A stretch of DNA of 64,000 bases, from assembly GCA_963674745.2 (NCBI GenBank), contig CAXXDV010000003.1, positions 128,001 to 192,000 of the forward strand. The letters run 5' to 3'. How positions within the stretch are numbered: the first letter of the stretch is position 1; each line of letters starts with the position of its first letter. Below the pieces are notes generated by a model, which saw nothing but the letters and a program-made list of their open reading frames with translations, made no database searches and was not told the DNA's origin. The translations under genes and the position numbers were made by a program. Positions 1 to 64,000 of this stretch are shown here, piece after piece. The stretch is from Desulfosudaceae bacterium (GTDB lineage: Bacteria; Desulfobacterota; Desulfobacteria; Desulfobacterales; Desulfosudaceae).

Positions 1-132
1 GACCTCGTCGGCGCCCTTCAGGCCGAAACCTGGACGGACAGCAACAGTGATTTTCTTGTTGATCACGGTCCTGAAATCCAGCGCCGTATAAAGCATCCGG
101 CCCTTCGGGCCCGTGATGTCTGGATCGGCTGA
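1..132 (+). CDS. 3' end of a gene running in from the left edge, possibly a DUF4037-family protein
   Basis: Frame 1 is open from base 1 to TGA at 130-132 (..WTDSNSDFLVDHGPEIQRRI..VWIG*); resembles DUF4037 C-termini as I recall them. Confidence 0.45.
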   Translation, partial: DLVGALQAETWTDSNSDFLVDHGPEIQRRIKHPALRARDVWIG

Positions 133-148
133 AAGGAAAAAACAGAGC

Positions 149-1063
149 ATGAAACCACCGTTGCTGATCATCGGCGGTAGCTATTTTGCCGGCCGGGTTT
201 TGGTCGAAGAATTGCTTAAAACCGATGACTTCCGGATATCTGTGCTCAACCGCGGGAACCAGCCCCTCAACCGCGAGGGGGTTACCGAAATCCGGGCTGA
301 CCGGCACGACGCTGATGCCTTGGGGCAGGTGATTCCTGACGAGCCGTGGGCCGGAGTGATCGATTTCTGCGGGTATGACGACCAGGAGGTGGAAGTTCTG
401 CTGTCAACACCGGGCGTCCAATTTGCATCCCGATATATTTTTATCAGCACGGCCAGTGTTTACGAAAACAGCCGAAAATTGCCGTTGCTTGAATCTTCCG
501 GCCTGTTAACGGCTCCGCAGCCGGAACTGGGGTCGGCCGCAAATTATGGTTTTGACAAGTGCCGGGCGGAAGCAGCGGTGATTGAAAAGTGCCAGACAGC
601 GGGGATTGCCTGGACCATCCTGCGGCCGTCAATCGTTTACGGCCGTTACAATTACGCGCCCCGTGAAAGCTATTTTTTTGATCTGGTTCGAAAAGGGGAG
701 ACGGTGGTGGTCCCGCAAAATGATCTGCCCCTTTTTCAGTTTCTGCTGGTTGATGACCTGGCCCGGATTATCCGTTGCTGCCTGGAGGCCGAATCAGCCC
801 GCGACACGATTTTTAACGCGGCCGCCCCGGACTTGGTATCCTATGCCCGATACTTGGATGTCATAGAAGAGATAACCGGCGAACGCATCCCCGTGCTGCC
901 CATGTCCGTTCAGGAGATTGACGCCCGCCGTATCCCTCTGCCGTTTCCACTGGACAGCCACATTATTATTTCTACCGAAAAGCTGGTGCGTACCCTGGGT
1001 TTTGAATATACGGAATTTACGGAAGGCATGCGTCGTACGTGGGAATGGTTTAAAGGCCGATAA
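149..1063 (+). CDS. NAD-dependent epimerase/dehydratase family protein (atypical SDR)
   Basis: GGSYFAG dinucleotide-binding loop, FISTASVY, YGFDK (YxxxK), LRPSIVYG; ATG at 149 after AAGGA. Confidence 0.85.
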   Translation: MKPPLLIIGGSYFAGRVLVEELLKTDDFRISVLNRGNQPLNREGVTEIRADRHDADALGQVIPDEPWAGVIDFCGYDDQEVEVLLSTPGVQFASRYIFISTASVYENSRKLPLLESSGLLTAPQPELGSAANYGFDKCRAEAAVIEKCQTAGIAWTILRPSIVYGRYNYAPRESYFFDLVRKGETVVVPQNDLPLFQFLLVDDLARIIRCCLEAESARDTIFNAAAPDLVSYARYLDVIEEITGERIPVLPMSVQEIDARRIPLPFPLDSHIIISTEKLVRTLGFEYTEFTEGMRRTWEWFKGR

Positions 1064-1144
1064 CCCCGCCCATCCACTCAATTGGAGAAGCGCTCGTTTT
1101 TGTAATTTGTCACGTCAGTAAAGAGATATCGCGCCTGTGAGAAA

Positions 1145-2161
1145 CTATGTTTTGAGGATAGTCTCTACTTCCCGGGATTGATAGAACGACTCCAGGTGGG
1201 ACCTTAAGAGCCGTTCAAGACGACCCGATTCCCGAAGTGTTTTTATGACCGGCGCTAATGACTGATAGCCTTCTTCGACCAGGATGGATTTCGTAAAGCC
1301 CAGGTCGACGAGCATTTCAGGTACGGAAAAGTCCTGGTACATTTCAAAAACAATATGCACGATTTCAGTATATACTTCTTCAAAAAAAGGGGTTTTGCGA
1401 AATTTCGTCCAGAATTCATAGCCGAAGACAATAAAGTCTTCCATGTCGTCTTCGCTTATTTGACCGAAATGTTCGGCCAGCGGAATGTTAAAGGTGTTTT
1501 CCCAGATTTCATCCCCGTAGTCCATCAACCGGTCCTTGGTGAAAAATTGAGATACATATTTTTCACTGCGCTGAATTTTTCTTTCAATGTTATCGGCGAT
1601 AAAACGTTTGATGCTTTCCTGGACGGTAGATTCAACTTCAGGCCGGCCTTTTAAAGCGGTTTTTTTCCCCTGCTGAAGAAAAGACGATAGCTGTGGAAAG
1701 GCCTTCATCAGAAGATTCTCCTCCAGCAGGTAACTTTTGATGCCATTGTAGATCGCATCGGAAAGGGTTTCGGTGAAAACCTGACTGTTCGTAATCCGGT
1801 GAAACTGGCTTTCCCTGAAAGATTCCATGGAGGCTGATTTTTCAACGATATAGTCCCATAATTCACGGTCAAAAATATCTTTTAAATGTGTTTTTGAATG
1901 GATCGGAAAGGAAAGGAACCGGCGGCTGCATTCACCGATAATTTCCGTGATCGCGCCTGATATGGGAAAATCCACCACATATCGTTTCATATAAAACAGC
2001 AACAGTTCTGCTGATACCCATTCGCGTACCGGAACATTCTCCAGGTTTTCCCATGCGGCATTGATTCGTGTTTCAATGGTCTGTCGTAATTTGTCTTCTT
2101 TGAGCAGGTTCATTTCAAAATCAATGTGAGCGTCAAGAAGCCTGGAGGCGGTTTCGTTCAT
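1145..2161 (-). CDS. hypothetical protein (helical, 338 aa)
   Basis: Long ORF directly downstream of the fabR-like gene; no motif recognised. Confidence 0.7.
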   Translation of the reverse strand: MNETASRLLDAHIDFEMNLLKEDKLRQTIETRINAAWENLENVPVREWVSAELLLFYMKRYVVDFPISGAITEIIGECSRRFLSFPIHSKTHLKDIFDRELWDYIVEKSASMESFRESQFHRITNSQVFTETLSDAIYNGIKSYLLEENLLMKAFPQLSSFLQQGKKTALKGRPEVESTVQESIKRFIADNIERKIQRSEKYVSQFFTKDRLMDYGDEIWENTFNIPLAEHFGQISEDDMEDFIVFGYEFWTKFRKTPFFEEVYTEIVHIVFEMYQDFSVPEMLVDLGFTKSILVEEGYQSLAPVIKTLRESGRLERLLRSHLESFYQSREVETILKT

Positions 2162-2186
2162 TTTTTATCCGAAAATTGATGGTGTG

Positions 2187-2864
2187 TTACTGCGCCTGTT
2201 TTGACAGTGCGCCGAGAAAAAGGAGTTCGGTCTTTTCTAAAATTCGACCAACCGTATTCGCTTTGTCGTAATCCTGGTCAAGGATTTCCAGCCCTGCTTT
2301 GATTATCAGCTCCAGGAATGTTTCAGATATTGTAGGGATGAGGTTTCTGGTCGTTTCATTTTCAGTCAGATTCAGCAGGTGTATGGTGTAATCCCGGGTA
2401 AGCTCTCCCAGAATGCGGTTAACCGCGCCTCTTAATACGGCCAGGCTTCCCACCCGCACCTGAAAGAAAAAATGAAACAGGTGAAGGTTGTCTGATACAC
2501 CGTCGAGAAAATGTTCAATAAAAATTTTAACGACTTGCTGGTAGTCTGAAAAGGCATCCCGGGCAGAAGGAAGCGTGTGTTCTTCTATCGAATTCCGGAT
2601 TTTATCCAGATATTCATTTAAAACAAGCTCGACCTCATCTACCAGTTCAAGCCCGAGTTCGTCCATGTCTCGAAAATGGCGGTAAAATGAGGTCGGTGCA
2701 ATTCCGGCTTCCCGCGCCACCGACCGCAGGCTTAAGCTTGCGAATCCGTTCTCAGCACTTAATTCCAATGCGGCCTTTATCAAGGTCTGGCGGGTTTTTT
2801 GGGTCTGTTCCCTGCTGTGTCTGCGAGAAGCCATAGCTGTAATTGTTTTTTCCCGTTTATTCAT
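2187..2864 (-). CDS. fabR: FabR/DesT-like TetR-family repressor
   Basis: FASLSLRSVAREAGIAPTSFYRHFRDMDELGL is nearly identical to the FabR HTH signature. Confidence 0.85.
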   Translation of the reverse strand: MNKREKTITAMASRRHSREQTQKTRQTLIKAALELSAENGFASLSLRSVAREAGIAPTSFYRHFRDMDELGLELVDEVELVLNEYLDKIRNSIEEHTLPSARDAFSDYQQVVKIFIEHFLDGVSDNLHLFHFFFQVRVGSLAVLRGAVNRILGELTRDYTIHLLNLTENETTRNLIPTISETFLELIIKAGLEILDQDYDKANTVGRILEKTELLFLGALSKQAQ

Positions 2865-2947
2865 TCATAAACCATATCAGGCGTACTGACAAGTAGCGAT
2901 TGCTGTTTTACCACACCGAGGCTCGAGCGGATATGGTCAGCCGGCCA

Positions 2948-3163
2948 TCATAAGCTCATCATGGCGATGATTGCCGTAAAGTACCCGGCAACCGTAAACA
3001 GACGCAATTTCGAAAAGAATCTGATATCTTCTGAAAGCCGGGGATTTACGTCGGCAGTACCGGGCATCCTGGCCAGGGAAGGCAGACGGCTCCTGCCGGT
3101 GTCGTTACCGGCCGTGTTCTGCCCGGCCTCTGTCAGTATATTCATCTGTTTGTTCTGCTCCAT
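2948..3163 (-). CDS. possible small protein (71 aa) with hydrophobic C-terminus
   Basis: ATG at 3163 preceded by AAGGA; lies between the FabR-box promoter and fabR. Confidence 0.35.
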   Translation of the reverse strand: MEQNKQMNILTEAGQNTAGNDTGRSRLPSLARMPGTADVNPRLSEDIRFFSKLRLFTVAGYFTAIIAMMSL

Positions 3164-3366
3164 AACCGGAGTCCTTCTTGGCGGAGAAAGATTGACAGTA
3201 CCTTCTTTGTGCCCCTTGATTAAAACAGCCATGGCAGGGTAAAAACTACAACTGAACTCACTTTTTTGGGTTTGTAAATTGAACATGTCAGCCGCCTTTG
3301 TTTTGGGAGTTATGTTGATTGAAACTGTCATTTTCTAACTGTACGTTTATTTGTTAAAATATATGT

Positions 3367-3382
3367 GCGTACACATGTACGC
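3367..3382. promoter_or_regulatory. FabR/DesT-type operator
   Basis: Palindrome GCGTACA-CA-TGTACGC, matching the FabR consensus type (GCGTACAnnTGTxCGC), upstream of the fabR-like gene. Confidence 0.8.
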
Positions 3383-3396
3383 TTAACTGTAAATAC

Positions 3397-3425
3397 AAAT
3401 TATCCATTCTTGTCTGCCTTGTCAA
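3397..3425 (-). promoter_or_regulatory. sigma70 promoter for the fabR unit
   Basis: TTGACA (3425-3420), 17 bp spacer, TAATTT (3402-3397); the operator lies just downstream. Confidence 0.6.
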
Positions 3426-3529
3426 GTAAAAAAATAGTACACCGGGCGATTTATTTATTTTTGGCTCGTCTATCGATTCGTTGTAATAATCGAATTGGAT
3501 AATTTTCAGAACAGTAGAGGGCCTTGGAA

Positions 3530-3565
3530 GGGTTCAAGAATTCAAGGATTCGAGGGGTCAAGTGA
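3530..3565. repeat. octamer tandem array (GGGTTCAA GAATTCAA GGATTCGA GGGGTCAA GTGA)
   Basis: 8-bp periodicity; reverse complement of the arrays at 3739, 44363 and 45976. Confidence 0.8.
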
Positions 3566-3599
3566 ACTACTATAAACAAAGAACTGACGAATTTCTAAG

Positions 3600-3746
3600 A
3601 GTTCGGTTTGTGGGTTGGAACCCGGATATTATTCACTGGCAATTCAATCCTCCTTGGAAAGAATAATTTGCAAGTAAAAGGGAATATAGCAGGAATAGAA
3701 AATATGCTAAAAACTTTCATAAATCCTCTTAATAACAAACCCTTGA
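3600..3746 (+). pseudogene. decayed four-helix-bundle (23S rRNA IVS protein-like) gene remnant, C-terminal half
   Basis: SVCGLE (frame from 3600) plus a frameshift to TRILFTGN...NIAGIENMLKTFINPL resembles the GSxxELETQ...EIxxMLxxLIxSL end of that family; N-terminus absent. Confidence 0.55.
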
Positions 3747-3770
3747 CCCCTTGGAGCCTTCGATCCTGTG
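3739..3770. repeat. degenerate octamer array (ACCCTTGA CCCCTTGG AGCCTTCG ATCCTGTG)
   Basis: Inverted relative to 3530-3565. Confidence 0.65.
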
Positions 3771-3794
3771 AGCCCACTAAATTGGAGAAGAACC

Positions 3795-4280
3795 TTAATC
3801 TTTAAGGCTGATCAGAAAGTCGACCATGGCGGGGACATCGGATCGGGGCAGAACGGGCAGATCGGTTTCAATCGGGTCATCGGTGATCACCGCCTGAACT
3901 TCCCGTCGTTCTTTAAAGAGGGGCTCTTTCCCGACTTCAGCCCGCCAGACCTCGATTTTTTTGCCGGGGCCGTCGATGTATCCTTCAACCAGGATAATAT
4001 TGCAGTCAATAAAAAGAGCGGACAGGCGGTCAAAGGGATTTTCTGACGGTTCATAGGGGAGAAAGACGGCCAGCTGGTTGGTGGTGGAGACAGCCACCGG
4101 AACCGCACCGGCCTGGCGGTGCCGGTAGGAATCCTTGCCGGGTTTGTCCAGTTCGTGGGCGTGTCCGCTGTGCTTCAGGGTACCGACTTTCAGCCCCCGG
4201 CGCGTTATTTCTTGAATAAGTTCAACAATCAGGGTTGTTTTGCCGTTCTTGGAACGGCCCGTGATATGGACAATATGCAT
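3795..4280 (-). CDS. mobB: molybdopterin-guanine dinucleotide biosynthesis protein B
   Basis: GRSKNGKTT P-loop, KHSGH, DKPGKDS, ILVEGY; start taken at MHIVHITG. Confidence 0.9.
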   Translation of the reverse strand: MHIVHITGRSKNGKTTLIVELIQEITRRGLKVGTLKHSGHAHELDKPGKDSYRHRQAGAVPVAVSTTNQLAVFLPYEPSENPFDRLSALFIDCNIILVEGYIDGPGKKIEVWRAEVGKEPLFKERREVQAVITDDPIETDLPVLPRSDVPAMVDFLISLKD

Positions 4281-4360
4281 TAAAAGGCCTTTCCGGACGC
4301 TAAGAATTGAGCCCGACGGTCGTAAAGCCCGGTGTTTTTGCAACCGGCTGCGTCATTACA

Positions 4361-5950
4361 TCAAAACGGTACCACATTTTCAGCGTCAGGTGAAAATACG
4401 TCTTTGAGCAGCCGTGCCAGGTGCTTCTCCGAACTGGACTTGGGTATTTCATCCACCAGCTGAAAATAGGAGGGGAAAGAGTTGGCCTCCAGCCCCTTGC
4501 GGCACAACTCACGAACACCGTCCAGGTCAACGGTGGCACCTTCAAAGGGCGTTACAGCCACCACGATGTCGCTTTCGCCGGGGGCGCCGGAGGCGGCTGG
4601 AATGCCGTAAACGCAGGCTTCCGAAACCGTTTCATGTTCACCCACGACCCGTTCCACAAAATCGGGTTGAACAAAATCGCCCTGCCGGCGAAGCCCCCCG
4701 CCTTTGCGGAAGTCAAAATAGAGATAACCTTTTTTATCCTTGTGGCAGATATCACCGCTGCGAAGCCAGCCGCCACGGGTTTTCTCACTGGATTCTTTCT
4801 TCTTTCCGAAATAATTCACCTGGGTAGGACCGAAAGTCATGCGGCTGATCAACTCGCCCCGTTCGCCCGCAGGCAATTCATTATCTTTTTCATCCACGAT
4901 TTTCATACGGTAGAGAATGGGGTTGGGCTTCCCGAAAGAACCGATGGGACCGCCTTTACCGGGCGGGTTATGGCACAGGCCGCCCTCAATGGCAGCGTAC
5001 CATTCATGAATCTGAACGTTAAAACGTTTTTCAAAATCCTGCCAGATGGCCTGGGGCGTGCCGGCACTGACCACCCGGCGCACGGGGTTGTCGGCGTCGT
5101 TTTCTTTGACCGGTTCATTGAAAATACCGGCCATCATGCCGCCCAACAGAGAAAAAGTGGTGCAGCCGTATTTGCGGCAGATGTCCCAGATGCGGCTCTT
5201 GGTGAATTTTTCACTGACCACGGCATGAATATTCGGGCGGGCCAGCGCCGGGAATACCGTTACCGCCTGGGCGTTGCCATGGGTCATGGACAGGCCGGTA
5301 TAGGGGATTTCATCGTTCTGGTATTTCCAGACCAGTTTATCCAGTAAAGCGTAATTTTTGAAACGGTCGGCCTTGAGAACGACACCCTTGGGATCACCGG
5401 TGGTCCCGGAAGTATGGATGATCTGGACGGGGCTCTTTTTTGAAAAGGGGAAGATTTTGTCCGGCAGATCGGGTGACGCCTGGGCCATTTCATCGGCCAG
5501 CGACGGCCATTCCTTGACAATGTCTATCTGGTGATGGTCTTTGTACAAGACTCCGGCGACCCGGGTATTCGTGATCTTATCTTCGATTTCCCGGATGCTT
5601 TGAATAAACTCATCACTGATCAACAGGGCTTTGGATTTGGTGTTGTTGATTTGAAAGGCCAGTTTTTCTCCCTTGGAACGCGGGTCGACCGGCACCGCGA
5701 TGGCACCGATGGAAAGGGCTGAAAACAGGGCGTAAAGAAACTCCGGATAATTCCGCATGATCATGGTAAACGTGTCACCCGGACCGATGCCGTTTTTAAG
5801 CAGCACATGGGAGAGCCGGTTGGTCTGTTCAAAAATATTTCCGTAAGTGACTTTTTCATCCGATCCATCGGAATTGACGAATATGTAAGCCAGTCGATCC
5901 GGATCGATCTTTTTGATTTTCATGCAACTGAATATGGGCAGTTTACGCAT
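4361..5950 (-). CDS. acyl-CoA ligase (AMP-forming, CaiC-like)
   Basis: HTSGTTGDPKG AMP-binding motif, WYAAIEG, WLRSGD, IPKSSSEK. Confidence 0.9.
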   Translation of the reverse strand: MRKLPIFSCMKIKKIDPDRLAYIFVNSDGSDEKVTYGNIFEQTNRLSHVLLKNGIGPGDTFTMIMRNYPEFLYALFSALSIGAIAVPVDPRSKGEKLAFQINNTKSKALLISDEFIQSIREIEDKITNTRVAGVLYKDHHQIDIVKEWPSLADEMAQASPDLPDKIFPFSKKSPVQIIHTSGTTGDPKGVVLKADRFKNYALLDKLVWKYQNDEIPYTGLSMTHGNAQAVTVFPALARPNIHAVVSEKFTKSRIWDICRKYGCTTFSLLGGMMAGIFNEPVKENDADNPVRRVVSAGTPQAIWQDFEKRFNVQIHEWYAAIEGGLCHNPPGKGGPIGSFGKPNPILYRMKIVDEKDNELPAGERGELISRMTFGPTQVNYFGKKKESSEKTRGGWLRSGDICHKDKKGYLYFDFRKGGGLRRQGDFVQPDFVERVVGEHETVSEACVYGIPAASGAPGESDIVVAVTPFEGATVDLDGVRELCRKGLEANSFPSYFQLVDEIPKSSSEKHLARLLKDVFSPDAENVVPF

Positions 5951-6032
5951 GATCCCTCCTTATCCCGCGTAATAATTTCTGATAAAGGTTTAAGGCAACC
6001 CCGTGAACCCAAAATAAAGGGCCTGAGCTGAA

Positions 6033-7151
6033 CTATAATATCTCTTTTATAAGCCGGATTTTTTTCATGGGAAAATTGCCCAGAAAGGCCTGAATCTGGC
6101 CGGCGTCACGAAACCGTTTTTCCTGGCCGAAATCTTTCATGTATCCCACGCCGCCCATGGCCTGGATGCCGTCCGTTGCCAGGGCCGTTGCTGTTGAAAG
6201 TACATGCAGCGCGGCTGCCTGGACTTTTTGCGGCCAGTTTTTCTCCTTTTCCGTCATGGCCAGGCATGCCTGCGCCACCAGCATGTCAGCCACCTGCATC
6301 TGGATGGCCATGTTGGCCAGCAGCATCTGCATTTCAGACCAGTCCGCGATTTTTCTTCCGCCCTGGCTGCGTTGACGGCAGTAGCCCACGGCTTCATTAA
6401 AAGAGCCCTTCATGATGCCGCAGGACATGGCCGCGGCCACCAGTTGCATGGTTTCGGCCGTCTTTTCAAAATACGCGGCACCTTCACCGGTGTTGCCCAC
6501 CGGTTGACCGACAGCTTTATTCAGCTTGATATCAACTGCCGGACAGGCATGCAGGCCGTGACTCATGATGGGTTCGCCTCTGGTAACGGTTGCATCGGCA
6601 AGGCCTACCAGAAACCAGGTATAGCTGTTTTCCCCTTGAATCATGGCCGGAATCAGCGCCTGTGACGCCACACCGCCCATTACCAGATAATCCACCGATC
6701 CGGACAGGAGATAGCTTTCTCCTTCCTTGACAGCATCAGCAGCGAGGGGCACTTCCGAAGGATTGCATAAAACCGGGCAGGCGATTAAAAAGTCTTCCGG
6801 TGTTTTCTGGTCATCGGCAATTGTTTTGAGCAATCCCTCGGCACCGGCAGCCAGGATGATCTGTTGCGCGTAAGCGTTGGTGAAAATAATTCCGCCCAGG
6901 CTACTGTCTTCCTGGCAGATATTATCCAGAATCAGGCATAACGCTTCCAGCCCGTGGCCGACCCCGCCCAGTTCCTCGGGAAGGGTGATATGAAAGAAAT
7001 CAAGGTCGAATGCTTTTTCAATGATGTGGCTGAAAAACGGTCCAAACGGAAACTTGTCGGTCTCTTCCCGTTCCGGCGCCAGCATTTTTTTCGCGAATTC
7101 CCGGGACGCGTTGTCCAGAAGTTTCAGCTCTTTGTTATTCGCTGCGCTCAT
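6033..7151 (-). CDS. acyl-CoA dehydrogenase-like protein lacking the C-terminal catalytic Glu (possible beta subunit)
   Basis: RSQGG, DGIQAMGGVGYMKDFGQEKRFRDA, but QIQAFLG where IYEGT is expected. Confidence 0.85.
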   Translation of the reverse strand: MSAANNKELKLLDNASREFAKKMLAPEREETDKFPFGPFFSHIIEKAFDLDFFHITLPEELGGVGHGLEALCLILDNICQEDSSLGGIIFTNAYAQQIILAAGAEGLLKTIADDQKTPEDFLIACPVLCNPSEVPLAADAVKEGESYLLSGSVDYLVMGGVASQALIPAMIQGENSYTWFLVGLADATVTRGEPIMSHGLHACPAVDIKLNKAVGQPVGNTGEGAAYFEKTAETMQLVAAAMSCGIMKGSFNEAVGYCRQRSQGGRKIADWSEMQMLLANMAIQMQVADMLVAQACLAMTEKEKNWPQKVQAAALHVLSTATALATDGIQAMGGVGYMKDFGQEKRFRDAGQIQAFLGNFPMKKIRLIKEIL

Positions 7152-7213
7152 GGTGAGCCTCCTATGGTGTCATCGTTATCAGGTGATGGTTTCTTATGTT
7201 TTTATTAAATTCT

Positions 7214-8725
7214 TTATATACTGTCTTCCGAGAAAACGGCTGAACCCGGACAATTCCTGGCAATCAACCGCTTAAACAGGTTGATGCGATTAACCTGGTT
7301 GGTGCCTTCGTAAATTTGAAGCAGCTTGGCGTCCCGTAACATTTTTTCAGCCCATTCGTTCTGTCGCACGCCGGCCTGCCCCATGAGCTCCAGCGCCATG
7401 CGGCAGTTGGTGACGCCGGCGTCGGTCCCGGCCACTTTGGCCAGGGAACCCCAGCCGTCTACGCGATCAATTTCAGCATCGGTTTGCATGTCAAAATTGA
7501 GCTTCCGCATCAACCAGGTGTTGAGCGGTTTGGAATTGAACCATTTGTTGAGACCGGCGAACAGACCGGCCGGCATGAACTTCAACATATAATAGGTGGG
7601 TTTGCTGTTTAACAGCTTCATCAGGCCGTGTAAACCATTGGCATAGTTGGCCTCGGAGTAAGCGATCCTGGCCAGGGCCACGTTTTTATACATTTCCGCC
7701 AGCATGCTCTGGCACCATTCATAGTCCACCATTTTCCGGCCTTCCAGTTGGTGCTCAGAGGCAAAACGCAGGGCGGTTTCAAAGGCGCCTCTGGCCGCGC
7801 CTGTGCCGAATGCGCCTACCCCCATACGGGAGGCGCCCCAGATATAGGCAAAAATCTGGGCGTTGGTGTCGTGACAGCATCGTTTGAGTTTGTCGATATG
7901 GGTATTGTCAATACAGACATTTTCATCCGGCACAAAGCAGTCACTGAAAATCAATTCACTGGCAATACTGCCTTTTTGTCCCATTTTCTTTTCGGTCTTA
8001 CCGAAGGAAAACCCTTTATCCCCTGTTTTTACGGCCAGCATGACGGTGTTCTCCGCGGCCCGATCCAGGTCCGTATAAGCGTGTACCAGGTGCCAGGTCG
8101 ACATATGGCCCATGGAGATGAAAATTTTAGTGCCGTTCAATACATACCCGCCGTCGACTTTTTTGGCGTGACAGCGAAGGTTGCCGGAATTCATGAACTC
8201 CACGTTTTGTGAATCCGTTCCGGCATCCGGTTCGGTCATGGCCAGCGAAAGCAGGCAGGGATTGCCGGTTTTTTCGCCCTCGACCACTTCCCGGAGAATA
8301 CGGTCCACGATTTTGATATTCCACGAGGAGGATATCTTGGTTACGCCCAGATAATGAACCCCGATAATGTTGGCGATGGCCAGGCAGCGGGAGGCAATCT
8401 CTTCCAGAAAGAATCCGATAGCGGACATGGAATAGCCTTTGCCACCGAAGAGTTTGGGCAGAAACAGGGTATAAAACCCCCATTCATTGGCTTTCTGCAC
8501 ATAATCCCAGGCCAGATGATCATGGTCCTCGTGCATTTTTCTGTCCAGCTCAAGCGCCCCGGGGATGGTAACTTCCTGGTTGAATTTTCTGGCAAGAGCA
8601 ATCAACATTCGGGTTTCTTTGATAATGCCTTTAGGCTGTTTTCCCGTCGCGTTGAGACTTAACATGATGTCATCAAAGGCAGGCTCCTTGTTTGTCCACA
8701 TCTTTATTTCTGACCGGGAAATCAT
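7214..8725 (-). CDS. acyl-CoA dehydrogenase with an internal insertion
   Basis: AMTEPDAGTD, LNGTKIFIS, EKKMG, EKMLRDAKLLQIYEGTNQ. Confidence 0.92.
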   Translation of the reverse strand: MISRSEIKMWTNKEPAFDDIMLSLNATGKQPKGIIKETRMLIALARKFNQEVTIPGALELDRKMHEDHDHLAWDYVQKANEWGFYTLFLPKLFGGKGYSMSAIGFFLEEIASRCLAIANIIGVHYLGVTKISSSWNIKIVDRILREVVEGEKTGNPCLLSLAMTEPDAGTDSQNVEFMNSGNLRCHAKKVDGGYVLNGTKIFISMGHMSTWHLVHAYTDLDRAAENTVMLAVKTGDKGFSFGKTEKKMGQKGSIASELIFSDCFVPDENVCIDNTHIDKLKRCCHDTNAQIFAYIWGASRMGVGAFGTGAARGAFETALRFASEHQLEGRKMVDYEWCQSMLAEMYKNVALARIAYSEANYANGLHGLMKLLNSKPTYYMLKFMPAGLFAGLNKWFNSKPLNTWLMRKLNFDMQTDAEIDRVDGWGSLAKVAGTDAGVTNCRMALELMGQAGVRQNEWAEKMLRDAKLLQIYEGTNQVNRINLFKRLIARNCPGSAVFSEDSI

Positions 8726-8795
8726 TGTCTCCTCCTGGTCCGGACATGCCGGAAAAGATTAAAAAAGTTAATTGTTTAAAATACGTATATGCCGG

Positions 8796-9605
8796 TTAGA
8801 CCCCTTTAACCATCATCTCTGTTATGGCGTTTATCATTCGTTTAGGTGTGAAGCGGTTCATGACAAAGAAAAGGAACCACAGGTTGGGCTCTGGTATATA
8901 CACTGACTTTCCTTTGATAAATGCCTGAACGCCTTTTCCGGCAATGGTGGCGGGGTCGCTTTTTCCGGCAAAACGATAAAATCTTAATTTCTCGGGGAAA
9001 CCGTCACCTTTAAGCAACGGGGTATCCGTGTACCCGGGGTTAAGGGTAAATATTTTGACATGGGTACCTTTAAGCTCCTGTTGCACCGCCTCACTGAGAC
9101 TCTGGACAAACGCCTTGGTGGCACCGTAAACAGCATGACGGGGCGTGGGAACGAAAGCGGAAACGGAGACAACGTTAAAGATGTATCCGGAATCGCGCTT
9201 GACCATGTCGGGCAGAAAATAGTGCATCATCAACATATAGGCCCTTGCGTTCACGGCTAAGACCCTTTCATGGGCGGCTACGGAAGTCTCATGAAACTTC
9301 CCGAAGGAAATGGTGCCGGCATTATTTACCAGCACATCAATTTGGGGGGAGAGTCTCTTGACCCGGTTATATATATCGTCCGGACCTTCGGGGCCGGACA
9401 GATCACCGGTGAGCGTGGAGACATTGATGCGATAAGTGCTTTTCAGCTCTTCACCCCAGGCTTCCAGGGTTTCCTTTTCTGCTTCCAGGGCCACGATAAT
9501 CAGGTTGGCGCCTTCCGCGGCAAAACACCGTGACAGTTCCTTGCCGATACCCGAGGACCCCCCGGTGATAAAAACGGTTTTCCCCTTCAGGTTGATTATC
9601 GCCAT
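8796..9605 (-). CDS. classical short-chain dehydrogenase/reductase
   Basis: TGGSSGIG, NNAG, Ser and YGATK catalytic motifs. Confidence 0.92.
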   Translation of the reverse strand: MAIINLKGKTVFITGGSSGIGKELSRCFAAEGANLIIVALEAEKETLEAWGEELKSTYRINVSTLTGDLSGPEGPDDIYNRVKRLSPQIDVLVNNAGTISFGKFHETSVAAHERVLAVNARAYMLMMHYFLPDMVKRDSGYIFNVVSVSAFVPTPRHAVYGATKAFVQSLSEAVQQELKGTHVKIFTLNPGYTDTPLLKGDGFPEKLRFYRFAGKSDPATIAGKGVQAFIKGKSVYIPEPNLWFLFFVMNRFTPKRMINAITEMMVKGV

Positions 9606-9640
9606 ATTTCTGTCCTTAATTATGATGCCTGTAACGAAAA

Positions 9641-10939
9641 CTACAGGTAATAGATTTTTGACATATCTCCTTCTTTGACAATCTTTCTGTCTTCAGGCAC
9701 TTCTACCAGAACATCGGCTTTGGCCATGGGACTGAAAACACCGGACCGCTGTTCGGGGATGATCCATACGGTCTGCCGGTTATTTTCGGTTTTCAATTGA
9801 CCTCTTAAAAATTTCCGCCGCCCCGGCTGCAGGATGATGCTGTTCTGAACCGTTGCTGTTCCGGTCTTAAGGCCCCACCGGTTTTTACCGGACATTTTGT
9901 CAATAACGGGTCTTACAAATAAGTAGAAATTATTAACCGAGGAGACCGGGTTGCCCGGCAGCCCGAATATCAGGGTATGGCCCATTGTGCCGAAAAAGAG
10001 GGGCTTGCCCGGTTTTACTTTTACACGCCAGAAAATTTCCCGGACCCCGGCCCTTTGCAGGGTTTCGTGTACAATATCATAATCACCGACCGAAACACCG
10101 CCGGATAACAGCAAAATGTCAAAATGACGTCCGTCGTTGAGGGTTTTTAACAGATCATCCGACTTGTCCTGTACCACGCCCAGAAAAGTCGTATCCGCGC
10201 CACTTTCGGTAGTCAGCCCGTAAAGTGAATAACCGTTGATATCATAAATCCGGCCCGGCCCGGCAACGTCTCCGGGGCTGACCAGCTCACTCCCGGTGGA
10301 TATAATACCAATTTTCGGCCGGCAGGAGACCTCGACTTCCGCGACCCCGCAACTGGCCAGTACGCCCATAAGAAGCGCCGTAACCGTAGTACCCGTCTCG
10401 GCGATGCGCTGACCCGGCAGAATGTCCTGTCCTTTGTGGATGATATAATGATTGTCACCGACGGAATCAAAAATCAGGACGGTAGCACGATCCTCGGAAA
10501 GCGTATTTTCGATTTTGATGATTGCGTCCGCGCCTTCCGGCACCGGTGCCCCGGTCATGATCCTGGCCGCCTGGCCGGTCTTGACGATTTTGTCGGACAT
10601 GCTGCCGGCGGGAATTTCATCGATTACGGTTAATGGGACGGGGTTTTCCTTTGTTGCCGATTGAACGTCGTCACTTTTAACGGCATATCCGTCCATAGTG
10701 GACTTGTTGAATGGCGGGATGGCAATATCGCTTTCCACATCCTGCCGCAGAATCCGTCCCAAACTGTCTGCCAGTGCTACTGCTTCAGTGGCGATCTTTT
10801 GATCAGGCACATTTTCAAGACAGAGCTCGAGCGCGTTTTCATAATCCACCAGGCGTCGTTCAAAAACCGGTGGGACTTTTCTTTTTTCTAGCCCACTCAA
10901 ATCTGGAATCTGCTCGCTCGTGTTGTGGCTAAGTGTCAT
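9641..10939 (-). CDS. moeA: molybdopterin molybdotransferase MoeA
   Basis: PPFNKSTMDGYAV, IMTGAPVP, STGSEL, SGGVSVGDYD, KPGKP, LPGNPVS. Confidence 0.95.
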   Translation of the reverse strand: MTLSHNTSEQIPDLSGLEKRKVPPVFERRLVDYENALELCLENVPDQKIATEAVALADSLGRILRQDVESDIAIPPFNKSTMDGYAVKSDDVQSATKENPVPLTVIDEIPAGSMSDKIVKTGQAARIMTGAPVPEGADAIIKIENTLSEDRATVLIFDSVGDNHYIIHKGQDILPGQRIAETGTTVTALLMGVLASCGVAEVEVSCRPKIGIISTGSELVSPGDVAGPGRIYDINGYSLYGLTTESGADTTFLGVVQDKSDDLLKTLNDGRHFDILLLSGGVSVGDYDIVHETLQRAGVREIFWRVKVKPGKPLFFGTMGHTLIFGLPGNPVSSVNNFYLFVRPVIDKMSGKNRWGLKTGTATVQNSIILQPGRRKFLRGQLKTENNRQTVWIIPEQRSGVFSPMAKADVLVEVPEDRKIVKEGDMSKIYYL

Positions 10940-10981
10940 TCGTTTTCCTGTTCGATCAACAATGTCGATATCAAGGGGTTT

Positions 10982-13645
10982 CTATTTTTCATCTTCAGCC
11001 TCGTAGAGCTCCTTACCTTTTTCCAATGCCTCATCTTTCGTAAACGCAATGGGTTTGTAGCCGGCAATCGACAGAGCGGGATCATCAAGGCCGTCATAAA
11101 TAAGTTTGCCTATCTGATTTTCGTCAGTTGTTTCCCAGTAACAGTTACGGGCGGTTATCTCTTCGACGGTTTTCGCGTTCTGGTTGAACAGTTGAACCCC
11201 GGAGTTCTGCCTGATGACATTGCCGCCAAAGGACATTTTTCCGTTCATGAACACGCCACCGGTATTGCCGGTGCCGGAGGCTGTATTGTCTTCAATAATA
11301 TTGCCGCAGAACTTTTTGTTGTGCATGCTGATGCCCCAGTAATTGAGGAAGGCGCCGCCGCCCATTTTTCCGTTTATGCTGTTGCCGGCAATGATATTGC
11401 CATAGATCGTGCTGTTGGCTTCGACAAAAAGGCCGCCGCCCTTTCGCGCCTGGTTGTCGTTAATCAGATTTTCGTTAATACGCGAGAAACTGGCAAAGAT
11501 TCCACCACCTTTTGCTTCAGTGTGATTGTTGACGATTTTATTGTCGACCACTGCCGTTCGTGATGTCCAGATACCACCACCATCACCCTGACTGGTGTTG
11601 TTTTCTATGACATTGTTCCGGATATCGACCGCCACGTTGGTAAGATAACCATAGGCGAAGATACCGCCTCCATCAGCTGCGGTATTACCGGTTAAGCGAT
11701 TGTCATGAATAAGAACGTTTTTGCTGCCATAAACGTAAATACCGCCGCCGTCTGTATCGCTGACATTGTTTTGAATGGTGCAACCCTTGATGGTCGCGAT
11801 TGACTCTTTGATACGGATGCCGGTACCGCTGTTGTTTTTTATAATGCAGTCAACCACGTCGGTACCGTAACCATCCATCAGCAGGCCGCTGCCGTTTTCA
11901 ATAATACAACAGCGTAGCATGTTCTCTGTCTTGGCCGTGACGGCCTGATCCGCGACGTCCAGGCTGCGGCTTTCAAAAAATATTCGGCCCCAGGGACGCT
12001 GACGGTCTCCGGTAAACCGGATCATTTCCGCTTTGTTCCCGACAGCCGTTAATTGCCCGCGAATTCTGATGGTGGCCCCTTCATCCAGATACAATTCACT
12101 CCCGGGAACGATATCCAGCCGGGCACCTTCCAGAATCAGCAGGTTTCCGATAACCTTATAACGTTTTGCCTCGTTCTGTCCCAGGGTTGTATCGGTCTCG
12201 ATCGTTCCCCGTATCATACCCGGTTCGAGGGTTTCGGCAGTTACGCCGGTTGTCAGCTTTTGGATGTCCAATACGGCGTATGCCTTTTCACTCGGCAGCC
12301 GGCGATAGGGCTTCCAGCTGACCAGCCCGACCTCCGAATCTTCCAGCCAGTCGTAAACCAGTTTTTCAATAACATTTTCGTCGTCGGTTCCCCAGTAATT
12401 ACCGGTTGCCTTCAAGTCCGGTGAAAGGCTGTGAGACAGGAATTCAAGGGCGTATCCGCTCGATGCAATGATGTTGTTATCTTCCAGTGAAGGATTGCCG
12501 GACAGCGTGATGGCGGAATTGATGCCGGGTTGCAGGCCTTTGTTGCCGATCACTGTATTGCCCCGGATAATACCATCGCCCAGATGATAAAGCCCGGTAC
12601 CGTTGTCGGCGGCATTGTTCTCCAGCAGATTGTATTCCAGTTCGCAATTTTCAGAGTAAACGCCGCCGCCGTGATGGGATTGGTTACCGGACACGACATT
12701 GTTTTTCAACACCGAGCTGATGGTGAAGATGCCGCCGCCGAAAAGTTCGGACCGGTTATTACGAACGGTATTGCCCGTTACTTCAGACGCAAAGGCGAAT
12801 ATGCCGCCTGCCTTACGATCGCTGATGTTGTTTCTGACAACGTTATTTTTCACCACCACTTTACCGTCATTATAGGCAAAGGCATAAATACCGCCGCCCC
12901 CGTCACGGCCGCCGTGGGAAAAATTATCATAAACCTCATTGTCTTCGATGCGGACAGAAGAATCCGTATAGACATTGATGCCGGCGCCGTTTCCGGTTTC
13001 CGTCTGGCGCTCGGTAGAATTGTTGTATATCTTGTTTCCGGCAATAATGCCTGAGGCATATTCAAACTTGATAGCAGTTGAAATATGTTCCCGGAAAATG
13101 CACCGGGATATTTCTGCCCCGCTGGAATTGACGTTTATCCCTTTTCCGTATTCGATGATACAGTGTTCAAGCACGACACGGGAGTTTTCAGAATGCGGGT
13201 TTGGAATACAGTTGTTAAACTCGACCGCTTCCCAGTGTTCGCCTTCCTTTTCATGCGTAAAAACAATCGGTTCTGCTTCAGTCCCTCTGGCGATGACGAT
13301 CCCCTGGCAGCGGAACATGTCATCTTTTTTCAATATGATTTTTACGCCAGGGTCGATGGTCAGGGTAACCCCGGGAAGCACCAGTATGTTACCGGTGGCA
13401 TAAAAGGGACTGTCCTTTTTTTTCCAGTGTGTGTCCTTATAAACCAACTGATCATAATGGGGAATTTTCGGTTTCTTAATTTTAACGTAAAGATTCACCC
13501 AGAAGGAGTTGGCCACTTCGGCATAATCTTCATAGTTGTTCAGGTTGGTGACCTTGCTGAGAGAACAGGCCGAAAAACAGCATGTTAAAAACAGAAGAAC
13601 AGCAAGACGGATCAGGGGATTAGCGGTTAAAGGATAGTTTTTCAT
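10982..13645 (-). CDS. parallel beta-helix (pectin-lyase fold) lipoprotein with two tandem modules
   Basis: RBS CAGGAGG before ATG 13645; lipobox-like CFSA-C; many GGGIY/GGGIF repeats with Asn ladders; duplicated halves. Confidence 0.85.
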   Translation of the reverse strand: MKNYPLTANPLIRLAVLLFLTCCFSACSLSKVTNLNNYEDYAEVANSFWVNLYVKIKKPKIPHYDQLVYKDTHWKKKDSPFYATGNILVLPGVTLTIDPGVKIILKKDDMFRCQGIVIARGTEAEPIVFTHEKEGEHWEAVEFNNCIPNPHSENSRVVLEHCIIEYGKGINVNSSGAEISRCIFREHISTAIKFEYASGIIAGNKIYNNSTERQTETGNGAGINVYTDSSVRIEDNEVYDNFSHGGRDGGGGIYAFAYNDGKVVVKNNVVRNNISDRKAGGIFAFASEVTGNTVRNNRSELFGGGIFTISSVLKNNVVSGNQSHHGGGVYSENCELEYNLLENNAADNGTGLYHLGDGIIRGNTVIGNKGLQPGINSAITLSGNPSLEDNNIIASSGYALEFLSHSLSPDLKATGNYWGTDDENVIEKLVYDWLEDSEVGLVSWKPYRRLPSEKAYAVLDIQKLTTGVTAETLEPGMIRGTIETDTTLGQNEAKRYKVIGNLLILEGARLDIVPGSELYLDEGATIRIRGQLTAVGNKAEMIRFTGDRQRPWGRIFFESRSLDVADQAVTAKTENMLRCCIIENGSGLLMDGYGTDVVDCIIKNNSGTGIRIKESIATIKGCTIQNNVSDTDGGGIYVYGSKNVLIHDNRLTGNTAADGGGIFAYGYLTNVAVDIRNNVIENNTSQGDGGGIWTSRTAVVDNKIVNNHTEAKGGGIFASFSRINENLINDNQARKGGGLFVEANSTIYGNIIAGNSINGKMGGGAFLNYWGISMHNKKFCGNIIEDNTASGTGNTGGVFMNGKMSFGGNVIRQNSGVQLFNQNAKTVEEITARNCYWETTDENQIGKLIYDGLDDPALSIAGYKPIAFTKDEALEKGKELYEAEDEK

Positions 13646-13703
13646 GATAATATCCTCCTGAAAAGTCGATATAAACCGGATGACCGGGCAGGTGTTTCGG
13701 GCC

Positions 13704-13749
13704 CCCATCAGGCCTGATGGGTTTTAATCCGGTCAGGCCTGGCGGATTA
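13704..13749. repeat. two adjacent hairpins sharing a TCAGGCCTG core (REP-like)
   Basis: Perfect palindrome CCCATCAGGCCTGATGGG (13704-13721) and TAATCCGGTCAGGCCTGGCGGATTA (13725-13749). Confidence 0.65.
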
Positions 13750-13806
13750 TCAGACCGTTTCCTGCGGATAACGGCCATCCTATATTTAACCAGTAATCCT
13801 ATTATA

Positions 13807-16041
13807 TTAGTAATTACTGAAATCAAAAGTCTTAACTTCGCGTTGTTTCTCTTCTTCTTTTACGGGTTCGGGTACTTCTTCCATAAACATCAAAAAAAGC
13901 GTTGTCCGTTCCATCCAGGTCTCAGGGTCAGGGATGCGCGGCACCTTGTCCGGGGTGTAAAAAACATAGGGCATCCTGGTCTGGATACCGGCGTAAACTC
14001 CCGGATCCCGCAGAAAGTTGATGATCCATTGATATCTCAGCCGCTTTTTGGACAACATCAGGTCTATTGACATGTCTTCCAGCTTTTTGCCTTCAGGTGG
14101 TTCCCCGGTAAAATTGATCGGATGGCATTGCATGCACTTATCATTTCTGAACCGGTATTTACCCATTTCAAGGGTTTTATCATCATAATCTGTTTTGACC
14201 AGTTCCGGTTCATATGGGATGGTGGCCCCAGTCTGTTTGTCTTCTGACATGAGTGCGTGCAGGTACTCGATCAACAAAGTCAATTCGTTATAAGAAAAAT
14301 CAAAGGTCGGCATTCGGATCTGCAGCCAGGGCCTCATGGCGGTCGGTCGTTTCAGGTAGTTAAACAGCCAGTCGGGCTGAACTTTTTCAGGCTCATCGAT
14401 AATCATGGGCGGAACCATGGTTTTCCTGTCAAGGTACCCATCAATCCGGGGTTTAGCCGCATCTTTGAGCATCTGGTGGCACCCCTGGCAATTAAAATGT
14501 CGAAGCATCCAGTCGCCCCGTTCTTTCATGCGGTCCGACCCGGAGGCCCGGGCAATAAAGTTTTCGGGGGCATTCAGCAGCCGGTTATACAGATAGAAAA
14601 TTACCAGCTGGTCAAGTTCGTCCTCGGACATGACATAATTCGGCATATACATGGGCATGTCTTCGGTCTGATAAATCTCCGGTTTGGCGATTTTATTCCG
14701 CAGCCAGTCCCACTTGGTATGGGAAACATCCGAATAGCCGAAGGGCAATTCCTCCATGCGCTTGTCAGCGACATCCATAACGCTTACACCGACTTTGGCC
14801 GGGTCCGCTTTGTCCTTGATTTTGTGGCAGCCCAGGCACCCCAGGCTCTGAATCAGCGCTTTGCCCTCTTCGCTGTTGCCCGGTGGAACGTCTTCTTTTA
14901 TTAACGATTTAGCTTCGCTGTCCTTTAAAGAGGCCACATAGGCCGTCAGATTGTTAACATCATCCGCAGTCAACTCGACATTCGGCATCCAGGTGTCAGG
15001 ATTGACGGCTTTGGGGTTGTCAATCCAGTTATAGAGCCAGTCGGTTTTCATTTTTAAACCGGCATCGGACAGTAAGGGTACCCGGCGGGAATAGCCGGGC
15101 TTGTCGCGCTCCTGGCTGTGGCAGGCGATGCAGCCTTTATCTGTAAACAATTGACGTCCGGTTTTAACAACGCCTTTGGGGTTGTTGTCTTTCTCAAGCA
15201 TTAAAGCCTCATCAGGCAGTGAGTAGATATAGTCGGTAATATCCCGGATCTGTTCGGGACTGATTCTGAATTTCGGCATGAGCGTGGCCGGGCGGACCGC
15301 TTCCGGATTTTCGATCCATGTGGCCACCCAGTTCCGGTCTTGGATTTTTTTCGCCAACCCGGAGAAAGGTGCTGAATATTTTGGCAACTCTTCCATAACA
15401 TTGGCATCATGACATCCGTAGCACCCCATTTCTACAAAATTTGTCCTGCCTTGGGAAGCTTTTTCTGCGCCCTCGAGCCCGAAGACCACCTCATGACATT
15501 CAAGGCAGGTACTTTGCGCGTACTTTAAGGGCAGCCTGGGCAGTTCCCAGTTTTCTTCATGTCCGTGCGCTTTTTCGACGGTCAGGCCGACGCCCTGACC
15601 ATGATGGCACAGGGTACAGCCGAAATTATCAATTTTATGGGTTTTTAATATTTCCGGCGGATGGGCCTTGAGCGGGTTTTCTGAATCAGTGAAAAGGCTG
15701 TTTTTCATCCCGATATGGCAGGTCATGCACAGGTCACGGGTCTGTGATCCGGGCAGGAACACCTGCCGCATCTTGACGGCCTGTGACCGCTCCTGGTCGG
15801 CCTTCAGTTTCGCCCATTTTTTCAGGCTGATTTCATCACCGGCCTGTTCCGCTTCCTGGATTTTTACATTCAGTTTTTCAATATACCGGCTGTTATATTC
15901 AGCCTGATATTTTTTCCATTTGTTCCGGTTATTCTGTTCTCTTACCACGACGCCGATAATCGTCATTAGAATCAGCACAGAAACAACGCCAAACAGCACC
16001 CTTAACTTGAATTTCGCCTGGATAAATTTCGTCTTTTTCAT
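13807..16041 (-). CDS. membrane-anchored octaheme cytochrome c
   Basis: N-terminal TM helix; 8 CxxCH motifs (CMTCH, CTLCH, CLECH, CYGCH, CIACH, CLGCH, CQGCH, CMQCH); start overlaps the upstream stop. Confidence 0.92.
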   Translation of the reverse strand: MKKTKFIQAKFKLRVLFGVVSVLILMTIIGVVVREQNNRNKWKKYQAEYNSRYIEKLNVKIQEAEQAGDEISLKKWAKLKADQERSQAVKMRQVFLPGSQTRDLCMTCHIGMKNSLFTDSENPLKAHPPEILKTHKIDNFGCTLCHHGQGVGLTVEKAHGHEENWELPRLPLKYAQSTCLECHEVVFGLEGAEKASQGRTNFVEMGCYGCHDANVMEELPKYSAPFSGLAKKIQDRNWVATWIENPEAVRPATLMPKFRISPEQIRDITDYIYSLPDEALMLEKDNNPKGVVKTGRQLFTDKGCIACHSQERDKPGYSRRVPLLSDAGLKMKTDWLYNWIDNPKAVNPDTWMPNVELTADDVNNLTAYVASLKDSEAKSLIKEDVPPGNSEEGKALIQSLGCLGCHKIKDKADPAKVGVSVMDVADKRMEELPFGYSDVSHTKWDWLRNKIAKPEIYQTEDMPMYMPNYVMSEDELDQLVIFYLYNRLLNAPENFIARASGSDRMKERGDWMLRHFNCQGCHQMLKDAAKPRIDGYLDRKTMVPPMIIDEPEKVQPDWLFNYLKRPTAMRPWLQIRMPTFDFSYNELTLLIEYLHALMSEDKQTGATIPYEPELVKTDYDDKTLEMGKYRFRNDKCMQCHPINFTGEPPEGKKLEDMSIDLMLSKKRLRYQWIINFLRDPGVYAGIQTRMPYVFYTPDKVPRIPDPETWMERTTLFLMFMEEVPEPVKEEEKQREVKTFDFSNY

Positions 16042-16769
16042 ATCGAGAAATAGGGAGTAACAATAATATATTTAACATGAAAGAAAAGCCGGAGAACGAT
16101 TTTAATAATCGTTCCGAACATCAGCAGGATCATCACCATTGTCGTAAAATACCGGAAAGGCCCCAGGGTTTTGTAAAACTGTTTTTTAAGCAGGGCCGGC
16201 AGGCCGATGCCCAGTGTAAAATAGAGCACGACCAGGGTATAGCCCAGGATGGCGGGCAGGTTGACCAATTGTTCTTCAGCGTCCTTGGCAATGGACCAGT
16301 CCTCCCAGGGCCAGTAAAAGTGCCAGTTGGGGCCTCTGAAAAACTGGCCGAAAACGATCAGCACGAACCACAGGGTGTAACCGACCATAAACATTGAAAC
16401 GGACAGTTTCCGGTCTTTAAGGTTATATTCGCCAACGCCTTTGGGATTGGGGTCAATATAAGGAATGATCATCAACCCGACAATGATCAGTCCGGGTAAC
16501 ATGACACCGGCGATCCAGGGATCGAAATAAACCAGCATTTCCTGCAGGCCGATGAAATACCAGGGCGCCTTGGCGGGATTTTCCGTCCAGTTGGGATCGG
16601 CGATTGCTTTTAAAGGCGCGTCAATTCCCATTGACCAGATGGAAAGAACCATGATCGCTATAAGAATCGCAATGAACTCTCTGGAAACCAGATCCGGGAT
16701 GGTGAAGACATATTCCTCTTTCAATTCACCACCTGATTGTTCCATTTGTTTGTTTTCAGCCGTTTCCAT
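16038..16769 (-). CDS. cytochrome b6f subunit IV-like protein (C-terminal part of split cytochrome b)
   Basis: ADPNWTENPAKAPWYF (PEWY-equivalent), PYIDPNP, about 5 TM segments. Confidence 0.88.
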   Translation of the reverse strand: METAENKQMEQSGGELKEEYVFTIPDLVSREFIAILIAIMVLSIWSMGIDAPLKAIADPNWTENPAKAPWYFIGLQEMLVYFDPWIAGVMLPGLIIVGLMIIPYIDPNPKGVGEYNLKDRKLSVSMFMVGYTLWFVLIVFGQFFRGPNWHFYWPWEDWSIAKDAEEQLVNLPAILGYTLVVLYFTLGIGLPALLKKQFYKTLGPFRYFTTMVMILLMFGTIIKIVLRLFFHVKYIIVTPYFSI

Positions 16770-16778
16770 TTTATTTCC

Positions 16779-17540
16779 TTACAGGGGCCTTGAAATTCCG
16801 CCGTCTTTTCTGATGCGCCAGAAGTGAACGGCCATCAAGAGGACACAGGCGACCGGCAACAGGACACAATGAAGCACGTAGAAACGCAGCAAGGCGTTGC
16901 CGCCCACCTGGTTGTCACCCAGCAGCAGAAACTGCATGTCGTTGTATTGCGTAATGCCGAGCAATTGGTGAAAGGGCCCTTCGTTTCCCAGAAAGGGCGT
17001 GGCCGCTGCCATCTTGGTGCCCACCGTGATGGCCCAGAAGGCAATCTGGTCCCAGGGCAGCAGATAACCGGTAAAGCTGAGCAGCAGCGTTATGACCAGC
17101 AGAAATACCCCGATGACCCAGTTGAACTCTCTGGGTGGTTTATAAGAGCTGGTCAGAAAAACGCGAAGCATGTGCAGCATCACCAGGATAACCATGGCAT
17201 GAGCCGCCCAGCGGTGCATATTTCTTAAAAACATGCCGAACAGCACCGTGTGCTCAATCAGCTTCATGTCCAGATAGGCATATTCCGGAACCGGCCGGTA
17301 ATAAAACATGAGCAGAATACCGGTAATGGTTTCGATGATGAACATCAGCATGGTCAGGCCGCCCAGGCAGAACGTGAACCGGAATTTCAGCGCCGAGGCT
17401 TTTATCTGCACCGGATGAAGATGCATAAAAACATTGGCGGTAACGGCCAGGGCCTTGTTCCTGGGTGTATCTGTAAACTTGTGCCTGAAAATCGAGCGCC
17501 AGGCCGCGCTTTCCGTAATTTTATTCAGCTTCATGTCCAA
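16779..17540 (-). CDS. cytochrome b6-like protein (N-terminal part of split cytochrome b)
   Basis: FCLGG (heme ci Cys), [37 protein letters not shown]; start may be TTG 17540 or ATG 17534. Confidence 0.93.
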
Positions 17541-18296
17541 TTAATCCGCCAGGGTGTTTTTCAGATAAGTAAAGTCGGCGGTGATAAAGCGGTCAAGGAT
17601 ATTGATCAGATCAACATAAAACACCACAGCCGCGTCAGGTTCGGCTATTTCACTTACGACACCCTGCATCCGTTCTGCCAGGCTTGATGCCCATTTGACC
17701 GTATGGTGTTCCATAAAATCTTTCTGGGCCAGAAAATAACCATTTGTTTCCTTCTCGTCCTGCATGGCCCTTAAGGTTAAAAAAGCCAGGTAATGCATGA
17801 ATTCCAGTTCGTAGGTAATATGGTCGGGCCGGTCTTCCTGGGGGCCTTCTTTATAACTCAGCCCGAAATTGTTATAAAAGCGGATCAAATCTTCGAAAAT
17901 GGCCCGGCGATTGGCGTCTTTATTGTATTTTCCTTCAATCAGGGGGCAGGGCGGATCTCCCGGCCCGGCTTCGAACAAACGGATAAATTCAGCTTCAACA
18001 TCATCATCACTCAGGTTTTCGGGGAAGACCAGCGCCTTTTTTTCCTTGTCGGTGAGTTCATACGCAAAGGGCAGTGCTGAAATGATGTCGGTCAGACCGT
18101 CAACCAGTTCGCCATTCCGGACAAAATTCCGGAAAGCCTCGTCCGGGTAACGGAAAACATCGGCCATTAAGGCATACATGTTACTTCTTGCCGCAGTTTC
18201 TTTTTCATTGTCGGTTTTCAATGTGTCGGTTTGAAAAACCTCGCTGAAGACATCACCGTTCTGCTCGACTGTTTTTTTCTCCGCAACTTGATTCAT
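17541..18296 (-). CDS. type II DMSO-reductase family maturation chaperone (EbdD/TorD-like delta subunit)
   Basis: RPDHITYELEFMHYL motif; position after the beta subunit. Confidence 0.9.
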   Translation of the reverse strand: MNQVAEKKTVEQNGDVFSEVFQTDTLKTDNEKETAARSNMYALMADVFRYPDEAFRNFVRNGELVDGLTDIISALPFAYELTDKEKKALVFPENLSDDDVEAEFIRLFEAGPGDPPCPLIEGKYNKDANRRAIFEDLIRFYNNFGLSYKEGPQEDRPDHITYELEFMHYLAFLTLRAMQDEKETNGYFLAQKDFMEHHTVKWASSLAERMQGVVSEIAEPDAAVVFYVDLINILDRFITADFTYLKNTLAD

Positions 18297-18351
18297 TGGC
18301 TTATCCTGTAAGGGATTATCGTATTTTACCGATTTGTTTATCGGAGGGATT

Positions 18352-18384
18352 TATCCGCCGACCGGAAAGACCGGCCGGCGGATA
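18352..18384. other. intergenic GC-rich stem-loop after the beta subunit gene
   Basis: TATCCGCCG-a-CCGG-aaaga-CCGG-c-CGGCGGATA; no U-tract on the coding strand. Confidence 0.6.
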
Positions 18385-18395
18385 GAGAAAGCTTA

Positions 18396-19559
18396 TTATT
18401 TTGTTCCCGGCCGGTCATAGGTCACGCCTTTGGGCTGTACCCGGTTCATGATGGCGGGATCTTTATTGAACTGGTCGAACATCTTGGTCCATTCCTTGGC
18501 AATCAGGATTTCCATGAGTTCGGAACGGCCGCCGTTTCTGACCTTTTCCAGTTCCTTATTCATGATATCCAGGGCGTTGTCCACTTCCGGGCCGAACAGG
18601 TAACGCAGGTATTCCCGGGGGATTCTCGGTTTGGACGTGTCCACCTTTCCGTTTGTGTCCAGTCTGGGCGGGGCAAACGGTGGAACGTAAAAGACGTTGG
18701 GGTTGGTGCCGAACTCGGCATGAAGCGGCAGAGCGACTTTCCACACCTTGACCAGTTTGTAAATGAGGCTTTCGGGTTTGTCCACGAAACCGACCCAGCG
18801 GACCCTGCCCGTACACTGCCGGGCACAGGCATTGGCTACGTTTTGTTCCAGCCGGGGATAGCAGAAAATGCATTTCATGCTTTTTTCGGTGATGAAGTTA
18901 AAATAGATCACCTTATAGGGACATGCTTCCAGGCAGAACCGATAGCCCTTGCAACGATCCTGGTCAATGACGACCGCACCGTCTGATTCCCGCTTATAAA
19001 TGGCGTTTCTCGGGCAGGCATCCAGACAGGCCGGGTAGGCGCAATGGTTACAAATTCTGGGCAGGTAAAAATAGAACGAGTTGGGATAGGTGCCGGCACC
19101 CTGGTCTTCATCCCAGTTCATGCCCCATTCCGGGATGCTGCCGTCTTCCTTGTTTCTGGCCTGGAGGTGCACTTCCCCGGCTTTGTTGTTGACAACCTCG
19201 TTCCAGTTGTAATCCCAGTCATCTCCAAACTCTTTTTTGGTGGGATGCTTGCCGCGGACCGGTTCCATGACCTCGCCGCCGAATTTTACCTTGTAGCCGC
19301 CGCCCATCTTCTGCCAGTCTTTGGGGGATCCCAAACCGGGCATGGTGTTGACTTTGTTCCACCACATGTATTCACGACCTTCAAAACTGGTCCACAGGGT
19401 TTTGCAGGCCATGGAACAGAGCTGGCAGCCGATGCATTTGTTCAGGTCCATGACCATGCCGACCTGGTGATCACATTTTCGAAGATTCTCCTTGGTCGCC
19501 TCAAAGGCCTGGGCCAGTTCTTTTTCCCTGTCTGTAAGTTTTTTTTCTTCAACAGCCAT
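18396..19559 (-). CDS. EBDH-family Fe-S beta subunit (three 4Fe-4S, one 3Fe-4S)
   Basis: DLNKCIGCQLCSMAC, CNHCAYPACLDAC, CKGYRFCLEACP, CIFCYPR..CARQC, PLHAEFGTNPNVFYVPP. Confidence 0.95.
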   Translation of the reverse strand: MAVEEKKLTDREKELAQAFEATKENLRKCDHQVGMVMDLNKCIGCQLCSMACKTLWTSFEGREYMWWNKVNTMPGLGSPKDWQKMGGGYKVKFGGEVMEPVRGKHPTKKEFGDDWDYNWNEVVNNKAGEVHLQARNKEDGSIPEWGMNWDEDQGAGTYPNSFYFYLPRICNHCAYPACLDACPRNAIYKRESDGAVVIDQDRCKGYRFCLEACPYKVIYFNFITEKSMKCIFCYPRLEQNVANACARQCTGRVRWVGFVDKPESLIYKLVKVWKVALPLHAEFGTNPNVFYVPPFAPPRLDTNGKVDTSKPRIPREYLRYLFGPEVDNALDIMNKELEKVRNGGRSELMEILIAKEWTKMFDQFNKDPAIMNRVQPKGVTYDRPGTK

Positions 19560-19618
19560 GGGTATATCTCCTTATATTAAATTTTGTTGTTCGCAAAAAG
19601 GGTATCTGCCGGCCGTTG

Positions 19619-20284
19619 TCAAGCTTCGATTTCCAGGAGCCGCCATTCTTTACTGAAAGCCTTGACACCGCCCCGTTCTCCATTGGCCCCTTCCCAGACG
19701 GCGAAACCGAAACCGATTTTTCCGCCCGGCGCCAGGTCAACGGTCTCTTCGCCGGCACGGTTGGCTTTTAAGGGGCGACCCATGACCACATACCATTTTC
19801 CGTTTTCCCATTTAGAGTTCGAGGTAATGGATGATTTTTCCGTATACAGCGAGGTGGAAAGACCATGGGCCACCTGGTTTTTGGGCTTTTCATCAAAGTC
19901 GGGTCGCCAGTACCAGGCGTTGGTCGGATAATCCTTGGTGCCCATTTCGGTGATAGGTGTTTTTTCGATGTCTTTCATCGGCATCAGCAGGGCGATGCCG
20001 TCGGCGAAGATATTGATGTCTTCAATTTTCAGATTGGGTTTGGCGCTTTCCCATTCCAGATAAAAGAAAATCGAGTCGGCGTTGTGAACGGATTTTAACC
20101 AGACCTTTTTCACCGCCCCGATTTTTTCTTCATCATAAACGCCCTTGATGTACGGAGATGGCTGGTTGGCCAGCGGAGTGGCCGCGGTCTCGATCACCTC
20201 CGTGCCTGATTTCCAGATTGTGTTTGCGCAGTTCAGCAGGTCCTTGGTGGATGCTGAAACTTTTTTACAGATGATATTTGCCAT
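19619..20284 (-). CDS. EBDH-family heme b gamma subunit
   Basis: DOMON-like EbdC pattern: EMG (Met ligand), NAWYW, FAVWEGANGERGGVK (Lys ligand). Confidence 0.93.
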   Translation of the reverse strand: MANIICKKVSASTKDLLNCANTIWKSGTEVIETAATPLANQPSPYIKGVYDEEKIGAVKKVWLKSVHNADSIFFYLEWESAKPNLKIEDINIFADGIALLMPMKDIEKTPITEMGTKDYPTNAWYWRPDFDEKPKNQVAHGLSTSLYTEKSSITSNSKWENGKWYVVMGRPLKANRAGEETVDLAPGGKIGFGFAVWEGANGERGGVKAFSKEWRLLEIEA

Positions 20285-20337
20285 TTGACACCTCTATATT
20301 ATTTTAAAATATTGTTAGTCCGCATCTTCTGCTCCGG

Positions 20338-23313
20338 TCAAATTTTGGCTACTTCCACGGCGATACCGCGGTCAACGGGCTGCGCGCACCAGTTCCAGCG
20401 CCAGTAGCGGAGATGGCCGTAGTCATTGATCAGGTCAAGCCATTTGATCATACCCGGAATGGCTGTATCGTAGCTCTTCCAGCCGGGAAACATGAACGGT
20501 TCCCAGGCATGGTAAATAATGACCTGTCCCGGCAGGGCCGCGCCTTTGTTCGGTCTGGCCGCGGGCGTTACCTTGACATGGATTTTGAAATCATCAAAAT
20601 CGTTGAAGACATGAACCAGTTCACCATCCTTGATGCCCCGGCTTTCGGCATCCTCTTTGCTCATGAACATGAACGGCCGGCCCTGGTGGGTTCGCAGGAG
20701 CTGTTCATTACTGATCCAGATGGAATGAATACTCCAGCGCTGATGTCCGCTTGTCAGCCGCAGAGGGAAGTTGCCGCCGATTTGGGGGTTGTCCTTGTGG
20801 ACCGGCAGCTGTTCTTCGGCTTCCAGGAACCAGGGATGATCGATGTAGAACTGAATTCGCCGGTTGTATGTGGGGTAGGGTACCTTCTTTTCACCGGTAT
20901 GCCATGTCAGCGGAATGATCGGTTCATCGGGCTTGATATCCGTGGCCAGGTTCATGGTGACCGGGTCAAAAATGGACACATCGACAAAGCGGACGATACC
21001 TTCTTTGCGCATGAATTTCAGGTCGGTCCCCGGCGGCAGGTTACCCAGCAGAACACTGGACTGCAGGGCGTCGTCCATGACTTCCTCAAAATTATCGGCC
21101 CCCATCCGCTGCCAGTCGCCGAAATTTTCAAGGGTTACGTTGGCATCCTTGTCCCGGACGGAAAAATGTTTTAAGAATTGCATGTACTCTTTCTGCGGAG
21201 GCGTTTTGGGCGGGAAGGTGAGTTTTCCCTTCTTTTTGGCCGCCTCTTCTACTTTCTGGCCCAGCATGCGGCAGATTTCCCATTCCGTCTTGGATTCTCC
21301 GATCGGCTTGACCGCTTCATCGGTCAGCGTCAGCCAGGGAACATGAGGTGTCGGGAAACGGGTGTCAGTTTTTTCGTAAAAACCGGCACAGGGCAGGGCA
21401 TAGTCGCCGTAAAGCAGGGTGGTTGTCCAGCGGGTTTCAAACCCGAAGATGAGTTTATATTTTTTCCACAGAGAGTGGAGAATGTTCTTATTCCAGCCTC
21501 TGTTTTTACGGGCCGGGTTGGTGCCCATCCAGGCGTAAACAGTCGGTGTCTGGTCCGGGGCGGGCTTGACATAACCGTCCCACCAGCCTTTACCGATCGC
21601 TTCGTCATAGTACTCTTTAAACTCCCTTTTCATGGTCGGGCAGTGCCAGGATTTGTTGTCCCAGGCTTTCTTGTAGTCGGAGTGGTTATAGTAGAGATGG
21701 GCGGGAATGGTATAGTTGACCAGGTTGCGGTCAAGCACCCGTTCCTGCTCGATGGAACACATTTCCAGTGAACGCGTGGGATCCTCCTGTTTTTTCCGGT
21801 TGAAGATACCCTGCATAATAGGCAGTTGCGTTCTCAAGTTCTCAAGGCCGATGGTTTGTTTGAAAATCTGGGTAAAGGCCCCTTCAAACAGGGATTCGTT
21901 CCAGCCCCGGATACCGCAGCCTTTCTTACCGTAACTGCCGGTCAGGGCCAGTATCAGGCACATAACCCGTTCAATCAGGTCGCCATGATAATACTTGGGT
22001 GAGTTCCAGCCCACCATGACCTGAATACCGCCGCTGGCCTTGTAACATTTTTCGGCCAGCCGTCGAATGGTGTCGGGATTGGTGCCGCAGCTTTGGGATG
22101 CTTGTTCCGGTTTGTAATCTTTGTTGAGCAGATCTTTCAGGTTCTGGAATACCGGCCGGACGGAAACGGTTTTGCCGTCCAGTAATTTCACTGTATAGGT
22201 TCCTTCCAGGGCCGGGTCACACGGCAGCTTCAGTGTCTCAAGCGGGGCCTTGACGGCTTCATTTTTCTTGCTGTCCCAGAAACAGAACTGATCCGCCCGG
22301 CCGCGTTTGTCAATGTCGGCGGCACTTAAGAACCGGTTGTTGTCGGTTCTGACCAGCAGCGGCAGGTCGGTCTGTTCCTTGACAAAGGGAACATCCACCC
22401 AGCCCTTTTCAATGAGGATCTGACAGACGCCCAAGCCCAGGGCCGCATCCGATCCCATTTCCACCGGGATATATTCATCGGCATGCATGGTGCTGGGGTT
22501 ATAGTCCGGTGCGATGGAAACGATATCCGCGCCGTTGTATCTGGCTTCTGAAATAAAATGGTAGGAAGGAATCCGGGTATAAACCGGGTTCATGTGCCAG
22601 ATCAGGAGCAGTTTGCCGAAATACCAGGCGTCAACTGAATCCATGAACTGGAATTTGCCGAAGGTTTCGTAAATGCCGCGGTTGAAGTCGCCGATGGTGG
22701 AGTCCAGGTCCAGAATGGTGGCGCCCAGGCCGACAAACAACCGGTGCACGGCCATGACATGAATATAACCGCCGTTGCCGGGGCCGCTTTCAAAAATAAT
22801 GGATTCCGGTCCCTGATCGGCCAGACCATCGACAATGCCTTCGGCGATTTCGGTCAAACACTGATCCCAGGATATCCGTTTCCATTTGCCGCTGCCCCTG
22901 CCGCCGGTCTGCTTCATGGGGTATTTGAGCCGGTCGGGGTTATACATCTGAATGCTGTAGGAGGCGCCTTTCTGGCATCCCCGGGGATTGAAATCCGGGC
23001 CGGAAGCATCGATAACCGGATATTTCGCGGCCTGTTCTTCTCTGAAAACCACCCCGTCCTTGGCATAGACGCGCCACAGGCAGTTGCCCGGGTAGCAGTC
23101 CACCAGATGGGTGCCGTAGGTGACTTGATCCCAGGTCCATTCTTTCCGGTGAAGATCTTCCCACCCGGCGTATTTCCAGTCCTCGATGACTTTTTCCGTG
23201 GCATTGGCAATGCCGTTTCCTCCCAGAAAGCCTAGAGAATTCAAGGACAGCAACGCCACCGTCGCGCTTGTTCCCTTTAAGAAAGTCCTTCGGGAGATTC
23301 TCATTTCCTTCAT
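20338..23313 (-). CDS. EBDH-family molybdopterin alpha subunit; putative alkane/alkyl-chain methylene hydroxylase (AhyA/EbdA/S25dA-like)
   Basis: Tat signal SRRTFLK; THLVDCYPGNC..NPRGCQKG His-ligated FS0; IGDF Asp Mo ligand; HQRWSIHS. Subfamily assignment is from recall, not a search. Confidence 0.93.
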   Translation of the reverse strand: MKEMRISRRTFLKGTSATVALLSLNSLGFLGGNGIANATEKVIEDWKYAGWEDLHRKEWTWDQVTYGTHLVDCYPGNCLWRVYAKDGVVFREEQAAKYPVIDASGPDFNPRGCQKGASYSIQMYNPDRLKYPMKQTGGRGSGKWKRISWDQCLTEIAEGIVDGLADQGPESIIFESGPGNGGYIHVMAVHRLFVGLGATILDLDSTIGDFNRGIYETFGKFQFMDSVDAWYFGKLLLIWHMNPVYTRIPSYHFISEARYNGADIVSIAPDYNPSTMHADEYIPVEMGSDAALGLGVCQILIEKGWVDVPFVKEQTDLPLLVRTDNNRFLSAADIDKRGRADQFCFWDSKKNEAVKAPLETLKLPCDPALEGTYTVKLLDGKTVSVRPVFQNLKDLLNKDYKPEQASQSCGTNPDTIRRLAEKCYKASGGIQVMVGWNSPKYYHGDLIERVMCLILALTGSYGKKGCGIRGWNESLFEGAFTQIFKQTIGLENLRTQLPIMQGIFNRKKQEDPTRSLEMCSIEQERVLDRNLVNYTIPAHLYYNHSDYKKAWDNKSWHCPTMKREFKEYYDEAIGKGWWDGYVKPAPDQTPTVYAWMGTNPARKNRGWNKNILHSLWKKYKLIFGFETRWTTTLLYGDYALPCAGFYEKTDTRFPTPHVPWLTLTDEAVKPIGESKTEWEICRMLGQKVEEAAKKKGKLTFPPKTPPQKEYMQFLKHFSVRDKDANVTLENFGDWQRMGADNFEEVMDDALQSSVLLGNLPPGTDLKFMRKEGIVRFVDVSIFDPVTMNLATDIKPDEPIIPLTWHTGEKKVPYPTYNRRIQFYIDHPWFLEAEEQLPVHKDNPQIGGNFPLRLTSGHQRWSIHSIWISNEQLLRTHQGRPFMFMSKEDAESRGIKDGELVHVFNDFDDFKIHVKVTPAARPNKGAALPGQVIIYHAWEPFMFPGWKSYDTAIPGMIKWLDLINDYGHLRYWRWNWCAQPVDRGIAVEVAKI

Positions 23314-23410
23314 AGTGCCCCCTTTAATTGCATTTTAGGTCCTTGGTCTGATTCGTTCCCTTTTTGACAAACTGCAACAGTAATAAATTTTTTGCGCCTT
23401 TTTTAATAAT

Positions 23411-23701
23411 TTATGTTACCGGCAGCAGCTGAATCGCGTTCCAGGGGCAGCCGGTCAGCATGGTTCCTTTTGAACCGCTGCTGACGCAGGCGCCGCAACC
23501 GACACAGTTGCCGCTGTCGACCGACATTTTTTTAAACGGATAATTTTCCTCATCATTCACCAGGTGAAGGGCATCAAATTTACAGAAGACCTGGCAGACG
23601 GGAACGCCTCCGCAGCCCGTACACCAGTCCAGAATCCGGGCGATTCTTTTGACCCGTGTACGTTTGGCCGGTTTTTCTTTTGTTGTAGCCGTATTCAACA
23701 T
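23411..23701 (-). CDS. 2x[4Fe-4S] ferredoxin-like protein without signal peptide
   Basis: CTGCGGVPVCQVFC and CVGCGAC...CP; start overlaps the Rieske stop. Confidence 0.85.
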   Translation of the reverse strand: MLNTATTKEKPAKRTRVKRIARILDWCTGCGGVPVCQVFCKFDALHLVNDEENYPFKKMSVDSGNCVGCGACVSSGSKGTMLTGCPWNAIQLLPVT

Positions 23702-24273
23702 TACGTTACTTCGATATAGATTTTCTGGTCTTCAAATTCCTGCTTGGAATACACCAGGGCCGTATCCACGATTACATTGCCTTCGCTGTCAAGGGTAATA
23801 TGGTGCCTGTCAAGCGGGCGCGGGGCAGGCCCGGCGAATTCCACGCCGTTGGAGTGAAATTCGCTGCCGTGGCAGGGGCATTTAAAAATATTCAGGTCTT
23901 CGAACCAGTTGACCGTGCAGCCCAGATGGGTGCAACGGGCAAAAAGAGCGAAAACCCGGTCTTTGTCCCTGACCACAAAGAAACGGTGATTTTTTTTGAA
24001 ACGGGAGTCGATAAAGATGACACCGTACTGGTCGGGTTTTTTGTCGGTGATAAAATCGTTAACCTGGCCGATAACATACTTGCTGGGGGGGTGAAACACC
24101 ACCGAAGGGTATAAAAACTTCAACCCCTGATACATTCCCGCCCCCAGGCCTGTAAAGACAATCCCCCAACCGGCGACTGATATACCCTTGTTGAGAAATT
24201 CCCTTCTGTTCAGGGTGGTTTTCCCTTCCAGTTGATCCGCTGTTACATTGCCTGAATTCGAGCTTTCTGACAT
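23701..24273 (-). CDS. Rieske [2Fe-2S] subunit of a Rieske/cytochrome b complex
   Basis: NRREFL Tat motif plus TM helix; CTHLGC and CPCHGS; GPAPRPL. Confidence 0.95.
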   Translation of the reverse strand: MSESSNSGNVTADQLEGKTTLNRREFLNKGISVAGWGIVFTGLGAGMYQGLKFLYPSVVFHPPSKYVIGQVNDFITDKKPDQYGVIFIDSRFKKNHRFFVVRDKDRVFALFARCTHLGCTVNWFEDLNIFKCPCHGSEFHSNGVEFAGPAPRPLDRHHITLDSEGNVIVDTALVYSKQEFEDQKIYIEVT

Positions 24274-24331
24274 TTTTTACTCACTTCTTATAAATATTGT
24301 TTAGTTGTCAGCGTCTGTGAGACATTGAAAA

Positions 24332-24550
24332 CTACTCTTTTTTTAAAAAGTTCCGAAACATTTCAAAAATAAAGGCCGCCACAAACATCATGCCGGTACC
24401 TTCAGCGTAGGGGACCCAGAAATAATAATGAATGTTTTCCCACATGGTCGTGTGCATGTTGTATCGCCAGTAGCAGTAATTGACGACGATAAAATGCAGC
24501 AGCGTAATGATTACGGCGGCAACAAGACTTCTTAAAATTTTTTTGATCAT
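24332..24550 (-). CDS. small two-TM membrane protein, first gene of the cluster
   Basis: 72 aa, strong RBS (AAGGGGGAG), two hydrophobic segments. Confidence 0.7.
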   Translation of the reverse strand: MIKKILRSLVAAVIITLLHFIVVNYCYWRYNMHTTMWENIHYYFWVPYAEGTGMMFVAAFIFEMFRNFLKKE

Positions 24551-24622
24551 GGCTCCCCCTTAATTTGTGTTGAAAAATGTTCCGTCGATGATTTTAATGC
24601 GATCATTCAGCTGCCTAAAATC

Positions 24623-24677
24623 AAAAGTTTAACTTTCAACTTTTAAAATAATAAAGGCTCCAGCGGACAAAAGTCAA
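24623..24677 (-). promoter_or_regulatory. promoter and operator of the hydroxylase/Rieske-cyt b cluster
   Basis: TTGACT (24677-24672), 18 bp spacer, TATTAT; immediately followed by the dyad AAAAGTT-TAACTTTC-AACTTTT (24623-24644). Confidence 0.55.
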
Positions 24678-24996
24678 GGTTTTTTTTCCGGTTCTGAAAA
24701 TAAAAAAAGATTTGTTTGTCTTAAGACGGTTGCCAAAGCAAAAAAACAGCTTGTATCAATTTAAACAACTGTTTTCATTGTTATTAAATTTTGCGTAGGT
24801 GTTTTTTTATGGCTTTTTAAGTATGTCGTCGTGTTTGGATAAAAGGTCTGAAAGGATCGGTGCAGAAAAAAATAAAGTGAATAGTTTGACTTTTTACTTT
24901 TTGTGTGCATAATAATATTTTTACCCGGAAAAAATTCAGGGAAAAAATCATTTTGGATAACAGATTTTCAATTGCCCATAGACAAGGAGAAGAAAG

Positions 24997-25563
24997 ATGA
25001 TCTGCGGGAGAACGCGGGAAGAATTGCTGACCGAGATCCGGAATTTCCATGGTTTTGTGGCGCCCGGGCTGTTGATCGGCGCTTTTATGGTTGACCTGAC
25101 CTATGACTGTCTGGAAAAACAAGGCGAGTATGATGCCATTGTGGAAACTCGGAGCTGCCTGCCGGATGCCATTCAGATATTGACCCCATGTACCATCGGC
25201 AACGGTTGGCTGAAGATTCTTGATCTCGGCAAATTCGCTATTACCATGTATGACCGGAATACCTTTGAAGGATGCAGAACATGGCTTGACCTGCAAAAGG
25301 CCCAGGCGCATCAGACGGTTTATAAATGGTTCAACGGGCTGGTTTCAAAAAAAGACCTGCCCATCGAAGTTTTGCAGGAAGCCATTTTTGAAGCGGGTAA
25401 GGCCATTCTTTCTACAGCCAGGGTGAAAGTCGTTGAATACGCCGAACGCCAGAAAAAAGGCGAGATTCGGTTATGTGAAAATTGTAATGAAGCCTATCTG
25501 GCGGCCCAGGGGACACCCTGCCTGGCCTGCCAGGGCAAGACCTACTATCAGAAAATCAATTAA
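24997..25563 (+). CDS. FmdE-family protein with C-terminal zinc finger
   Basis: FHGFVAPG, ETRSCLPDAIQILTPCTIGNG, CENC..CLAC. Confidence 0.9.
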   Translation: MICGRTREELLTEIRNFHGFVAPGLLIGAFMVDLTYDCLEKQGEYDAIVETRSCLPDAIQILTPCTIGNGWLKILDLGKFAITMYDRNTFEGCRTWLDLQKAQAHQTVYKWFNGLVSKKDLPIEVLQEAIFEAGKAILSTARVKVVEYAERQKKGEIRLCENCNEAYLAAQGTPCLACQGKTYYQKIN

Positions 25564-25578
25564 ATCGGGATCTTTAAA

Positions 25579-26334
25579 ATGGTGGACAACAGCCGTGCCC
25601 GTCAAGCCAGAAAACAGTCCGGCAGGAGACGGCACCTGAAAATGAAAGACCTGTCCGAGGCCACCGGTGTAAACGGGGCCACCATCCGTTATTACATCAA
25701 CGAAGGATTATTGCCTAAACCCTATAAGCCTTTCCGAAACATGGCTTATTATGACGAGTCGTTTATCGATAAAGTCAAATTTATCAAAACCCTGCAAAAG
25801 GAGTATTTTCTTCCGCTGGAAGTGATCAGGGTCGGTATCAAAGAAAGTGGATACGACCTGCAGGCCGTCATCAACAAGCTTGACCGGGCCAAGGAAATGC
25901 CCTGGCTGTCTGAACCGGAATCCGAAGCCAACGGACCTGAAGCTGTGACCAGGGAAAAGCTGTCAGAAGTTACCGGCATGTCGCCTGAAGATTTAAAGGC
26001 GGCCATTGCCCATGGTGTTGTTTTCCCTGACGAGAACGGCCTGTTTCATGAAAAAGAAATTGAGATTGCCCGTCATATCGGCCGTATCCGGGCTTTTATG
26101 ACCGATGCCCGGGGATTTACGTTTGATTTGTTCGTTCAACATTACAAAATGTTTGAGTCTCTGGTGGATCTGGAGTTCGAGGCTTTCTTAAGAAATGTGA
26201 TCAATAACAAGATTACGGTTGAAGAAGCCAATGAAATGGCTGAACTGATCTTGGACGTCCTCAAAGACCTGTTCCCGCTGATTCACCGGCGACGGTTGCG
26301 TAAAAAAATCAGAGAATCTCTGGTAATAAAATAA
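25579..26334 (+). CDS. MerR-family transcriptional regulator
   Basis: KMKDLSEATGVNGATIRYYINEGLLPKP; a second HTH-like segment (REKLSEVTGMS). Confidence 0.88.
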   Translation: MVDNSRARQARKQSGRRRHLKMKDLSEATGVNGATIRYYINEGLLPKPYKPFRNMAYYDESFIDKVKFIKTLQKEYFLPLEVIRVGIKESGYDLQAVINKLDRAKEMPWLSEPESEANGPEAVTREKLSEVTGMSPEDLKAAIAHGVVFPDENGLFHEKEIEIARHIGRIRAFMTDARGFTFDLFVQHYKMFESLVDLEFEAFLRNVINNKITVEEANEMAELILDVLKDLFPLIHRRRLRKKIRESLVIK

Positions 26335-26340
26335 GTGCTT

Positions 26341-27069
26341 TTATTTTCCCCGGGCGCAGAACCGCGGCCATCCCATCAGGTCGGCCACGCCGGCAATCGT
26401 TGTTCCGTAAAACAGGACCGGCTTACCCGTCAAAAACGGTTCGATGGTACCATTGACGATGGTCGTTCCGGTTACCAGGAGCAGATCCGCCCAGTCAATG
26501 GCATCCTTTGTCGCTTCCGGTCCTTCAATGCGGGCGCCCCGCTTTTCCGTGCCGATATTCTCCGGATCCAGGTCCAGGATGCGATATGAAAATTTCCGGT
26601 TCAAGGCTTCCACCATGGCAGGCTGAAAGCCAACCTGGGTTATTTTTACAGAACCGTATTCCTTTTCAATAAAATCGGCCAGCTCTGAGGCACACTCAAC
26701 GGGCTCTTGATCCCGGCAATGAATGGTTCGACCGGTTTGGTTTAAATGACTGAGGACCGCATTCAAGGTTGCGATAAAAATGGCCCGGCGGAAATTATTG
26801 GTCAGGGGCATAGCGATGATGTCTCTCAGCCGTCCTTCATAATCGCCGAAACGATCCGTGAATGCCTGACCGGATGAACCGAGAAAATCAGCCTGCATCA
26901 GGCGCTCCTTTCCCTGCTGGAGCGGGAAATCATCCGCTTCGGGATCACCGATGGCCTCTTGAACGCTGAGCACCCTGGCCTTGACCTGGACGGGCTGATT
27001 CATCAGGTCGTGCGCCATGCAGAGCTGGGAAAACTTGTCTTTTATCTGTTCGTAGATCGTGTCAGCCAT
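26341..27069 (-). CDS. DUF364-family (Rossmann-like) protein
   Basis: RAIFIATLNA, ADLLLVTGTTIVNGT. Confidence 0.75.
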   Translation of the reverse strand: MADTIYEQIKDKFSQLCMAHDLMNQPVQVKARVLSVQEAIGDPEADDFPLQQGKERLMQADFLGSSGQAFTDRFGDYEGRLRDIIAMPLTNNFRRAIFIATLNAVLSHLNQTGRTIHCRDQEPVECASELADFIEKEYGSVKITQVGFQPAMVEALNRKFSYRILDLDPENIGTEKRGARIEGPEATKDAIDWADLLLVTGTTIVNGTIEPFLTGKPVLFYGTTIAGVADLMGWPRFCARGK

Positions 27070-27175
27070 TTTTTTCTCCTTGCGGCCTGGTCCGGATATT
27101 TCATGAAAATAAGGAACAGGCTTGATAAAAAAAAGTTCTGTTCAAGTTGTGTTTTCAACCCCGGATCAGCACAGG

Positions 27176-27925
27176 TCAATTCAGCTTTATGGATACTTTG
27201 CGGCCGAATTTTTGTATGACCGGCGTGCCGGTACCGTGGCGGATGGCCCGGAAGGTCCCTTCCTTATCAACCGGAACGGTCCCGGCCAGAAAGTTGATGG
27301 CATAAGGATCAAAGACGTCTCTCACCAAAGGTGTACTGGGACCCAGCATGACCGATTTTGCTTCTTTGTTAATGTGCCCTAAAATTTCTTCAGCGGTATT
27401 GTTCAGCAGAGAGGTCGAAGTTAAAATCAGTACCTGTGCCCATTGGCCAAGTTTTTCATAAAAAGAGTGTTTTTCCCCGACCTGTTTTCCAATGTCATAA
27501 ATCGTCAGGTCGCTGCCGCGATTTTTGATCAGATGGATCAAGGGCTTAAAAGCGCCGACCATGGCAACCCGTGTCCCTTCTTTGATGCCAAGGTCGTCTA
27601 GAAGTACCTGGTTGTCCGGCTCTTCGGGTATGCTCCCGGCCGTATCAAAGTTCAAGGCATTGATCGCGGCCAGGGCCATGCTTTTTTCCAAGGGGACGTC
27701 GCTTAAGATTTTTTCCACCAGTCCAATGGCGGGTTTGCCCTCCGGGTTGTCGTAGTTTTTGTGCATCATGCAGGCATTTTTGGTGTCAAAATAGGAATAG
27801 GCGATACCGATGCCGCCATCGGAGGTAGATACCGCTGTATAACCCAGTCCCACGCAGAGCCGATCAACGGTTACCCGACGCGCTTTGTCTTCAAACAGGT
27901 CATATAAATGTTGGAGTAACATCAT
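27176..27925 (-). CDS. DUF364-family protein
   Basis: VGLGYTAV, ALAAINAL, VAMVGAF, ILTSTSLLNNT, LGPSTP. Confidence 0.85.
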   Translation of the reverse strand: MMLLQHLYDLFEDKARRVTVDRLCVGLGYTAVSTSDGGIGIAYSYFDTKNACMMHKNYDNPEGKPAIGLVEKILSDVPLEKSMALAAINALNFDTAGSIPEEPDNQVLLDDLGIKEGTRVAMVGAFKPLIHLIKNRGSDLTIYDIGKQVGEKHSFYEKLGQWAQVLILTSTSLLNNTAEEILGHINKEAKSVMLGPSTPLVRDVFDPYAINFLAGTVPVDKEGTFRAIRHGTGTPVIQKFGRKVSIKLN

Positions 27926-28201
27926 GGCGAATATCCTGAATCCCCGGGTCAAAAACGGTTGTTGAATAAAGGCGCTTTCTGTTCCGCAGCGCTTTTGCAA
28001 TAAAACGACTTTTCATTTTAATAACAGGTCTGTTGTTTAAGGCAATAATTTTTGTTATGAGTATACCAAATTCAAATCAAAGTTCTCTGCGTCGACTGCT
28101 TCGCTTCCTTTTGTTTGTTCCGGTTATCTCTTTGATTTGAATCGGAGACGGCAAGGCCTTTCTAGGGGAAAACTTATCTTCAGTTCCAGGGGAAAACAAT
28201 A

Positions 28202-29563
28202 ATGGTTAAAAAAGTTGATATTCTGGCCATGGGTATAAATCCCGGGGAAACAAAACAACTGGCCGATGAGTTGAGCCGCATCGATGATGTGACAATTGAA
28301 TGCAGGGTCTATGATCTGTTTAAACCCTTTGAAATGATTCGGGCCCGGCTGAGGATTGAAACCGCCCGGGCGGATATCGTTATATTTTACTGGGACATTA
28401 ATGCCCGGCCGGCCCGGCTGATCATGGACCTGGTATTCCCCCTGTACGGACACCTGGGGTTGCAATACGATATGCTGTCAAGGGTTCGCGTTCCCCTGAT
28501 TGTATTGCCGCACCACTCGACCGGCTATTTCCTTCATGCTGATATCGTGGCTTTTTGCCGGCTGTCGCAAAAAAACGCCTGCCTGGCTGAGTCGAGGGAT
28601 GATCTTAAAGAGCACGTTCGTCTTCTTTGCCACCCGCCGGTATGGGGCGGGAAAAAAATCTGCATCTTCGGCAAACCGTTCAAGTCATCCACTATCCGGC
28701 CGTTTCGATTAACGGCAGATTTTGTTCGCCGCCGGACCGGTGTGGAGGTGCAGTATCGGCCACTAAAATCACTTGCTACGGGAATGGCCGATGTCGATGA
28801 ACAACGTGCCAGGATTGAAGCCGATAGGTGGAAAAATGAGGCGCAAGCCATCAACGGTGCGACTGACGGGGATATATTGACATCATCCAAAATGTATCTT
28901 TATCTGGAAGATCTGGTCGCTGCTGAAGGCTTTCATGGCATATCGATCAACTGTATCAGTAAATCGTTCCCGGAACACCCGGAAATGCCGTTTCCCTGCC
29001 TGGCTTTTTCAAGATTCCGGGACAGGGGTATCGCCGCTGTTTGTGAGGCTGATGTTTGCGCCCTGTTGTCGGCTATTTTGATGGAGTGCGTTGCCGGTAA
29101 GCCCTCCTATATGGGGAATGTGGTCTTTGTAGACCGGCAAACCGGCCGGGTGACGTTAACGCATTGCGTGACCGGGCTGAAGGTGGCGGGTTATGAGATG
29201 CCGGACATGGATTATTCCCTTCAGGATTATCATGACACAGGGCATGGGGCGGTACCGGCGGTAACCTTTCCTGTCAACCGGCCGGTAACGCTGGGGCTTC
29301 TCGCTAAAGACCTGCAGCATTTTGTCCTCTGGCCGGGAACGATCGTCGAAACCGGGAAGGACTTCTGCGCCAATATGGTCCGCGTACAGATACCGGATCC
29401 CGACGGTTTCAAGCAGGCCATCGTCGGCTGTCATTATATCATGGTATACGGGAACGTTGTCCGGGAGATACATGACGTGTTGATGAAATTGAATATCACG
29501 CCCATCGGGCCGGTGCAGAATCCGGTTGGTCGGCAGGAGGCGGACGATGTCGCTCAGGCCTAA
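28202..29563 (+). CDS. L-fucose/L-arabinose isomerase-like protein
   Basis: GISINC..PCLAFS..CEADV, THC, HYIMVYGN pattern. Confidence 0.65.
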   Translation: MVKKVDILAMGINPGETKQLADELSRIDDVTIECRVYDLFKPFEMIRARLRIETARADIVIFYWDINARPARLIMDLVFPLYGHLGLQYDMLSRVRVPLIVLPHHSTGYFLHADIVAFCRLSQKNACLAESRDDLKEHVRLLCHPPVWGGKKICIFGKPFKSSTIRPFRLTADFVRRRTGVEVQYRPLKSLATGMADVDEQRARIEADRWKNEAQAINGATDGDILTSSKMYLYLEDLVAAEGFHGISINCISKSFPEHPEMPFPCLAFSRFRDRGIAAVCEADVCALLSAILMECVAGKPSYMGNVVFVDRQTGRVTLTHCVTGLKVAGYEMPDMDYSLQDYHDTGHGAVPAVTFPVNRPVTLGLLAKDLQHFVLWPGTIVETGKDFCANMVRVQIPDPDGFKQAIVGCHYIMVYGNVVREIHDVLMKLNITPIGPVQNPVGRQEADDVAQA

Positions 29564-30533
29564 GATATTATTGATTTTGTGCGGTCTGGTGTTGATTTTT
29601 CAGACAGGTTGTTTCCGTCAATCAACTTTTGATCTCATCCCCGGGACCACCACCACGACTAAAATCCGGAAAGAACCATTGATGGATATGCCTTTTGTAT
29701 GGGTGCCGGGCGGGTGTTATCAGATGGGACAGACCCGGGCGGAAAAAGCGGAACTGATTGCTGCCCTGGGTGAGGCGCAGTATCGGCAATGGTTTTCCAA
29801 AGAGCTGCCCCGTCATCGGGTCTGTGTAGATGGTTTCTGGATGGGGCAGTACGAGGTGACCGTTGCCCAATTCCGGCAATTTGTGAGTACAACCGGTTAT
29901 CAGCCGACGGCAGCAAAGCGTGACTGGTCATGGTGTATGACCGACAGATTTGAAAGAAAGACGGGTGTTTATCATCAACAACCCGGTTTCGAACAGGACG
30001 AGCGGTTTCCGGTCGTCCATGTCTCCTGGTTTGACGCACAGGCCATGGCGGCCTGGCTGACCGAAAACAGCACCATGACGTTTCGTCTGCCCACAGAAGC
30101 GGAGTGGGAGTGGGCCTGTCGCAGCGATACTGATACCATCCGTTTCTGGGGGAACGATTTAAAATCCGCCTGTGATTACGCCAATGGGCATGATATCACC
30201 ACCAATAGCGACCGGGAATTTTTCTGGCCGCATCATGATTGCCGGGACGGATATGCCCTGACTGCGCCGGTAGGCAGTTTTAAGCCCAATGCCTTTGGGC
30301 TTTACGATATGCTGGGTAATGTCTCGGAATGGTGCCGGGATGTTTTCAGCGAAACGGCTTACGGTCAGCATGAAACGAACAATCCATTGTACAGCCGGGA
30401 AGGTGGTATGCGGGTCGTCCGGGGCGGTGGTTGGTACAGTGCACCTGCGGACATGCGCTGCGCGGTCCGCCGCGGCAATTGCCCCATGAACACCGACGAT
30501 GCGCTGGGGTTCCGGCTGATCATCGAGGAATGA
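29547..30533 (+). CDS. formylglycine-generating-enzyme (FGE-sulfatase) domain lipoprotein
   Basis: RBS CAGGAGG; lipobox QTGC; EVTVAQF, RLPTEAEWE, PNAFGLYDMLGNVSEW, RGGGW, GFR. Confidence 0.9.
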   Translation: MSLRPKILLILCGLVLIFQTGCFRQSTFDLIPGTTTTTKIRKEPLMDMPFVWVPGGCYQMGQTRAEKAELIAALGEAQYRQWFSKELPRHRVCVDGFWMGQYEVTVAQFRQFVSTTGYQPTAAKRDWSWCMTDRFERKTGVYHQQPGFEQDERFPVVHVSWFDAQAMAAWLTENSTMTFRLPTEAEWEWACRSDTDTIRFWGNDLKSACDYANGHDITTNSDREFFWPHHDCRDGYALTAPVGSFKPNAFGLYDMLGNVSEWCRDVFSETAYGQHETNNPLYSREGGMRVVRGGGWYSAPADMRCAVRRGNCPMNTDDALGFRLIIEE

Positions 30534-30603
30534 AAAGACGGGGCACCGCGGGAGAATGGCTTTGGGGCAGGTCGCTCAAGGGAGCTGAAAACAGCGGCAA
30601 TGG

Positions 30604-30783
30604 CTATTTTTCGTTGTTTTCCAGTTTTTCCGTTTTGTCTTCTTCAACTTCAGAAGTGGCCTTTTTGAAATTCTGAATCCCTTTGCCGATGCCCGAACCG
30701 ATCTCCGGCAGTTTGCGGGCGCCAAAAAGCACCACGATGATGATCAGAATAATTAACAGTTCCGGAAAGCCGAGTCCAAACAT
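30604..30783 (-). CDS. tatA: twin-arginine translocase subunit TatA
   Basis: [50 protein letters not shown]. Confidence 0.95.
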
Positions 30784-30914
30784 TGGGGTCCTCCTGTCCG
30801 GCCTTGAGCCGGACCATATATGTGGTCTTGTCGGGCGGGATGACTTATGCCCGAATATTTCATCACCCCTTACCATCATCCATTTACGAAAGTCAATACC
30901 TGATGGTAACGTAT

Positions 30915-31997
30915 CTATAACCTTGGTGGTGGAACAAAGACCTCCCGCTGTCCGGTCCTTTCCAGGTGCAGTGCTTCGCTGGAACAATGATAGGCGCAAA
31001 GACCGCATCCGATACATCTGGTTTCGTCAATCCGCGCGATGTCGTTCGCCATTTCGATCGCTTCCATGGGGCAGATATCCACACACACTTCACAGCCACT
31101 GCAGGTGTCGTCGTCAATCCTGGCGATATAAGCGGTATATGTCACGGTCGGAGAACTGCCGCGATAATAGGATTGAAACGTTTCACAACAGCATTTGCAG
31201 CAGTTGCAGACGGCCATTTCGTCTTTTTCGGTATCGTATTTTTCGTGAAACGCCTTGTGAACCAGTCCGTCTTTTTCAGCCTTTTCCAGGATCTGTTTGG
31301 CCTGGTCTTTGGAAATCGGCTCCGCGAATTTGTGGTCAATATAGAATTGGGCTGATTTGCCGAACAGCAGGCAATTCTTCCTGTCATCGGTCACTTTGCA
31401 GGATCTGTCCAGCAGGTCTTTCTGATGGCGGCAATAACAATAGGCAACCGCTATAGTATCAAAACGGTCGACCAGTTTTTTTACGTCCTCGCAGGGCATA
31501 ACCGTGTCGAATTTTTGATCGACCTGTTTCTCTACGGGTACGATCCGGGTCATGGCGGGAATGTTTTTAAATGCCGGGACAATGGTGTCATAGTTTTCCT
31601 GGACCAGGCCGGACAGTTCTTCAAAAAGGTCCTCAAATAATTGTGCCAGTTTTTTCTGCTTTTCACCCCGTTCCCCGCGCATCATGGTGGACTCGAATAT
31701 TCCCGGAAGGGGAGGCAGTAAGCGGTAGACCATGATGCCGGTACTTTTGCCGGGCATGCCGAAAACGACGCCGTTGTCCATCAGGTCGTTAAGCATACGA
31801 TCCAGTTCGGGCTCATCAAGTCCTGACCTTTCCTTGATCTCATCCCTGTTCAAGGGCCGGTCAAACAACTGGATAAATCCTGCCTGATCGACAGTGATAA
31901 GGTGTTTTAATATGTCGATTACACTGTCGGTCGGAAAGGGAATTCCCCCTGCTGAAATAAGGGCTGATGCCGCCGCCCGGTATTGTTGATCATTCAT
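30915..31997 (-). CDS. 4Fe-4S dicluster protein with N-terminal HTH-like domain
   Basis: [35 protein letters not shown]. Confidence 0.88.
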
Positions 31998-32091
31998 TGT
32001 AGATCCCTCCGGTAATTATTTTAAGTTAAAAAATACACTTGATATCGACTTTCTCAAGTGCGTCCAATGGTTTCATGGTGTCTTCCTTTTG

Positions 32092-32700
32092 TCAGGCATT
32101 CGTGCCCAGGGCGTTCCATGCGGTCTGGGCCAGTGCTTCCGCAGCGTCATTTAAATCTGTCACGGTGTTTCCGGAAATAAACATCCTGGAAAACTCCTGG
32201 CAGGGGCCCAGCAGAAGCGCGATAATGACGTCCCGGGGAAGGGGCCGGATGCTTCCGGATTGAATATGCCCCTTGAACCAGGCGGACATATTTGCCGCAA
32301 AGGCCGCGTTCAACCGCTTCATCTCGTTCTCGGAGTCATCCATGTATTCGGCATGGCGTTTCTGGAACAGAAACCGGGCCCAATCCGGGTTTGCTTTCAC
32401 CCAGGACAGGTGAAAACGGATGATGGCGTAAATCCCGTTCCGGGCGTCCTTTTGTTTTGACAGTGATGCAATCATTCCGGTTTGATAATCGCGGATGCCC
32501 TCCAGGTAAATCGCGGCGGCCAGCCGGCCTTTGCTTTTATAATGGTGATATACGCTGCCGGTGCTGGCTCCGGCCTTTTGACAGATATCCGCGATACTGG
32601 TTTCGGTAAACCCTTTTTCCGTAAAACAGGCCAGGGCCGAGGTGATTATCTGTCGTTTACGGATGGTTGAGTGGGCATGGGTGGCGTTTAATGTTTTCAT
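32092..32700 (-). CDS. TetR-family regulator
   Basis: FTEKGFTETSIADICQKAGASTGSVYHHYKSK. Confidence 0.92.
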   Translation of the reverse strand: MKTLNATHAHSTIRKRQIITSALACFTEKGFTETSIADICQKAGASTGSVYHHYKSKGRLAAAIYLEGIRDYQTGMIASLSKQKDARNGIYAIIRFHLSWVKANPDWARFLFQKRHAEYMDDSENEMKRLNAAFAANMSAWFKGHIQSGSIRPLPRDVIIALLLGPCQEFSRMFISGNTVTDLNDAAEALAQTAWNALGTNA

Positions 32701-32703
32701 GAT

Positions 32704-32736
32704 TAGAATCATATTTTAGAATTTTATTCTAGTCAA
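32704..32736 (-). promoter_or_regulatory. tetR promoter with overlapping tandem operators
   Basis: TTGACT (32736-32731), 17 bp spacer, TATGAT (32713-32708); dyads TAGAAT-ttt-ATTCTA (32717-32731) and TAGAAT-cat-ATTTTA (32704-32718). Confidence 0.75.
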
Positions 32737-33027
32737 GTATTTTTTTGTTCAAAATTCGCTAAAATCCAGAACAAAACGCCGGCCCGGATCTTTCATGGAA
32801 CTTGCCTAAATCACCCCTAATCCTTTTCGCGCCTTATCCATTATGTTATAATTATTTTTAATTTTAACCAGCACCCTTAGCCCGATGTTTTATGAAATAT
32901 TCGGGCCAGCGTTTACCGCGCATAACACGCGGATTTCACCAAAAACGCTGAATCATTTTTCACCTCATTGTTAAAGGGGAATAATATGCCGTCAGGGGGT
33001 ATTTTCGGAAAATTGCGAATTATCAAT

Positions 33028-34503
33028 ATGTTCAGGCGCGGCGTGTTAAGAATAATTTTGATGCTGATACTACTTATGGTACCGGCCGCTCAACTTCAGG
33101 CCTATGATTTTGCGGATGCGGTTCGCGACCTGGAGCCCGAAAATAAGGGATCAAAAATCGCCATATCGTTCATGGATTTTCTTCAACGGTTTGTCACGCT
33201 GGTCGATAAAGAAGAGAACGCGCGGCCTCTGTTTTATCTGGTCCGCGAGGCAATTATGGACTTTGACCTGGCCCAGCTTTATCAGAGCGACTATTTTTTA
33301 CCATGGGGCAACGGGTATTACGGGATTTCGTTTGAAGGGGATCTTGTATCGGACAGTGTTGACCTTCGCCTGATCACCCATGAAGTGTATGAAGAAACCT
33401 GCACCGACGGTACAGATTTCGGCCGTTTCAGCGGCGAGTTCGCTATTCGTAAAAATCTCAAACCCCCGGTCGGCCGCTTGTCGGATACCATTATCGCACA
33501 TGGGAACTGGTTGTCCGGTGATATCAGCTGGGTTCATGCGACCCGGTTTCTGGATAACCTGATGCGTGTGCTTGATCCGGACAACCTGGATACATTGCGT
33601 TGCCAAAGCCGCGACGGGAATGAAACATCGTTTGATGTAATGGATGTGTTTTGTGAAAACTTTCCCCGGTTTGCTGTCCAAAGCAATATCCTCGAACTGT
33701 CCAGCGCCGCTGAAATTAAAACCGTAGACGGCTGTCGCTATACGGATTTTACCTTAAACGTCAGTTCGGATGCCGAGAGCATCGACAGGCAATATCCGCT
33801 GGTGGCCAAATATATGAAGAAGATGAACAAACACGGGCACCTGGATATCATTTTAAAAGATATGCAGGGGCGTACGCTGTTGAAACTTTACCTGGGCGCG
33901 CAAAATGAATTTTTTCGGCTCAGGGTCTGCACAAAAGACGGTAAAGTCCTTCCGGTGGATACCGTGTCCGGTAAGCCTGTGTCGGCTGATGCCTTTGCCA
34001 TAGAGGCACTTGAAAATTATGTGTGGGAGCCCCATGTGGCCATGAAAGGAAAGGCCTGGGGGTTGAAAATCAGTATCGACAACCAGGTCGTCAGCGGCGA
34101 ATATGAAGCAGGCGGTAAATGCATGCGCCTGAAACATAAAATGAGCAACAAGCCCGATGTCGACATATCCGGGGGCGTGCTGGGGATAATCCCGGTTGCC
34201 ATGATTGATATGGTGATCCCGGGGTCGGTCAATGGCCTGGCGGATGAATTTTCCACGGTCATGATGCAGGCCAATCACGGGGAGGGGACGTTGTTTCAGG
34301 CGGAATGGAAAGTCCGGGAACCTTCGGCCAACCGCCTTCGCTGGCGGGCCCAGACGGAACTGCCGGACAATGACTTTATTCGCATCGGCATGAAGCTGTT
34401 CGCACGCATGTTTCTGATGGACGAGGAAACATACGACCAGTTTCGCAGGTTGATATCCTCGGGCATGGTCTCTCTTTTGCAGGACCTCGAAGAGATGCGC
34501 TGA
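33028..34503 (+). CDS. exported hypothetical protein
   Basis: Long ORF with signal peptide (MFRRGVLRIILMLILLMVPAAQLQA); start uncertain (32968, 32986 or 33028). Confidence 0.7.
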   Translation: MFRRGVLRIILMLILLMVPAAQLQAYDFADAVRDLEPENKGSKIAISFMDFLQRFVTLVDKEENARPLFYLVREAIMDFDLAQLYQSDYFLPWGNGYYGISFEGDLVSDSVDLRLITHEVYEETCTDGTDFGRFSGEFAIRKNLKPPVGRLSDTIIAHGNWLSGDISWVHATRFLDNLMRVLDPDNLDTLRCQSRDGNETSFDVMDVFCENFPRFAVQSNILELSSAAEIKTVDGCRYTDFTLNVSSDAESIDRQYPLVAKYMKKMNKHGHLDIILKDMQGRTLLKLYLGAQNEFFRLRVCTKDGKVLPVDTVSGKPVSADAFAIEALENYVWEPHVAMKGKAWGLKISIDNQVVSGEYEAGGKCMRLKHKMSNKPDVDISGGVLGIIPVAMIDMVIPGSVNGLADEFSTVMMQANHGEGTLFQAEWKVREPSANRLRWRAQTELPDNDFIRIGMKLFARMFLMDEETYDQFRRLISSGMVSLLQDLEEMR

Positions 34504-34584
34504 TATCGGTCCGGTTCCGGTTAGAAATGCTCAAACTCCCGATCGATATTGTCGTCCACCCGCTCTTCTATTTCTGTTTTTTCT

Positions 34585-36621
34585 TTATTCTTCCGTTTTT
34601 TCCGGCGATGAATGTTCCGGAAAAACAGAGGAGTATAAAATTGCCTGCCCCTGGCGGGGTAAAACCTTAAACCGGCAGACGTGGCCGGCGGGTATGGCCG
34701 GATCAAACCAGACGGCCTCATAGAGGCCCATGTGGCGTTTTTTCAGGTTTTTGCAAAACCGGACGGCCAGGTCATAACCGCTGTCATCAACCGCGCGTCC
34801 TTCGTTTTCCAGGGGCTGCCAGTCAATACCATCGGCACTGGTTTCTATCTGTACCAGGGGCCGGTGAAAGTCAATCCGGGCCGGGGCCACGTCCTGCCAT
34901 TTAAACCGCCAGCCCGCTTCTTCGTCCGGGTCGGCTTTCAAAGGCATGGGTTCGGATACCTGGCAGCGCTTGTCCTCGGGGGCGCAATCGGCCGGAAAAT
35001 ACTCTCTGGCCTTAAGGGAGAATTCCCATTGGTCCGGCAGGTTGTCCCCCGGTTCAGCGGTCAAGTCGGTTGCCAGCAAAGCCGCGTGCTTGGCAAGGAA
35101 CAGGGCCGTGTTCGGGCCGTACAAGGTATGCCCGCCTTCATAATGCTGTCGGGAATATTCTTCCGGCGTGGTGGCGTAGCCGAAATACCCGTTGGCGCAA
35201 CTGATGACCAGCGGTGTTTTAATGCTGTCATCGGTTTCCTGAATCATATCCCCTATTCGTTGGCCGGTCTGACATGTGATCTCAAACGGAAGCGGGCACA
35301 ACATCGTGTCGTTGATCCGGATGGCCTGAAAGAACAAGTGGTGGGGAAAATTCTGTTTGTGCAGTACGATGGGCTGGAAAAATCCCCCGATATGACGTTT
35401 GTGCCCCTGGCAGGAACCGGTAAAGATCCACCGGGATGTCAGGCATCCTTCTTTAAAAAATGGCATCCAGTTCAATATCGGCGTCTTGCCGTCTTCGGCG
35501 CCGGCGGTAAGGGCGTTGCCCACTACCGGTCGACTGCAAAGGGAGGTGTCGTCTATGGTCGGCTGCTGGTAAAGGTCCACTTCCCGGCAGGCGGCCATGA
35601 TGGATACATCATCGGTCAGGTCGTCCGCCAGGGCGTCGAAAAGACCGATGGCCTTTAGACCGATGGCCTGCCCCAGCCTGCGGGCCTCGGGGTAGCCCTG
35701 GCATCCGGGTTCGTAAGCCGGGGAATTGTCGCCGTGGGTGCCATTGACTGCGGCATGTACAAAAGGCCAGGGGGTGTTGTTTTTGCCCTGAACAAATTCC
35801 AGCTCCCTGGCGATATGGCCGAACACGTCTGCCGTATACAGCTCATTGGCATAGGGCACAACCGTGGGGTGGATGGAAAAACTGGTAAAAGCGCCGGCCG
35901 GCTTGAACCCGCCGTCGTCATCCAGAAGGTCGATCCGCATCATGAACATTTTCGGATTGACCGCTTCCCGCGGTGTCGCGTCGGCGTTCACGTCCGTATT
36001 GGCCGCAAAGGCCTCCATGCTCCGGTTGCGTGTCATGTCGTAAAGGATTGTCGAGCCCGTGGCCAACCGGGCCGGGCGCCGGGCGGCAAACGCTTGTTCG
36101 ACAGCGCCGGCGATGCGTGTGGCCAGAAACGTGTACAGATCCGGATCAAAACCTTTCTTTGAAGAAGCAAAGGTGTTGTAGAAATTGCTGCCGAAAAAAT
36201 TTCCCGGCGCTGAATGGGTGTGCGTCCCGGCCAGCATGAGCCCCCGGGCCGGTATATCGGTCTTGTCCGCGATCAGTTCGGCCACCCGGTGATGCAGCAG
36301 CCGGGAGCCGGACAACAGGTCGGTCTGCACCAGGGCGATGCTTTGTCCGTCCGGTGAGGAAAGATAAATCACCCGGGCATGAAGTCTGCCCCTGAATCCA
36401 CTGGCCCTGCTGGCCATGGCGGAATATCCGGCCATGGCGACACCCGGCGGCGGCGTGATATCGGTGTCGGCCACGCCGGCCATGAAAAGACCGGTTGAAA
36501 CCGGCGGCAGGGGTTGTCTGTTGTCGATCCGGAGCGTAAGCGTCTTCATGGAGCTGCAGCCGATTAAAAAGAAAGACAGTATGATACCGCACACACAGGC
36601 CGCGTTTTTTATTTTCGTCAT
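34585..36621 (-). CDS. neutral/alkaline ceramidase family lipoprotein
   Basis: Lipobox LIGC; DITPP, THTHSAPG, IHPT, GDNSP, NGYFGY..EY..QHYEGG. Confidence 0.88.
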   Translation of the reverse strand: MTKIKNAACVCGIILSFFLIGCSSMKTLTLRIDNRQPLPPVSTGLFMAGVADTDITPPPGVAMAGYSAMASRASGFRGRLHARVIYLSSPDGQSIALVQTDLLSGSRLLHHRVAELIADKTDIPARGLMLAGTHTHSAPGNFFGSNFYNTFASSKKGFDPDLYTFLATRIAGAVEQAFAARRPARLATGSTILYDMTRNRSMEAFAANTDVNADATPREAVNPKMFMMRIDLLDDDGGFKPAGAFTSFSIHPTVVPYANELYTADVFGHIARELEFVQGKNNTPWPFVHAAVNGTHGDNSPAYEPGCQGYPEARRLGQAIGLKAIGLFDALADDLTDDVSIMAACREVDLYQQPTIDDTSLCSRPVVGNALTAGAEDGKTPILNWMPFFKEGCLTSRWIFTGSCQGHKRHIGGFFQPIVLHKQNFPHHLFFQAIRINDTMLCPLPFEITCQTGQRIGDMIQETDDSIKTPLVISCANGYFGYATTPEEYSRQHYEGGHTLYGPNTALFLAKHAALLATDLTAEPGDNLPDQWEFSLKAREYFPADCAPEDKRCQVSEPMPLKADPDEEAGWRFKWQDVAPARIDFHRPLVQIETSADGIDWQPLENEGRAVDDSGYDLAVRFCKNLKKRHMGLYEAVWFDPAIPAGHVCRFKVLPRQGQAILYSSVFPEHSSPEKTEE

Positions 36622-36681
36622 TATATCTCCTTATCCGTTTTCTATAACAGGCCGTTAGGCCTTTGTTGCGCTTTTTTCTCC

Positions 36682-36731
36682 TTGACTTGAGCAACCGGGC
36701 CGAATAAAATATAGTTCGGTCGATTGACCAA
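36682..36731 (+). promoter_or_regulatory. sigma70 promoter with downstream dyad for the dehydratase pair
   Basis: TTGACT (36682), 17 bp spacer, TAAAAT (36705-36710); TCGGTCGATTGACCAA imperfect dyad just downstream. Confidence 0.6.
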
Positions 36732-36766
36732 TTTATGGTAGATGGTGTATCCCAGTCAAGAAAAAA

Positions 36767-37819
36767 ATGAAGAAAATGATGAAAACTATTGCCTATTTTG
36801 AAGCATCTCACGACATGCCCGAAGAAATTATTTCGGCGGCAGGGTTTGTCCCCTATAAGATTTTCGGGAATGTCCATGTGTCCAATGATCCGGCAGACCA
36901 GTACCTTCAGCCCTTTTTCTGCCCGGCGGCAAGAAGCGCAATGACGGAAGCCCTGGATTTATCCGGTCAATGGGAGGGAATTGTTATCGCCCAGGGCTGC
37001 AATGCCACCAACCGGCATCATGACGTGTGGAAGCGTCATGTAAAGACGCCTTTTCTGCACTGGTTCAATACGCCCCTAAAAGATGATGACCCGGCTGTCC
37101 GGTTCATGAAAATCGAATTGTGGCGTTTGATTGATGCCATTAACCGCCATTTCGGCGTCGTCGTTACCGATGAAATGGTGGCCCGGGCCAACCGCGAATC
37201 CAATGCCATCAAGAGGCAGCTCCAGGTCCTTTCCGGATTAAGGGCGGAAAAAGACATCACCAACCGGGAGTACCTGGAGATCCTGATCAAAAGCATGACA
37301 CTACCCAGGCCGGAGGCTCTGGCGGAAATCGAAACCGCTGTCGATGTCATGAAAAATCGGGGGCCGTTTCCAAAAGACAAAAAAAAGATATTGTTGACCG
37401 GTTCTGACGTGACTTATCCCGAGTTGATGGATCAGATTGACGAGGCGGGATTAAGGGTGGTTCGGGACGACTTGTCCGTTGGCGAGCGGTATTTTGCAAC
37501 CCTGATACCTGAAACGGGCGATCCCATTGAAGCCCTGGCCCGTTATTATCTTTTCATACCCCGACCGGCCACCAAACTGGGGCTGCGCGGCCGCATCAAC
37601 TACCTGGAAACAGCGATTGAATCATCCGGAGTCAAGGCCGTTATTTCCCAGAACCTCAAGTTTTGCGAGCCCTTTGCCTATGATGCCATCCTGGTCAATG
37701 AGGCGCTCAAGGCCAGGGGGTGCAGCGTCCTGCAGGTGGAACGGGAATACTCACCCCTTCCGGACACCCAGTTGATCAACCGGTTGTCCGCATTTGCTGA
37801 AATGGTGGAATCCTCATGA
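36767..37819 (+). CDS. 2-hydroxyacyl-CoA dehydratase/benzoyl-CoA reductase family subunit (HgdB/BcrC-like)
   Basis: PEEIISAAG, FCPAARS, QGCN, KFCEP, RLSAFAEM. Confidence 0.88.
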   Translation: MKKMMKTIAYFEASHDMPEEIISAAGFVPYKIFGNVHVSNDPADQYLQPFFCPAARSAMTEALDLSGQWEGIVIAQGCNATNRHHDVWKRHVKTPFLHWFNTPLKDDDPAVRFMKIELWRLIDAINRHFGVVVTDEMVARANRESNAIKRQLQVLSGLRAEKDITNREYLEILIKSMTLPRPEALAEIETAVDVMKNRGPFPKDKKKILLTGSDVTYPELMDQIDEAGLRVVRDDLSVGERYFATLIPETGDPIEALARYYLFIPRPATKLGLRGRINYLETAIESSGVKAVISQNLKFCEPFAYDAILVNEALKARGCSVLQVEREYSPLPDTQLINRLSAFAEMVESS

Positions 37820-39099
37820 ACAAATACAACACGCCGTCTGCTACCGAACAAACCGATACTGCCCGGGTGGATGTTCTGCCCCATGCCAAAGACCTCCGGT
37901 GGCCCATGACCTGGTATTTTTTAACGGGCAAGCTTTATTCGCTGCTGCCCTGGAAAAAAACCGCCTGGACCTGCGCCGGGTTTCCGGTGGAGTTGCTGCT
38001 GGGACTTGACATATTCCCGCTGCATCCGGAAAACATGGCCACCGTGGCCGCGGCCCAGAAACAGTCCCAGCGGTTGATCGAACACGCCGAAGGTATGGGG
38101 TATTCCCGGGATCTTTGCTCTTATTGCAAGACGAATATCGGGGCGGTGGATTTGGGGGTCGGGCTGAAAGAAGGGGGGATCGCCCGGCCGGATATCATCA
38201 CCTGTACCAACACCATTTGTGATACCCATTGGAAGTGGTTCCAGATTCAGGCCGAAAAACTGGATGTGCCCATATTTGCCTTTGACTGTCCCAAGATTGT
38301 CAGCGGCACGGACGAGCGAACCATCGATGGGTATGTGAATTACATGGTGGATCAGTTTTATGCCTTTTTCGAATTTGCTAAAAAACATACCGGAAAGGAA
38401 CCAAACATCGGTAAAATGGTTAAGGCCGCTGAACAATCAGAACAGATGAGCGCCCTGTGGCGTGAGATTTTTGAATACCGAAAGTGTGTACCCGCGCCAT
38501 ACAGTATGGCCGAGACTTCGGCCTCTTTTTTCCCGCTGGTGGTCATGCCCGGCGCTAAATCCGGTATAAAATTTTTCAAGAAAATCCTGGCGGATATCAA
38601 AACAAGAACCGAGCGGGGGCAGGGTACCCTGACCGGTGGCGAAGAGCGGTACCGATTGATGTTTGAAGGCATCCCGTTCTGGTACCGGATGCGGTTCATG
38701 TATGACCTGGCCCGGTACGGCGCGGTGGTCGCCTATGAACCATACACATTTGCGTTTGCCCCGAAAAAACCCGTCGACCTGAGTTATGCCGAGACGCTGC
38801 GGCATGTGGCCCGGATGATGATGGATACGCCCTATTCATACAACCTGGAAAAGCGGATCGAATATTTCAAGCAGGTCATTGAAGAATACCGCATTGACGG
38901 CGTCATCCTGCATGAAAATCTGTCGTGCCGTCCGTCGAGTACCGGCATGATCGACCTGAAAAACGCGCTTCAACAGCAATGCGGGATACCGGTTTTGATT
39001 ATTAACTGCGATATGAACGATCCCCGGGCGTTTTCCGAAGCCCAGATGAAAACCAGGGTTGAAAGTTTTCTGGAACTGATGGAGAACCGCAAGAATTAA
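37816..39099 (+). CDS. 2-hydroxyacyl-CoA dehydratase/benzoyl-CoA reductase family subunit (HgdA/BcrB-like)
   Basis: PENM, GYSRDLCSY, NTICDT, SCRP, DMNDPR..QMKTRVESF; ATGA overlap with partner gene. Confidence 0.9.
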   Translation: MNKYNTPSATEQTDTARVDVLPHAKDLRWPMTWYFLTGKLYSLLPWKKTAWTCAGFPVELLLGLDIFPLHPENMATVAAAQKQSQRLIEHAEGMGYSRDLCSYCKTNIGAVDLGVGLKEGGIARPDIITCTNTICDTHWKWFQIQAEKLDVPIFAFDCPKIVSGTDERTIDGYVNYMVDQFYAFFEFAKKHTGKEPNIGKMVKAAEQSEQMSALWREIFEYRKCVPAPYSMAETSASFFPLVVMPGAKSGIKFFKKILADIKTRTERGQGTLTGGEERYRLMFEGIPFWYRMRFMYDLARYGAVVAYEPYTFAFAPKKPVDLSYAETLRHVARMMMDTPYSYNLEKRIEYFKQVIEEYRIDGVILHENLSCRPSSTGMIDLKNALQQQCGIPVLIINCDMNDPRAFSEAQMKTRVESFLELMENRKN

Positions 39100-40310
39100 C
39101 GTGGATCCAGCAGCTGAACGTCAATCATTTCGTCTGTTTTCAGCGCTTCAATCCCTTCCGGGATGACAATCAGGGCATTTTTCCTGGCCATGGACTGCAG
39201 ACGACTTTTCTGTCGTAAAGGGCTTACCAGCAGATTCCGGTCATCGGTTTCCACCCGGGCGTGTATAAACTGGGTCCATTTGCGGTCGCCTGTGACGGTT
39301 TCGGTCAGTACGGCCTTTGCTGTGGGGAACCGCACGGCGGTTTCACCCTTCATTTTGAGAAGGCCGGGCAAGGCAATCTGCAGAAAGGCCATTTCATTGG
39401 ATGGCGGACCGCCGGGCAGGCAGAAGAATGGTTTTTTATCGAGCAGTCCGAAGGCGATTGCCTTACCCGGTCCGATTCGCACCCGGTGGTAGATTCCCTG
39501 CCAGTTTAATTCGCTCAGCACCTGGATCATCATATCGCGTTCGCTTCCCCAGATACCGCCGCTGGTGATAAAGGCGTCGACATGAGGCCGGGCTTCTCGT
39601 ATGGCCCGCAGGATGTCTTCTGTTTTATCTTTGGCCATGTCAACCCGGTAATCGATCTGGTAGTGCCGGAGCCAGGAACAGATTTCCACCAGGTTACTGG
39701 CGTAAAGTTTTCCTTCAGGCAGGGGCTGGCCGGGAGCCACCACTTCATCGCCGGTGGCAATGACGGCCACCCAGGGCAGCCTGAACACCTCTGCTTTTTC
39801 AAGGCCGGCGGTGGCCATCAAACCGGTCAGGGCGGGCGTAATTCTTTCAAATTTTTCAGCCACGGTTTCTCCCTGACGGATATCGCTTCCTCTGGGCAGG
39901 ATATTCCTTCCAGGTTCCGCCGTGTTCATGCAGATAATTTTGTCTTTTCCGGGCGCGACGAATTCTTCCGATAAAACCGCATCAGCGCCCTCGGGGACGG
40001 CACCGCCGGTGGTGATTCTGACGGCTCTACCGGGGATAACGGCCTGTTCGCTCAAGTTGCCGGCGGTAATGTGACCGTCTAATGTTAGTGTAACCGGATT
40101 CGCATCAGAGGCCCCGGCCACGTCCTGAGAACACACGGCATAACCGTCTTTAAGGGAGGCATGGATTGAAGGGCTGTCTACTTTTGCGACCAGGTCGGCA
40201 GCCAGCACCCGGTCGGTCAGACAGGGCAATTCAATGCTTTCCGATCCTATTGTTTGTATATGTTCCAGCGTCAGGGAAATCGCCTCATCATACCCGATAA
40301 ATTTTTTCAT
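39096..40310 (-). CDS. moeA: molybdopterin molybdotransferase MoeA (second, divergent paralog)
   Basis: SLKDGYAV, ITTGG, ATGDEV, TSGG, GPGK, LPGGPPS. Confidence 0.9.
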   Translation of the reverse strand: MKKFIGYDEAISLTLEHIQTIGSESIELPCLTDRVLAADLVAKVDSPSIHASLKDGYAVCSQDVAGASDANPVTLTLDGHITAGNLSEQAVIPGRAVRITTGGAVPEGADAVLSEEFVAPGKDKIICMNTAEPGRNILPRGSDIRQGETVAEKFERITPALTGLMATAGLEKAEVFRLPWVAVIATGDEVVAPGQPLPEGKLYASNLVEICSWLRHYQIDYRVDMAKDKTEDILRAIREARPHVDAFITSGGIWGSERDMMIQVLSELNWQGIYHRVRIGPGKAIAFGLLDKKPFFCLPGGPPSNEMAFLQIALPGLLKMKGETAVRFPTAKAVLTETVTGDRKWTQFIHARVETDDRNLLVSPLRQKSRLQSMARKNALIVIPEGIEALKTDEMIDVQLLDPR

Positions 40311-40328
40311 AGCCCGGATGCTAGCATG

Positions 40329-40664
40329 TTATCAACATCTTATCAATAACTTGTCGACAGGTTATGAACATATGCAAACATTTGATATGAAGAGGATAAT
40401 TGAAAATAACGGCCGGTCCGGGAAAAGTTATGAACATTTTCCGGATGTTCACTGTTAAAAGCCTTATTTTAAAAATGGACAAGACCAATTTTGGGGTTAT
40501 GAACACCTTATTAACATTATTAACCCCTTTTATTTCCATGTATAATGTGTTACATAAGCCATCCGGTGAGAAATTATGAACAGTTTTGTCAATATTCAGA
40601 AATTCACACTATTACTGAGGATTATGGCTTTTTGAACAAATTACGAACATCCCTTTGTTCATTT
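40329..40664. repeat. cluster of DnaA-box-like 9-mers (TTWTNAACA)
   Basis: Copies at 40329, 40340, 40351, 40362, 40428, 40497, 40508, 40517, 40574, 40630, 40641 and a reversed one at 40656; several have 11-bp spacing. Confidence 0.7.
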
Positions 40665-40847
40665 TTTTATTCCCTTGGTGCCTGGAATCCCGGACCCCCT
40701 TTCATCAAATGTAAAACATTTGTAAATGCCGAAAATCAGGGGTGCTTAAAATTCCAATCTAAATTATAAGGGATAAAATTTGCTACCACTGTGATAATCA
40801 GGCGATGGGTCGCCTGTGATGATCTTTTTTGGAGAGAGAGGATCAAG

Positions 40848-41762
40848 ATGTTTTCATTTTTGCCGCAAGTCGTGCGAGGTGTGCTGTCGATTTTACTTTA
40901 TGCGGTCAATACCATTTTTTGGTGTATACCGCTGTTTACCGTAGCGATTTTAAAGCTCTGCCTTCCTGTTGCCGCATTCCGAAGGCTTTGCAACCGTATA
41001 CTGGTCCATATCTCCTTTGCCTGGATTCGGTGTAATAACTTAAATCAGGATCTTTTTCACAAACTGGATATCGTTGTTGAAGGCGCCGATAATTTAAAGC
41101 CCGATGACTGGTACCTGGTCGTCAGCAACCATCAGACCTGGGTGGATATCCTTGTTCTGCAACGGGTTTTTTACCGTAAAATTCCGTTTCTCAAATTTTT
41201 TTTAAAAAAAGAACTGATCTGGGTGCCGGTTATGGGACTGGCCTGGTGGGCCCTTGATTTTCCGTTCATGAAGCGCTATTCCGGTGAGTTCCTCAAGAAG
41301 AATCCCCACCTTAAGGGTAAAGACATAGAGATCACCAAAAAGGCCTGTGAAAAATTTTCCGAAATGCCGGTATCGGTCATGAACTTCCTGGAAGGTACCC
41401 GTTTTACCGCGCACAAACACCAGTCCCAGCAATCGCCTTACGATCATCTGTTAAAACCCAAGGCCGGCGGAATCGCCTTTGTTCTGGCAGCCATGGGGCA
41501 GCATCTGAGCAGTATCGTTAATGTGAGCATTGTCTATCCTTCCGGGCCGAAAAGTTACTGGGATTTTATGTGCGGACGGGTCACCCATATACGGGTTCAT
41601 GTTGAGGTGCTTCCCATTACCGACCAGTTGATCGGTGATTATTTTGAAGACGAAGGATTCAGGGACGGGTTTCAGGAGTGGGTCAACCAGCTGTGGACGG
41701 CCAAAGACCAACGGTTGGCGGAAATGATTCGCGAACTGCCGGAGAATCTGCCCCCCAATTGA
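40848..41762 (+). CDS. PlsC-family acyltransferase (YihG-like)
   Basis: NHQTWVD, FFLKKEL, FPFMKR, FLEGTRF, LLKPKAGG. Confidence 0.92.
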   Translation: MFSFLPQVVRGVLSILLYAVNTIFWCIPLFTVAILKLCLPVAAFRRLCNRILVHISFAWIRCNNLNQDLFHKLDIVVEGADNLKPDDWYLVVSNHQTWVDILVLQRVFYRKIPFLKFFLKKELIWVPVMGLAWWALDFPFMKRYSGEFLKKNPHLKGKDIEITKKACEKFSEMPVSVMNFLEGTRFTAHKHQSQQSPYDHLLKPKAGGIAFVLAAMGQHLSSIVNVSIVYPSGPKSYWDFMCGRVTHIRVHVEVLPITDQLIGDYFEDEGFRDGFQEWVNQLWTAKDQRLAEMIRELPENLPPN

Positions 41763-41869
41763 TTCTGTGATGGCCGGCGATAACACCTGATTTCAATTTT
41801 CTGCCGCATTTTTTGAAGTTTGCGGGCTTTTTGCTGGAAGGATACACCGCCCGAATTGTTTCGGGGTGA

Positions 41870-42862
41870 TCATTTCACCCGGTAATACAGGCCTTTTGAG
41901 AGGCCCGGGGGACCTTCTGTGATTTCTCCCTTTTTCTCCAGATGTTCAAGCGTTAATCGGACCCACCCTTCGGCAAACAACCTTTTTTTAGCTTCAGCGC
42001 CGGTATACATGGCTTTTAAGAGCTGCTTGATAGAAATGCCCTTTTGGCCGGCTTTCCGGACTAAGGTTGAAATTTCCCGGGTGCGCTCCAGCCGGTGTTC
42101 GATCAGTTCCTTGACGCGGGGGCGGGGATCCGTAATGGGGCTTCCGTGGGCGCTTAAGATCAGGTCCAGTCTGGGCAGGGCCAGAACCTTTTCCATGGTC
42201 TGTATATAAGCCTCCAGATCAGAACGGGGAGGGCCGAGCCAGGTGGTTACCGAACGCATGATATTATCTCCGGAAAAGAGAATCCCTTTTTCCTGATGAT
42301 AGAGAAAGATGTGGTCGTCACAATGGCCGGGGGCGGGAAAAATCTGCCAGGTTTCGTTGTTTATCGATAATGTGTCTTTTTCATGAACAATTTCGTCGGG
42401 ATCAGTGGTGAAACGTGTCCCCAGCAGGGCGGGTTGTAAATATCTGAGCACAAAGGTGGTGGCCAGTCGCCCGATGACGCCGGCACCATCATTATTGTCG
42501 GCTGTTTTTTTATAGTAATATTTGCGGGAAGTCATGCTGGTGGCCATTTTTTCAGTCAGAAGCGTTTTGACACCGAACTTTTTTTTAAGATAGGGCAGTC
42601 CGGAAATATGATCGGGATGTGTGTGGCTTGGCAGCGCGCGGGTGATGTTGAACTTGCCGCCACGGGATGTTACCAGTGTTTTAATGCGGTCCATCTCTTT
42701 ACCGAGATGCGCCAGGATTTTTTTACGACCATACCCGGCGTCAAAGATCAGGCCGTCATCACCCGTAAGGACATAGAGGTTGACCGGCGGCATTAATGCC
42801 CCCATGGTGCCGGTTTCGGTGATCATGAAAATATCGGGGTAAATTTCTTCCATATGGACCAT
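41870..42862 (-). CDS. metallo-beta-lactamase fold hydrolase
   Basis: SHTHPDH, PGHCDDH, FSGD, SAHG. Confidence 0.9.
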   Translation of the reverse strand: MVHMEEIYPDIFMITETGTMGALMPPVNLYVLTGDDGLIFDAGYGRKKILAHLGKEMDRIKTLVTSRGGKFNITRALPSHTHPDHISGLPYLKKKFGVKTLLTEKMATSMTSRKYYYKKTADNNDGAGVIGRLATTFVLRYLQPALLGTRFTTDPDEIVHEKDTLSINNETWQIFPAPGHCDDHIFLYHQEKGILFSGDNIMRSVTTWLGPPRSDLEAYIQTMEKVLALPRLDLILSAHGSPITDPRPRVKELIEHRLERTREISTLVRKAGQKGISIKQLLKAMYTGAEAKKRLFAEGWVRLTLEHLEKKGEITEGPPGLSKGLYYRVK

Positions 42863-43003
42863 TTATGTACCGGTGATTTTCTTTTTTGTAAATAGTCTTG
42901 CTATTGTGAACTTTTTTAGTTTAAAGTTGAACTTTGTATTGTGCACTTTATGGCGACCATATTTAAACAGAAATGTAATTAATTGTAAGTAAAGGAGTCT
43001 GAT

Positions 43004-44269
43004 ATGCGTGATGTCTATGTGATCGGTGTGGGGATGACCAAATTCGGGAAACATATGGACAGAAACATGAAATCCCTGGCTGCTGAAGCGACCCACCTGG
43101 CACTTGAACATGCCGGAATCACAAAAGAAAAAGTTCAGGCGGCGGTGGTCGGCAATGCCTATCAGGGACTGGCTACCGGTCAGGAATCCATTCGGGGTCA
43201 GGTGGTGCTGAGGGCCATGGGCATCGGTAATATCCCGGTGACCAACGTGGAAAACGCCTGCTGCTCTTCAGCTACGGCCCTGCAGGTGGCCTGGATGGAT
43301 GTCGCCCTGGGGCTGCATGACGTGGCCCTGGTGCTGGGTATGGAAAAGATGTTCCTGGAAGACCGGGCGGCACGGCTCAAACTTTATTCCTCCTCTGCCG
43401 ATGTGGAGGTCGTGGAGCAGATCGTGGCGGCCATGAAAGCCGATGCCGAAAGAAAGCGGAAAGAGGCCGAAGAAAAAGGCGAGGCCAAGGACGATAAAAA
43501 AGACGAAAAAAAGTCCAAGGGCGGCAGTGCCTTCATGGAAATATACGCCATGGGAACGCGGCTGCACATGGATAAATACGGCCTGACCCAGCGGCAGTTG
43601 GCCTGTGTCAGTTCGAAAAACCACAACCACAGCGTTCACAATCCGTTTGCCCAGTATCAGAAGCCGTTTACCGTGGAAGAGGTCCTGGCGGCGCCGCTGA
43701 TCGCTTATCCCCTGACCCTGCCCATGTGTTCACCGGTTGGTGACGGCGCGGCCGCCCTGATCATCTGTTCCAAAGATTACGTCAAAAAACTGGGCGTTTC
43801 AAAGCCGGTCAAGATTCTGGCCACGGTACTCGGCGGCGGCATGGACCGGGGCTTTGATGATCCGGACATCGGGGAACGGCTGGCCAAAGTCGCCTATGAA
43901 ACAGCCGGGGTCGGGCCTGAAGATATCGACGTGGCCGAATTCCATGACGCCACCGCTTTTGGGGAAGTGTTGCAGACCGAAGCGTTGGGCTTCTGCCCAC
44001 GGGGTGAGGGCGGTATTTTTGCCGAACAGGGGCATTCCACCATTGGCGGTAAACTGCCCATTAATCCTTCCGGCGGCCTGGAATCAAAGGGCCATCCCGT
44101 GGGCGCCACCGGTGCCGGTCAGATTGCGGAACTGGTCTGGCAGCTTCGGGGAGAGGCCGGTAAAAGACAGGTGGAAAATGCCCGCATCGCGCTGGCCGAA
44201 AACGGCGGCGGCAATATCGGCATCGAAGAAGCGGCCATGATGCTGACCATACTGCAAGCGGACTTTTAA
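43004..44269 (+). CDS. thiolase, SCP-x/non-specific lipid-transfer type
   Basis: GVGMTKFGK, VENACCSS, DGAAA, EFHDA, NPSGGL..GHPVGATG. Confidence 0.92.
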   Translation: MRDVYVIGVGMTKFGKHMDRNMKSLAAEATHLALEHAGITKEKVQAAVVGNAYQGLATGQESIRGQVVLRAMGIGNIPVTNVENACCSSATALQVAWMDVALGLHDVALVLGMEKMFLEDRAARLKLYSSSADVEVVEQIVAAMKADAERKRKEAEEKGEAKDDKKDEKKSKGGSAFMEIYAMGTRLHMDKYGLTQRQLACVSSKNHNHSVHNPFAQYQKPFTVEEVLAAPLIAYPLTLPMCSPVGDGAAALIICSKDYVKKLGVSKPVKILATVLGGGMDRGFDDPDIGERLAKVAYETAGVGPEDIDVAEFHDATAFGEVLQTEALGFCPRGEGGIFAEQGHSTIGGKLPINPSGGLESKGHPVGATGAGQIAELVWQLRGEAGKRQVENARIALAENGGGNIGIEEAAMMLTILQADF

Positions 44270-44275
44270 TAACTT

Positions 44276-44316
44276 GTGGTTATGTGGTTAAGTGTTTAGG
44301 TGGTTAAGGTGTTTCG
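44276..44316. repeat. octamer tandem array (GTGGTTAT GTGGTTAA GTGTTTAG GTGGTTAA ..)
   Basis: 8-bp periodicity immediately after the thiolase stop. Confidence 0.7.
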
Positions 44317-44362
44317 TTCCAGGTGTTAAGCGTCCTAACTGACGGTTATGGTGAGGTTTAAA

Positions 44363-44400
44363 CCCCTTGACCCTGGACCCCTTGAATCCTTGAACCCTTC
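44363..44400. repeat. octamer array (CCCCTTGA CCCTGGA CCCCTTGA ATCCTTGA ACCCTTC)
   Basis: Same family as 3530, 3739 and 45976. Confidence 0.8.
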
Positions 44401-44445
44401 ATCTATCCTTTGACGGGAGAAAGCTAAAAAAAGGATGTATTTCAT

Positions 44446-45963
44446 ATGGCAGACAACATTACGCCCGTCATCATCGGTGTCGGACAGATTACGGAAAAGG
44501 ATGTGCCGCCCGGGGCGGCGCGATCGCCTCTGCAGTTGATGTCGGATGCGGTGCGACTGGCGGCCGAAAATGCCGGTATTTCAGAAGGAAACCTGGCGGC
44601 CGCGGATCATGTCATGGTGACGACCCTGTTCACCGATGACGGCATGAGCAATCCGGCCGGCTGTCTGGCCGATGCGATCGGCGCGGGTCCGGCCGTTTGT
44701 ATCATGTCCGGTTTCGGCGGCACCTCGCCACAGGCCATGCTGGCCCATGCCGCCGGGTTGATCAACGACGGCAAGGCCGGGCTGGTGGTGCTGGCCGGAG
44801 CCGAAGCCCAGCGGACCAAGCTGGATGCCGGACGTCAGGGCGTGAAGCTGAACTGGGGCGCATCAACGGACCGGGACGACCCGGCACTGTTCTCATCGAT
44901 TGGTGCGGCCGACGGGGCCACTAACAGCGAGCACACTCACAGCTTGTCTGTTCCGGCTTACGTTTATCCGATGTTTGAAAACGCGCTGCGCCGTCATTAT
45001 AAACGTTCGCTTGATGACCATCGGCTCCAAGTGGGCCGGATGATGAGCCGGCTGTCCGCGGTTGCCGCGAAAAACCCAGATGCCTGGTTTCAGCAGGAAC
45101 GCACCGCTGAAGAAATCATCAGCGTTTCGGCGACCAATCGCAACACGGCTTTGCCCTATACCAAGCTGATGAATGCCATGCTCATGGTCAACCAGGCGGC
45201 CGCCGTGATTGTCACTTCTTCAGATAAAGCAAAGAAGATGGGCGTCTCGCCGGAAAAACCGGTATATATCCATGGCTACGGTGAGGCGACCGATCACTGG
45301 CATGTGCTGACCCGGGAGAATTATTGCAGTTCCCCGGCCATCCGGACGATAGCGGATAAAATATTCATTGACGCGGACTGCACGCTGGAGGATATCTCTT
45401 TTTTTGATCTATACAGTTGCTTCCCCTCCTCGGTTCAGATCACCCGGGACATGATCGGCCTGTCGGTCGATGACAAACGTGACCTGACAATAACCGGCGG
45501 GCTGCCGTATTTCGGCGGGCCGGGCAACAATTACGTCATGCACGCCATTGCCCGTATGGTTGAAAAACTGCGGGAGAATTCCGGCAGTAAAGGGCTGGTG
45601 ACCGGAAATTCTTTCTATATGTCAAAACATTGCGCCTGTATTTACAGCAGCATTCCCCTTGTCGGTGCGCCCTGGCGGGCAGATCTTGCCGGCTGTCAGC
45701 AGACGGTTGACAGCCGCCCACGGCCGGCGGTCGCGGATGATCCGACCGGTACCGGGCGGATCGAGACGTATACGGTGACATTCGGGCAGGACAATGAACC
45801 GGACACCGGCATCATTATCGGCCGTACCGACGACGGCCGGCGGTTCGCGGCCTATACGCCCAAGGACACGGAGCTGCTAAAATCCATGACAGTCGAGGAT
45901 TTTTTTGATATCAAAGGAACTGTCAGCCAGGAAGGTATGGTCAACACCTTTAAACCGGTTTAA
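44446..45963 (+). CDS. thiolase-like protein (acetyl-CoA acetyltransferase-like, with C-terminal extra domain)
   Basis: PVIIGVGQ, GGTSPQ, VNQAAA, DLYSCFP, TGGLPYFGGPGNNY, IETYTV. Confidence 0.88.
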   Translation: MADNITPVIIGVGQITEKDVPPGAARSPLQLMSDAVRLAAENAGISEGNLAAADHVMVTTLFTDDGMSNPAGCLADAIGAGPAVCIMSGFGGTSPQAMLAHAAGLINDGKAGLVVLAGAEAQRTKLDAGRQGVKLNWGASTDRDDPALFSSIGAADGATNSEHTHSLSVPAYVYPMFENALRRHYKRSLDDHRLQVGRMMSRLSAVAAKNPDAWFQQERTAEEIISVSATNRNTALPYTKLMNAMLMVNQAAAVIVTSSDKAKKMGVSPEKPVYIHGYGEATDHWHVLTRENYCSSPAIRTIADKIFIDADCTLEDISFFDLYSCFPSSVQITRDMIGLSVDDKRDLTITGGLPYFGGPGNNYVMHAIARMVEKLRENSGSKGLVTGNSFYMSKHCACIYSSIPLVGAPWRADLAGCQQTVDSRPRPAVADDPTGTGRIETYTVTFGQDNEPDTGIIIGRTDDGRRFAAYTPKDTELLKSMTVEDFFDIKGTVSQEGMVNTFKPV

Positions 45964-45975
45964 GCCGGTTTTTGA

Positions 45976-46015
45976 TCACTTGACCCCTTGAACCCTCGAC
46001 CCCTTGAATCCTTTT
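45976..46015. repeat. octamer array (TCACTTGA CCCCTTGA ACCCTCGA CCCCTTGA ATCCTTTT)
   Basis: 8-bp periodicity; same family as above. Confidence 0.8.
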
Positions 46016-46070
46016 GTCTTTGGTCTCCGGCTGGACGGTTGGAATCATCATTAGTTCAAAGGAGAAAGAT

Positions 46071-46895
46071 ATGCTTCGAGTGGGAATGTCCGGCATAGCC
46101 GTAATGCTGCTGCCCATGAGAGAGGCGATTTCCACCGCCGTTGATCTGGGGTACGACGCCTTTGAATTGTCCGGCGAATTCCCCCAGTGTTTGTGCGATG
46201 AGGTCAGCGAAGAAGAACGGCGCCTGACCAGGGAACTGGTAGAAACCTCCGGACTGTTTGTTTCCGTGCACGCCCCTTTTACCAGCCTGAATATCGCTGC
46301 CCTCAACCCGGGGGTGCGGGCAGAATCCATCCGTCAGGTCAAAGCGGCCATCGATCTTTGCGCGGATATCGGCGGCAGGCATGTGACTGTTCACAACGGT
46401 GAGTACATCCTCTCCAAGAATTTCAGAAAAAAGGTTCCCGAGATCGCTCAGATTCAGTGGGATTATAATATTGAATCCTTGAAATCAGTCGCGGATCACG
46501 GACAGAAACGGGGCGTCATTCTGTGCCTTGAAAATATCGGGTTTGAATCCAACTCCATTGACCGAACGGCAGATGACATGCTGACCATACGGGAAGTGGT
46601 GGACTCGCCGGCACTTTATTTCTGTATCGATATCGGGCACGCCCGGCTGAACAACGAACTGGAAGCCGTGATTGAAAAAATGGGGCCCCTGACCCGGCAC
46701 GTTCATTTTACCGATAACCTGGGCCAGGTGGACGACCACCTGATTATCGGCACCGGTAATTTTGACTATTCACCCTGTCTTGAATTTATCAACCAGTTTG
46801 ACGGTCCCGTCATTCTCGAAGTGGTCAAGGTCGGCACCGATCCGGAACCGGCCAGGAAAAGCCTGGCCTATTTTAAGTCTTTGATGGGGATGTAA
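46071..46895 (+). CDS. sugar phosphate isomerase/epimerase (xylose isomerase-like TIM barrel)
   Basis: SVHAP, LEN, DIGH, HVHFTDN..DDH, LE; RBS AAGGAG. Confidence 0.88.
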   Translation: MLRVGMSGIAVMLLPMREAISTAVDLGYDAFELSGEFPQCLCDEVSEEERRLTRELVETSGLFVSVHAPFTSLNIAALNPGVRAESIRQVKAAIDLCADIGGRHVTVHNGEYILSKNFRKKVPEIAQIQWDYNIESLKSVADHGQKRGVILCLENIGFESNSIDRTADDMLTIREVVDSPALYFCIDIGHARLNNELEAVIEKMGPLTRHVHFTDNLGQVDDHLIIGTGNFDYSPCLEFINQFDGPVILEVVKVGTDPEPARKSLAYFKSLMGM

Positions 46896-48038
46896 ATGAC
46901 ACCTAATCGTTCAGACGACAGACAACGGGTAATGATTTTTGACGCGGACTATGAGGACGGTTCCGTGGTTGAGGCCGTTGAAGCCGCTTTTGACGCTTTT
47001 CCGCTGGATCTGGCCGGAAAAAAGGTGCTGGTCAAGCCCAATATTCTCGGCGGGCACACGCCGGAAAAGGCCGTGACCACTCATCCCGCCCTGGTTGGCG
47101 CCGTTGTCGCCCATCTGAAAAAAAACGGCGCGACGGTAATGGTGGGAGACAATTCCGGTGTGCACGGGTATGGCCGCTCCGACCAGGCCGCCCGGGTTTC
47201 GAAGATCCTGGAGGCCGCCGGGGACTGTTTTATCTCGCTGGGCAGAAAACCCGTCCGCCATGAGCTGGCGTCCCGGGACATCAGTCATGTCATGATTGCC
47301 GAAGATGTGCTGACGGCCGATATCGTTATTAATCTTCCCAAGTTGAAGACCCACGGCCTGACGTTTTATACCGGGGCCGTCAAAAATACGTTCGGTTACG
47401 TGGTCGGCGGCGATAAGATGCGGGTTCATGCCCGGGCCGTGACGCCGCGGCGATTTGCCGAAGCGCTGGTGGCTATTTACGCCATCCGCCCACCGGAACT
47501 GACCATCATGGACGCGGTCGAGGCCATGGAAGGGAACGGCCCGAGTAACGGAAAAGTGCGTCGGGTGGGCAAGGTACTGGCCGCGGACAATGCCGTCTGC
47601 CTTGACGCCACGGCGCTTCGTCTGGTCGGGAAAAAACCGGATATTGTTCCGCATCTTAAAATCGCCGCCGCCAGAGGGCTGGGAGCTATTGCCGCTTCGG
47701 AAATCCATGTTAATACGGATATTGTTCCGGTCAAAAATTTTGCCATGCCGGCCACATTCGTACCCGGCATAATGGGCATCGTGTTGAACCGTTTTCTGTC
47801 ACGCTGGATAAATTGTATTCCCGAGGTTGATGTCGCTGTCTGCAAACAGTGCGGCATCTGTGTGGCGCATTGTCCGGTGGGCGCCATGACCATGCCGCCG
47901 GAAGGATATCCGCGGGCGGATAAAGATATCTGCATCAGCTGTTATTGCTGCCAGGAAATGTGCCCCGAGGACGCGATTGTTTTACGGGGCCGTGTGATAC
48001 AGCGGCTGCGGCGTTCCATGTTTCATGAAGAAACATAA
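46896..48038 (+). CDS. DUF362 protein with C-terminal 2x[4Fe-4S] domain
   Basis: VLVKPN, TTHP, NLPKLKTH..TGAVKN, MEGNGP, two CxxCxxCxxxCP motifs. Confidence 0.92.
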   Translation: MTPNRSDDRQRVMIFDADYEDGSVVEAVEAAFDAFPLDLAGKKVLVKPNILGGHTPEKAVTTHPALVGAVVAHLKKNGATVMVGDNSGVHGYGRSDQAARVSKILEAAGDCFISLGRKPVRHELASRDISHVMIAEDVLTADIVINLPKLKTHGLTFYTGAVKNTFGYVVGGDKMRVHARAVTPRRFAEALVAIYAIRPPELTIMDAVEAMEGNGPSNGKVRRVGKVLAADNAVCLDATALRLVGKKPDIVPHLKIAAARGLGAIAASEIHVNTDIVPVKNFAMPATFVPGIMGIVLNRFLSRWINCIPEVDVAVCKQCGICVAHCPVGAMTMPPEGYPRADKDICISCYCCQEMCPEDAIVLRGRVIQRLRRSMFHEET

Positions 48039-48065
48039 CCGGGCGTTTAAAATCGGGTTGGATCT

Positions 48066-48608
48066 TTACCAGTTGAGCTTGAAAACCGTAGCCGGCGCGC
48101 CGGCCCATGAACGCTCCATGATTTCAGACCGTACCGGCTTTTGTATGACCAGTTGGATAACGCGTTCAATCCATCCCTGGGCCACGTAATACCAGGGTTC
48201 GAAATCTTTATCGAAATCCTTGACCGCCACCGTCATTTCGTTGTCCGAAATTATTGTCGCCTCCATGCGTCCGAAGTCAAACTGGTTTTTAAATATACGC
48301 TGGTATTCTTCTATAGCCGACTTGGCGTCTTTTTTCAGAAGGATACTTTTATAGATGGTTTTCACGGTTTCTTCTCCGTAAACCCTGCCCCAGTCCCTGA
48401 GCATATTGGGGTTGTTGTTGGCGGTCACGGTTGAGAGCGCCAGAAAGCAGTTTTTATACGTCTCAAAGGGGTACCAGCCGGAGGACAGGATCAGTTTGGA
48501 AATGACTTCCCGGTCTTTATCCGTGAGAAATTTGTCAAAAGAGCCTTTTTTATCCGACTTTATGGCTTTTACGAACATGATGAACATGGAACCTTTGACC
48601 TGACGCAT
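48066..48608 (-). CDS. hypothetical protein (DUF2378/V4R-like small ligand-binding fold)
   Basis: VKG start, ILSSGWYP, GW..; strong RBS AAGGAGG. Confidence 0.6.
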   Translation of the reverse strand: MRQVKGSMFIMFVKAIKSDKKGSFDKFLTDKDREVISKLILSSGWYPFETYKNCFLALSTVTANNNPNMLRDWGRVYGEETVKTIYKSILLKKDAKSAIEEYQRIFKNQFDFGRMEATIISDNEMTVAVKDFDKDFEPWYYVAQGWIERVIQLVIQKPVRSEIMERSWAGAPATVFKLNW

Positions 48609-48713
48609 GATATCCCCTCCTTATCAATGAGTTTCATACTAAACTATAACAAAAAGAATCAGATACTCAATGTATAATTTTTTGGGAGAAAATGGCATTA
48701 CGCTTTTGCCCGG

Positions 48714-50948
48714 CTAAACGCTGTCGATCGCCAGGAAGGTATTTATTTCCCGCCAGAGACGGGTCGGATTTCCCGCCTGCTGACCGTCGATGCCCAGAAC
48801 AGGTACTGCTCCCATCAGCGAATTGGTCAGAATGATTTGCTCTGCTGCCAGGCACATTCCCATGGTGACAGGTGCCTGTATTGTGGTGTACCCCTGTCCG
48901 GCAAGAAAAGTGAGGGCCGCCTGCTGGGTAACGCCGGGCAAAACAGTCGGTGATTGGGGTACGGTAACCGTCCTGTCGCTTATCAGCAGAATGTTGGCGG
49001 TATTGGTTTCCGAGACGGTGTTGTCGGGATTCATGATGAGGGCCTCGTCAGCGCTGTTGGCGGCGGCCCATTGCCCCGCCAGATAATAATACAGGTAGTT
49101 CATGGTCTTGTGGCCGGCCGTGTCGATTTGGCGGGAATAAGGATAGACGGCCAGGTCCAGCCCCGGTTTTTTCAGCGCTGCCAGTCGATGGGTATAGGGC
49201 CGGGCCGTGACCACCAGGGTATGATCATAGGGCGGTTTTTGCCGGCTGCCATGGGCGGCCATGACTTTTACGGCCGCGGTTTGGTCAGTCAAACGGTTTT
49301 CTTTGAGCACCTGATCGATAACGGTCTTCCAGGTGATGTCCGGTGCAGGGGTGTTGAAAAGCGTCTGCCAGGAGGACGTAAACCGCTCCAGGTGCTCGGC
49401 CAGAAATTTCGGGTGGCCGTCATCGGCGCGGATCGTCTCAAACAGGCCGGCGCCGTACTGAAATCCCGGTGAGCCAAGGGGCAGGTCGATGTTTTTTTGA
49501 TTTGTCAATCGACCGTTGATCCAGAAACAGGTTTCGTCCTGATGCGTTGCGGCGCTGTTTCCCATTATGTCCAGCACGGTGGCGGCCTTGGCCAGGGTCT
49601 CCCGGTATTCATCGGCCGGATCGGAATCAAATACGATACCGCCGCCCGCTGAATAATAAATCCGGTTGTCACGTATAATGGCGGTTCTGATGGCGATGGA
49701 CAGGTCCATGGTGTCATGAAAGCTGATATACCCGATGGACCCGGTATAGATGTGACGCCGGCAGGGCTCCAGTTCGTCGATGATTTCCATGGATCGAATT
49801 TTGGGGCAACCGGTGATGGAGCCGCCGGGGAAAACCGCCTCGATAATATCCGCACCGTCCTTTTCCCTGGCCAGTTCGCCTTCGACGATGGACACCAGGT
49901 GAAAGACGTTATCATATGCTTCCAGGCGTTTATGGTCGGTCACACAGACACTGCCGCCCCGGCAGACCTTGCCCAGATCGTTGCGCAGCAGGTCGACGAT
50001 CATGGATAGTTCCGCCGTGTCTTTGTTGCTGGCCAGCAATTCGTCTTTGTTTTTTTTGTCCTGGTCGGGGGTGTCGCCCCTCGGCCGGGTGCCTTTGATG
50101 GGCCGGGTTTCAATCCGCTGGCCGGTCTGTTTGATAAACCGTTCCGGCGAGGTGGATACGATATGATGATTACCGGCATTAATGTAAGCAAAAAATGGGG
50201 CCGGGTTTTTCCGGAAAAGGTCAACAAACAATGAAAAAGCGTCGCCTGAAAAGTCCGCCTCGAAGCGCTGTGAAAGGTTGACCTGATAAACATCACCGGC
50301 GGTAATGTAGTCGATGATTTTCGCCACCGATGATTTGTATAAGGTTTCAGTAAAATTGGACGTTGGCCGGCCGACAGCATAAGTGCTTTTCGGAGACAGC
50401 TCTGAACGGGTGTTTTCCAGAAGGTCGTCGATTATCTTGTTTGCGTCACGGTCTGTATAGGCCGTTGCACAGGCCGTTGTTTTGTCTGCCTGGTTGTCAT
50501 GGACCAGGATCGATCGGGGGGCGACCAGGTACATGTCCGGCAATCCCAGGTCGTCGATTGATGTCCGGGGGAGAACTTCCAGGCTGTCCTTCAAATCGTA
50601 ACCCAGGTAACCGAACAGCCCGGCCGCTACCGGCAAAGGCAGGTTCGGATCATCTATATGAAAGCGGGACAGGATTTTTTTTACAGCCGTAAGGGGCGGA
50701 ATAGCGAAGGCCTCAGCCTGCTTATCTGTTTGAAGTGTCACCAGACCGTTTTTGGCGGTCACGGTCAGCATTGGAAAAAGCGCCAGCAGATGATAGCCGG
50801 CGCTGTCGGTTGATCCGCCGCCGGCCAGGAGCACGGTGCCCGGCTGGTGGGCGAAACGGGCGGCAAAATCAAGGAACGGTTCGTCCAGGTGAACAGACCG
50901 TGAAACGATTTTTTCCGGTACGGGCAGGCTTTTTAGAAATTGTTCCAT
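48714..50948 (-). CDS. pabBC: fused aminodeoxychorismate synthase component I and ADC lyase (class IV PLP) domain
   Basis: GDVYQVN, SPERF, PIKGT (PabB-type), MIVDLLRNDL, PGGSITG; C-terminal YGAGLFET, HKT, ETNTAN, LPGVT, TNSL. Confidence 0.9.
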   Translation of the reverse strand: MEQFLKSLPVPEKIVSRSVHLDEPFLDFAARFAHQPGTVLLAGGGSTDSAGYHLLALFPMLTVTAKNGLVTLQTDKQAEAFAIPPLTAVKKILSRFHIDDPNLPLPVAAGLFGYLGYDLKDSLEVLPRTSIDDLGLPDMYLVAPRSILVHDNQADKTTACATAYTDRDANKIIDDLLENTRSELSPKSTYAVGRPTSNFTETLYKSSVAKIIDYITAGDVYQVNLSQRFEADFSGDAFSLFVDLFRKNPAPFFAYINAGNHHIVSTSPERFIKQTGQRIETRPIKGTRPRGDTPDQDKKNKDELLASNKDTAELSMIVDLLRNDLGKVCRGGSVCVTDHKRLEAYDNVFHLVSIVEGELAREKDGADIIEAVFPGGSITGCPKIRSMEIIDELEPCRRHIYTGSIGYISFHDTMDLSIAIRTAIIRDNRIYYSAGGGIVFDSDPADEYRETLAKAATVLDIMGNSAATHQDETCFWINGRLTNQKNIDLPLGSPGFQYGAGLFETIRADDGHPKFLAEHLERFTSSWQTLFNTPAPDITWKTVIDQVLKENRLTDQTAAVKVMAAHGSRQKPPYDHTLVVTARPYTHRLAALKKPGLDLAVYPYSRQIDTAGHKTMNYLYYYLAGQWAAANSADEALIMNPDNTVSETNTANILLISDRTVTVPQSPTVLPGVTQQAALTFLAGQGYTTIQAPVTMGMCLAAEQIILTNSLMGAVPVLGIDGQQAGNPTRLWREINTFLAIDSV

Positions 50949-50952
50949 GGCC

Positions 50953-51519
50953 CTATCCTGCGGCGAGAAAGTTTTCCGCCATCTTTGAACCATGCTCGGT
51001 CAGAAAACTTTCCGGATGAAATTGGACTCCGAACAGGGGGTGTTCCGTATGATATAGGCCCATGATGATGTTGTCTTCGGTCCTGGCGGAGACGGTCAGA
51101 GTACCGTTGTTTTGGTGAACGGCCAGGGAATGATAACGGGCCGCCGTAAACGGCGAAGGAATACCGGCGAAAATATTGCCGCCCTCATGATACACATCGG
51201 TGGTCTTGCCGTGGACCGGCAGGGGTGCCCGGACGGTTTGTCCGCCGAAAACCTCGTTGATGCATTGCATGCCCAGGCAGACCCCCAGGATGGGTATTCG
51301 CCCGGCAAACCTGCGGATGATCTCGTTGGACAGGCCGGCCTGCTGCGGCGCTTTTGGCCCCGGGCTGATGACCAGGTAGTCGGGGTGCATGTGTTCGATC
51401 TCTTCGATCGAGACCTGGTCGTTTCGGCGCACCGTAATATCCAGGTCAAACAGCAGAAACAGCTGGACCAGGTTGTAGGTAAATGAATCGTAATTATCGA
51501 TCATGAGCAGTTTTTTCAT
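50953..51519 (-). CDS. pabA: aminodeoxychorismate synthase glutamine amidotransferase
   Basis: IDNYDSFTYNL, SPGP, LGVCLG, RYHSL, QFHPES; adjacent to pabBC. Confidence 0.93.
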   Translation of the reverse strand: MKKLLMIDNYDSFTYNLVQLFLLFDLDITVRRNDQVSIEEIEHMHPDYLVISPGPKAPQQAGLSNEIIRRFAGRIPILGVCLGMQCINEVFGGQTVRAPLPVHGKTTDVYHEGGNIFAGIPSPFTAARYHSLAVHQNNGTLTVSARTEDNIIMGLYHTEHPLFGVQFHPESFLTEHGSKMAENFLAAG

Positions 51520-51529
51520 GACGCTCCCC

Positions 51530-51568
51530 AAATAAAAAAGCCACCTCAGACATGCGAGTCTGGGTGGC
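51530..51568 (-). terminator. intrinsic terminator in the pabA leader
   Basis: GCCACCCAGAC-tcgcat-GTCTGAGGTGGC followed by TTTTTTATTT, ending about 10 nt before the pabA ATG. Confidence 0.75.
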
Positions 51569-51750
51569 CGTAACCTGTTTCATAACTCTATAAAGTATTA
51601 AATTCTTGTAGGCTTAAATAGCATTAAAAAAAGGGTATTGCAATAAAATTGTTCATCAGGTGGCGGGTATTACGGTTTGATTTGTCCGGGTTGGATAAGA
51701 CCGGGACATAGCAGTTGACACCGGTAACGCCCGTAATATATTTCTAATGA

Positions 51751-52530
51751 ATGATGATTTGCCCCAAATGTAATTTCGAGCAGAATGATACCAATCATGA
51801 ATGCGTGAAGTGCGGTATTGTTTTTGAAAAATACCAGGCTTCACAGCAGGCCAGAAACACCGCTGCACCTCAGCCCCGGATTGCGTCAGAACAAACTGCG
51901 GTTGAAGAGGAGGCGGGCGTTTTATCCATTGCCAACCAGCTGCTGTTTCATGTGCCGGAAGAAGTGAGTGCTGTCTCGTTCTGGTCAAGAGTGATTCTGC
52001 TGGCGGCGTTGTTTGCCTGGAGCTGGACGTTTATCCTGCCTTCCATTGAAAGCAACGCGGCCGGCCATTCCTTCATGCACCTGGTGAATCTGCCTTTTCA
52101 CGAAGCCGGACATCTGATTTTCAAACCCTTTGGCAGGATCATCCATTCACTGGGCGGCACCCTGGGGCAGATTCTGATGCCCCTGATCTGCATGGGCGTG
52201 CTGGTGGTTAAAACCCGGGATACGTTCGGCGGAGCGGTGGTGTTGTGGTGGGTCGGGCAGAATTTTATCGATATCGCGCCGTACATCAACGACGCCAGAT
52301 CGCTGACCCTGCCGTTGCTGGGCGGCAATACCGGCCGGACTTCGCCCTACGGTTTTCATGATTGGGAGTTTATTCTAAAGGAGTTGCATCTGGCCCAATA
52401 CGATCATTTGTTCGCGGGCCTGTCACATAAACTGGGCACCGGCATCATGTTTCTGGCCTTTGCCTGGGGCGTTTTTGTTCTCGTTAAGCAACACAAAGCA
52501 AGGGGTGTCATGCTTCATCCTGAAACATGA
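51751..52530 (+). CDS. zinc-ribbon membrane protein with HExxH motif (M50-like peptidase?)
   Basis: CPKC..CVKC; LPFHEAGH; HDW; several TM helices. Confidence 0.7.
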   Translation: MMICPKCNFEQNDTNHECVKCGIVFEKYQASQQARNTAAPQPRIASEQTAVEEEAGVLSIANQLLFHVPEEVSAVSFWSRVILLAALFAWSWTFILPSIESNAAGHSFMHLVNLPFHEAGHLIFKPFGRIIHSLGGTLGQILMPLICMGVLVVKTRDTFGGAVVLWWVGQNFIDIAPYINDARSLTLPLLGGNTGRTSPYGFHDWEFILKELHLAQYDHLFAGLSHKLGTGIMFLAFAWGVFVLVKQHKARGVMLHPET

Positions 52531-52555
52531 AGTATGGCTCCTATGGAGAGAAAAT

Positions 52556-54016
52556 ATGATTATTATTCCACTTTCAGGAAGAATAAGCTGGAAAAATCCA
52601 CCGTTTTTGACGATTGCCCTGGTTCTGGTCAACTGCCTGGTCTTTTCTCTTTTTCAACTCAATGACGACCGTCATTATTATGAGGCGACCGTTTTTTATT
52701 TTGAATCCGGCCTTGCTCAAATCGAAATGCCGGCCTATCTCGACTATTTGAACACTTTGCAGTCGAATCCCGGTGAAAAAAATAATTTTGATGATATGGA
52801 TGATGAAACGCTCATATCCTATTTCAGGAAGATGATGGCAGATGCCGTTTTTCTTAAAATGCTTCGGGGCGGAGATATTATTACGGATGATATGCCCCAT
52901 TATGAAAAATGGGAAACGCTTCGAACCGAATATGAAGAAAAAAAGTTGGAAAGCGTTTCATATCGGTTTGGGTTCAAACCGGGCTTTCCCACCACAACCA
53001 CCCTGTTTACCCATATGTTTCTTCATGGCGGGTGGGCGCATCTTCTGGGAAACATGGTTTTTTTATGGTTGGCCGGTTGTCTGGTGGAAACCGCCATGAA
53101 ACGCCCTTATTTTTTACCCGCATATATATTTACGGGACTTACTTCGGTGGGCCTGTTCTGGGTGTTTAATCAGAGCAGTGCCGTTCAGCTGGTCGGGGCG
53201 TCAGGCGCGATTTCCGGGCTGATGGGGATGCTGACCACCCTTTATGGATTTAACAGGATTCGGGTCTTTTATTCACTGGGTTTTTATTTCAATTATTTAA
53301 GAGCACCGGCCATTTTACTGCTGCCTATATGGGTGGGGGCTGAACTGGTTCAGGTCTTCTGGGGAGGCCCGAGCAATGTGGCCTATCTGGCCCATGTGGG
53401 CGGATTTATCGGCGGCGGTGCGGCCGGCCTGCTGATCACCCGGGTGCTTCACGTCGATATACCGGAGGTGATCAAGGAAGCACCCAAAGACCGGGCACCG
53501 GAGTATATTGAACAGGCCTTAAAAGAGGCCGGGGAGCTGAATATCCAGGAGGCCATTACCATTCTGGACCAGGCCCTGGGGGAATATCCCGGTCATTTGG
53601 AAATCATGAAGCAGCAATACAAAATCGCGCGATTGGATCCGGATAATGCAGTGATTCATACTGTGGCCGGCCGGTTGCTGAACGCCTTTTGCACTTCAGA
53701 AGGAAATGGCGATAAGGCCCGTGACCTGTATGACGACTATATCAAGACCGTTAAAAAGCCCAAACTGTCTTTGCAGGCTTATGCCCGGCTTACAGCGGCT
53801 TACATATCAATCGGGGACACGGCCAGGGCGGAAAAATTCGTGGCCATGTTTTTAAAACGCAAAGCCGATATGCCGGAACTGCCGGTGATCCTGATGAAAC
53901 TAGCCCAAGCGTTCAAAAAAAGAGGAGACGACGGAAAACATGAGAAGTGCCGCCGAATCCTTTTAAGCAGATTCCCTGAATCCAGGGAGGCTGCCTTAAT
54001 GACGCAAACCAGATAA
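52556..54016 (+). CDS. rhomboid intramembrane serine protease with TPR-like C-terminus
   Basis: HMFLHGGWAHLLGNM, VGASGAISG, AYLAHVGG. Confidence 0.9.
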   Translation: MIIIPLSGRISWKNPPFLTIALVLVNCLVFSLFQLNDDRHYYEATVFYFESGLAQIEMPAYLDYLNTLQSNPGEKNNFDDMDDETLISYFRKMMADAVFLKMLRGGDIITDDMPHYEKWETLRTEYEEKKLESVSYRFGFKPGFPTTTTLFTHMFLHGGWAHLLGNMVFLWLAGCLVETAMKRPYFLPAYIFTGLTSVGLFWVFNQSSAVQLVGASGAISGLMGMLTTLYGFNRIRVFYSLGFYFNYLRAPAILLLPIWVGAELVQVFWGGPSNVAYLAHVGGFIGGGAAGLLITRVLHVDIPEVIKEAPKDRAPEYIEQALKEAGELNIQEAITILDQALGEYPGHLEIMKQQYKIARLDPDNAVIHTVAGRLLNAFCTSEGNGDKARDLYDDYIKTVKKPKLSLQAYARLTAAYISIGDTARAEKFVAMFLKRKADMPELPVILMKLAQAFKKRGDDGKHEKCRRILLSRFPESREAALMTQTR

Positions 54017-54024
54017 AACTCGAA

Positions 54025-55458
54025 TCAGGTCTTAATTCCTTCCAGGTATCTCCTGGCAAAGGGCGTAATATCATGGTCCGGGAATTTTTTGATCAGGGCG
54101 GCGATAATCTTTTTTGATTTTAAAGCGTCGTTAAGTTTTTCGTTATAGATCTGAGCTAGCTGAAAGTATGCCTTGGGCACCAGCACGTCGTCCGGGTAAA
54201 ATTTAAGGATTTTGTTCAACGCATTTACGGCGCCTTTGATTTTTTCGCCTTCATGAAGCCAGTTGGCCAGTTTAAGCAGGTTTCGTGGCTTTACACGAAA
54301 ACTTTTTTCAACCGAAGCGCATTCAATATAGACGGCGCATGCTTTTTCCTTTTCATCGGCATTGATCAGCCGGTGAACGAGTTCTCTGCCTTGTTCCACC
54401 ATATCAGGGTACTCTTTTTTTAAACGCAGAAGCCTGTAAAAGCGCTCCAATAAGACCAGGCTGGTGATTCCGGCAACGCCGACCGCCTCTTTAATATAAT
54501 CAATGGCTTCATCCGTCCTGCCTTCTTTAACCAGAATTTCAACCTGATCGATAACCCCCTGTTGCGGGTCCTTGCTTTCGGCTGTTTTTTCCGTTGCTGT
54601 CGAAGGGTCATGAAATTCGTCAAAGTCAATGTCGTAATTGAGCTGTTCATGATATTGCAGGATAACGTAACCCATCAGGTAATAAGAGACAAAAGTATAG
54701 TAATTCTGGGCAAAATGGATGAGGAATGCCAGCAGGTAGGGCGGTATGAATTTCGCGGCCAGGTAGATCAGGGAAGAAGGCGCAAAGAATAGCAACACCA
54801 GCAGAAACCACATCAAAAGGTATCCCCATCCGATGCGAACGACCATACCGATGAACATGACCGGGTTTAAGGCATGCCCGAGTCGCTCGGAAGTGGCCAG
54901 GAGAATAATCATGGCGGGCAAGAGAAATATCCCGGCAATGGCATAAAAAATCATTCCGATAAGGCCCGTGCTGGTCGCTATGGATATGCCCAGAAACCAC
55001 AGGATGCCAAAAAGAATCCACTGCTGGATTACAGGCCAGATGTCCTCTGAATCAACCAGGGTGTCATAGGAAGGCGGACGCATATCACCATAAAGGGTGT
55101 TGAGCAGGATTTTATAGGCGTATTTAATCAGGGCGGCGCCTATGAAAAGATTAAAAAACGGCACCCAGCCGAGAAAAACAGCGGCGAGGGTCAGGATAAG
55201 GTTGAATAACAGCGGCTGGGGCTTTAACGGGTAGGCAAAGAAAGCGGGCATTCGATTCCAGAAAGGCTCTATCAGGTTGGACGCGCCGACCCATTCGGCC
55301 TCGATGAAGCATTTGGGGCAAAGGTGAATCTTGTCTTTCTTCAGTCCATAGCTGCCTTTTTCTCGTTCCACAACACAGGATGGACAAAGCCGGGCCTGGC
55401 ATTTCGGGCAGATCCAGTGCGCCGGTTTGGTCGGATGATAGCTGCAAAAAGACCCCAT
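54025..55458 (-). CDS. B-box-type zinc finger / multi-TM / TPR membrane protein
   Basis: CSYHP..CPKC..CPSC..CPKC; TM region; TPR-like C-terminus; alternative start at 55497. Confidence 0.75.
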   Translation of the reverse strand: MGSFCSYHPTKPAHWICPKCQARLCPSCVVEREKGSYGLKKDKIHLCPKCFIEAEWVGASNLIEPFWNRMPAFFAYPLKPQPLLFNLILTLAAVFLGWVPFFNLFIGAALIKYAYKILLNTLYGDMRPPSYDTLVDSEDIWPVIQQWILFGILWFLGISIATSTGLIGMIFYAIAGIFLLPAMIILLATSERLGHALNPVMFIGMVVRIGWGYLLMWFLLVLLFFAPSSLIYLAAKFIPPYLLAFLIHFAQNYYTFVSYYLMGYVILQYHEQLNYDIDFDEFHDPSTATEKTAESKDPQQGVIDQVEILVKEGRTDEAIDYIKEAVGVAGITSLVLLERFYRLLRLKKEYPDMVEQGRELVHRLINADEKEKACAVYIECASVEKSFRVKPRNLLKLANWLHEGEKIKGAVNALNKILKFYPDDVLVPKAYFQLAQIYNEKLNDALKSKKIIAALIKKFPDHDITPFARRYLEGIKT

Positions 55459-55567
55459 ACGCTTACCCCCCCCCGTTTTATGCGTTAAGATCGCCATTTA
55501 CCCACATCCGGCTGCCATGTCCGATTCCGGATGATAATGGACGTTGCCGTCAGGCCCTAATATTTGG

Positions 55568-57958
55568 TCATTTTTTCTTTTTTGGAAATGCCAGCGTCAG
55601 CACATCATCCATGGTGGCGGCGTAATGAAAGGTCAGGTCTTTTTTGACCTTGTCCGGGATTTCATCCGTGTCTTTTTCATTGGGGACCGGGAGCACCAAT
55701 TCTTTTATCCCGGCGCGATGGGCCGCAATGACTTTTTCCTTGATGCCGCCGACAGGCATGACTTTCCCTCTCAGCGTGATCTCACCGGTCATGGCCAGCT
55801 TGTTTTTGACGCGTTTGCCGGTCATCAGGGAAACCAGGGCGGTCAGGATGGTGACCCCGGCGGAAGGCCCGTCTTTTGGGATGGCGCCTGAGGGGACATG
55901 GATATGGAAATCTGTTTTTTCGTAAAAGTCTTCGTCAATATCATATCTTTTCGCATTGGAACGGATAAAGCTCAAGGCGGCCATGGCGGATTCCTTCATG
56001 ACATCGCCCAACTGCCCGGTCAGGGTCAGTCCCCTCTTGCCTTTCATTGAGGTGGCTTCGATAAAGAGCAGCTCCCCGCCCACCGGTGTCCAGGCCAGGC
56101 CCATGACAACACCCGGGGATAATGATCGTTCTCCCACTTCCGAGGTAAATCGGACGGGCCCGAGATATTCTTTTAAGTGTTCGGTTTTGATGGTCGGGGA
56201 AACCGGAATCCCTTCCGCGATCTTGGCGGCGACACCCCGGCAGACCGAAGCAATTTCCCGTTCGGCGTTGCGAAGGCCGGCCTCTCTGGTGTAATCAGAG
56301 ATAATGCGCCGTATGACGGTTTTTGAAAAGGTTATCTGTCTGGCGTTCAACCCGTTTTCTTTTCGCTGACGGGGAATAAGATAATGGGTGGCGATTTTGA
56401 TTTTTTCTTCCTGGGTATATCCCCGCAGATGGATGATTTCCATCCTGTCGCGCAATGCCGGCGGAATGGTATCGATGATGTTGGCGGTACCGATGAACAT
56501 GACCTTTGACAGGTCATAAGAAACATCCAGGTAATGGTCGGCAAAGGAGAAGTTCTGTTCCGGGTCAAGCACTTCCAGCAGGGCGGAAGAAGGATCTCCC
56601 TTAAAGTCCGCGCCGACCTTGTCAATTTCATCCATCATGAAAACAGGATTGTTCTTCCCGGCTTTCCGCAGTTCCTGGATGATCCGGCCCGGCAGTGCGC
56701 CCACATAAGTGCGGCGGTGCCCCCGGATTTCCGCTTCATCCCGGACGCCGCCAAGGGAAATGCGGACAAATTCCCTGCCCAGGGCGCGGGCAATAGAGCG
56801 GCCCAGGGATGTCTTGCCGGTGCCGGGGGGGCCGGCAAAACAGAGGATCGGTCCCTTGGAGCTTGGGTTTAATTTTCTGACGGCCAGGTATTCGAGGATC
56901 CTTTTTTTGGGCTTTTCCAAACCGAAGTGGTCTTTGTCCAGAATGGCCCGGGCCGCCGTGATGTCCAGTTTGTCTTCCGAACTGATGGCCCAGGGCAGTT
57001 CGGTCAGCCAGTCAAGATAGGTTGAGGAGACCGTGTATTCGGAAGATGAAGAGTGCATTCTGCCGAACCGTTCCAGTTCCCGTGTGGCTGCTTTGTATGC
57101 TTCTTCCGGCATGTTGGCGGCTTCTATTTTGGCCCGATATTCTTCAACCTCGACGCTGGTGTCGTCTTTTTCACCTAACTCTTCCTTGATGGCCTTCAAC
57201 TGCTTGCGCAGATAAAATTCTTTCTGCTGCTGGTTCATGTCCTCTTTTACCTGGGATTGGATTTTATCTCCCAGCTTCAGAACTTCCACCTGATGATTGG
57301 CCAGTTTGGTCGTTTTTTTCAGTCTTTCCTTGACATCCATTGTGGCCAGAACACTCTGCTTTTCTTGCAGAGAACAGTTAATGGTGGACGTGATCATGTC
57401 GGCCAGGGTGCCCGGTTCTTCAATGGTGGTGGACATGGCGCCCAGTTCATTGGGGATTACCGGGGAAATTCTGACAATGTCCTGAAATATTTTGGTCAGA
57501 TTCGACATCAACCCTTCGGTTTCTTTGTCTTTTGTCGCCGGGTCGGTGAGCGTTTCGACCTCGGCTTCCATAAACGGGGTCCGTTTGGTGATCTGCTTTA
57601 TACTGACCCGGGTCAATCCCTGGACCATGAGATGGATTTTTTCGTTTTCATCCTTGGCCATTTTAAGGATCAGAGACATGGTGCCGATATTATGAAGATC
57701 TTCCGGTTCAAACCGGTCTTTTTTCTCTTCACTCTTAACCGCTATCAGGCCGATCATTCTGTTGCCGGCCATCACGGTGTCTACCATTTTGACGTATTCA
57801 TGCTGCGTAATAACAATCGGGATAACCATTCTCGGGAACAATATGCCATCGGCAAGAGGTACCAAAGGAAGTTTATCCGGAAGTTGTTCCGTGCTATTTT
57901 CGTTGATATCCTTGGAATTCGGGGTGTTCATCTTTTCCTCCAAAGTCGGCTTATTCAT
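55568..57958 (-). CDS. lon: ATP-dependent Lon protease
   Basis: GPPGTGKT, RGHRRTYVGA, DEIDK, PKDGPSAG, GGIKEK. Confidence 0.97.
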   Translation of the reverse strand: MNKPTLEEKMNTPNSKDINENSTEQLPDKLPLVPLADGILFPRMVIPIVITQHEYVKMVDTVMAGNRMIGLIAVKSEEKKDRFEPEDLHNIGTMSLILKMAKDENEKIHLMVQGLTRVSIKQITKRTPFMEAEVETLTDPATKDKETEGLMSNLTKIFQDIVRISPVIPNELGAMSTTIEEPGTLADMITSTINCSLQEKQSVLATMDVKERLKKTTKLANHQVEVLKLGDKIQSQVKEDMNQQQKEFYLRKQLKAIKEELGEKDDTSVEVEEYRAKIEAANMPEEAYKAATRELERFGRMHSSSSEYTVSSTYLDWLTELPWAISSEDKLDITAARAILDKDHFGLEKPKKRILEYLAVRKLNPSSKGPILCFAGPPGTGKTSLGRSIARALGREFVRISLGGVRDEAEIRGHRRTYVGALPGRIIQELRKAGKNNPVFMMDEIDKVGADFKGDPSSALLEVLDPEQNFSFADHYLDVSYDLSKVMFIGTANIIDTIPPALRDRMEIIHLRGYTQEEKIKIATHYLIPRQRKENGLNARQITFSKTVIRRIISDYTREAGLRNAEREIASVCRGVAAKIAEGIPVSPTIKTEHLKEYLGPVRFTSEVGERSLSPGVVMGLAWTPVGGELLFIEATSMKGKRGLTLTGQLGDVMKESAMAALSFIRSNAKRYDIDEDFYEKTDFHIHVPSGAIPKDGPSAGVTILTALVSLMTGKRVKNKLAMTGEITLRGKVMPVGGIKEKVIAAHRAGIKELVLPVPNEKDTDEIPDKVKKDLTFHYAATMDDVLTLAFPKKKK

Positions 57959-58000
57959 AATCCGGTGATACGAATGATGATCGTCACCGGGATATCGGCA

Positions 58001-58453
58001 TTATACGTCATCGTCTCGAATGGGGACCTTCATCGACTTGCGGAGGCGCTGCTTGGCCATGGTGATTTGAAGTATCCCGGCCGAAAGCGATGCGGAAACC
58101 CTGTCCGTATCGATCGGTTTGGGTAAAAACAGGATACGTTCAAATTTTCCGTATTGAATTTCGGCCAGACAAAAGGTCGCCTCCGTCACGGGAGACGGCG
58201 GGCGGCGGGAGCCTGAAATCCTTACCGCTCGTTCGTTGATCTCAATTTCCATGGACTCTTTGTCCACTCCGGCGATGGTGGCGACAATTTTGATCTCATC
58301 GGCGGTTTCAAACAAGTCCATCTGCGGTTTCCAGGTGCGATCCAACTGGGAAAAAATGGGGTTGGCGGTTCCGAATATGTCGTCTATGGTTCGTCGCAGG
58401 CCCTTGCTGACCTGGTCAAGGTTGGAACTCAACCGAATTTTGATGTAATCCAT
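58001..58453 (-). CDS. Hsp20/alpha-crystallin small heat shock protein
   Basis: PQMDLFET, AGVDKE, EIQYGKFER, GILQI. Confidence 0.92.
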   Translation of the reverse strand: MDYIKIRLSSNLDQVSKGLRRTIDDIFGTANPIFSQLDRTWKPQMDLFETADEIKIVATIAGVDKESMEIEINERAVRISGSRRPPSPVTEATFCLAEIQYGKFERILFLPKPIDTDRVSASLSAGILQITMAKQRLRKSMKVPIRDDDV

Positions 58454-58700
58454 TTTTCCTCCTGAGTGGCGTGGTTGTGACGGCCTGTGGCAGCGGTCAA
58501 AATTTCCTTTATTAATATACTACAATTCAAATTTATTGCAAATCCTTTCCCATGCTGATTGTATCGATGTCTATAAAATTCTTGACAGAAAATATTACCG
58601 GCGGTTAAGATTCGACCTGTTATGGACGCAAGTTTCAAGCGGCTTTTCCAGTCTTTTGGTTAACATTTTCATGCCCGTCGAGGTAACAGCGGAGGCTCTG

Positions 58701-60803
58701 ATGACTTCTGAAGATCCAGGTGTTCGTGAATTTTTGTCACAGCAATCAGTCCGGCAGGTAATCAGCGACGTCAGTTCGGAAATGGCGGCCCGTCGCAAGT
58801 TCATTCCGCCATTGTGCGACGCCTTCACCGGGACATGTACAGCCGTTCACAATGTTCCGGGTTTTAAGTTCACGATAGACAAGGAGGCGGAACGGCAGTT
58901 GCCGGACATTATTAATAATATGGTGCAGCAGATTTACCTTGAAGATTCGCTGACCGATGATTTTAAGGAAAAGTATTGCGCCCGGCGCAATATTGGTATT
59001 GTTTTTTCCGGCGGTCCTGCGCCGGGAGGCCATAATGTTATTGCCGGGCTATTTGACGCGGCCAAAAAGGCCAATCCGGACACAAAAATATACGGTTTCA
59101 TTCTCGGCCCGGACGGTGTGATTGAGGGAGAGTACGTGGAAATAACGCAAGAGATGGTTGACGCCTATCGCAACCTGGGCGGTTTTTCCATGATTAAAAC
59201 CGGCCGCACTAAAATTGATACCAGGGAAAAAAAGGCCCGGGCACGGGAAACCTGCCGTAAAATGGCACTGGACGCCCTGGTGATTGTGGGCGGTGACGAC
59301 TCCAATACCAATGCCGCTTTTCTGGCCCAGGAACTGTACGAGGACGGTGTCCAGGTGATCGGTGTGCCCAAGACCATTGACGGTGATATCCAGGTCAGGG
59401 ACGACGAAGGCCGCGTGTTGTGCGCCATGTCGTTCGGTTTTCATTCCGCCGCCCGTTCCTTTGCCGGGCAGATCAGCAACCTCTGCACGGACGCCAGTTC
59501 AGACGTCAAGTACTGGCATGTTTGCAAGGTCATGGGCCGGGTGGCCAGTCACCTGGCTCTGGAGGTGGCCTTGCAGGCGCACCCCAATCTGACGTTTATC
59601 GGAGAAGACCTGGCGGATTACGTGGATACCAATCGGTTGAAAAACTCAGAAGGGGAAGGCGCTGTGGACTACAGTGCCTACGGCATGACCCTGCGTCATC
59701 TTTCCCGGGTCATCTGTGACGCCATTGTCAGAAGGGCGGCGGTGGGTAAAAACTACGGGGTGATGGTCATCCCCGAAGGGCTGCTGGAATTCATCAATGA
59801 GATCCAGGTGTTTATTATTAAATTAAACGCCATTATCGCGGAATACAATGCCACCCACGATACCCACTTCCATGATGATTTCCCGCTTCTGGAGGACAAG
59901 CTGGACTATCTGCGCCGTCAGGAAAGGCGTTCGCGCGAGGAAGACGGCTTTACCCTGTGGAATACACGGGACGACGATCTGTTTAATGATATTCCGCCTT
60001 TTTTTCAGGAAGGTTTGCTGCTGGAACGGGACAGTCACGGCAATTTTCCGTTTTCCCAGGTGGTCACGGAAAAAGTGATCATGGGATTGGTGGAGGATTA
60101 TCTTAATACGCTCAAGGAAAAAGGGGAATACCGCATCGGCATTAGAAAAGAGTTCTATGAGGAGACCATGACCAAGGCGGGGCTGGATTCGGCATACTAC
60201 GGGCCGCTGCTGTTTAAAAACTGGACGTCCGATTACCTGCTTTTTAAGAACAGCATCATGTCCCTTAAGACCCTGACCGCGGAATTGATCAAAGGCGGTG
60301 CGATACTGGAAAATGAAGCCGTGCCGCCGGCAGTGGAACTGATTTACAAACATTCCGTCCCCAAATTCAAAACACAGGTTCATTTTTACGGTTATGACGG
60401 ACGGGGAAACGATCCCACCCGCTTTGACTGTACCTATACTTACAATTTGGGTATGACCGTATTCGCGCTGGTGGCCAACGGCGCTACCGGTCAGATGGCC
60501 GCCATCAAGAACCTGGAAAAGGGGTTTGAAAAGTGGGTACCGCTGGGCATTCCCATTGCGCCCATGATGCACTTAGAAGAACGAATGGGAAAACTGTCAC
60601 TGGTTCTGGAAAAGAGCCTGGTCGATATCAACTGCCCGGCATTTCAGGCGGTCAGGGGACTCAGGGAAGAATGGCTGGCCGCTGCACCCGGGGAAGACAG
60701 CTTCAGAACACCTTCACCCATTTCGCTGGATTCGGACAATGAAGAGGACAGACCCCTGACCCTTCTGTTGAATGCCTTGGGGGAATCTCTCGGCAAAAAA
60801 TAA
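58701..60803 (+). CDS. pfp: pyrophosphate-dependent phosphofructokinase (long form)
   Basis: SGGPAPGG, GGDDSNT, PKTIDGD, MGR, FYGYDGR; RBS GGAGG before ATG 58701. Confidence 0.9.
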   Translation: MTSEDPGVREFLSQQSVRQVISDVSSEMAARRKFIPPLCDAFTGTCTAVHNVPGFKFTIDKEAERQLPDIINNMVQQIYLEDSLTDDFKEKYCARRNIGIVFSGGPAPGGHNVIAGLFDAAKKANPDTKIYGFILGPDGVIEGEYVEITQEMVDAYRNLGGFSMIKTGRTKIDTREKKARARETCRKMALDALVIVGGDDSNTNAAFLAQELYEDGVQVIGVPKTIDGDIQVRDDEGRVLCAMSFGFHSAARSFAGQISNLCTDASSDVKYWHVCKVMGRVASHLALEVALQAHPNLTFIGEDLADYVDTNRLKNSEGEGAVDYSAYGMTLRHLSRVICDAIVRRAAVGKNYGVMVIPEGLLEFINEIQVFIIKLNAIIAEYNATHDTHFHDDFPLLEDKLDYLRRQERRSREEDGFTLWNTRDDDLFNDIPPFFQEGLLLERDSHGNFPFSQVVTEKVIMGLVEDYLNTLKEKGEYRIGIRKEFYEETMTKAGLDSAYYGPLLFKNWTSDYLLFKNSIMSLKTLTAELIKGGAILENEAVPPAVELIYKHSVPKFKTQVHFYGYDGRGNDPTRFDCTYTYNLGMTVFALVANGATGQMAAIKNLEKGFEKWVPLGIPIAPMMHLEERMGKLSLVLEKSLVDINCPAFQAVRGLREEWLAAAPGEDSFRTPSPISLDSDNEEDRPLTLLLNALGESLGKK

Positions 60804-60829
60804 AATCGCTTGGATAGGAAGGGGGGGGG

Positions 60830-62683
60830 ATGAATTCGGATAAATCGTTAACGTCATTGGCCCGGGCACTGACCGGTGTGGTCGGAATGGAGGCCTTCCG
60901 GGGATTTAACAAAACGTTTTTCAAGCAGATCGGGTTTGTTAATTTACTTAGAATTCTGGGCAGAACAACGGGCAGGGTGGGGATTCGAAAAACCGTTTCG
61001 GATCTGGCCGGATTTCACATGAGCGATGTGGCCGCCAATTTTTTTCTGTCCATGTGGGAGACCCTCGGCGATCGGGAGGCGGTTGTAGACGGCGACCGGC
61101 GGCTTACTTTTATGGATCTTCGTGACCGTGTCCTGAGGCTGGCCAATGCTTTTCAGGCCTTTGGCGTCAAGCCGGGCGATCGGGTCGGTTGCATGCTGTA
61201 TAACGGTGCTGAATTTTTTGAATGCTTTTACGCTGCCTGCCTGATCGGCACACCTTTTCCGCCGGTCAACTGGCATCTGGATGGTGAGGAGTTAAGGGGA
61301 ACCATCAATCTGCGCGCCCCCCGGGTGTTTATATTCGACAGCGCCTTTACCGACCGGGTCATGGCTTTAAAAGATGATCTCGGCTGTGTTGAGCGGTTTA
61401 TCATGGTCGGCGAAGGCACCCTTCCGCCCGGCGTGGAAAGTTATGAAGACATTATCCGGAGCAGTATGGCCAAAATGCCGGCCCAAACCAGTTTTATCGT
61501 TTCCATCAATCCTTATACAGGCGGCACAACCGGTACGCCCAAAAGCTCCAACCTTTATGACAGTCTCAGCTATCTGTTGAGTGATAAAGTAGAGGCACCA
61601 AGGGCTTCCTTCGCCGACTACCTGAAATATATGATCATGCAGTACAGTTATTTTTATTATTACGGCTGTGACACCATCCGGGATCCCGAATATGGTAATA
61701 TCCGGTCATTGGTCGTTACGCCGTTGTATCATGCCGGTACCGCCGCCGGATATGCGCCCTGTCTGCTGCTGGGCGCGACCGCCGTCATCATGAGAAAATT
61801 CGATCCCGAGGATTATCTGCGGATAATCGAAAAAGAGCGTATTTCCTATGCATTTGCGGTGCCCACGATTCTTCAGCGGATTCTGGCCCTGCCCGAAGAG
61901 GTGAAATCCAGATATAACCTGAGCACCATGCGCACGCTGATCAGTGCTGCGGCTCCCTGCCCGCCGGAGGTGAAGAATGCGATTAATGCGCTGTTCATGA
62001 AACAGGGCGCTGTGCAACCGGTTTTTCATGAATATTACGGCAGTTCCGAAAGCGCCGTGATTACCCTGTTGATACCGGCGGATTACCTGGAAAAGCCTTA
62101 CCGTGTCAACAGCGTCGGCAAAGCCCGTTGCGGGGATATCCTCATCTATGACGATATTAATGAAAAAGTCTGCGCGACGGGGGAAGAAGGGCTGGTCCTG
62201 GGAAGAACCGTCAGCACCATGTCCCTGAGATATCCCGGAACCGAGGAGAAACTGAAAGATAATCGTAAGATGGTCAACGGCCTGGAATGGTATGACGATA
62301 AGCTGATCGGTTATCTCGACAGCGACGGCTTTCTGTTTTTGACCGGCCGGGTCAAGGAAATGATCATTTCCGGCGGTGTCAATATCTTTCCCCTGGAGAT
62401 TGAAAATGTGCTCGTGAATTGTCCTGGGGTTGCCGATGTGGCCGTTATCCGGGGGCCTGACGCGGACCTTGGAGAGGTCCCCCTGGCCTGTGTCCAGTTG
62501 CAGGAGGGCGAATCAAAGACGGCTGATGAAATCCTCGATTTCTGCCGGGAACAGGGATTAAAGGGATTTAAAATTCCCCGGGAGGTTGTGTTTTATGACG
62601 AACTGCCGCGGCATATCGACGGTAAACTCATCAAGCGCAAGCTGGAAGAACCCTTCTGGAAGGATGTTCAACGGCGGGGTTGA
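60830..62683 (+). CDS. long-chain acyl-CoA synthetase (AMP-forming)
   Basis: YTGGTTGTPK, YYGSSE, GRVKEMIISGGVNI, LPR..GK. Confidence 0.92.
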   Translation: MNSDKSLTSLARALTGVVGMEAFRGFNKTFFKQIGFVNLLRILGRTTGRVGIRKTVSDLAGFHMSDVAANFFLSMWETLGDREAVVDGDRRLTFMDLRDRVLRLANAFQAFGVKPGDRVGCMLYNGAEFFECFYAACLIGTPFPPVNWHLDGEELRGTINLRAPRVFIFDSAFTDRVMALKDDLGCVERFIMVGEGTLPPGVESYEDIIRSSMAKMPAQTSFIVSINPYTGGTTGTPKSSNLYDSLSYLLSDKVEAPRASFADYLKYMIMQYSYFYYYGCDTIRDPEYGNIRSLVVTPLYHAGTAAGYAPCLLLGATAVIMRKFDPEDYLRIIEKERISYAFAVPTILQRILALPEEVKSRYNLSTMRTLISAAAPCPPEVKNAINALFMKQGAVQPVFHEYYGSSESAVITLLIPADYLEKPYRVNSVGKARCGDILIYDDINEKVCATGEEGLVLGRTVSTMSLRYPGTEEKLKDNRKMVNGLEWYDDKLIGYLDSDGFLFLTGRVKEMIISGGVNIFPLEIENVLVNCPGVADVAVIRGPDADLGEVPLACVQLQEGESKTADEILDFCREQGLKGFKIPREVVFYDELPRHIDGKLIKRKLEEPFWKDVQRRG

Positions 62684-62690
62684 CCCCGCC

Positions 62691-62903
62691 TTATCTGGCA
62701 TCTTCCAGGCCCTGGGTGGCCTTTTTGAGCCGGTCCTGAAGGTCTTTGGTCTGTTTATCGACTTCCCGAACAGTATCTTTGGCTTTGTGTACGGTATCCA
62801 TCCGCTGCACCCCTTCATCCACTTCGGTGGTCATGTTTTTTACCACCAGCAGGCCGACAATCAGCAAAGCAATCAGGGTAACGATTAAAAAAGCGCCGCG
62901 CAT
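62691..62903 (-). CDS. small single-TM coiled-coil hypothetical protein
   Basis: RBS AAGGAG; MRGAFLIVTLIALLIVGLLVVK. Confidence 0.7.
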   Translation of the reverse strand: MRGAFLIVTLIALLIVGLLVVKNMTTEVDEGVQRMDTVHKAKDTVREVDKQTKDLQDRLKKATQGLEDAR

Positions 62904-62940
62904 TCTAGTCTCCTTTTTTTTCAGTAGGGTTTGATTCGCG

Positions 62941-64000
62941 TCATGACATGTCCGCGTCAATATGTCTGGTAATAATCGTATATAACTGCTCCATCCGGAA
63001 CGGTTTGGCAATGTAATCGTTCATTCCGGCTGCCAGAAATCTCTCCTTGTCGCCTTTCATGGCGTGGGCGGTCACAGCAATTATCGGAATCCGGTGGTTG
63101 ATAACGTTTGACTCCGGGCTGCGGATAACGTTGGTCGCTTCGATGCCGTCCATTTTGGGCATCTGGGCATCCATTAGTACGATGTCATAAATCGTCGTTT
63201 CAAGGGCATGGATTGCTTCTTTGCCATTGTTGACAATATCCACCTGAAAACCAAGCTTTTCAAGAATTCGGCTGGCCAACAACTGGTTGACGGGATTGTC
63301 TTCAACAATCAGGACGCGGTGGGTGGAATGCTTCTCTCTACGGCTATCGAGGATGGCCTTTTTTCCGGATTGTAAATCGGGATCATATGTTTCGTTCTCA
63401 TTGTAAAGAAGGGATATCAGGCAATTGAATAACTGGGAGCGCTTCAGTGGCTTGGTCAGCGTGGTGGTAAAGTTGTTTTTCTCTGAACCGGCCGGGTTTT
63501 GACGGCCGTAACCGGTTAAATGAACCAGTATGGTTTTGTCGATGAGCGGATCAGATTTGATTTTCTGGGCAACCGGGGTTACGCCCTCTTTGCTTATCCC
63601 GGCATCAATGATGGCCAGGTCAAAGGGCGCTGTCTCTTCGGCGGAACGCCTCAATAAGGATAAAGCCTGCTCCGCTTCGGTCGCGAGCCGGTGCCGACAA
63701 CCCCAGGATGACAGATAGCCTGAAAGGATGGCGCGCTCTTTTTCGTTTTCTGATATAATAAGAATTTTCTTGTCGCGGATATCAGCCGGTAGTGTTAACA
63801 GCCGTTTATCCGGCCCCGGCTGTTTTTCAAAAACGGCCGTAAACCAGAAGGCCGCACCTTTACCTTCCTGGCTTTGAACACCGATCTCACCGCCCATCAT
63901 GCTGACAATCTGTTTGGAAATAACCAGGCCCAGACCGGTCCCCCCGTATTCTCTGGTGGTGGAAGAATCGACCTGGGAAAAAGGTTTGAAAAGACGGTCC
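62941..64000 (-). CDS. hybrid sensor histidine kinase/response regulator (5'-truncated by window edge)
   Basis: FSQVDSSTTREYGGTGLGL HATPase boxes; receiver VLIVEDN..LMDAQMP..KP. Confidence 0.93.
   Translation of the reverse strand, partial: DRLFKPFSQVDSSTTREYGGTGLGLVISKQIVSMMGGEIGVQSQEGKGAAFWFTAVFEKQPGPDKRLLTLPADIRDKKILIISENEKERAILSGYLSSWGCRHRLATEAEQALSLLRRSAEETAPFDLAIIDAGISKEGVTPVAQKIKSDPLIDKTILVHLTGYGRQNPAGSEKNNFTTTLTKPLKRSQLFNCLISLLYNENETYDPDLQSGKKAILDSRREKHSTHRVLIVEDNPVNQLLASRILEKLGFQVDIVNNGKEAIHALETTIYDIVLMDAQMPKMDGIEATNVIRSPESNVINHRIPIIAVTAHAMKGDKERFLAAGMNDYIAKPFRMEQLYTIITRHIDADMS

Follow-up and report, generated by a model that had tools for sequence, protein, structure and literature searches.

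A putative AhyA-type hydroxylase operon with its own Rieske/cytochrome b complex in a Desulfosudaceae bacterium

The locus described here raises the question of where a sulfate-reducing bacterium could send electrons released at high potential by a hydroxylase of the ethylbenzene dehydrogenase (EBDH) type. It lies in a window, meaning the whole stretch of DNA that was analysed, of 64,000 nt from a Desulfosudaceae bacterium (GCA_963674745.2, contig CAXXDV010000003.1, positions 128,001-192,000, forward strand) with a genome of 5.5 Mb. The thermodynamic problem, which the initial annotation of the locus had raised for sulfate reducers, is real for this host, given that its genome encodes DsrA (621 bits versus a cut-off of 393) and that neither a heme-copper oxidase (COX1) nor a NarG over the cut-off was found in it. 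COX1 was likewise not found in the genomes of Desulfosudis (Desulfococcus) oleivorans Hxd3 (3.9 Mb), G203 and G204, and none of five genomes, the host included, contains a NarG over the cut-off.

Gene content and conservation of the module

The operon lies wholly on the minus strand and has the gene order and coordinates (13807..24550) given in the initial annotation, from a 72-aa membrane protein (TM72) through Rieske, ferredoxin, alpha, gamma, beta, delta, b6 and subunit IV to an octaheme cytochrome c (Table 1; families were assigned by Pfam and NCBIfam profile searches of the predicted proteins). The abutting or overlapping junctions that had been pointed out are three in number: the Rieske and ferredoxin genes have one base in common, no nucleotide separates delta from b6, and there is a 4-nt overlap between subunit IV and cytochrome c; elsewhere the genes are 9 to 99 nt apart. 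A promoter-like site, the best on the minus strand, is located at 24677-24648. A 164-aa ORF (24817-25311, minus strand) was rejected as a gene, being antisense to the FmdE gene.

Table 1. Genes of the module and its flanks (positions in the window).
Feature	Position	Strand	Basis
MerR-family regulator, divergent from the operon	25579..26334	+	NCBIfam MerR-type matches
FmdE-domain protein with zinc finger, divergent	24997..25563	+	Pfam FmdE 1.7e-33, zf-Tbcl_FmdE
72-aa hydrophobic TM protein, operon gene 1	24332..24550	-	sequence
Rieske 2Fe-2S subunit, Tat-type RR motif	23701..24273	-	Pfam Rieske, b6f/bc1 Rieske models
96-aa 2[4Fe-4S]-type ferredoxin	23411..23701	-	Fer4_7; Fer4 dicluster
Alpha, AhyA-type Mo-bis-MGD catalytic subunit, Tat signal	20338..23313	-	Molybdopterin, Molydop_binding
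Gamma, heme b	19619..20284	-	Pfam EB_dh 3.4e-36
Beta, Fe-S clusters	18396..19559	-	TIGR03478 482.7 bits (cut-off 480.7)
Delta, NarJ/TorD-type assembly chaperone	17541..18296	-	TIGR03482 152.5 bits (cut-off 152.3); Nitrate_red_del
Split cytochrome b6	16779..17540	-	Cytochrome_B 1.1e-40; ExtP 281 bits (cut-off 290)
Subunit IV, C-terminal half of cytochrome b	16038..16769	-	Cytochrom_B_C, ExtQ
Membrane-anchored octaheme cytochrome c	13807..16041	-	multiheme and class I cytochrome c domains
908-aa lipoprotein, two NosD-like beta-helix domains	10982..13708	-	Pfam Beta_helix, NosD
MoeA molybdopterin molybdotransferase	9641..10939	-	NCBIfam MoeA models, ~1e-103 to 1e-105
Short-chain dehydrogenase (SDR)	8796..9605	-	SDR models
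Two adjoining acyl-CoA dehydrogenase-family (ACAD) genes, 503 aa and 372 aa	6033..8725	-	NCBIfam ACAD-family
Acyl-CoA ligase	4361..5950	-	ortholog in L113, 81% identity
MobB, molybdopterin guanine dinucleotide synthesis	3795..4343	-	TIGR00176 115 bits (cut-off 76)

An AhyA-type alpha is present in 11 of the 201 genomes sampled from the order, and a b6 ortholog (at least 77% identity) occurs in exactly those 11 genomes and, at this identity, in none of the other 190. The order from the Rieske gene to the beta-helix gene is retained in all nine non-orphan loci fetched from this survey, and 80 public contigs yielded 10 complete loci with matching gene order; hence, the layout is not a product of chance. 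The module occurs in MAGs outside the order as well. The separation of the Rieske gene from b6 by the Mo-enzyme genes, which the initial annotation had emphasized, holds for the window but is not universal, since Rieske and ferredoxin stand directly before b6 in two lineages (L037 and G201).

The conserved unit spans about 3795 to 26334, and the extent first assigned to the module was therefore too small, leaving out conserved genes downstream as well as the FmdE and MerR genes upstream. The MerR homolog adjoins the module in six of the nine non-orphan loci (identities of 38-78% in L102, L103, L105, L108 and L110, and a weaker 31% in L111 and L112), and the FmdE gene lies beside it in seven (L102, L103, L105 and L107-L110; 52-73%). 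The 72-aa protein, which has no family match in Pfam or NCBIfam and is weakly conserved (35-62%) in some loci, is possibly a small subunit. On the other side, the gene for the beta-helix lipoprotein, whose N-terminus is lipobox-like, directly follows the cytochrome c gene in all complete loci; an atlas search with this protein returned beta-helix/NosD clusters only. MoeA comes after the beta-helix gene in seven of the nine loci (49-73%). The SDR, which may act as alcohol dehydrogenase on the hydroxylated product, is found in L102, L105 and L107-L110 (62-77%); in L103 none was found adjoining the module. Orthologs of the ACAD pair follow the module in L102/L113, L103 and L105, and those of MobB are present in L104 and L113. 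Ketone carboxylation, as proposed, would call for an acetone-carboxylase-type gene; one was found in two of five genomes, and it is not conserved together with the module, a point against the reading preferred below.

The molybdenum enzyme and its relation to AhyA and EbdA

Comparison with solved structures supports the view, already expressed in the initial annotation, that alpha sides with the EBDH-type hydroxylases and not with the oxyanion reductases: it scores 740 bits with EbdA (2IVF), 428 with PcrA, 179 with NarG and 138 with NxrA. Among the NCBIfam models, TIGR03479 gives 882 bits, and the EbdA equivalog model gives 801 bits, below its cut-off of 2000. A tree of 109 alphas places 20 of the 24 bc-linked rows in one clade of 34 rows (support 100).

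The closest known system is the ahy cluster of strain Hxd3 (ABW66002-ABW66010), encoding a presumed alkane C2-methylene hydroxylase. The Hxd3 alpha, letter for letter WP_012173623.1, is the AhyA reference of Shou 2021, and the window alpha is 84% identical to it, in agreement with the likeness noted initially. Other identities are 86% for b6, 82% for beta and 62% for cytochrome c. The two genomes belong to one taxonomic family, and both clusters run in the order Rieske, ferredoxin, alpha, gamma, beta, delta, b6, subunit IV, octaheme c, beta-helix protein and MoeA. Judged by this identity of alpha and the matching gene order, the window cluster is an ortholog of the Hxd3 cluster in another genus of the Desulfosudaceae. 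The cluster is already public, under generic names in Hxd3, as had been suspected. The two differ in that an SDR gene stands between MoeA and the ACADs in the window, with none found there in Hxd3, and in a second alpha of the window genome. This paralog (81% identity) is an orphan without its own beta or gamma; no other close type II alpha was found in the host genome, in which gamma is the sole EB_dh gene.

Compared with EbdABCD of Aromatoleum aromaticum, the window shares the set of alpha, beta, gamma and delta, the Tat signal, and several cofactor ligands. As read from the alignment, alpha D209 corresponds to the Mo ligand Asp223 of EbdA and K440 to Lys450, whereas His192 and Asp485, residues with presumed functional roles in EbdA, are replaced by Pro and Leu, respectively, so that the chemistry may differ in detail. 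In gamma, the aligned positions of EbdC (2IVF_C) Met108 and Lys201 are occupied by Met114 and Lys208, and beta contains 16 Cys. In EbDH, Met/Lys ligation accompanies a heme b potential of +256 mV, the ethylbenzene/1-phenylethanol couple being at +30 mV. EbDH is thought to pass its electrons to a respiratory cytochrome c of the denitrifier and is not known to have a bc complex of its own.

The bc unit and related complexes

The Rieske protein carries the motifs CTHLGC and CPCHGSEF, with the S-x-F form in 16 of 18 orthologs. This 'SF' type is tied to potentials of 200-230 mV in Baymann 2012, that is, above the values usual for menaquinol oxidisers; the Rieske proteins from the unusual bc complexes of Kuenenia are similarly higher in potential. 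The ferredoxin, which the initial annotation did not consider as a probable part of the bc unit, always adjoins the Rieske gene, lacks a signal peptide and has eight Cys, all of them invariant across the 15 orthologs aligned. It is specific to the module, with exactly one strong match per genome in five of five genomes, always inside the module, and is likely part of the unit. In b6, His109/His123, His224/His239 and Cys58 (FCLGG, at the heme ci position) are invariant in 16 sequences, and the Qo-site motif of subunit IV is APWY, without Glu, in 16 sequences. The cytochrome c has an N-terminal hydrophobic stretch and eight CxxCH motifs, whose positions are conserved in 17 of 17 orthologs. The b/c proteins of the Geobacter Ext operon are homologs of the bc part (ExtP model, Table 1).

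Complexes of this kind are known from several other settings. The Rieske/cytochrome b complexes of Kuenenia stuttgartiensis (Kuste4569-4574 and Kustd1480-1485) likewise have a split b6 with the heme ci Cys, a multiheme c, an additional redox protein at the cytoplasmic side, and a Rieske potential above that expected in a menaquinone organism. However, an NAD(P) oxidoreductase serves as their extra subunit and bifurcation from quinol has been proposed, whereas the window encodes the 96-aa ferredoxin instead and the net flow proposed here leads to quinone. In another member of the Desulfobacterales (G139), Rieske, b6 (64% identity), subunit IV and multiheme c are followed by genes for a type II Mo enzyme (gamma, beta, delta and alpha) whose alpha is NxrA-like, of the Kuenenia type (1795 bits to 7B04_B), and not EBDH-like; ferredoxin and beta-helix homologs were not found at this locus with the window proteins. 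Uphill electron transfer by a bc complex has its precedent in iron and nitrite oxidisers, in which bc1 (for example from the petI operon of Acidithiobacillus ferrooxidans) is reversed by the proton motive force and lifts high-potential electrons to quinone. These organisms are aerobic chemolithotrophs with ubiquinone and a canonical bc1, and their operon is not known to encode a hydroxylase. It should be noted that linkage alone gives no direction of flow, because the related complexes (Ext; the NXR locus of G139) may well run forward.

Direction of electron flow and substrate

The best reading, held with middling confidence, is that the module encodes an EBDH-type alkane hydroxylase and a dedicated, reversed bc complex reducing menaquinone. 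It is based on the presence of DsrA without an oxidase or NarG, and on the Met/Lys ligands that gamma shares with the high-potential EBDH. The orthology to AhyA, the scores that place alpha nearest EbdA, the tight linkage of b6 and the other bc genes to alpha, and the 'SF'-type Rieske also speak for it. The Tat-exported periplasmic enzyme (alpha with Mo-bis-MGD, beta with Fe-S clusters, gamma with heme b) would use water to hydroxylate a C-H bond in a hydrophobic substrate, for which a long-chain n-alkane is the likeliest candidate, and two electrons would exit via the high-potential heme b of gamma. Since the sulfate-reducing host lacks a high-potential terminal acceptor, they would be routed to the membrane-anchored octaheme cytochrome c and on to the Rieske centre of the operon's own b6-type (heme ci) complex, with which the enzyme might form a stable supercomplex. 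Operating opposite to its usual direction, this complex would reduce menaquinone by drawing on a reversed Q cycle powered by the proton motive force and/or on low-potential electrons supplied by the ferredoxin on the cytoplasmic side. The alcohol would then be processed by the SDR, the two acyl-CoA dehydrogenases and the CoA ligase, whose conservation speaks for this reading, while MoeA, MobB and delta would build the cofactor. Proteomics of alkane-grown Hxd3 implicates the AhyA enzyme, according to Callaghan 2013, which cites a meeting abstract.

The opposite direction, in which a periplasmic terminal reductase for a high-potential oxyanion or organic acceptor is fed by menaquinol oxidation through the bc complex, octaheme c and gamma heme b, has parallels. 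Flow of this kind, to nitrate, is proposed in Baymann 2012 for the haloarchaeal Rieske/cytochrome b-Nar cluster, which also combines a type II DMSO-reductase-family enzyme and a periplasmic heme b subunit with Rieske/cytochrome b genes, but belongs to another cytochrome b lineage and, as described there, lacks a multiheme c and a ferredoxin. The NXR/Nar-type enzyme beside the related complex of G139, and the closeness of b6 to ExtP of the Geobacter selenite/tellurite operon, point the same way. We nevertheless consider forward flow very unlikely: alpha is far nearer to EbdA than to PcrA, NarG or NxrA, its ortholog is the protein reported from alkane-grown Hxd3, and the conserved SDR, ACAD and CoA-ligase genes suit catabolism and not respiration. 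A hydroxylase could also work without an uphill step if octaheme c were a hub that passes electrons to another acceptor (an extracellular metal oxide, a syntrophic partner, traces of O2 or a periplasmic reductase) and is itself fed from menaquinol by a forward bc complex. The module is indeed not confined to sulfate reducers, as four of the five genomes G201-G205, including the complete chromosome G203, lack a DsrA over the cut-off, and G201, with a distant version of the module, carries three heme-copper oxidase genes; moreover, MtrC/DmsE-type multiheme models match the cytochrome in its N-terminal part. Yet the window host and Hxd3 showed neither oxidase nor NarG, no genes for an outer-membrane conduit turned up in the conserved unit, and the strict co-occurrence of b6 with alpha in the order is hard to square with a purely general respiratory role, which makes such a hub improbable.

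Different in kind is the proposal that the electron logic is as in the preferred reading, with reversed flow into menaquinone, and that the substrate is an isoprenoid, the side chain of a steroid or hopanoid, or a different lipid, orphan alphas adding specificities on a shared beta-gamma pair. The orphan alpha together with the single EB_dh gene would fit, as would the weak matches of the paired ACAD genes and the ligase to steroid-type models, the further lipid-catabolic genes in the window, and the occurrence of the clade's alpha copies in Poribacteria-labelled MAGs (L035 and L063). No steroid ring-degradation genes were seen within the window, however, and the close identity of alpha to the Hxd3 protein, which has been linked to growth on alkanes, also argues against another substrate, which we regard as unlikely.

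Contigs from four runs of one marine-sediment metatranscriptome study fall on alpha, gamma, beta, delta, b6, Rieske, cytochrome c and the beta-helix gene, and bridge the gamma/alpha and b6/delta junctions. They are weak evidence for the preferred reading, and RNA libraries such as theirs can hold DNA. The published ahyA primers match the Hxd3 gene without mismatches (gene positions 1378 and 1843) and the window gene with three mismatches each. The host genome also contains about five times as many genes for PFL-like glycyl-radical enzymes as that of Hxd3.

The operon and the family of its putative hydroxylase

The ahy-type operon comprises ten genes, each confirmed with Pfam and NCBIfam (see the table), and their order is the one read in the initial annotation. 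The abutting or overlapping junctions described there were found at three places (one base common to the Rieske and ferredoxin genes, abutting delta and b6 genes, and a 4-nt overlap between the subunit IV and cytochrome c genes), the other junctions being gaps of less than 100 nt. The unit also exceeds the extent first given, as seven more genes follow on the same strand, separated by 17 to 98 nt. Directly before the first gene is the best promoter-like match of the minus strand; it is a consensus match only, and the promoter/terminator scan, which returns only such matches (30 where 19 were expected, and 35 where 26 were expected), was used solely for this site. A 164-aa ORF was rejected as a gene because it is antisense to the FmdE gene, whose opposite frame is what its "homologs" elsewhere represent.

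Features of the operon, its surroundings and related loci (window coordinates unless a genome and contig are named)
Feature	Position	Strand	Characteristics
Operon, ten genes	13807-24550	minus	
72-aa hydrophobic protein (TM72)		minus	first gene of the operon
Rieske protein		minus	motifs CTHLGC, CPCHGSEF
Ferredoxin, 96 aa		minus	eight Cys
Alpha, molybdopterin subunit, 991 aa		minus	Tat signal
Gamma, heme b subunit		minus	EB_dh
Beta, four-cluster subunit		minus	TIGR03478 above cut-off
Delta, NarJ-type chaperone		minus	TIGR03482 above cut-off
Cytochrome b6, split		minus	Pfam/NCBIfam
Subunit IV		minus	Pfam/NCBIfam
Cytochrome c, 744 aa, membrane-anchored		minus	eight CxxCH motifs
Seven downstream genes		minus	908-aa lipoprotein (two NosD-like beta-helix domains), MoeA, short-chain dehydrogenase, two of the acyl-CoA dehydrogenase family, acyl-CoA ligase, MobB
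908-aa lipoprotein (first of these)	10982-13708	minus	
FmdE-domain protein and MerR regulator			upstream, divergent from the operon
164-aa ORF (rejected)	24817-25311	minus	
Two adjoining DUF364/DUF4213 genes	26341-28000	minus	"putative heavy-metal chelation"; beside the MerR/FmdE pair
Lipid-related neighbourhood	32092-45963		includes a TetR regulator and a YihG-type acyltransferase
Neutral-ceramidase-like protein	34585-36621		in the lipid neighbourhood
2-Hydroxyacyl-CoA dehydratase/benzoyl-CoA reductase type pair	36767-39099		in the lipid neighbourhood
Second MoeA	39096-40310		in the lipid neighbourhood
SCP-x-type thiolase and thiolase-like genes	43004-45963		in the lipid neighbourhood
Second (orphan) alpha, genome of the window	G000:C1:1746830-1749802 (L009:8831-11809)		81% identical to the window alpha
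Nearest PFL-like copy, genome of the window	G000:C3:114649-116544		about 11.5 kb before the window
Locus L120, Desulfobacterales	G139:C40:1-14000		NxrA-like alpha
Locus L121	G072:C277:10400-30300		related bc complex

Comparison with solved structures places alpha with the EBDH type, as had been annotated: it scores 740 bits over its full length against EbdA (2IVF), versus 428 against the perchlorate reductase PcrA, 179 against NarG and 138 against NxrA, and its closest similarity is thus not to an oxyanion reductase among the solved PcrA, NarG and NxrA. It has the features of type II DMSO reductase alphas (a Tat signal, the N-terminal His/Cys FS0 motif and the Asp Mo ligand), with D209 aligned with Asp223, the Mo ligand of EbdA; Lys450 of EbdA is also kept, and the motifs SRRTFLK, HLVDCYPGNC and TIGDFN are present in 16 of the 17 orthologs. 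Particular functional roles are assigned to His192 and Asp485 of EbdA, positions that, read by eye from the structure alignment, are Pro and Leu in alpha. The score on TIGR03479 (882 bits) is below the cut-off of 985. Alpha is not EbdA itself, as the EbdA equivalog NF042978 gives 801 bits where the cut-off is 2000; the EbdA model matches all 20 representative alphas of the wider clade at 507-909 bits. The accessory subunits form the type II family set of a beta with four Fe-S clusters, an EB_dh heme b gamma and a NarJ-like delta. Gamma scores 126 bits on Pfam EB_dh (cut-off 33) and, on TIGR03477, 134.6 where the cut-off is 169.85, and its Met114 and Lys208 are aligned with the EbdC ligands of the high-potential heme b.

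The initial annotation had noted a likeness to the alpha of Desulfosudis oleivorans Hxd3, a member of the same family, and had suggested that the cluster might already be annotated in genomes of this kind. Both points are correct: the window alpha is 84% identical to the Hxd3 protein WP_012173623.1 (ABW66004), which is the AhyA reference of Shou et al. 2021, and the Hxd3 cluster is public under generic names, its accessions following the order of the window (ABW66002 Rieske, 66003 ferredoxin, 66005 gamma, 66008 cytochrome b, 66009 subunit IV, 66010 cytochrome c). In the survey of the order, the genome treated here as that of Hxd3 (G067) encodes an alpha with exactly this protein sequence. The two alphas belong to one tree clade and their operons have equal synteny. 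The window cluster is therefore a further member, from a different genus, of the known but uncharacterised Hxd3 ahy cluster. In the account of Shou et al. 2021, ahyA clusters apart from ebdA, cmdA and S25dA. The published ahyA primers 1377for and 1843'rev have three mismatches each in the window and none in the Hxd3 gene, where they fall exactly at the positions given by their names. A literature search did not find biochemical proof of n-alkane C2 hydroxylation with water oxygen for any AhyABC member. It should be noted that the presence of the enzyme in alkane-grown Hxd3 has been reported (Callaghan 2013, citing a meeting abstract).

Conservation of the putative hydroxylase and its bc complex

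Alpha is encoded in 11 of 201 genomes of the order, the genome of the window included; among them are all three other genomes of its family. Neighbourhoods were fetched for every match of this survey. All nine non-orphan loci have the order Rieske, ferredoxin, alpha, gamma, beta, delta, b6, subunit IV, octaheme c and beta-helix gene, mostly with MoeA next; the two other copies of alpha stand alone. Within the order, b6 at 77% identity or more was found only in the same 11 alpha-bearing genomes. In this survey b6 and alpha strictly co-occur, and the non-orphan hydroxylase genes are always accompanied by a specific Rieske/b6/octaheme complex together with a specific ferredoxin.

The association extends across Desulfobacterales and into MAGs labelled "uncultured bacterium" or Deltaproteobacteria. 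Among 80 public contigs, 15 have bc genes beside alpha (ten with the complete set, the other five being cut by contig ends), and the rest (65) comprise short contigs, orphan copies and arrays of several more distant alphas (at most 50% identity), the latter from MAGs labelled Chloroflexota, Myxococcota or Binatia. A FastTree phylogeny was built from 109 alpha sequences, after removal of those with less than 85% query cover, of ORFs shorter than 850 aa and of duplicate contigs. Of its 24 bc-linked rows, 20 fall in a single clade of 34 rows (support 100). The other four are tandem alphas of a single distant MAG (locus L082 on G201:C13, "uncultured bacterium"), 35-39% identical to the window alpha, in an array of gamma, beta, delta and the four alphas followed by Rieske, ferredoxin and b6. 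This MAG also has 54 narG-model match pieces; most lie in ORFs about 950-1200 aa long, pointing to many more alpha-like genes. New here are the strict co-occurrence of b6 and alpha, the ferredoxin and the beta-helix lipoprotein as proteins specific to the module, the occurrence of the module outside Desulfobacterales and a sister cassette linked to a nitrite oxidoreductase-type alpha (locus L120).

In the vicinity of the orphan alpha in the genome of the window there are none of the beta, gamma, delta or bc genes. Its neighbours encode a GntR regulator and a FecR-domain protein, and genes for an IS91-type transposase and an integrase lie at a distance of about 7 kb. Only one EB_dh gene is present in the genome, and the orphan presumably shares the beta and gamma of the module. 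The genome of the same genus (G129) also carries an orphan alpha (79% identity).

The bc complex and a proposed route to menaquinone

The alkane activation of Hxd3-type sulfate reducers, which does not involve fumarate addition, has been an open question for more than 20 years (Callaghan 2013). An EBDH-type Mo hydroxylase needs an oxidant far above the respiratory chain of a sulfate reducer, and its association with the bc complex and the ferredoxin narrows the problem of electron disposal to some ten defined proteins. The substrate couple of EbDH is at +30 mV, with Mo(VI/V) and the exit heme b near +256 to +259 mV, and the enzyme works only with high-potential acceptors (Hagel et al. 2021). 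Menaquinone has a potential near -70 mV; by our own arithmetic from literature values, two electrons passing from heme b to menaquinone cost about 63 kJ, if the heme b of the module keeps the EbDH potential. The genome of the window (5.5 Mb, 99.96% complete) encodes a DsrA well above cut-off, and the search of it returned no heme-copper oxidase, no NarG above cut-off and no close type II alpha other than the orphan paralog; in the Hxd3 genome, neither a heme-copper oxidase nor a NarG above cut-off was found. Of five further module-bearing genomes, reached via their loci, one has DsrA above cut-off, and the complete chromosome G203 has neither DsrA above cut-off nor an oxidase. The distant MAG with tandem alphas (G201) has three heme-copper oxidase genes.

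The complex itself is of the heme ci-type Rieske/b6 kind, with the motifs CTHLGC and CPCHGS, a split b with subunit IV, and a c-type cytochrome subunit. In b6, His109/123 and His224/239 (13- and 14-residue spacings) and Cys58 at the ci position are invariant in 16 sequences. The Qo motif of subunit IV is APWY, lacking the Glu of PEWY, and is kept among the orthologs; PEWY variants without Glu occur in menaquinol oxidisers. The complex has a periplasmic multiheme arm and a Rieske protein of the "SF" type, for which Baymann et al. give 200-230 mV, versus 120-160 mV for typical menaquinol oxidisers. The ferredoxin has exactly one strong match in each of five genomes, always within the module. We count it with the bc unit rather than with the hydroxylase, since it keeps its place between Rieske and b6 in the loci that are arranged differently (L037 and that of G201).

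As in the initial annotation, the simplest reading is an uphill route into menaquinone, because the host is a sulfate reducer with nothing above menaquinone and the operon supplies a complete quinone-reactive complex; we give this reading an about even chance. Electrons would pass from Mo through the Fe-S clusters to heme b, octaheme c and Rieske, and from there uphill to menaquinone, and the proton motive force could supply the energy by reversing the Q cycle. Alternatively, the energy could come from a low-potential electron of the module's own cytoplasmic ferredoxin, when reduced: this electron would travel through heme ci, bH and bL and be joined at the Qo site by the electron from C-H hydroxylation, which would arrive through the gamma heme b, octaheme c and Rieske, to give menaquinol. 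It would require the ferredoxin to be an n-side subunit of the heme-ci b6 complex acting as a quinone-reducing electron confurcase, which we regard as improbable. A complex prediction for ferredoxin, b6 and subunit IV from alignment input scored 0.01 (mark 0.32), which speaks neither for nor against binding. The bc complexes of Kuenenia likewise combine a redox subunit on the cytoplasmic side with multiheme c subunits, and their Rieske centres lie at +303 and +335 mV; the bifurcation proposed for these anammox Rieske/cytochrome b complexes would be mirrored, in reverse, by confurcation in the module. If true, confurcation would enable strict anaerobes to use a Mo hydroxylase in need of an oxidant at about +250 mV without a high-potential terminal acceptor, and would draw little, if anything, from the proton motive force. 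Either the uphill or the confurcating route, if verified, would be a new coupling of C-H activation to low-potential respiration, and would provide a better marker set than ahyA alone for anaerobic hydrocarbon hydroxylation in sediments and reservoirs.

Three cases argue against inferring the direction of flow from the linkage. The b6 protein is close to the ExtP model of a Geobacter operon. A related bc complex is found in the sister cassette of another genome of Desulfobacterales (L120), which encodes Rieske, a b6 64% identical to that of the window, subunit IV, an 833-aa multiheme c, gamma, beta, delta, an unknown 341-aa protein and a 1148-aa alpha; unlike that of the module, this alpha is NxrA-like (1795 bits to Kuenenia nitrite oxidoreductase NxrA). 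In haloarchaea, a Rieske/cytochrome b complex is clustered with a periplasmic Nar, for which forward flow has been proposed (Baymann 2012). Complexes of this kind are therefore partners of periplasmic type II Mo enzymes in general. The linkage alone does not set the direction, which is decided by the substrate couple. For the ahy module, operation in the oxidation direction is favoured by its hydroxylase-type alpha, by its catabolic neighbours and by the report of the enzyme in Hxd3 grown on alkanes. The tie between the hydroxylase and the bc complex is one of genetic linkage, and the stable supercomplex of the initial annotation is putative. Our literature search returned no statement tying the Hxd3 hydroxylase to its bc genes or to reverse electron transport, and an earlier one may be in print. 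A 2016 review by Heider and colleagues reportedly depicts the Hxd3 operon and may discuss such a coupling.

A further related bc complex, with a b6 65% identical to that of the window, is found at L121, where an EB_dh-like gamma and a 652-aa protein with a CuA/NosZ-C-terminal-like domain lie nearby; no alpha was seen within the 20 kb examined.

Possible expression in sediments and genomic surroundings

Most module genes have contigs 88 to 99% alike to them in four metatranscriptome runs, all from the same marine-sediment study; some of these contigs span the gamma/alpha, b6/delta and Rieske/TM72 junctions. As RNA libraries can hold DNA and such contigs are no proof of a single transcript, this suggests only weakly that the module is expressed in close relatives. 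DNA-run shares below 0.2 were left out of any habitat statement.

The two beta-helix domains of the 908-aa lipoprotein have similar end motifs, ...YWGTDDENVIEKLVYDWLED... and ...YWETTDENQIGKLIYDGLDD...; the atlas search returned only generic NosD/beta-helix clusters, and Pfam gave no functional assignment either. An acetone-carboxylase type protein (Hydantoinase_B) was considered as a conserved ketone-carboxylation partner and dropped, as it was found in two of five genomes only (those of the window and G202, and not in those of Hxd3, G129 and G203). Any link between the DUF364/DUF4213 pair and the handling of Mo or W is conjecture. The genome of the window has 12 PFL-like matches, corresponding to about ten glycyl-radical enzyme genes, versus two in Hxd3, and the organism may also use fumarate addition.
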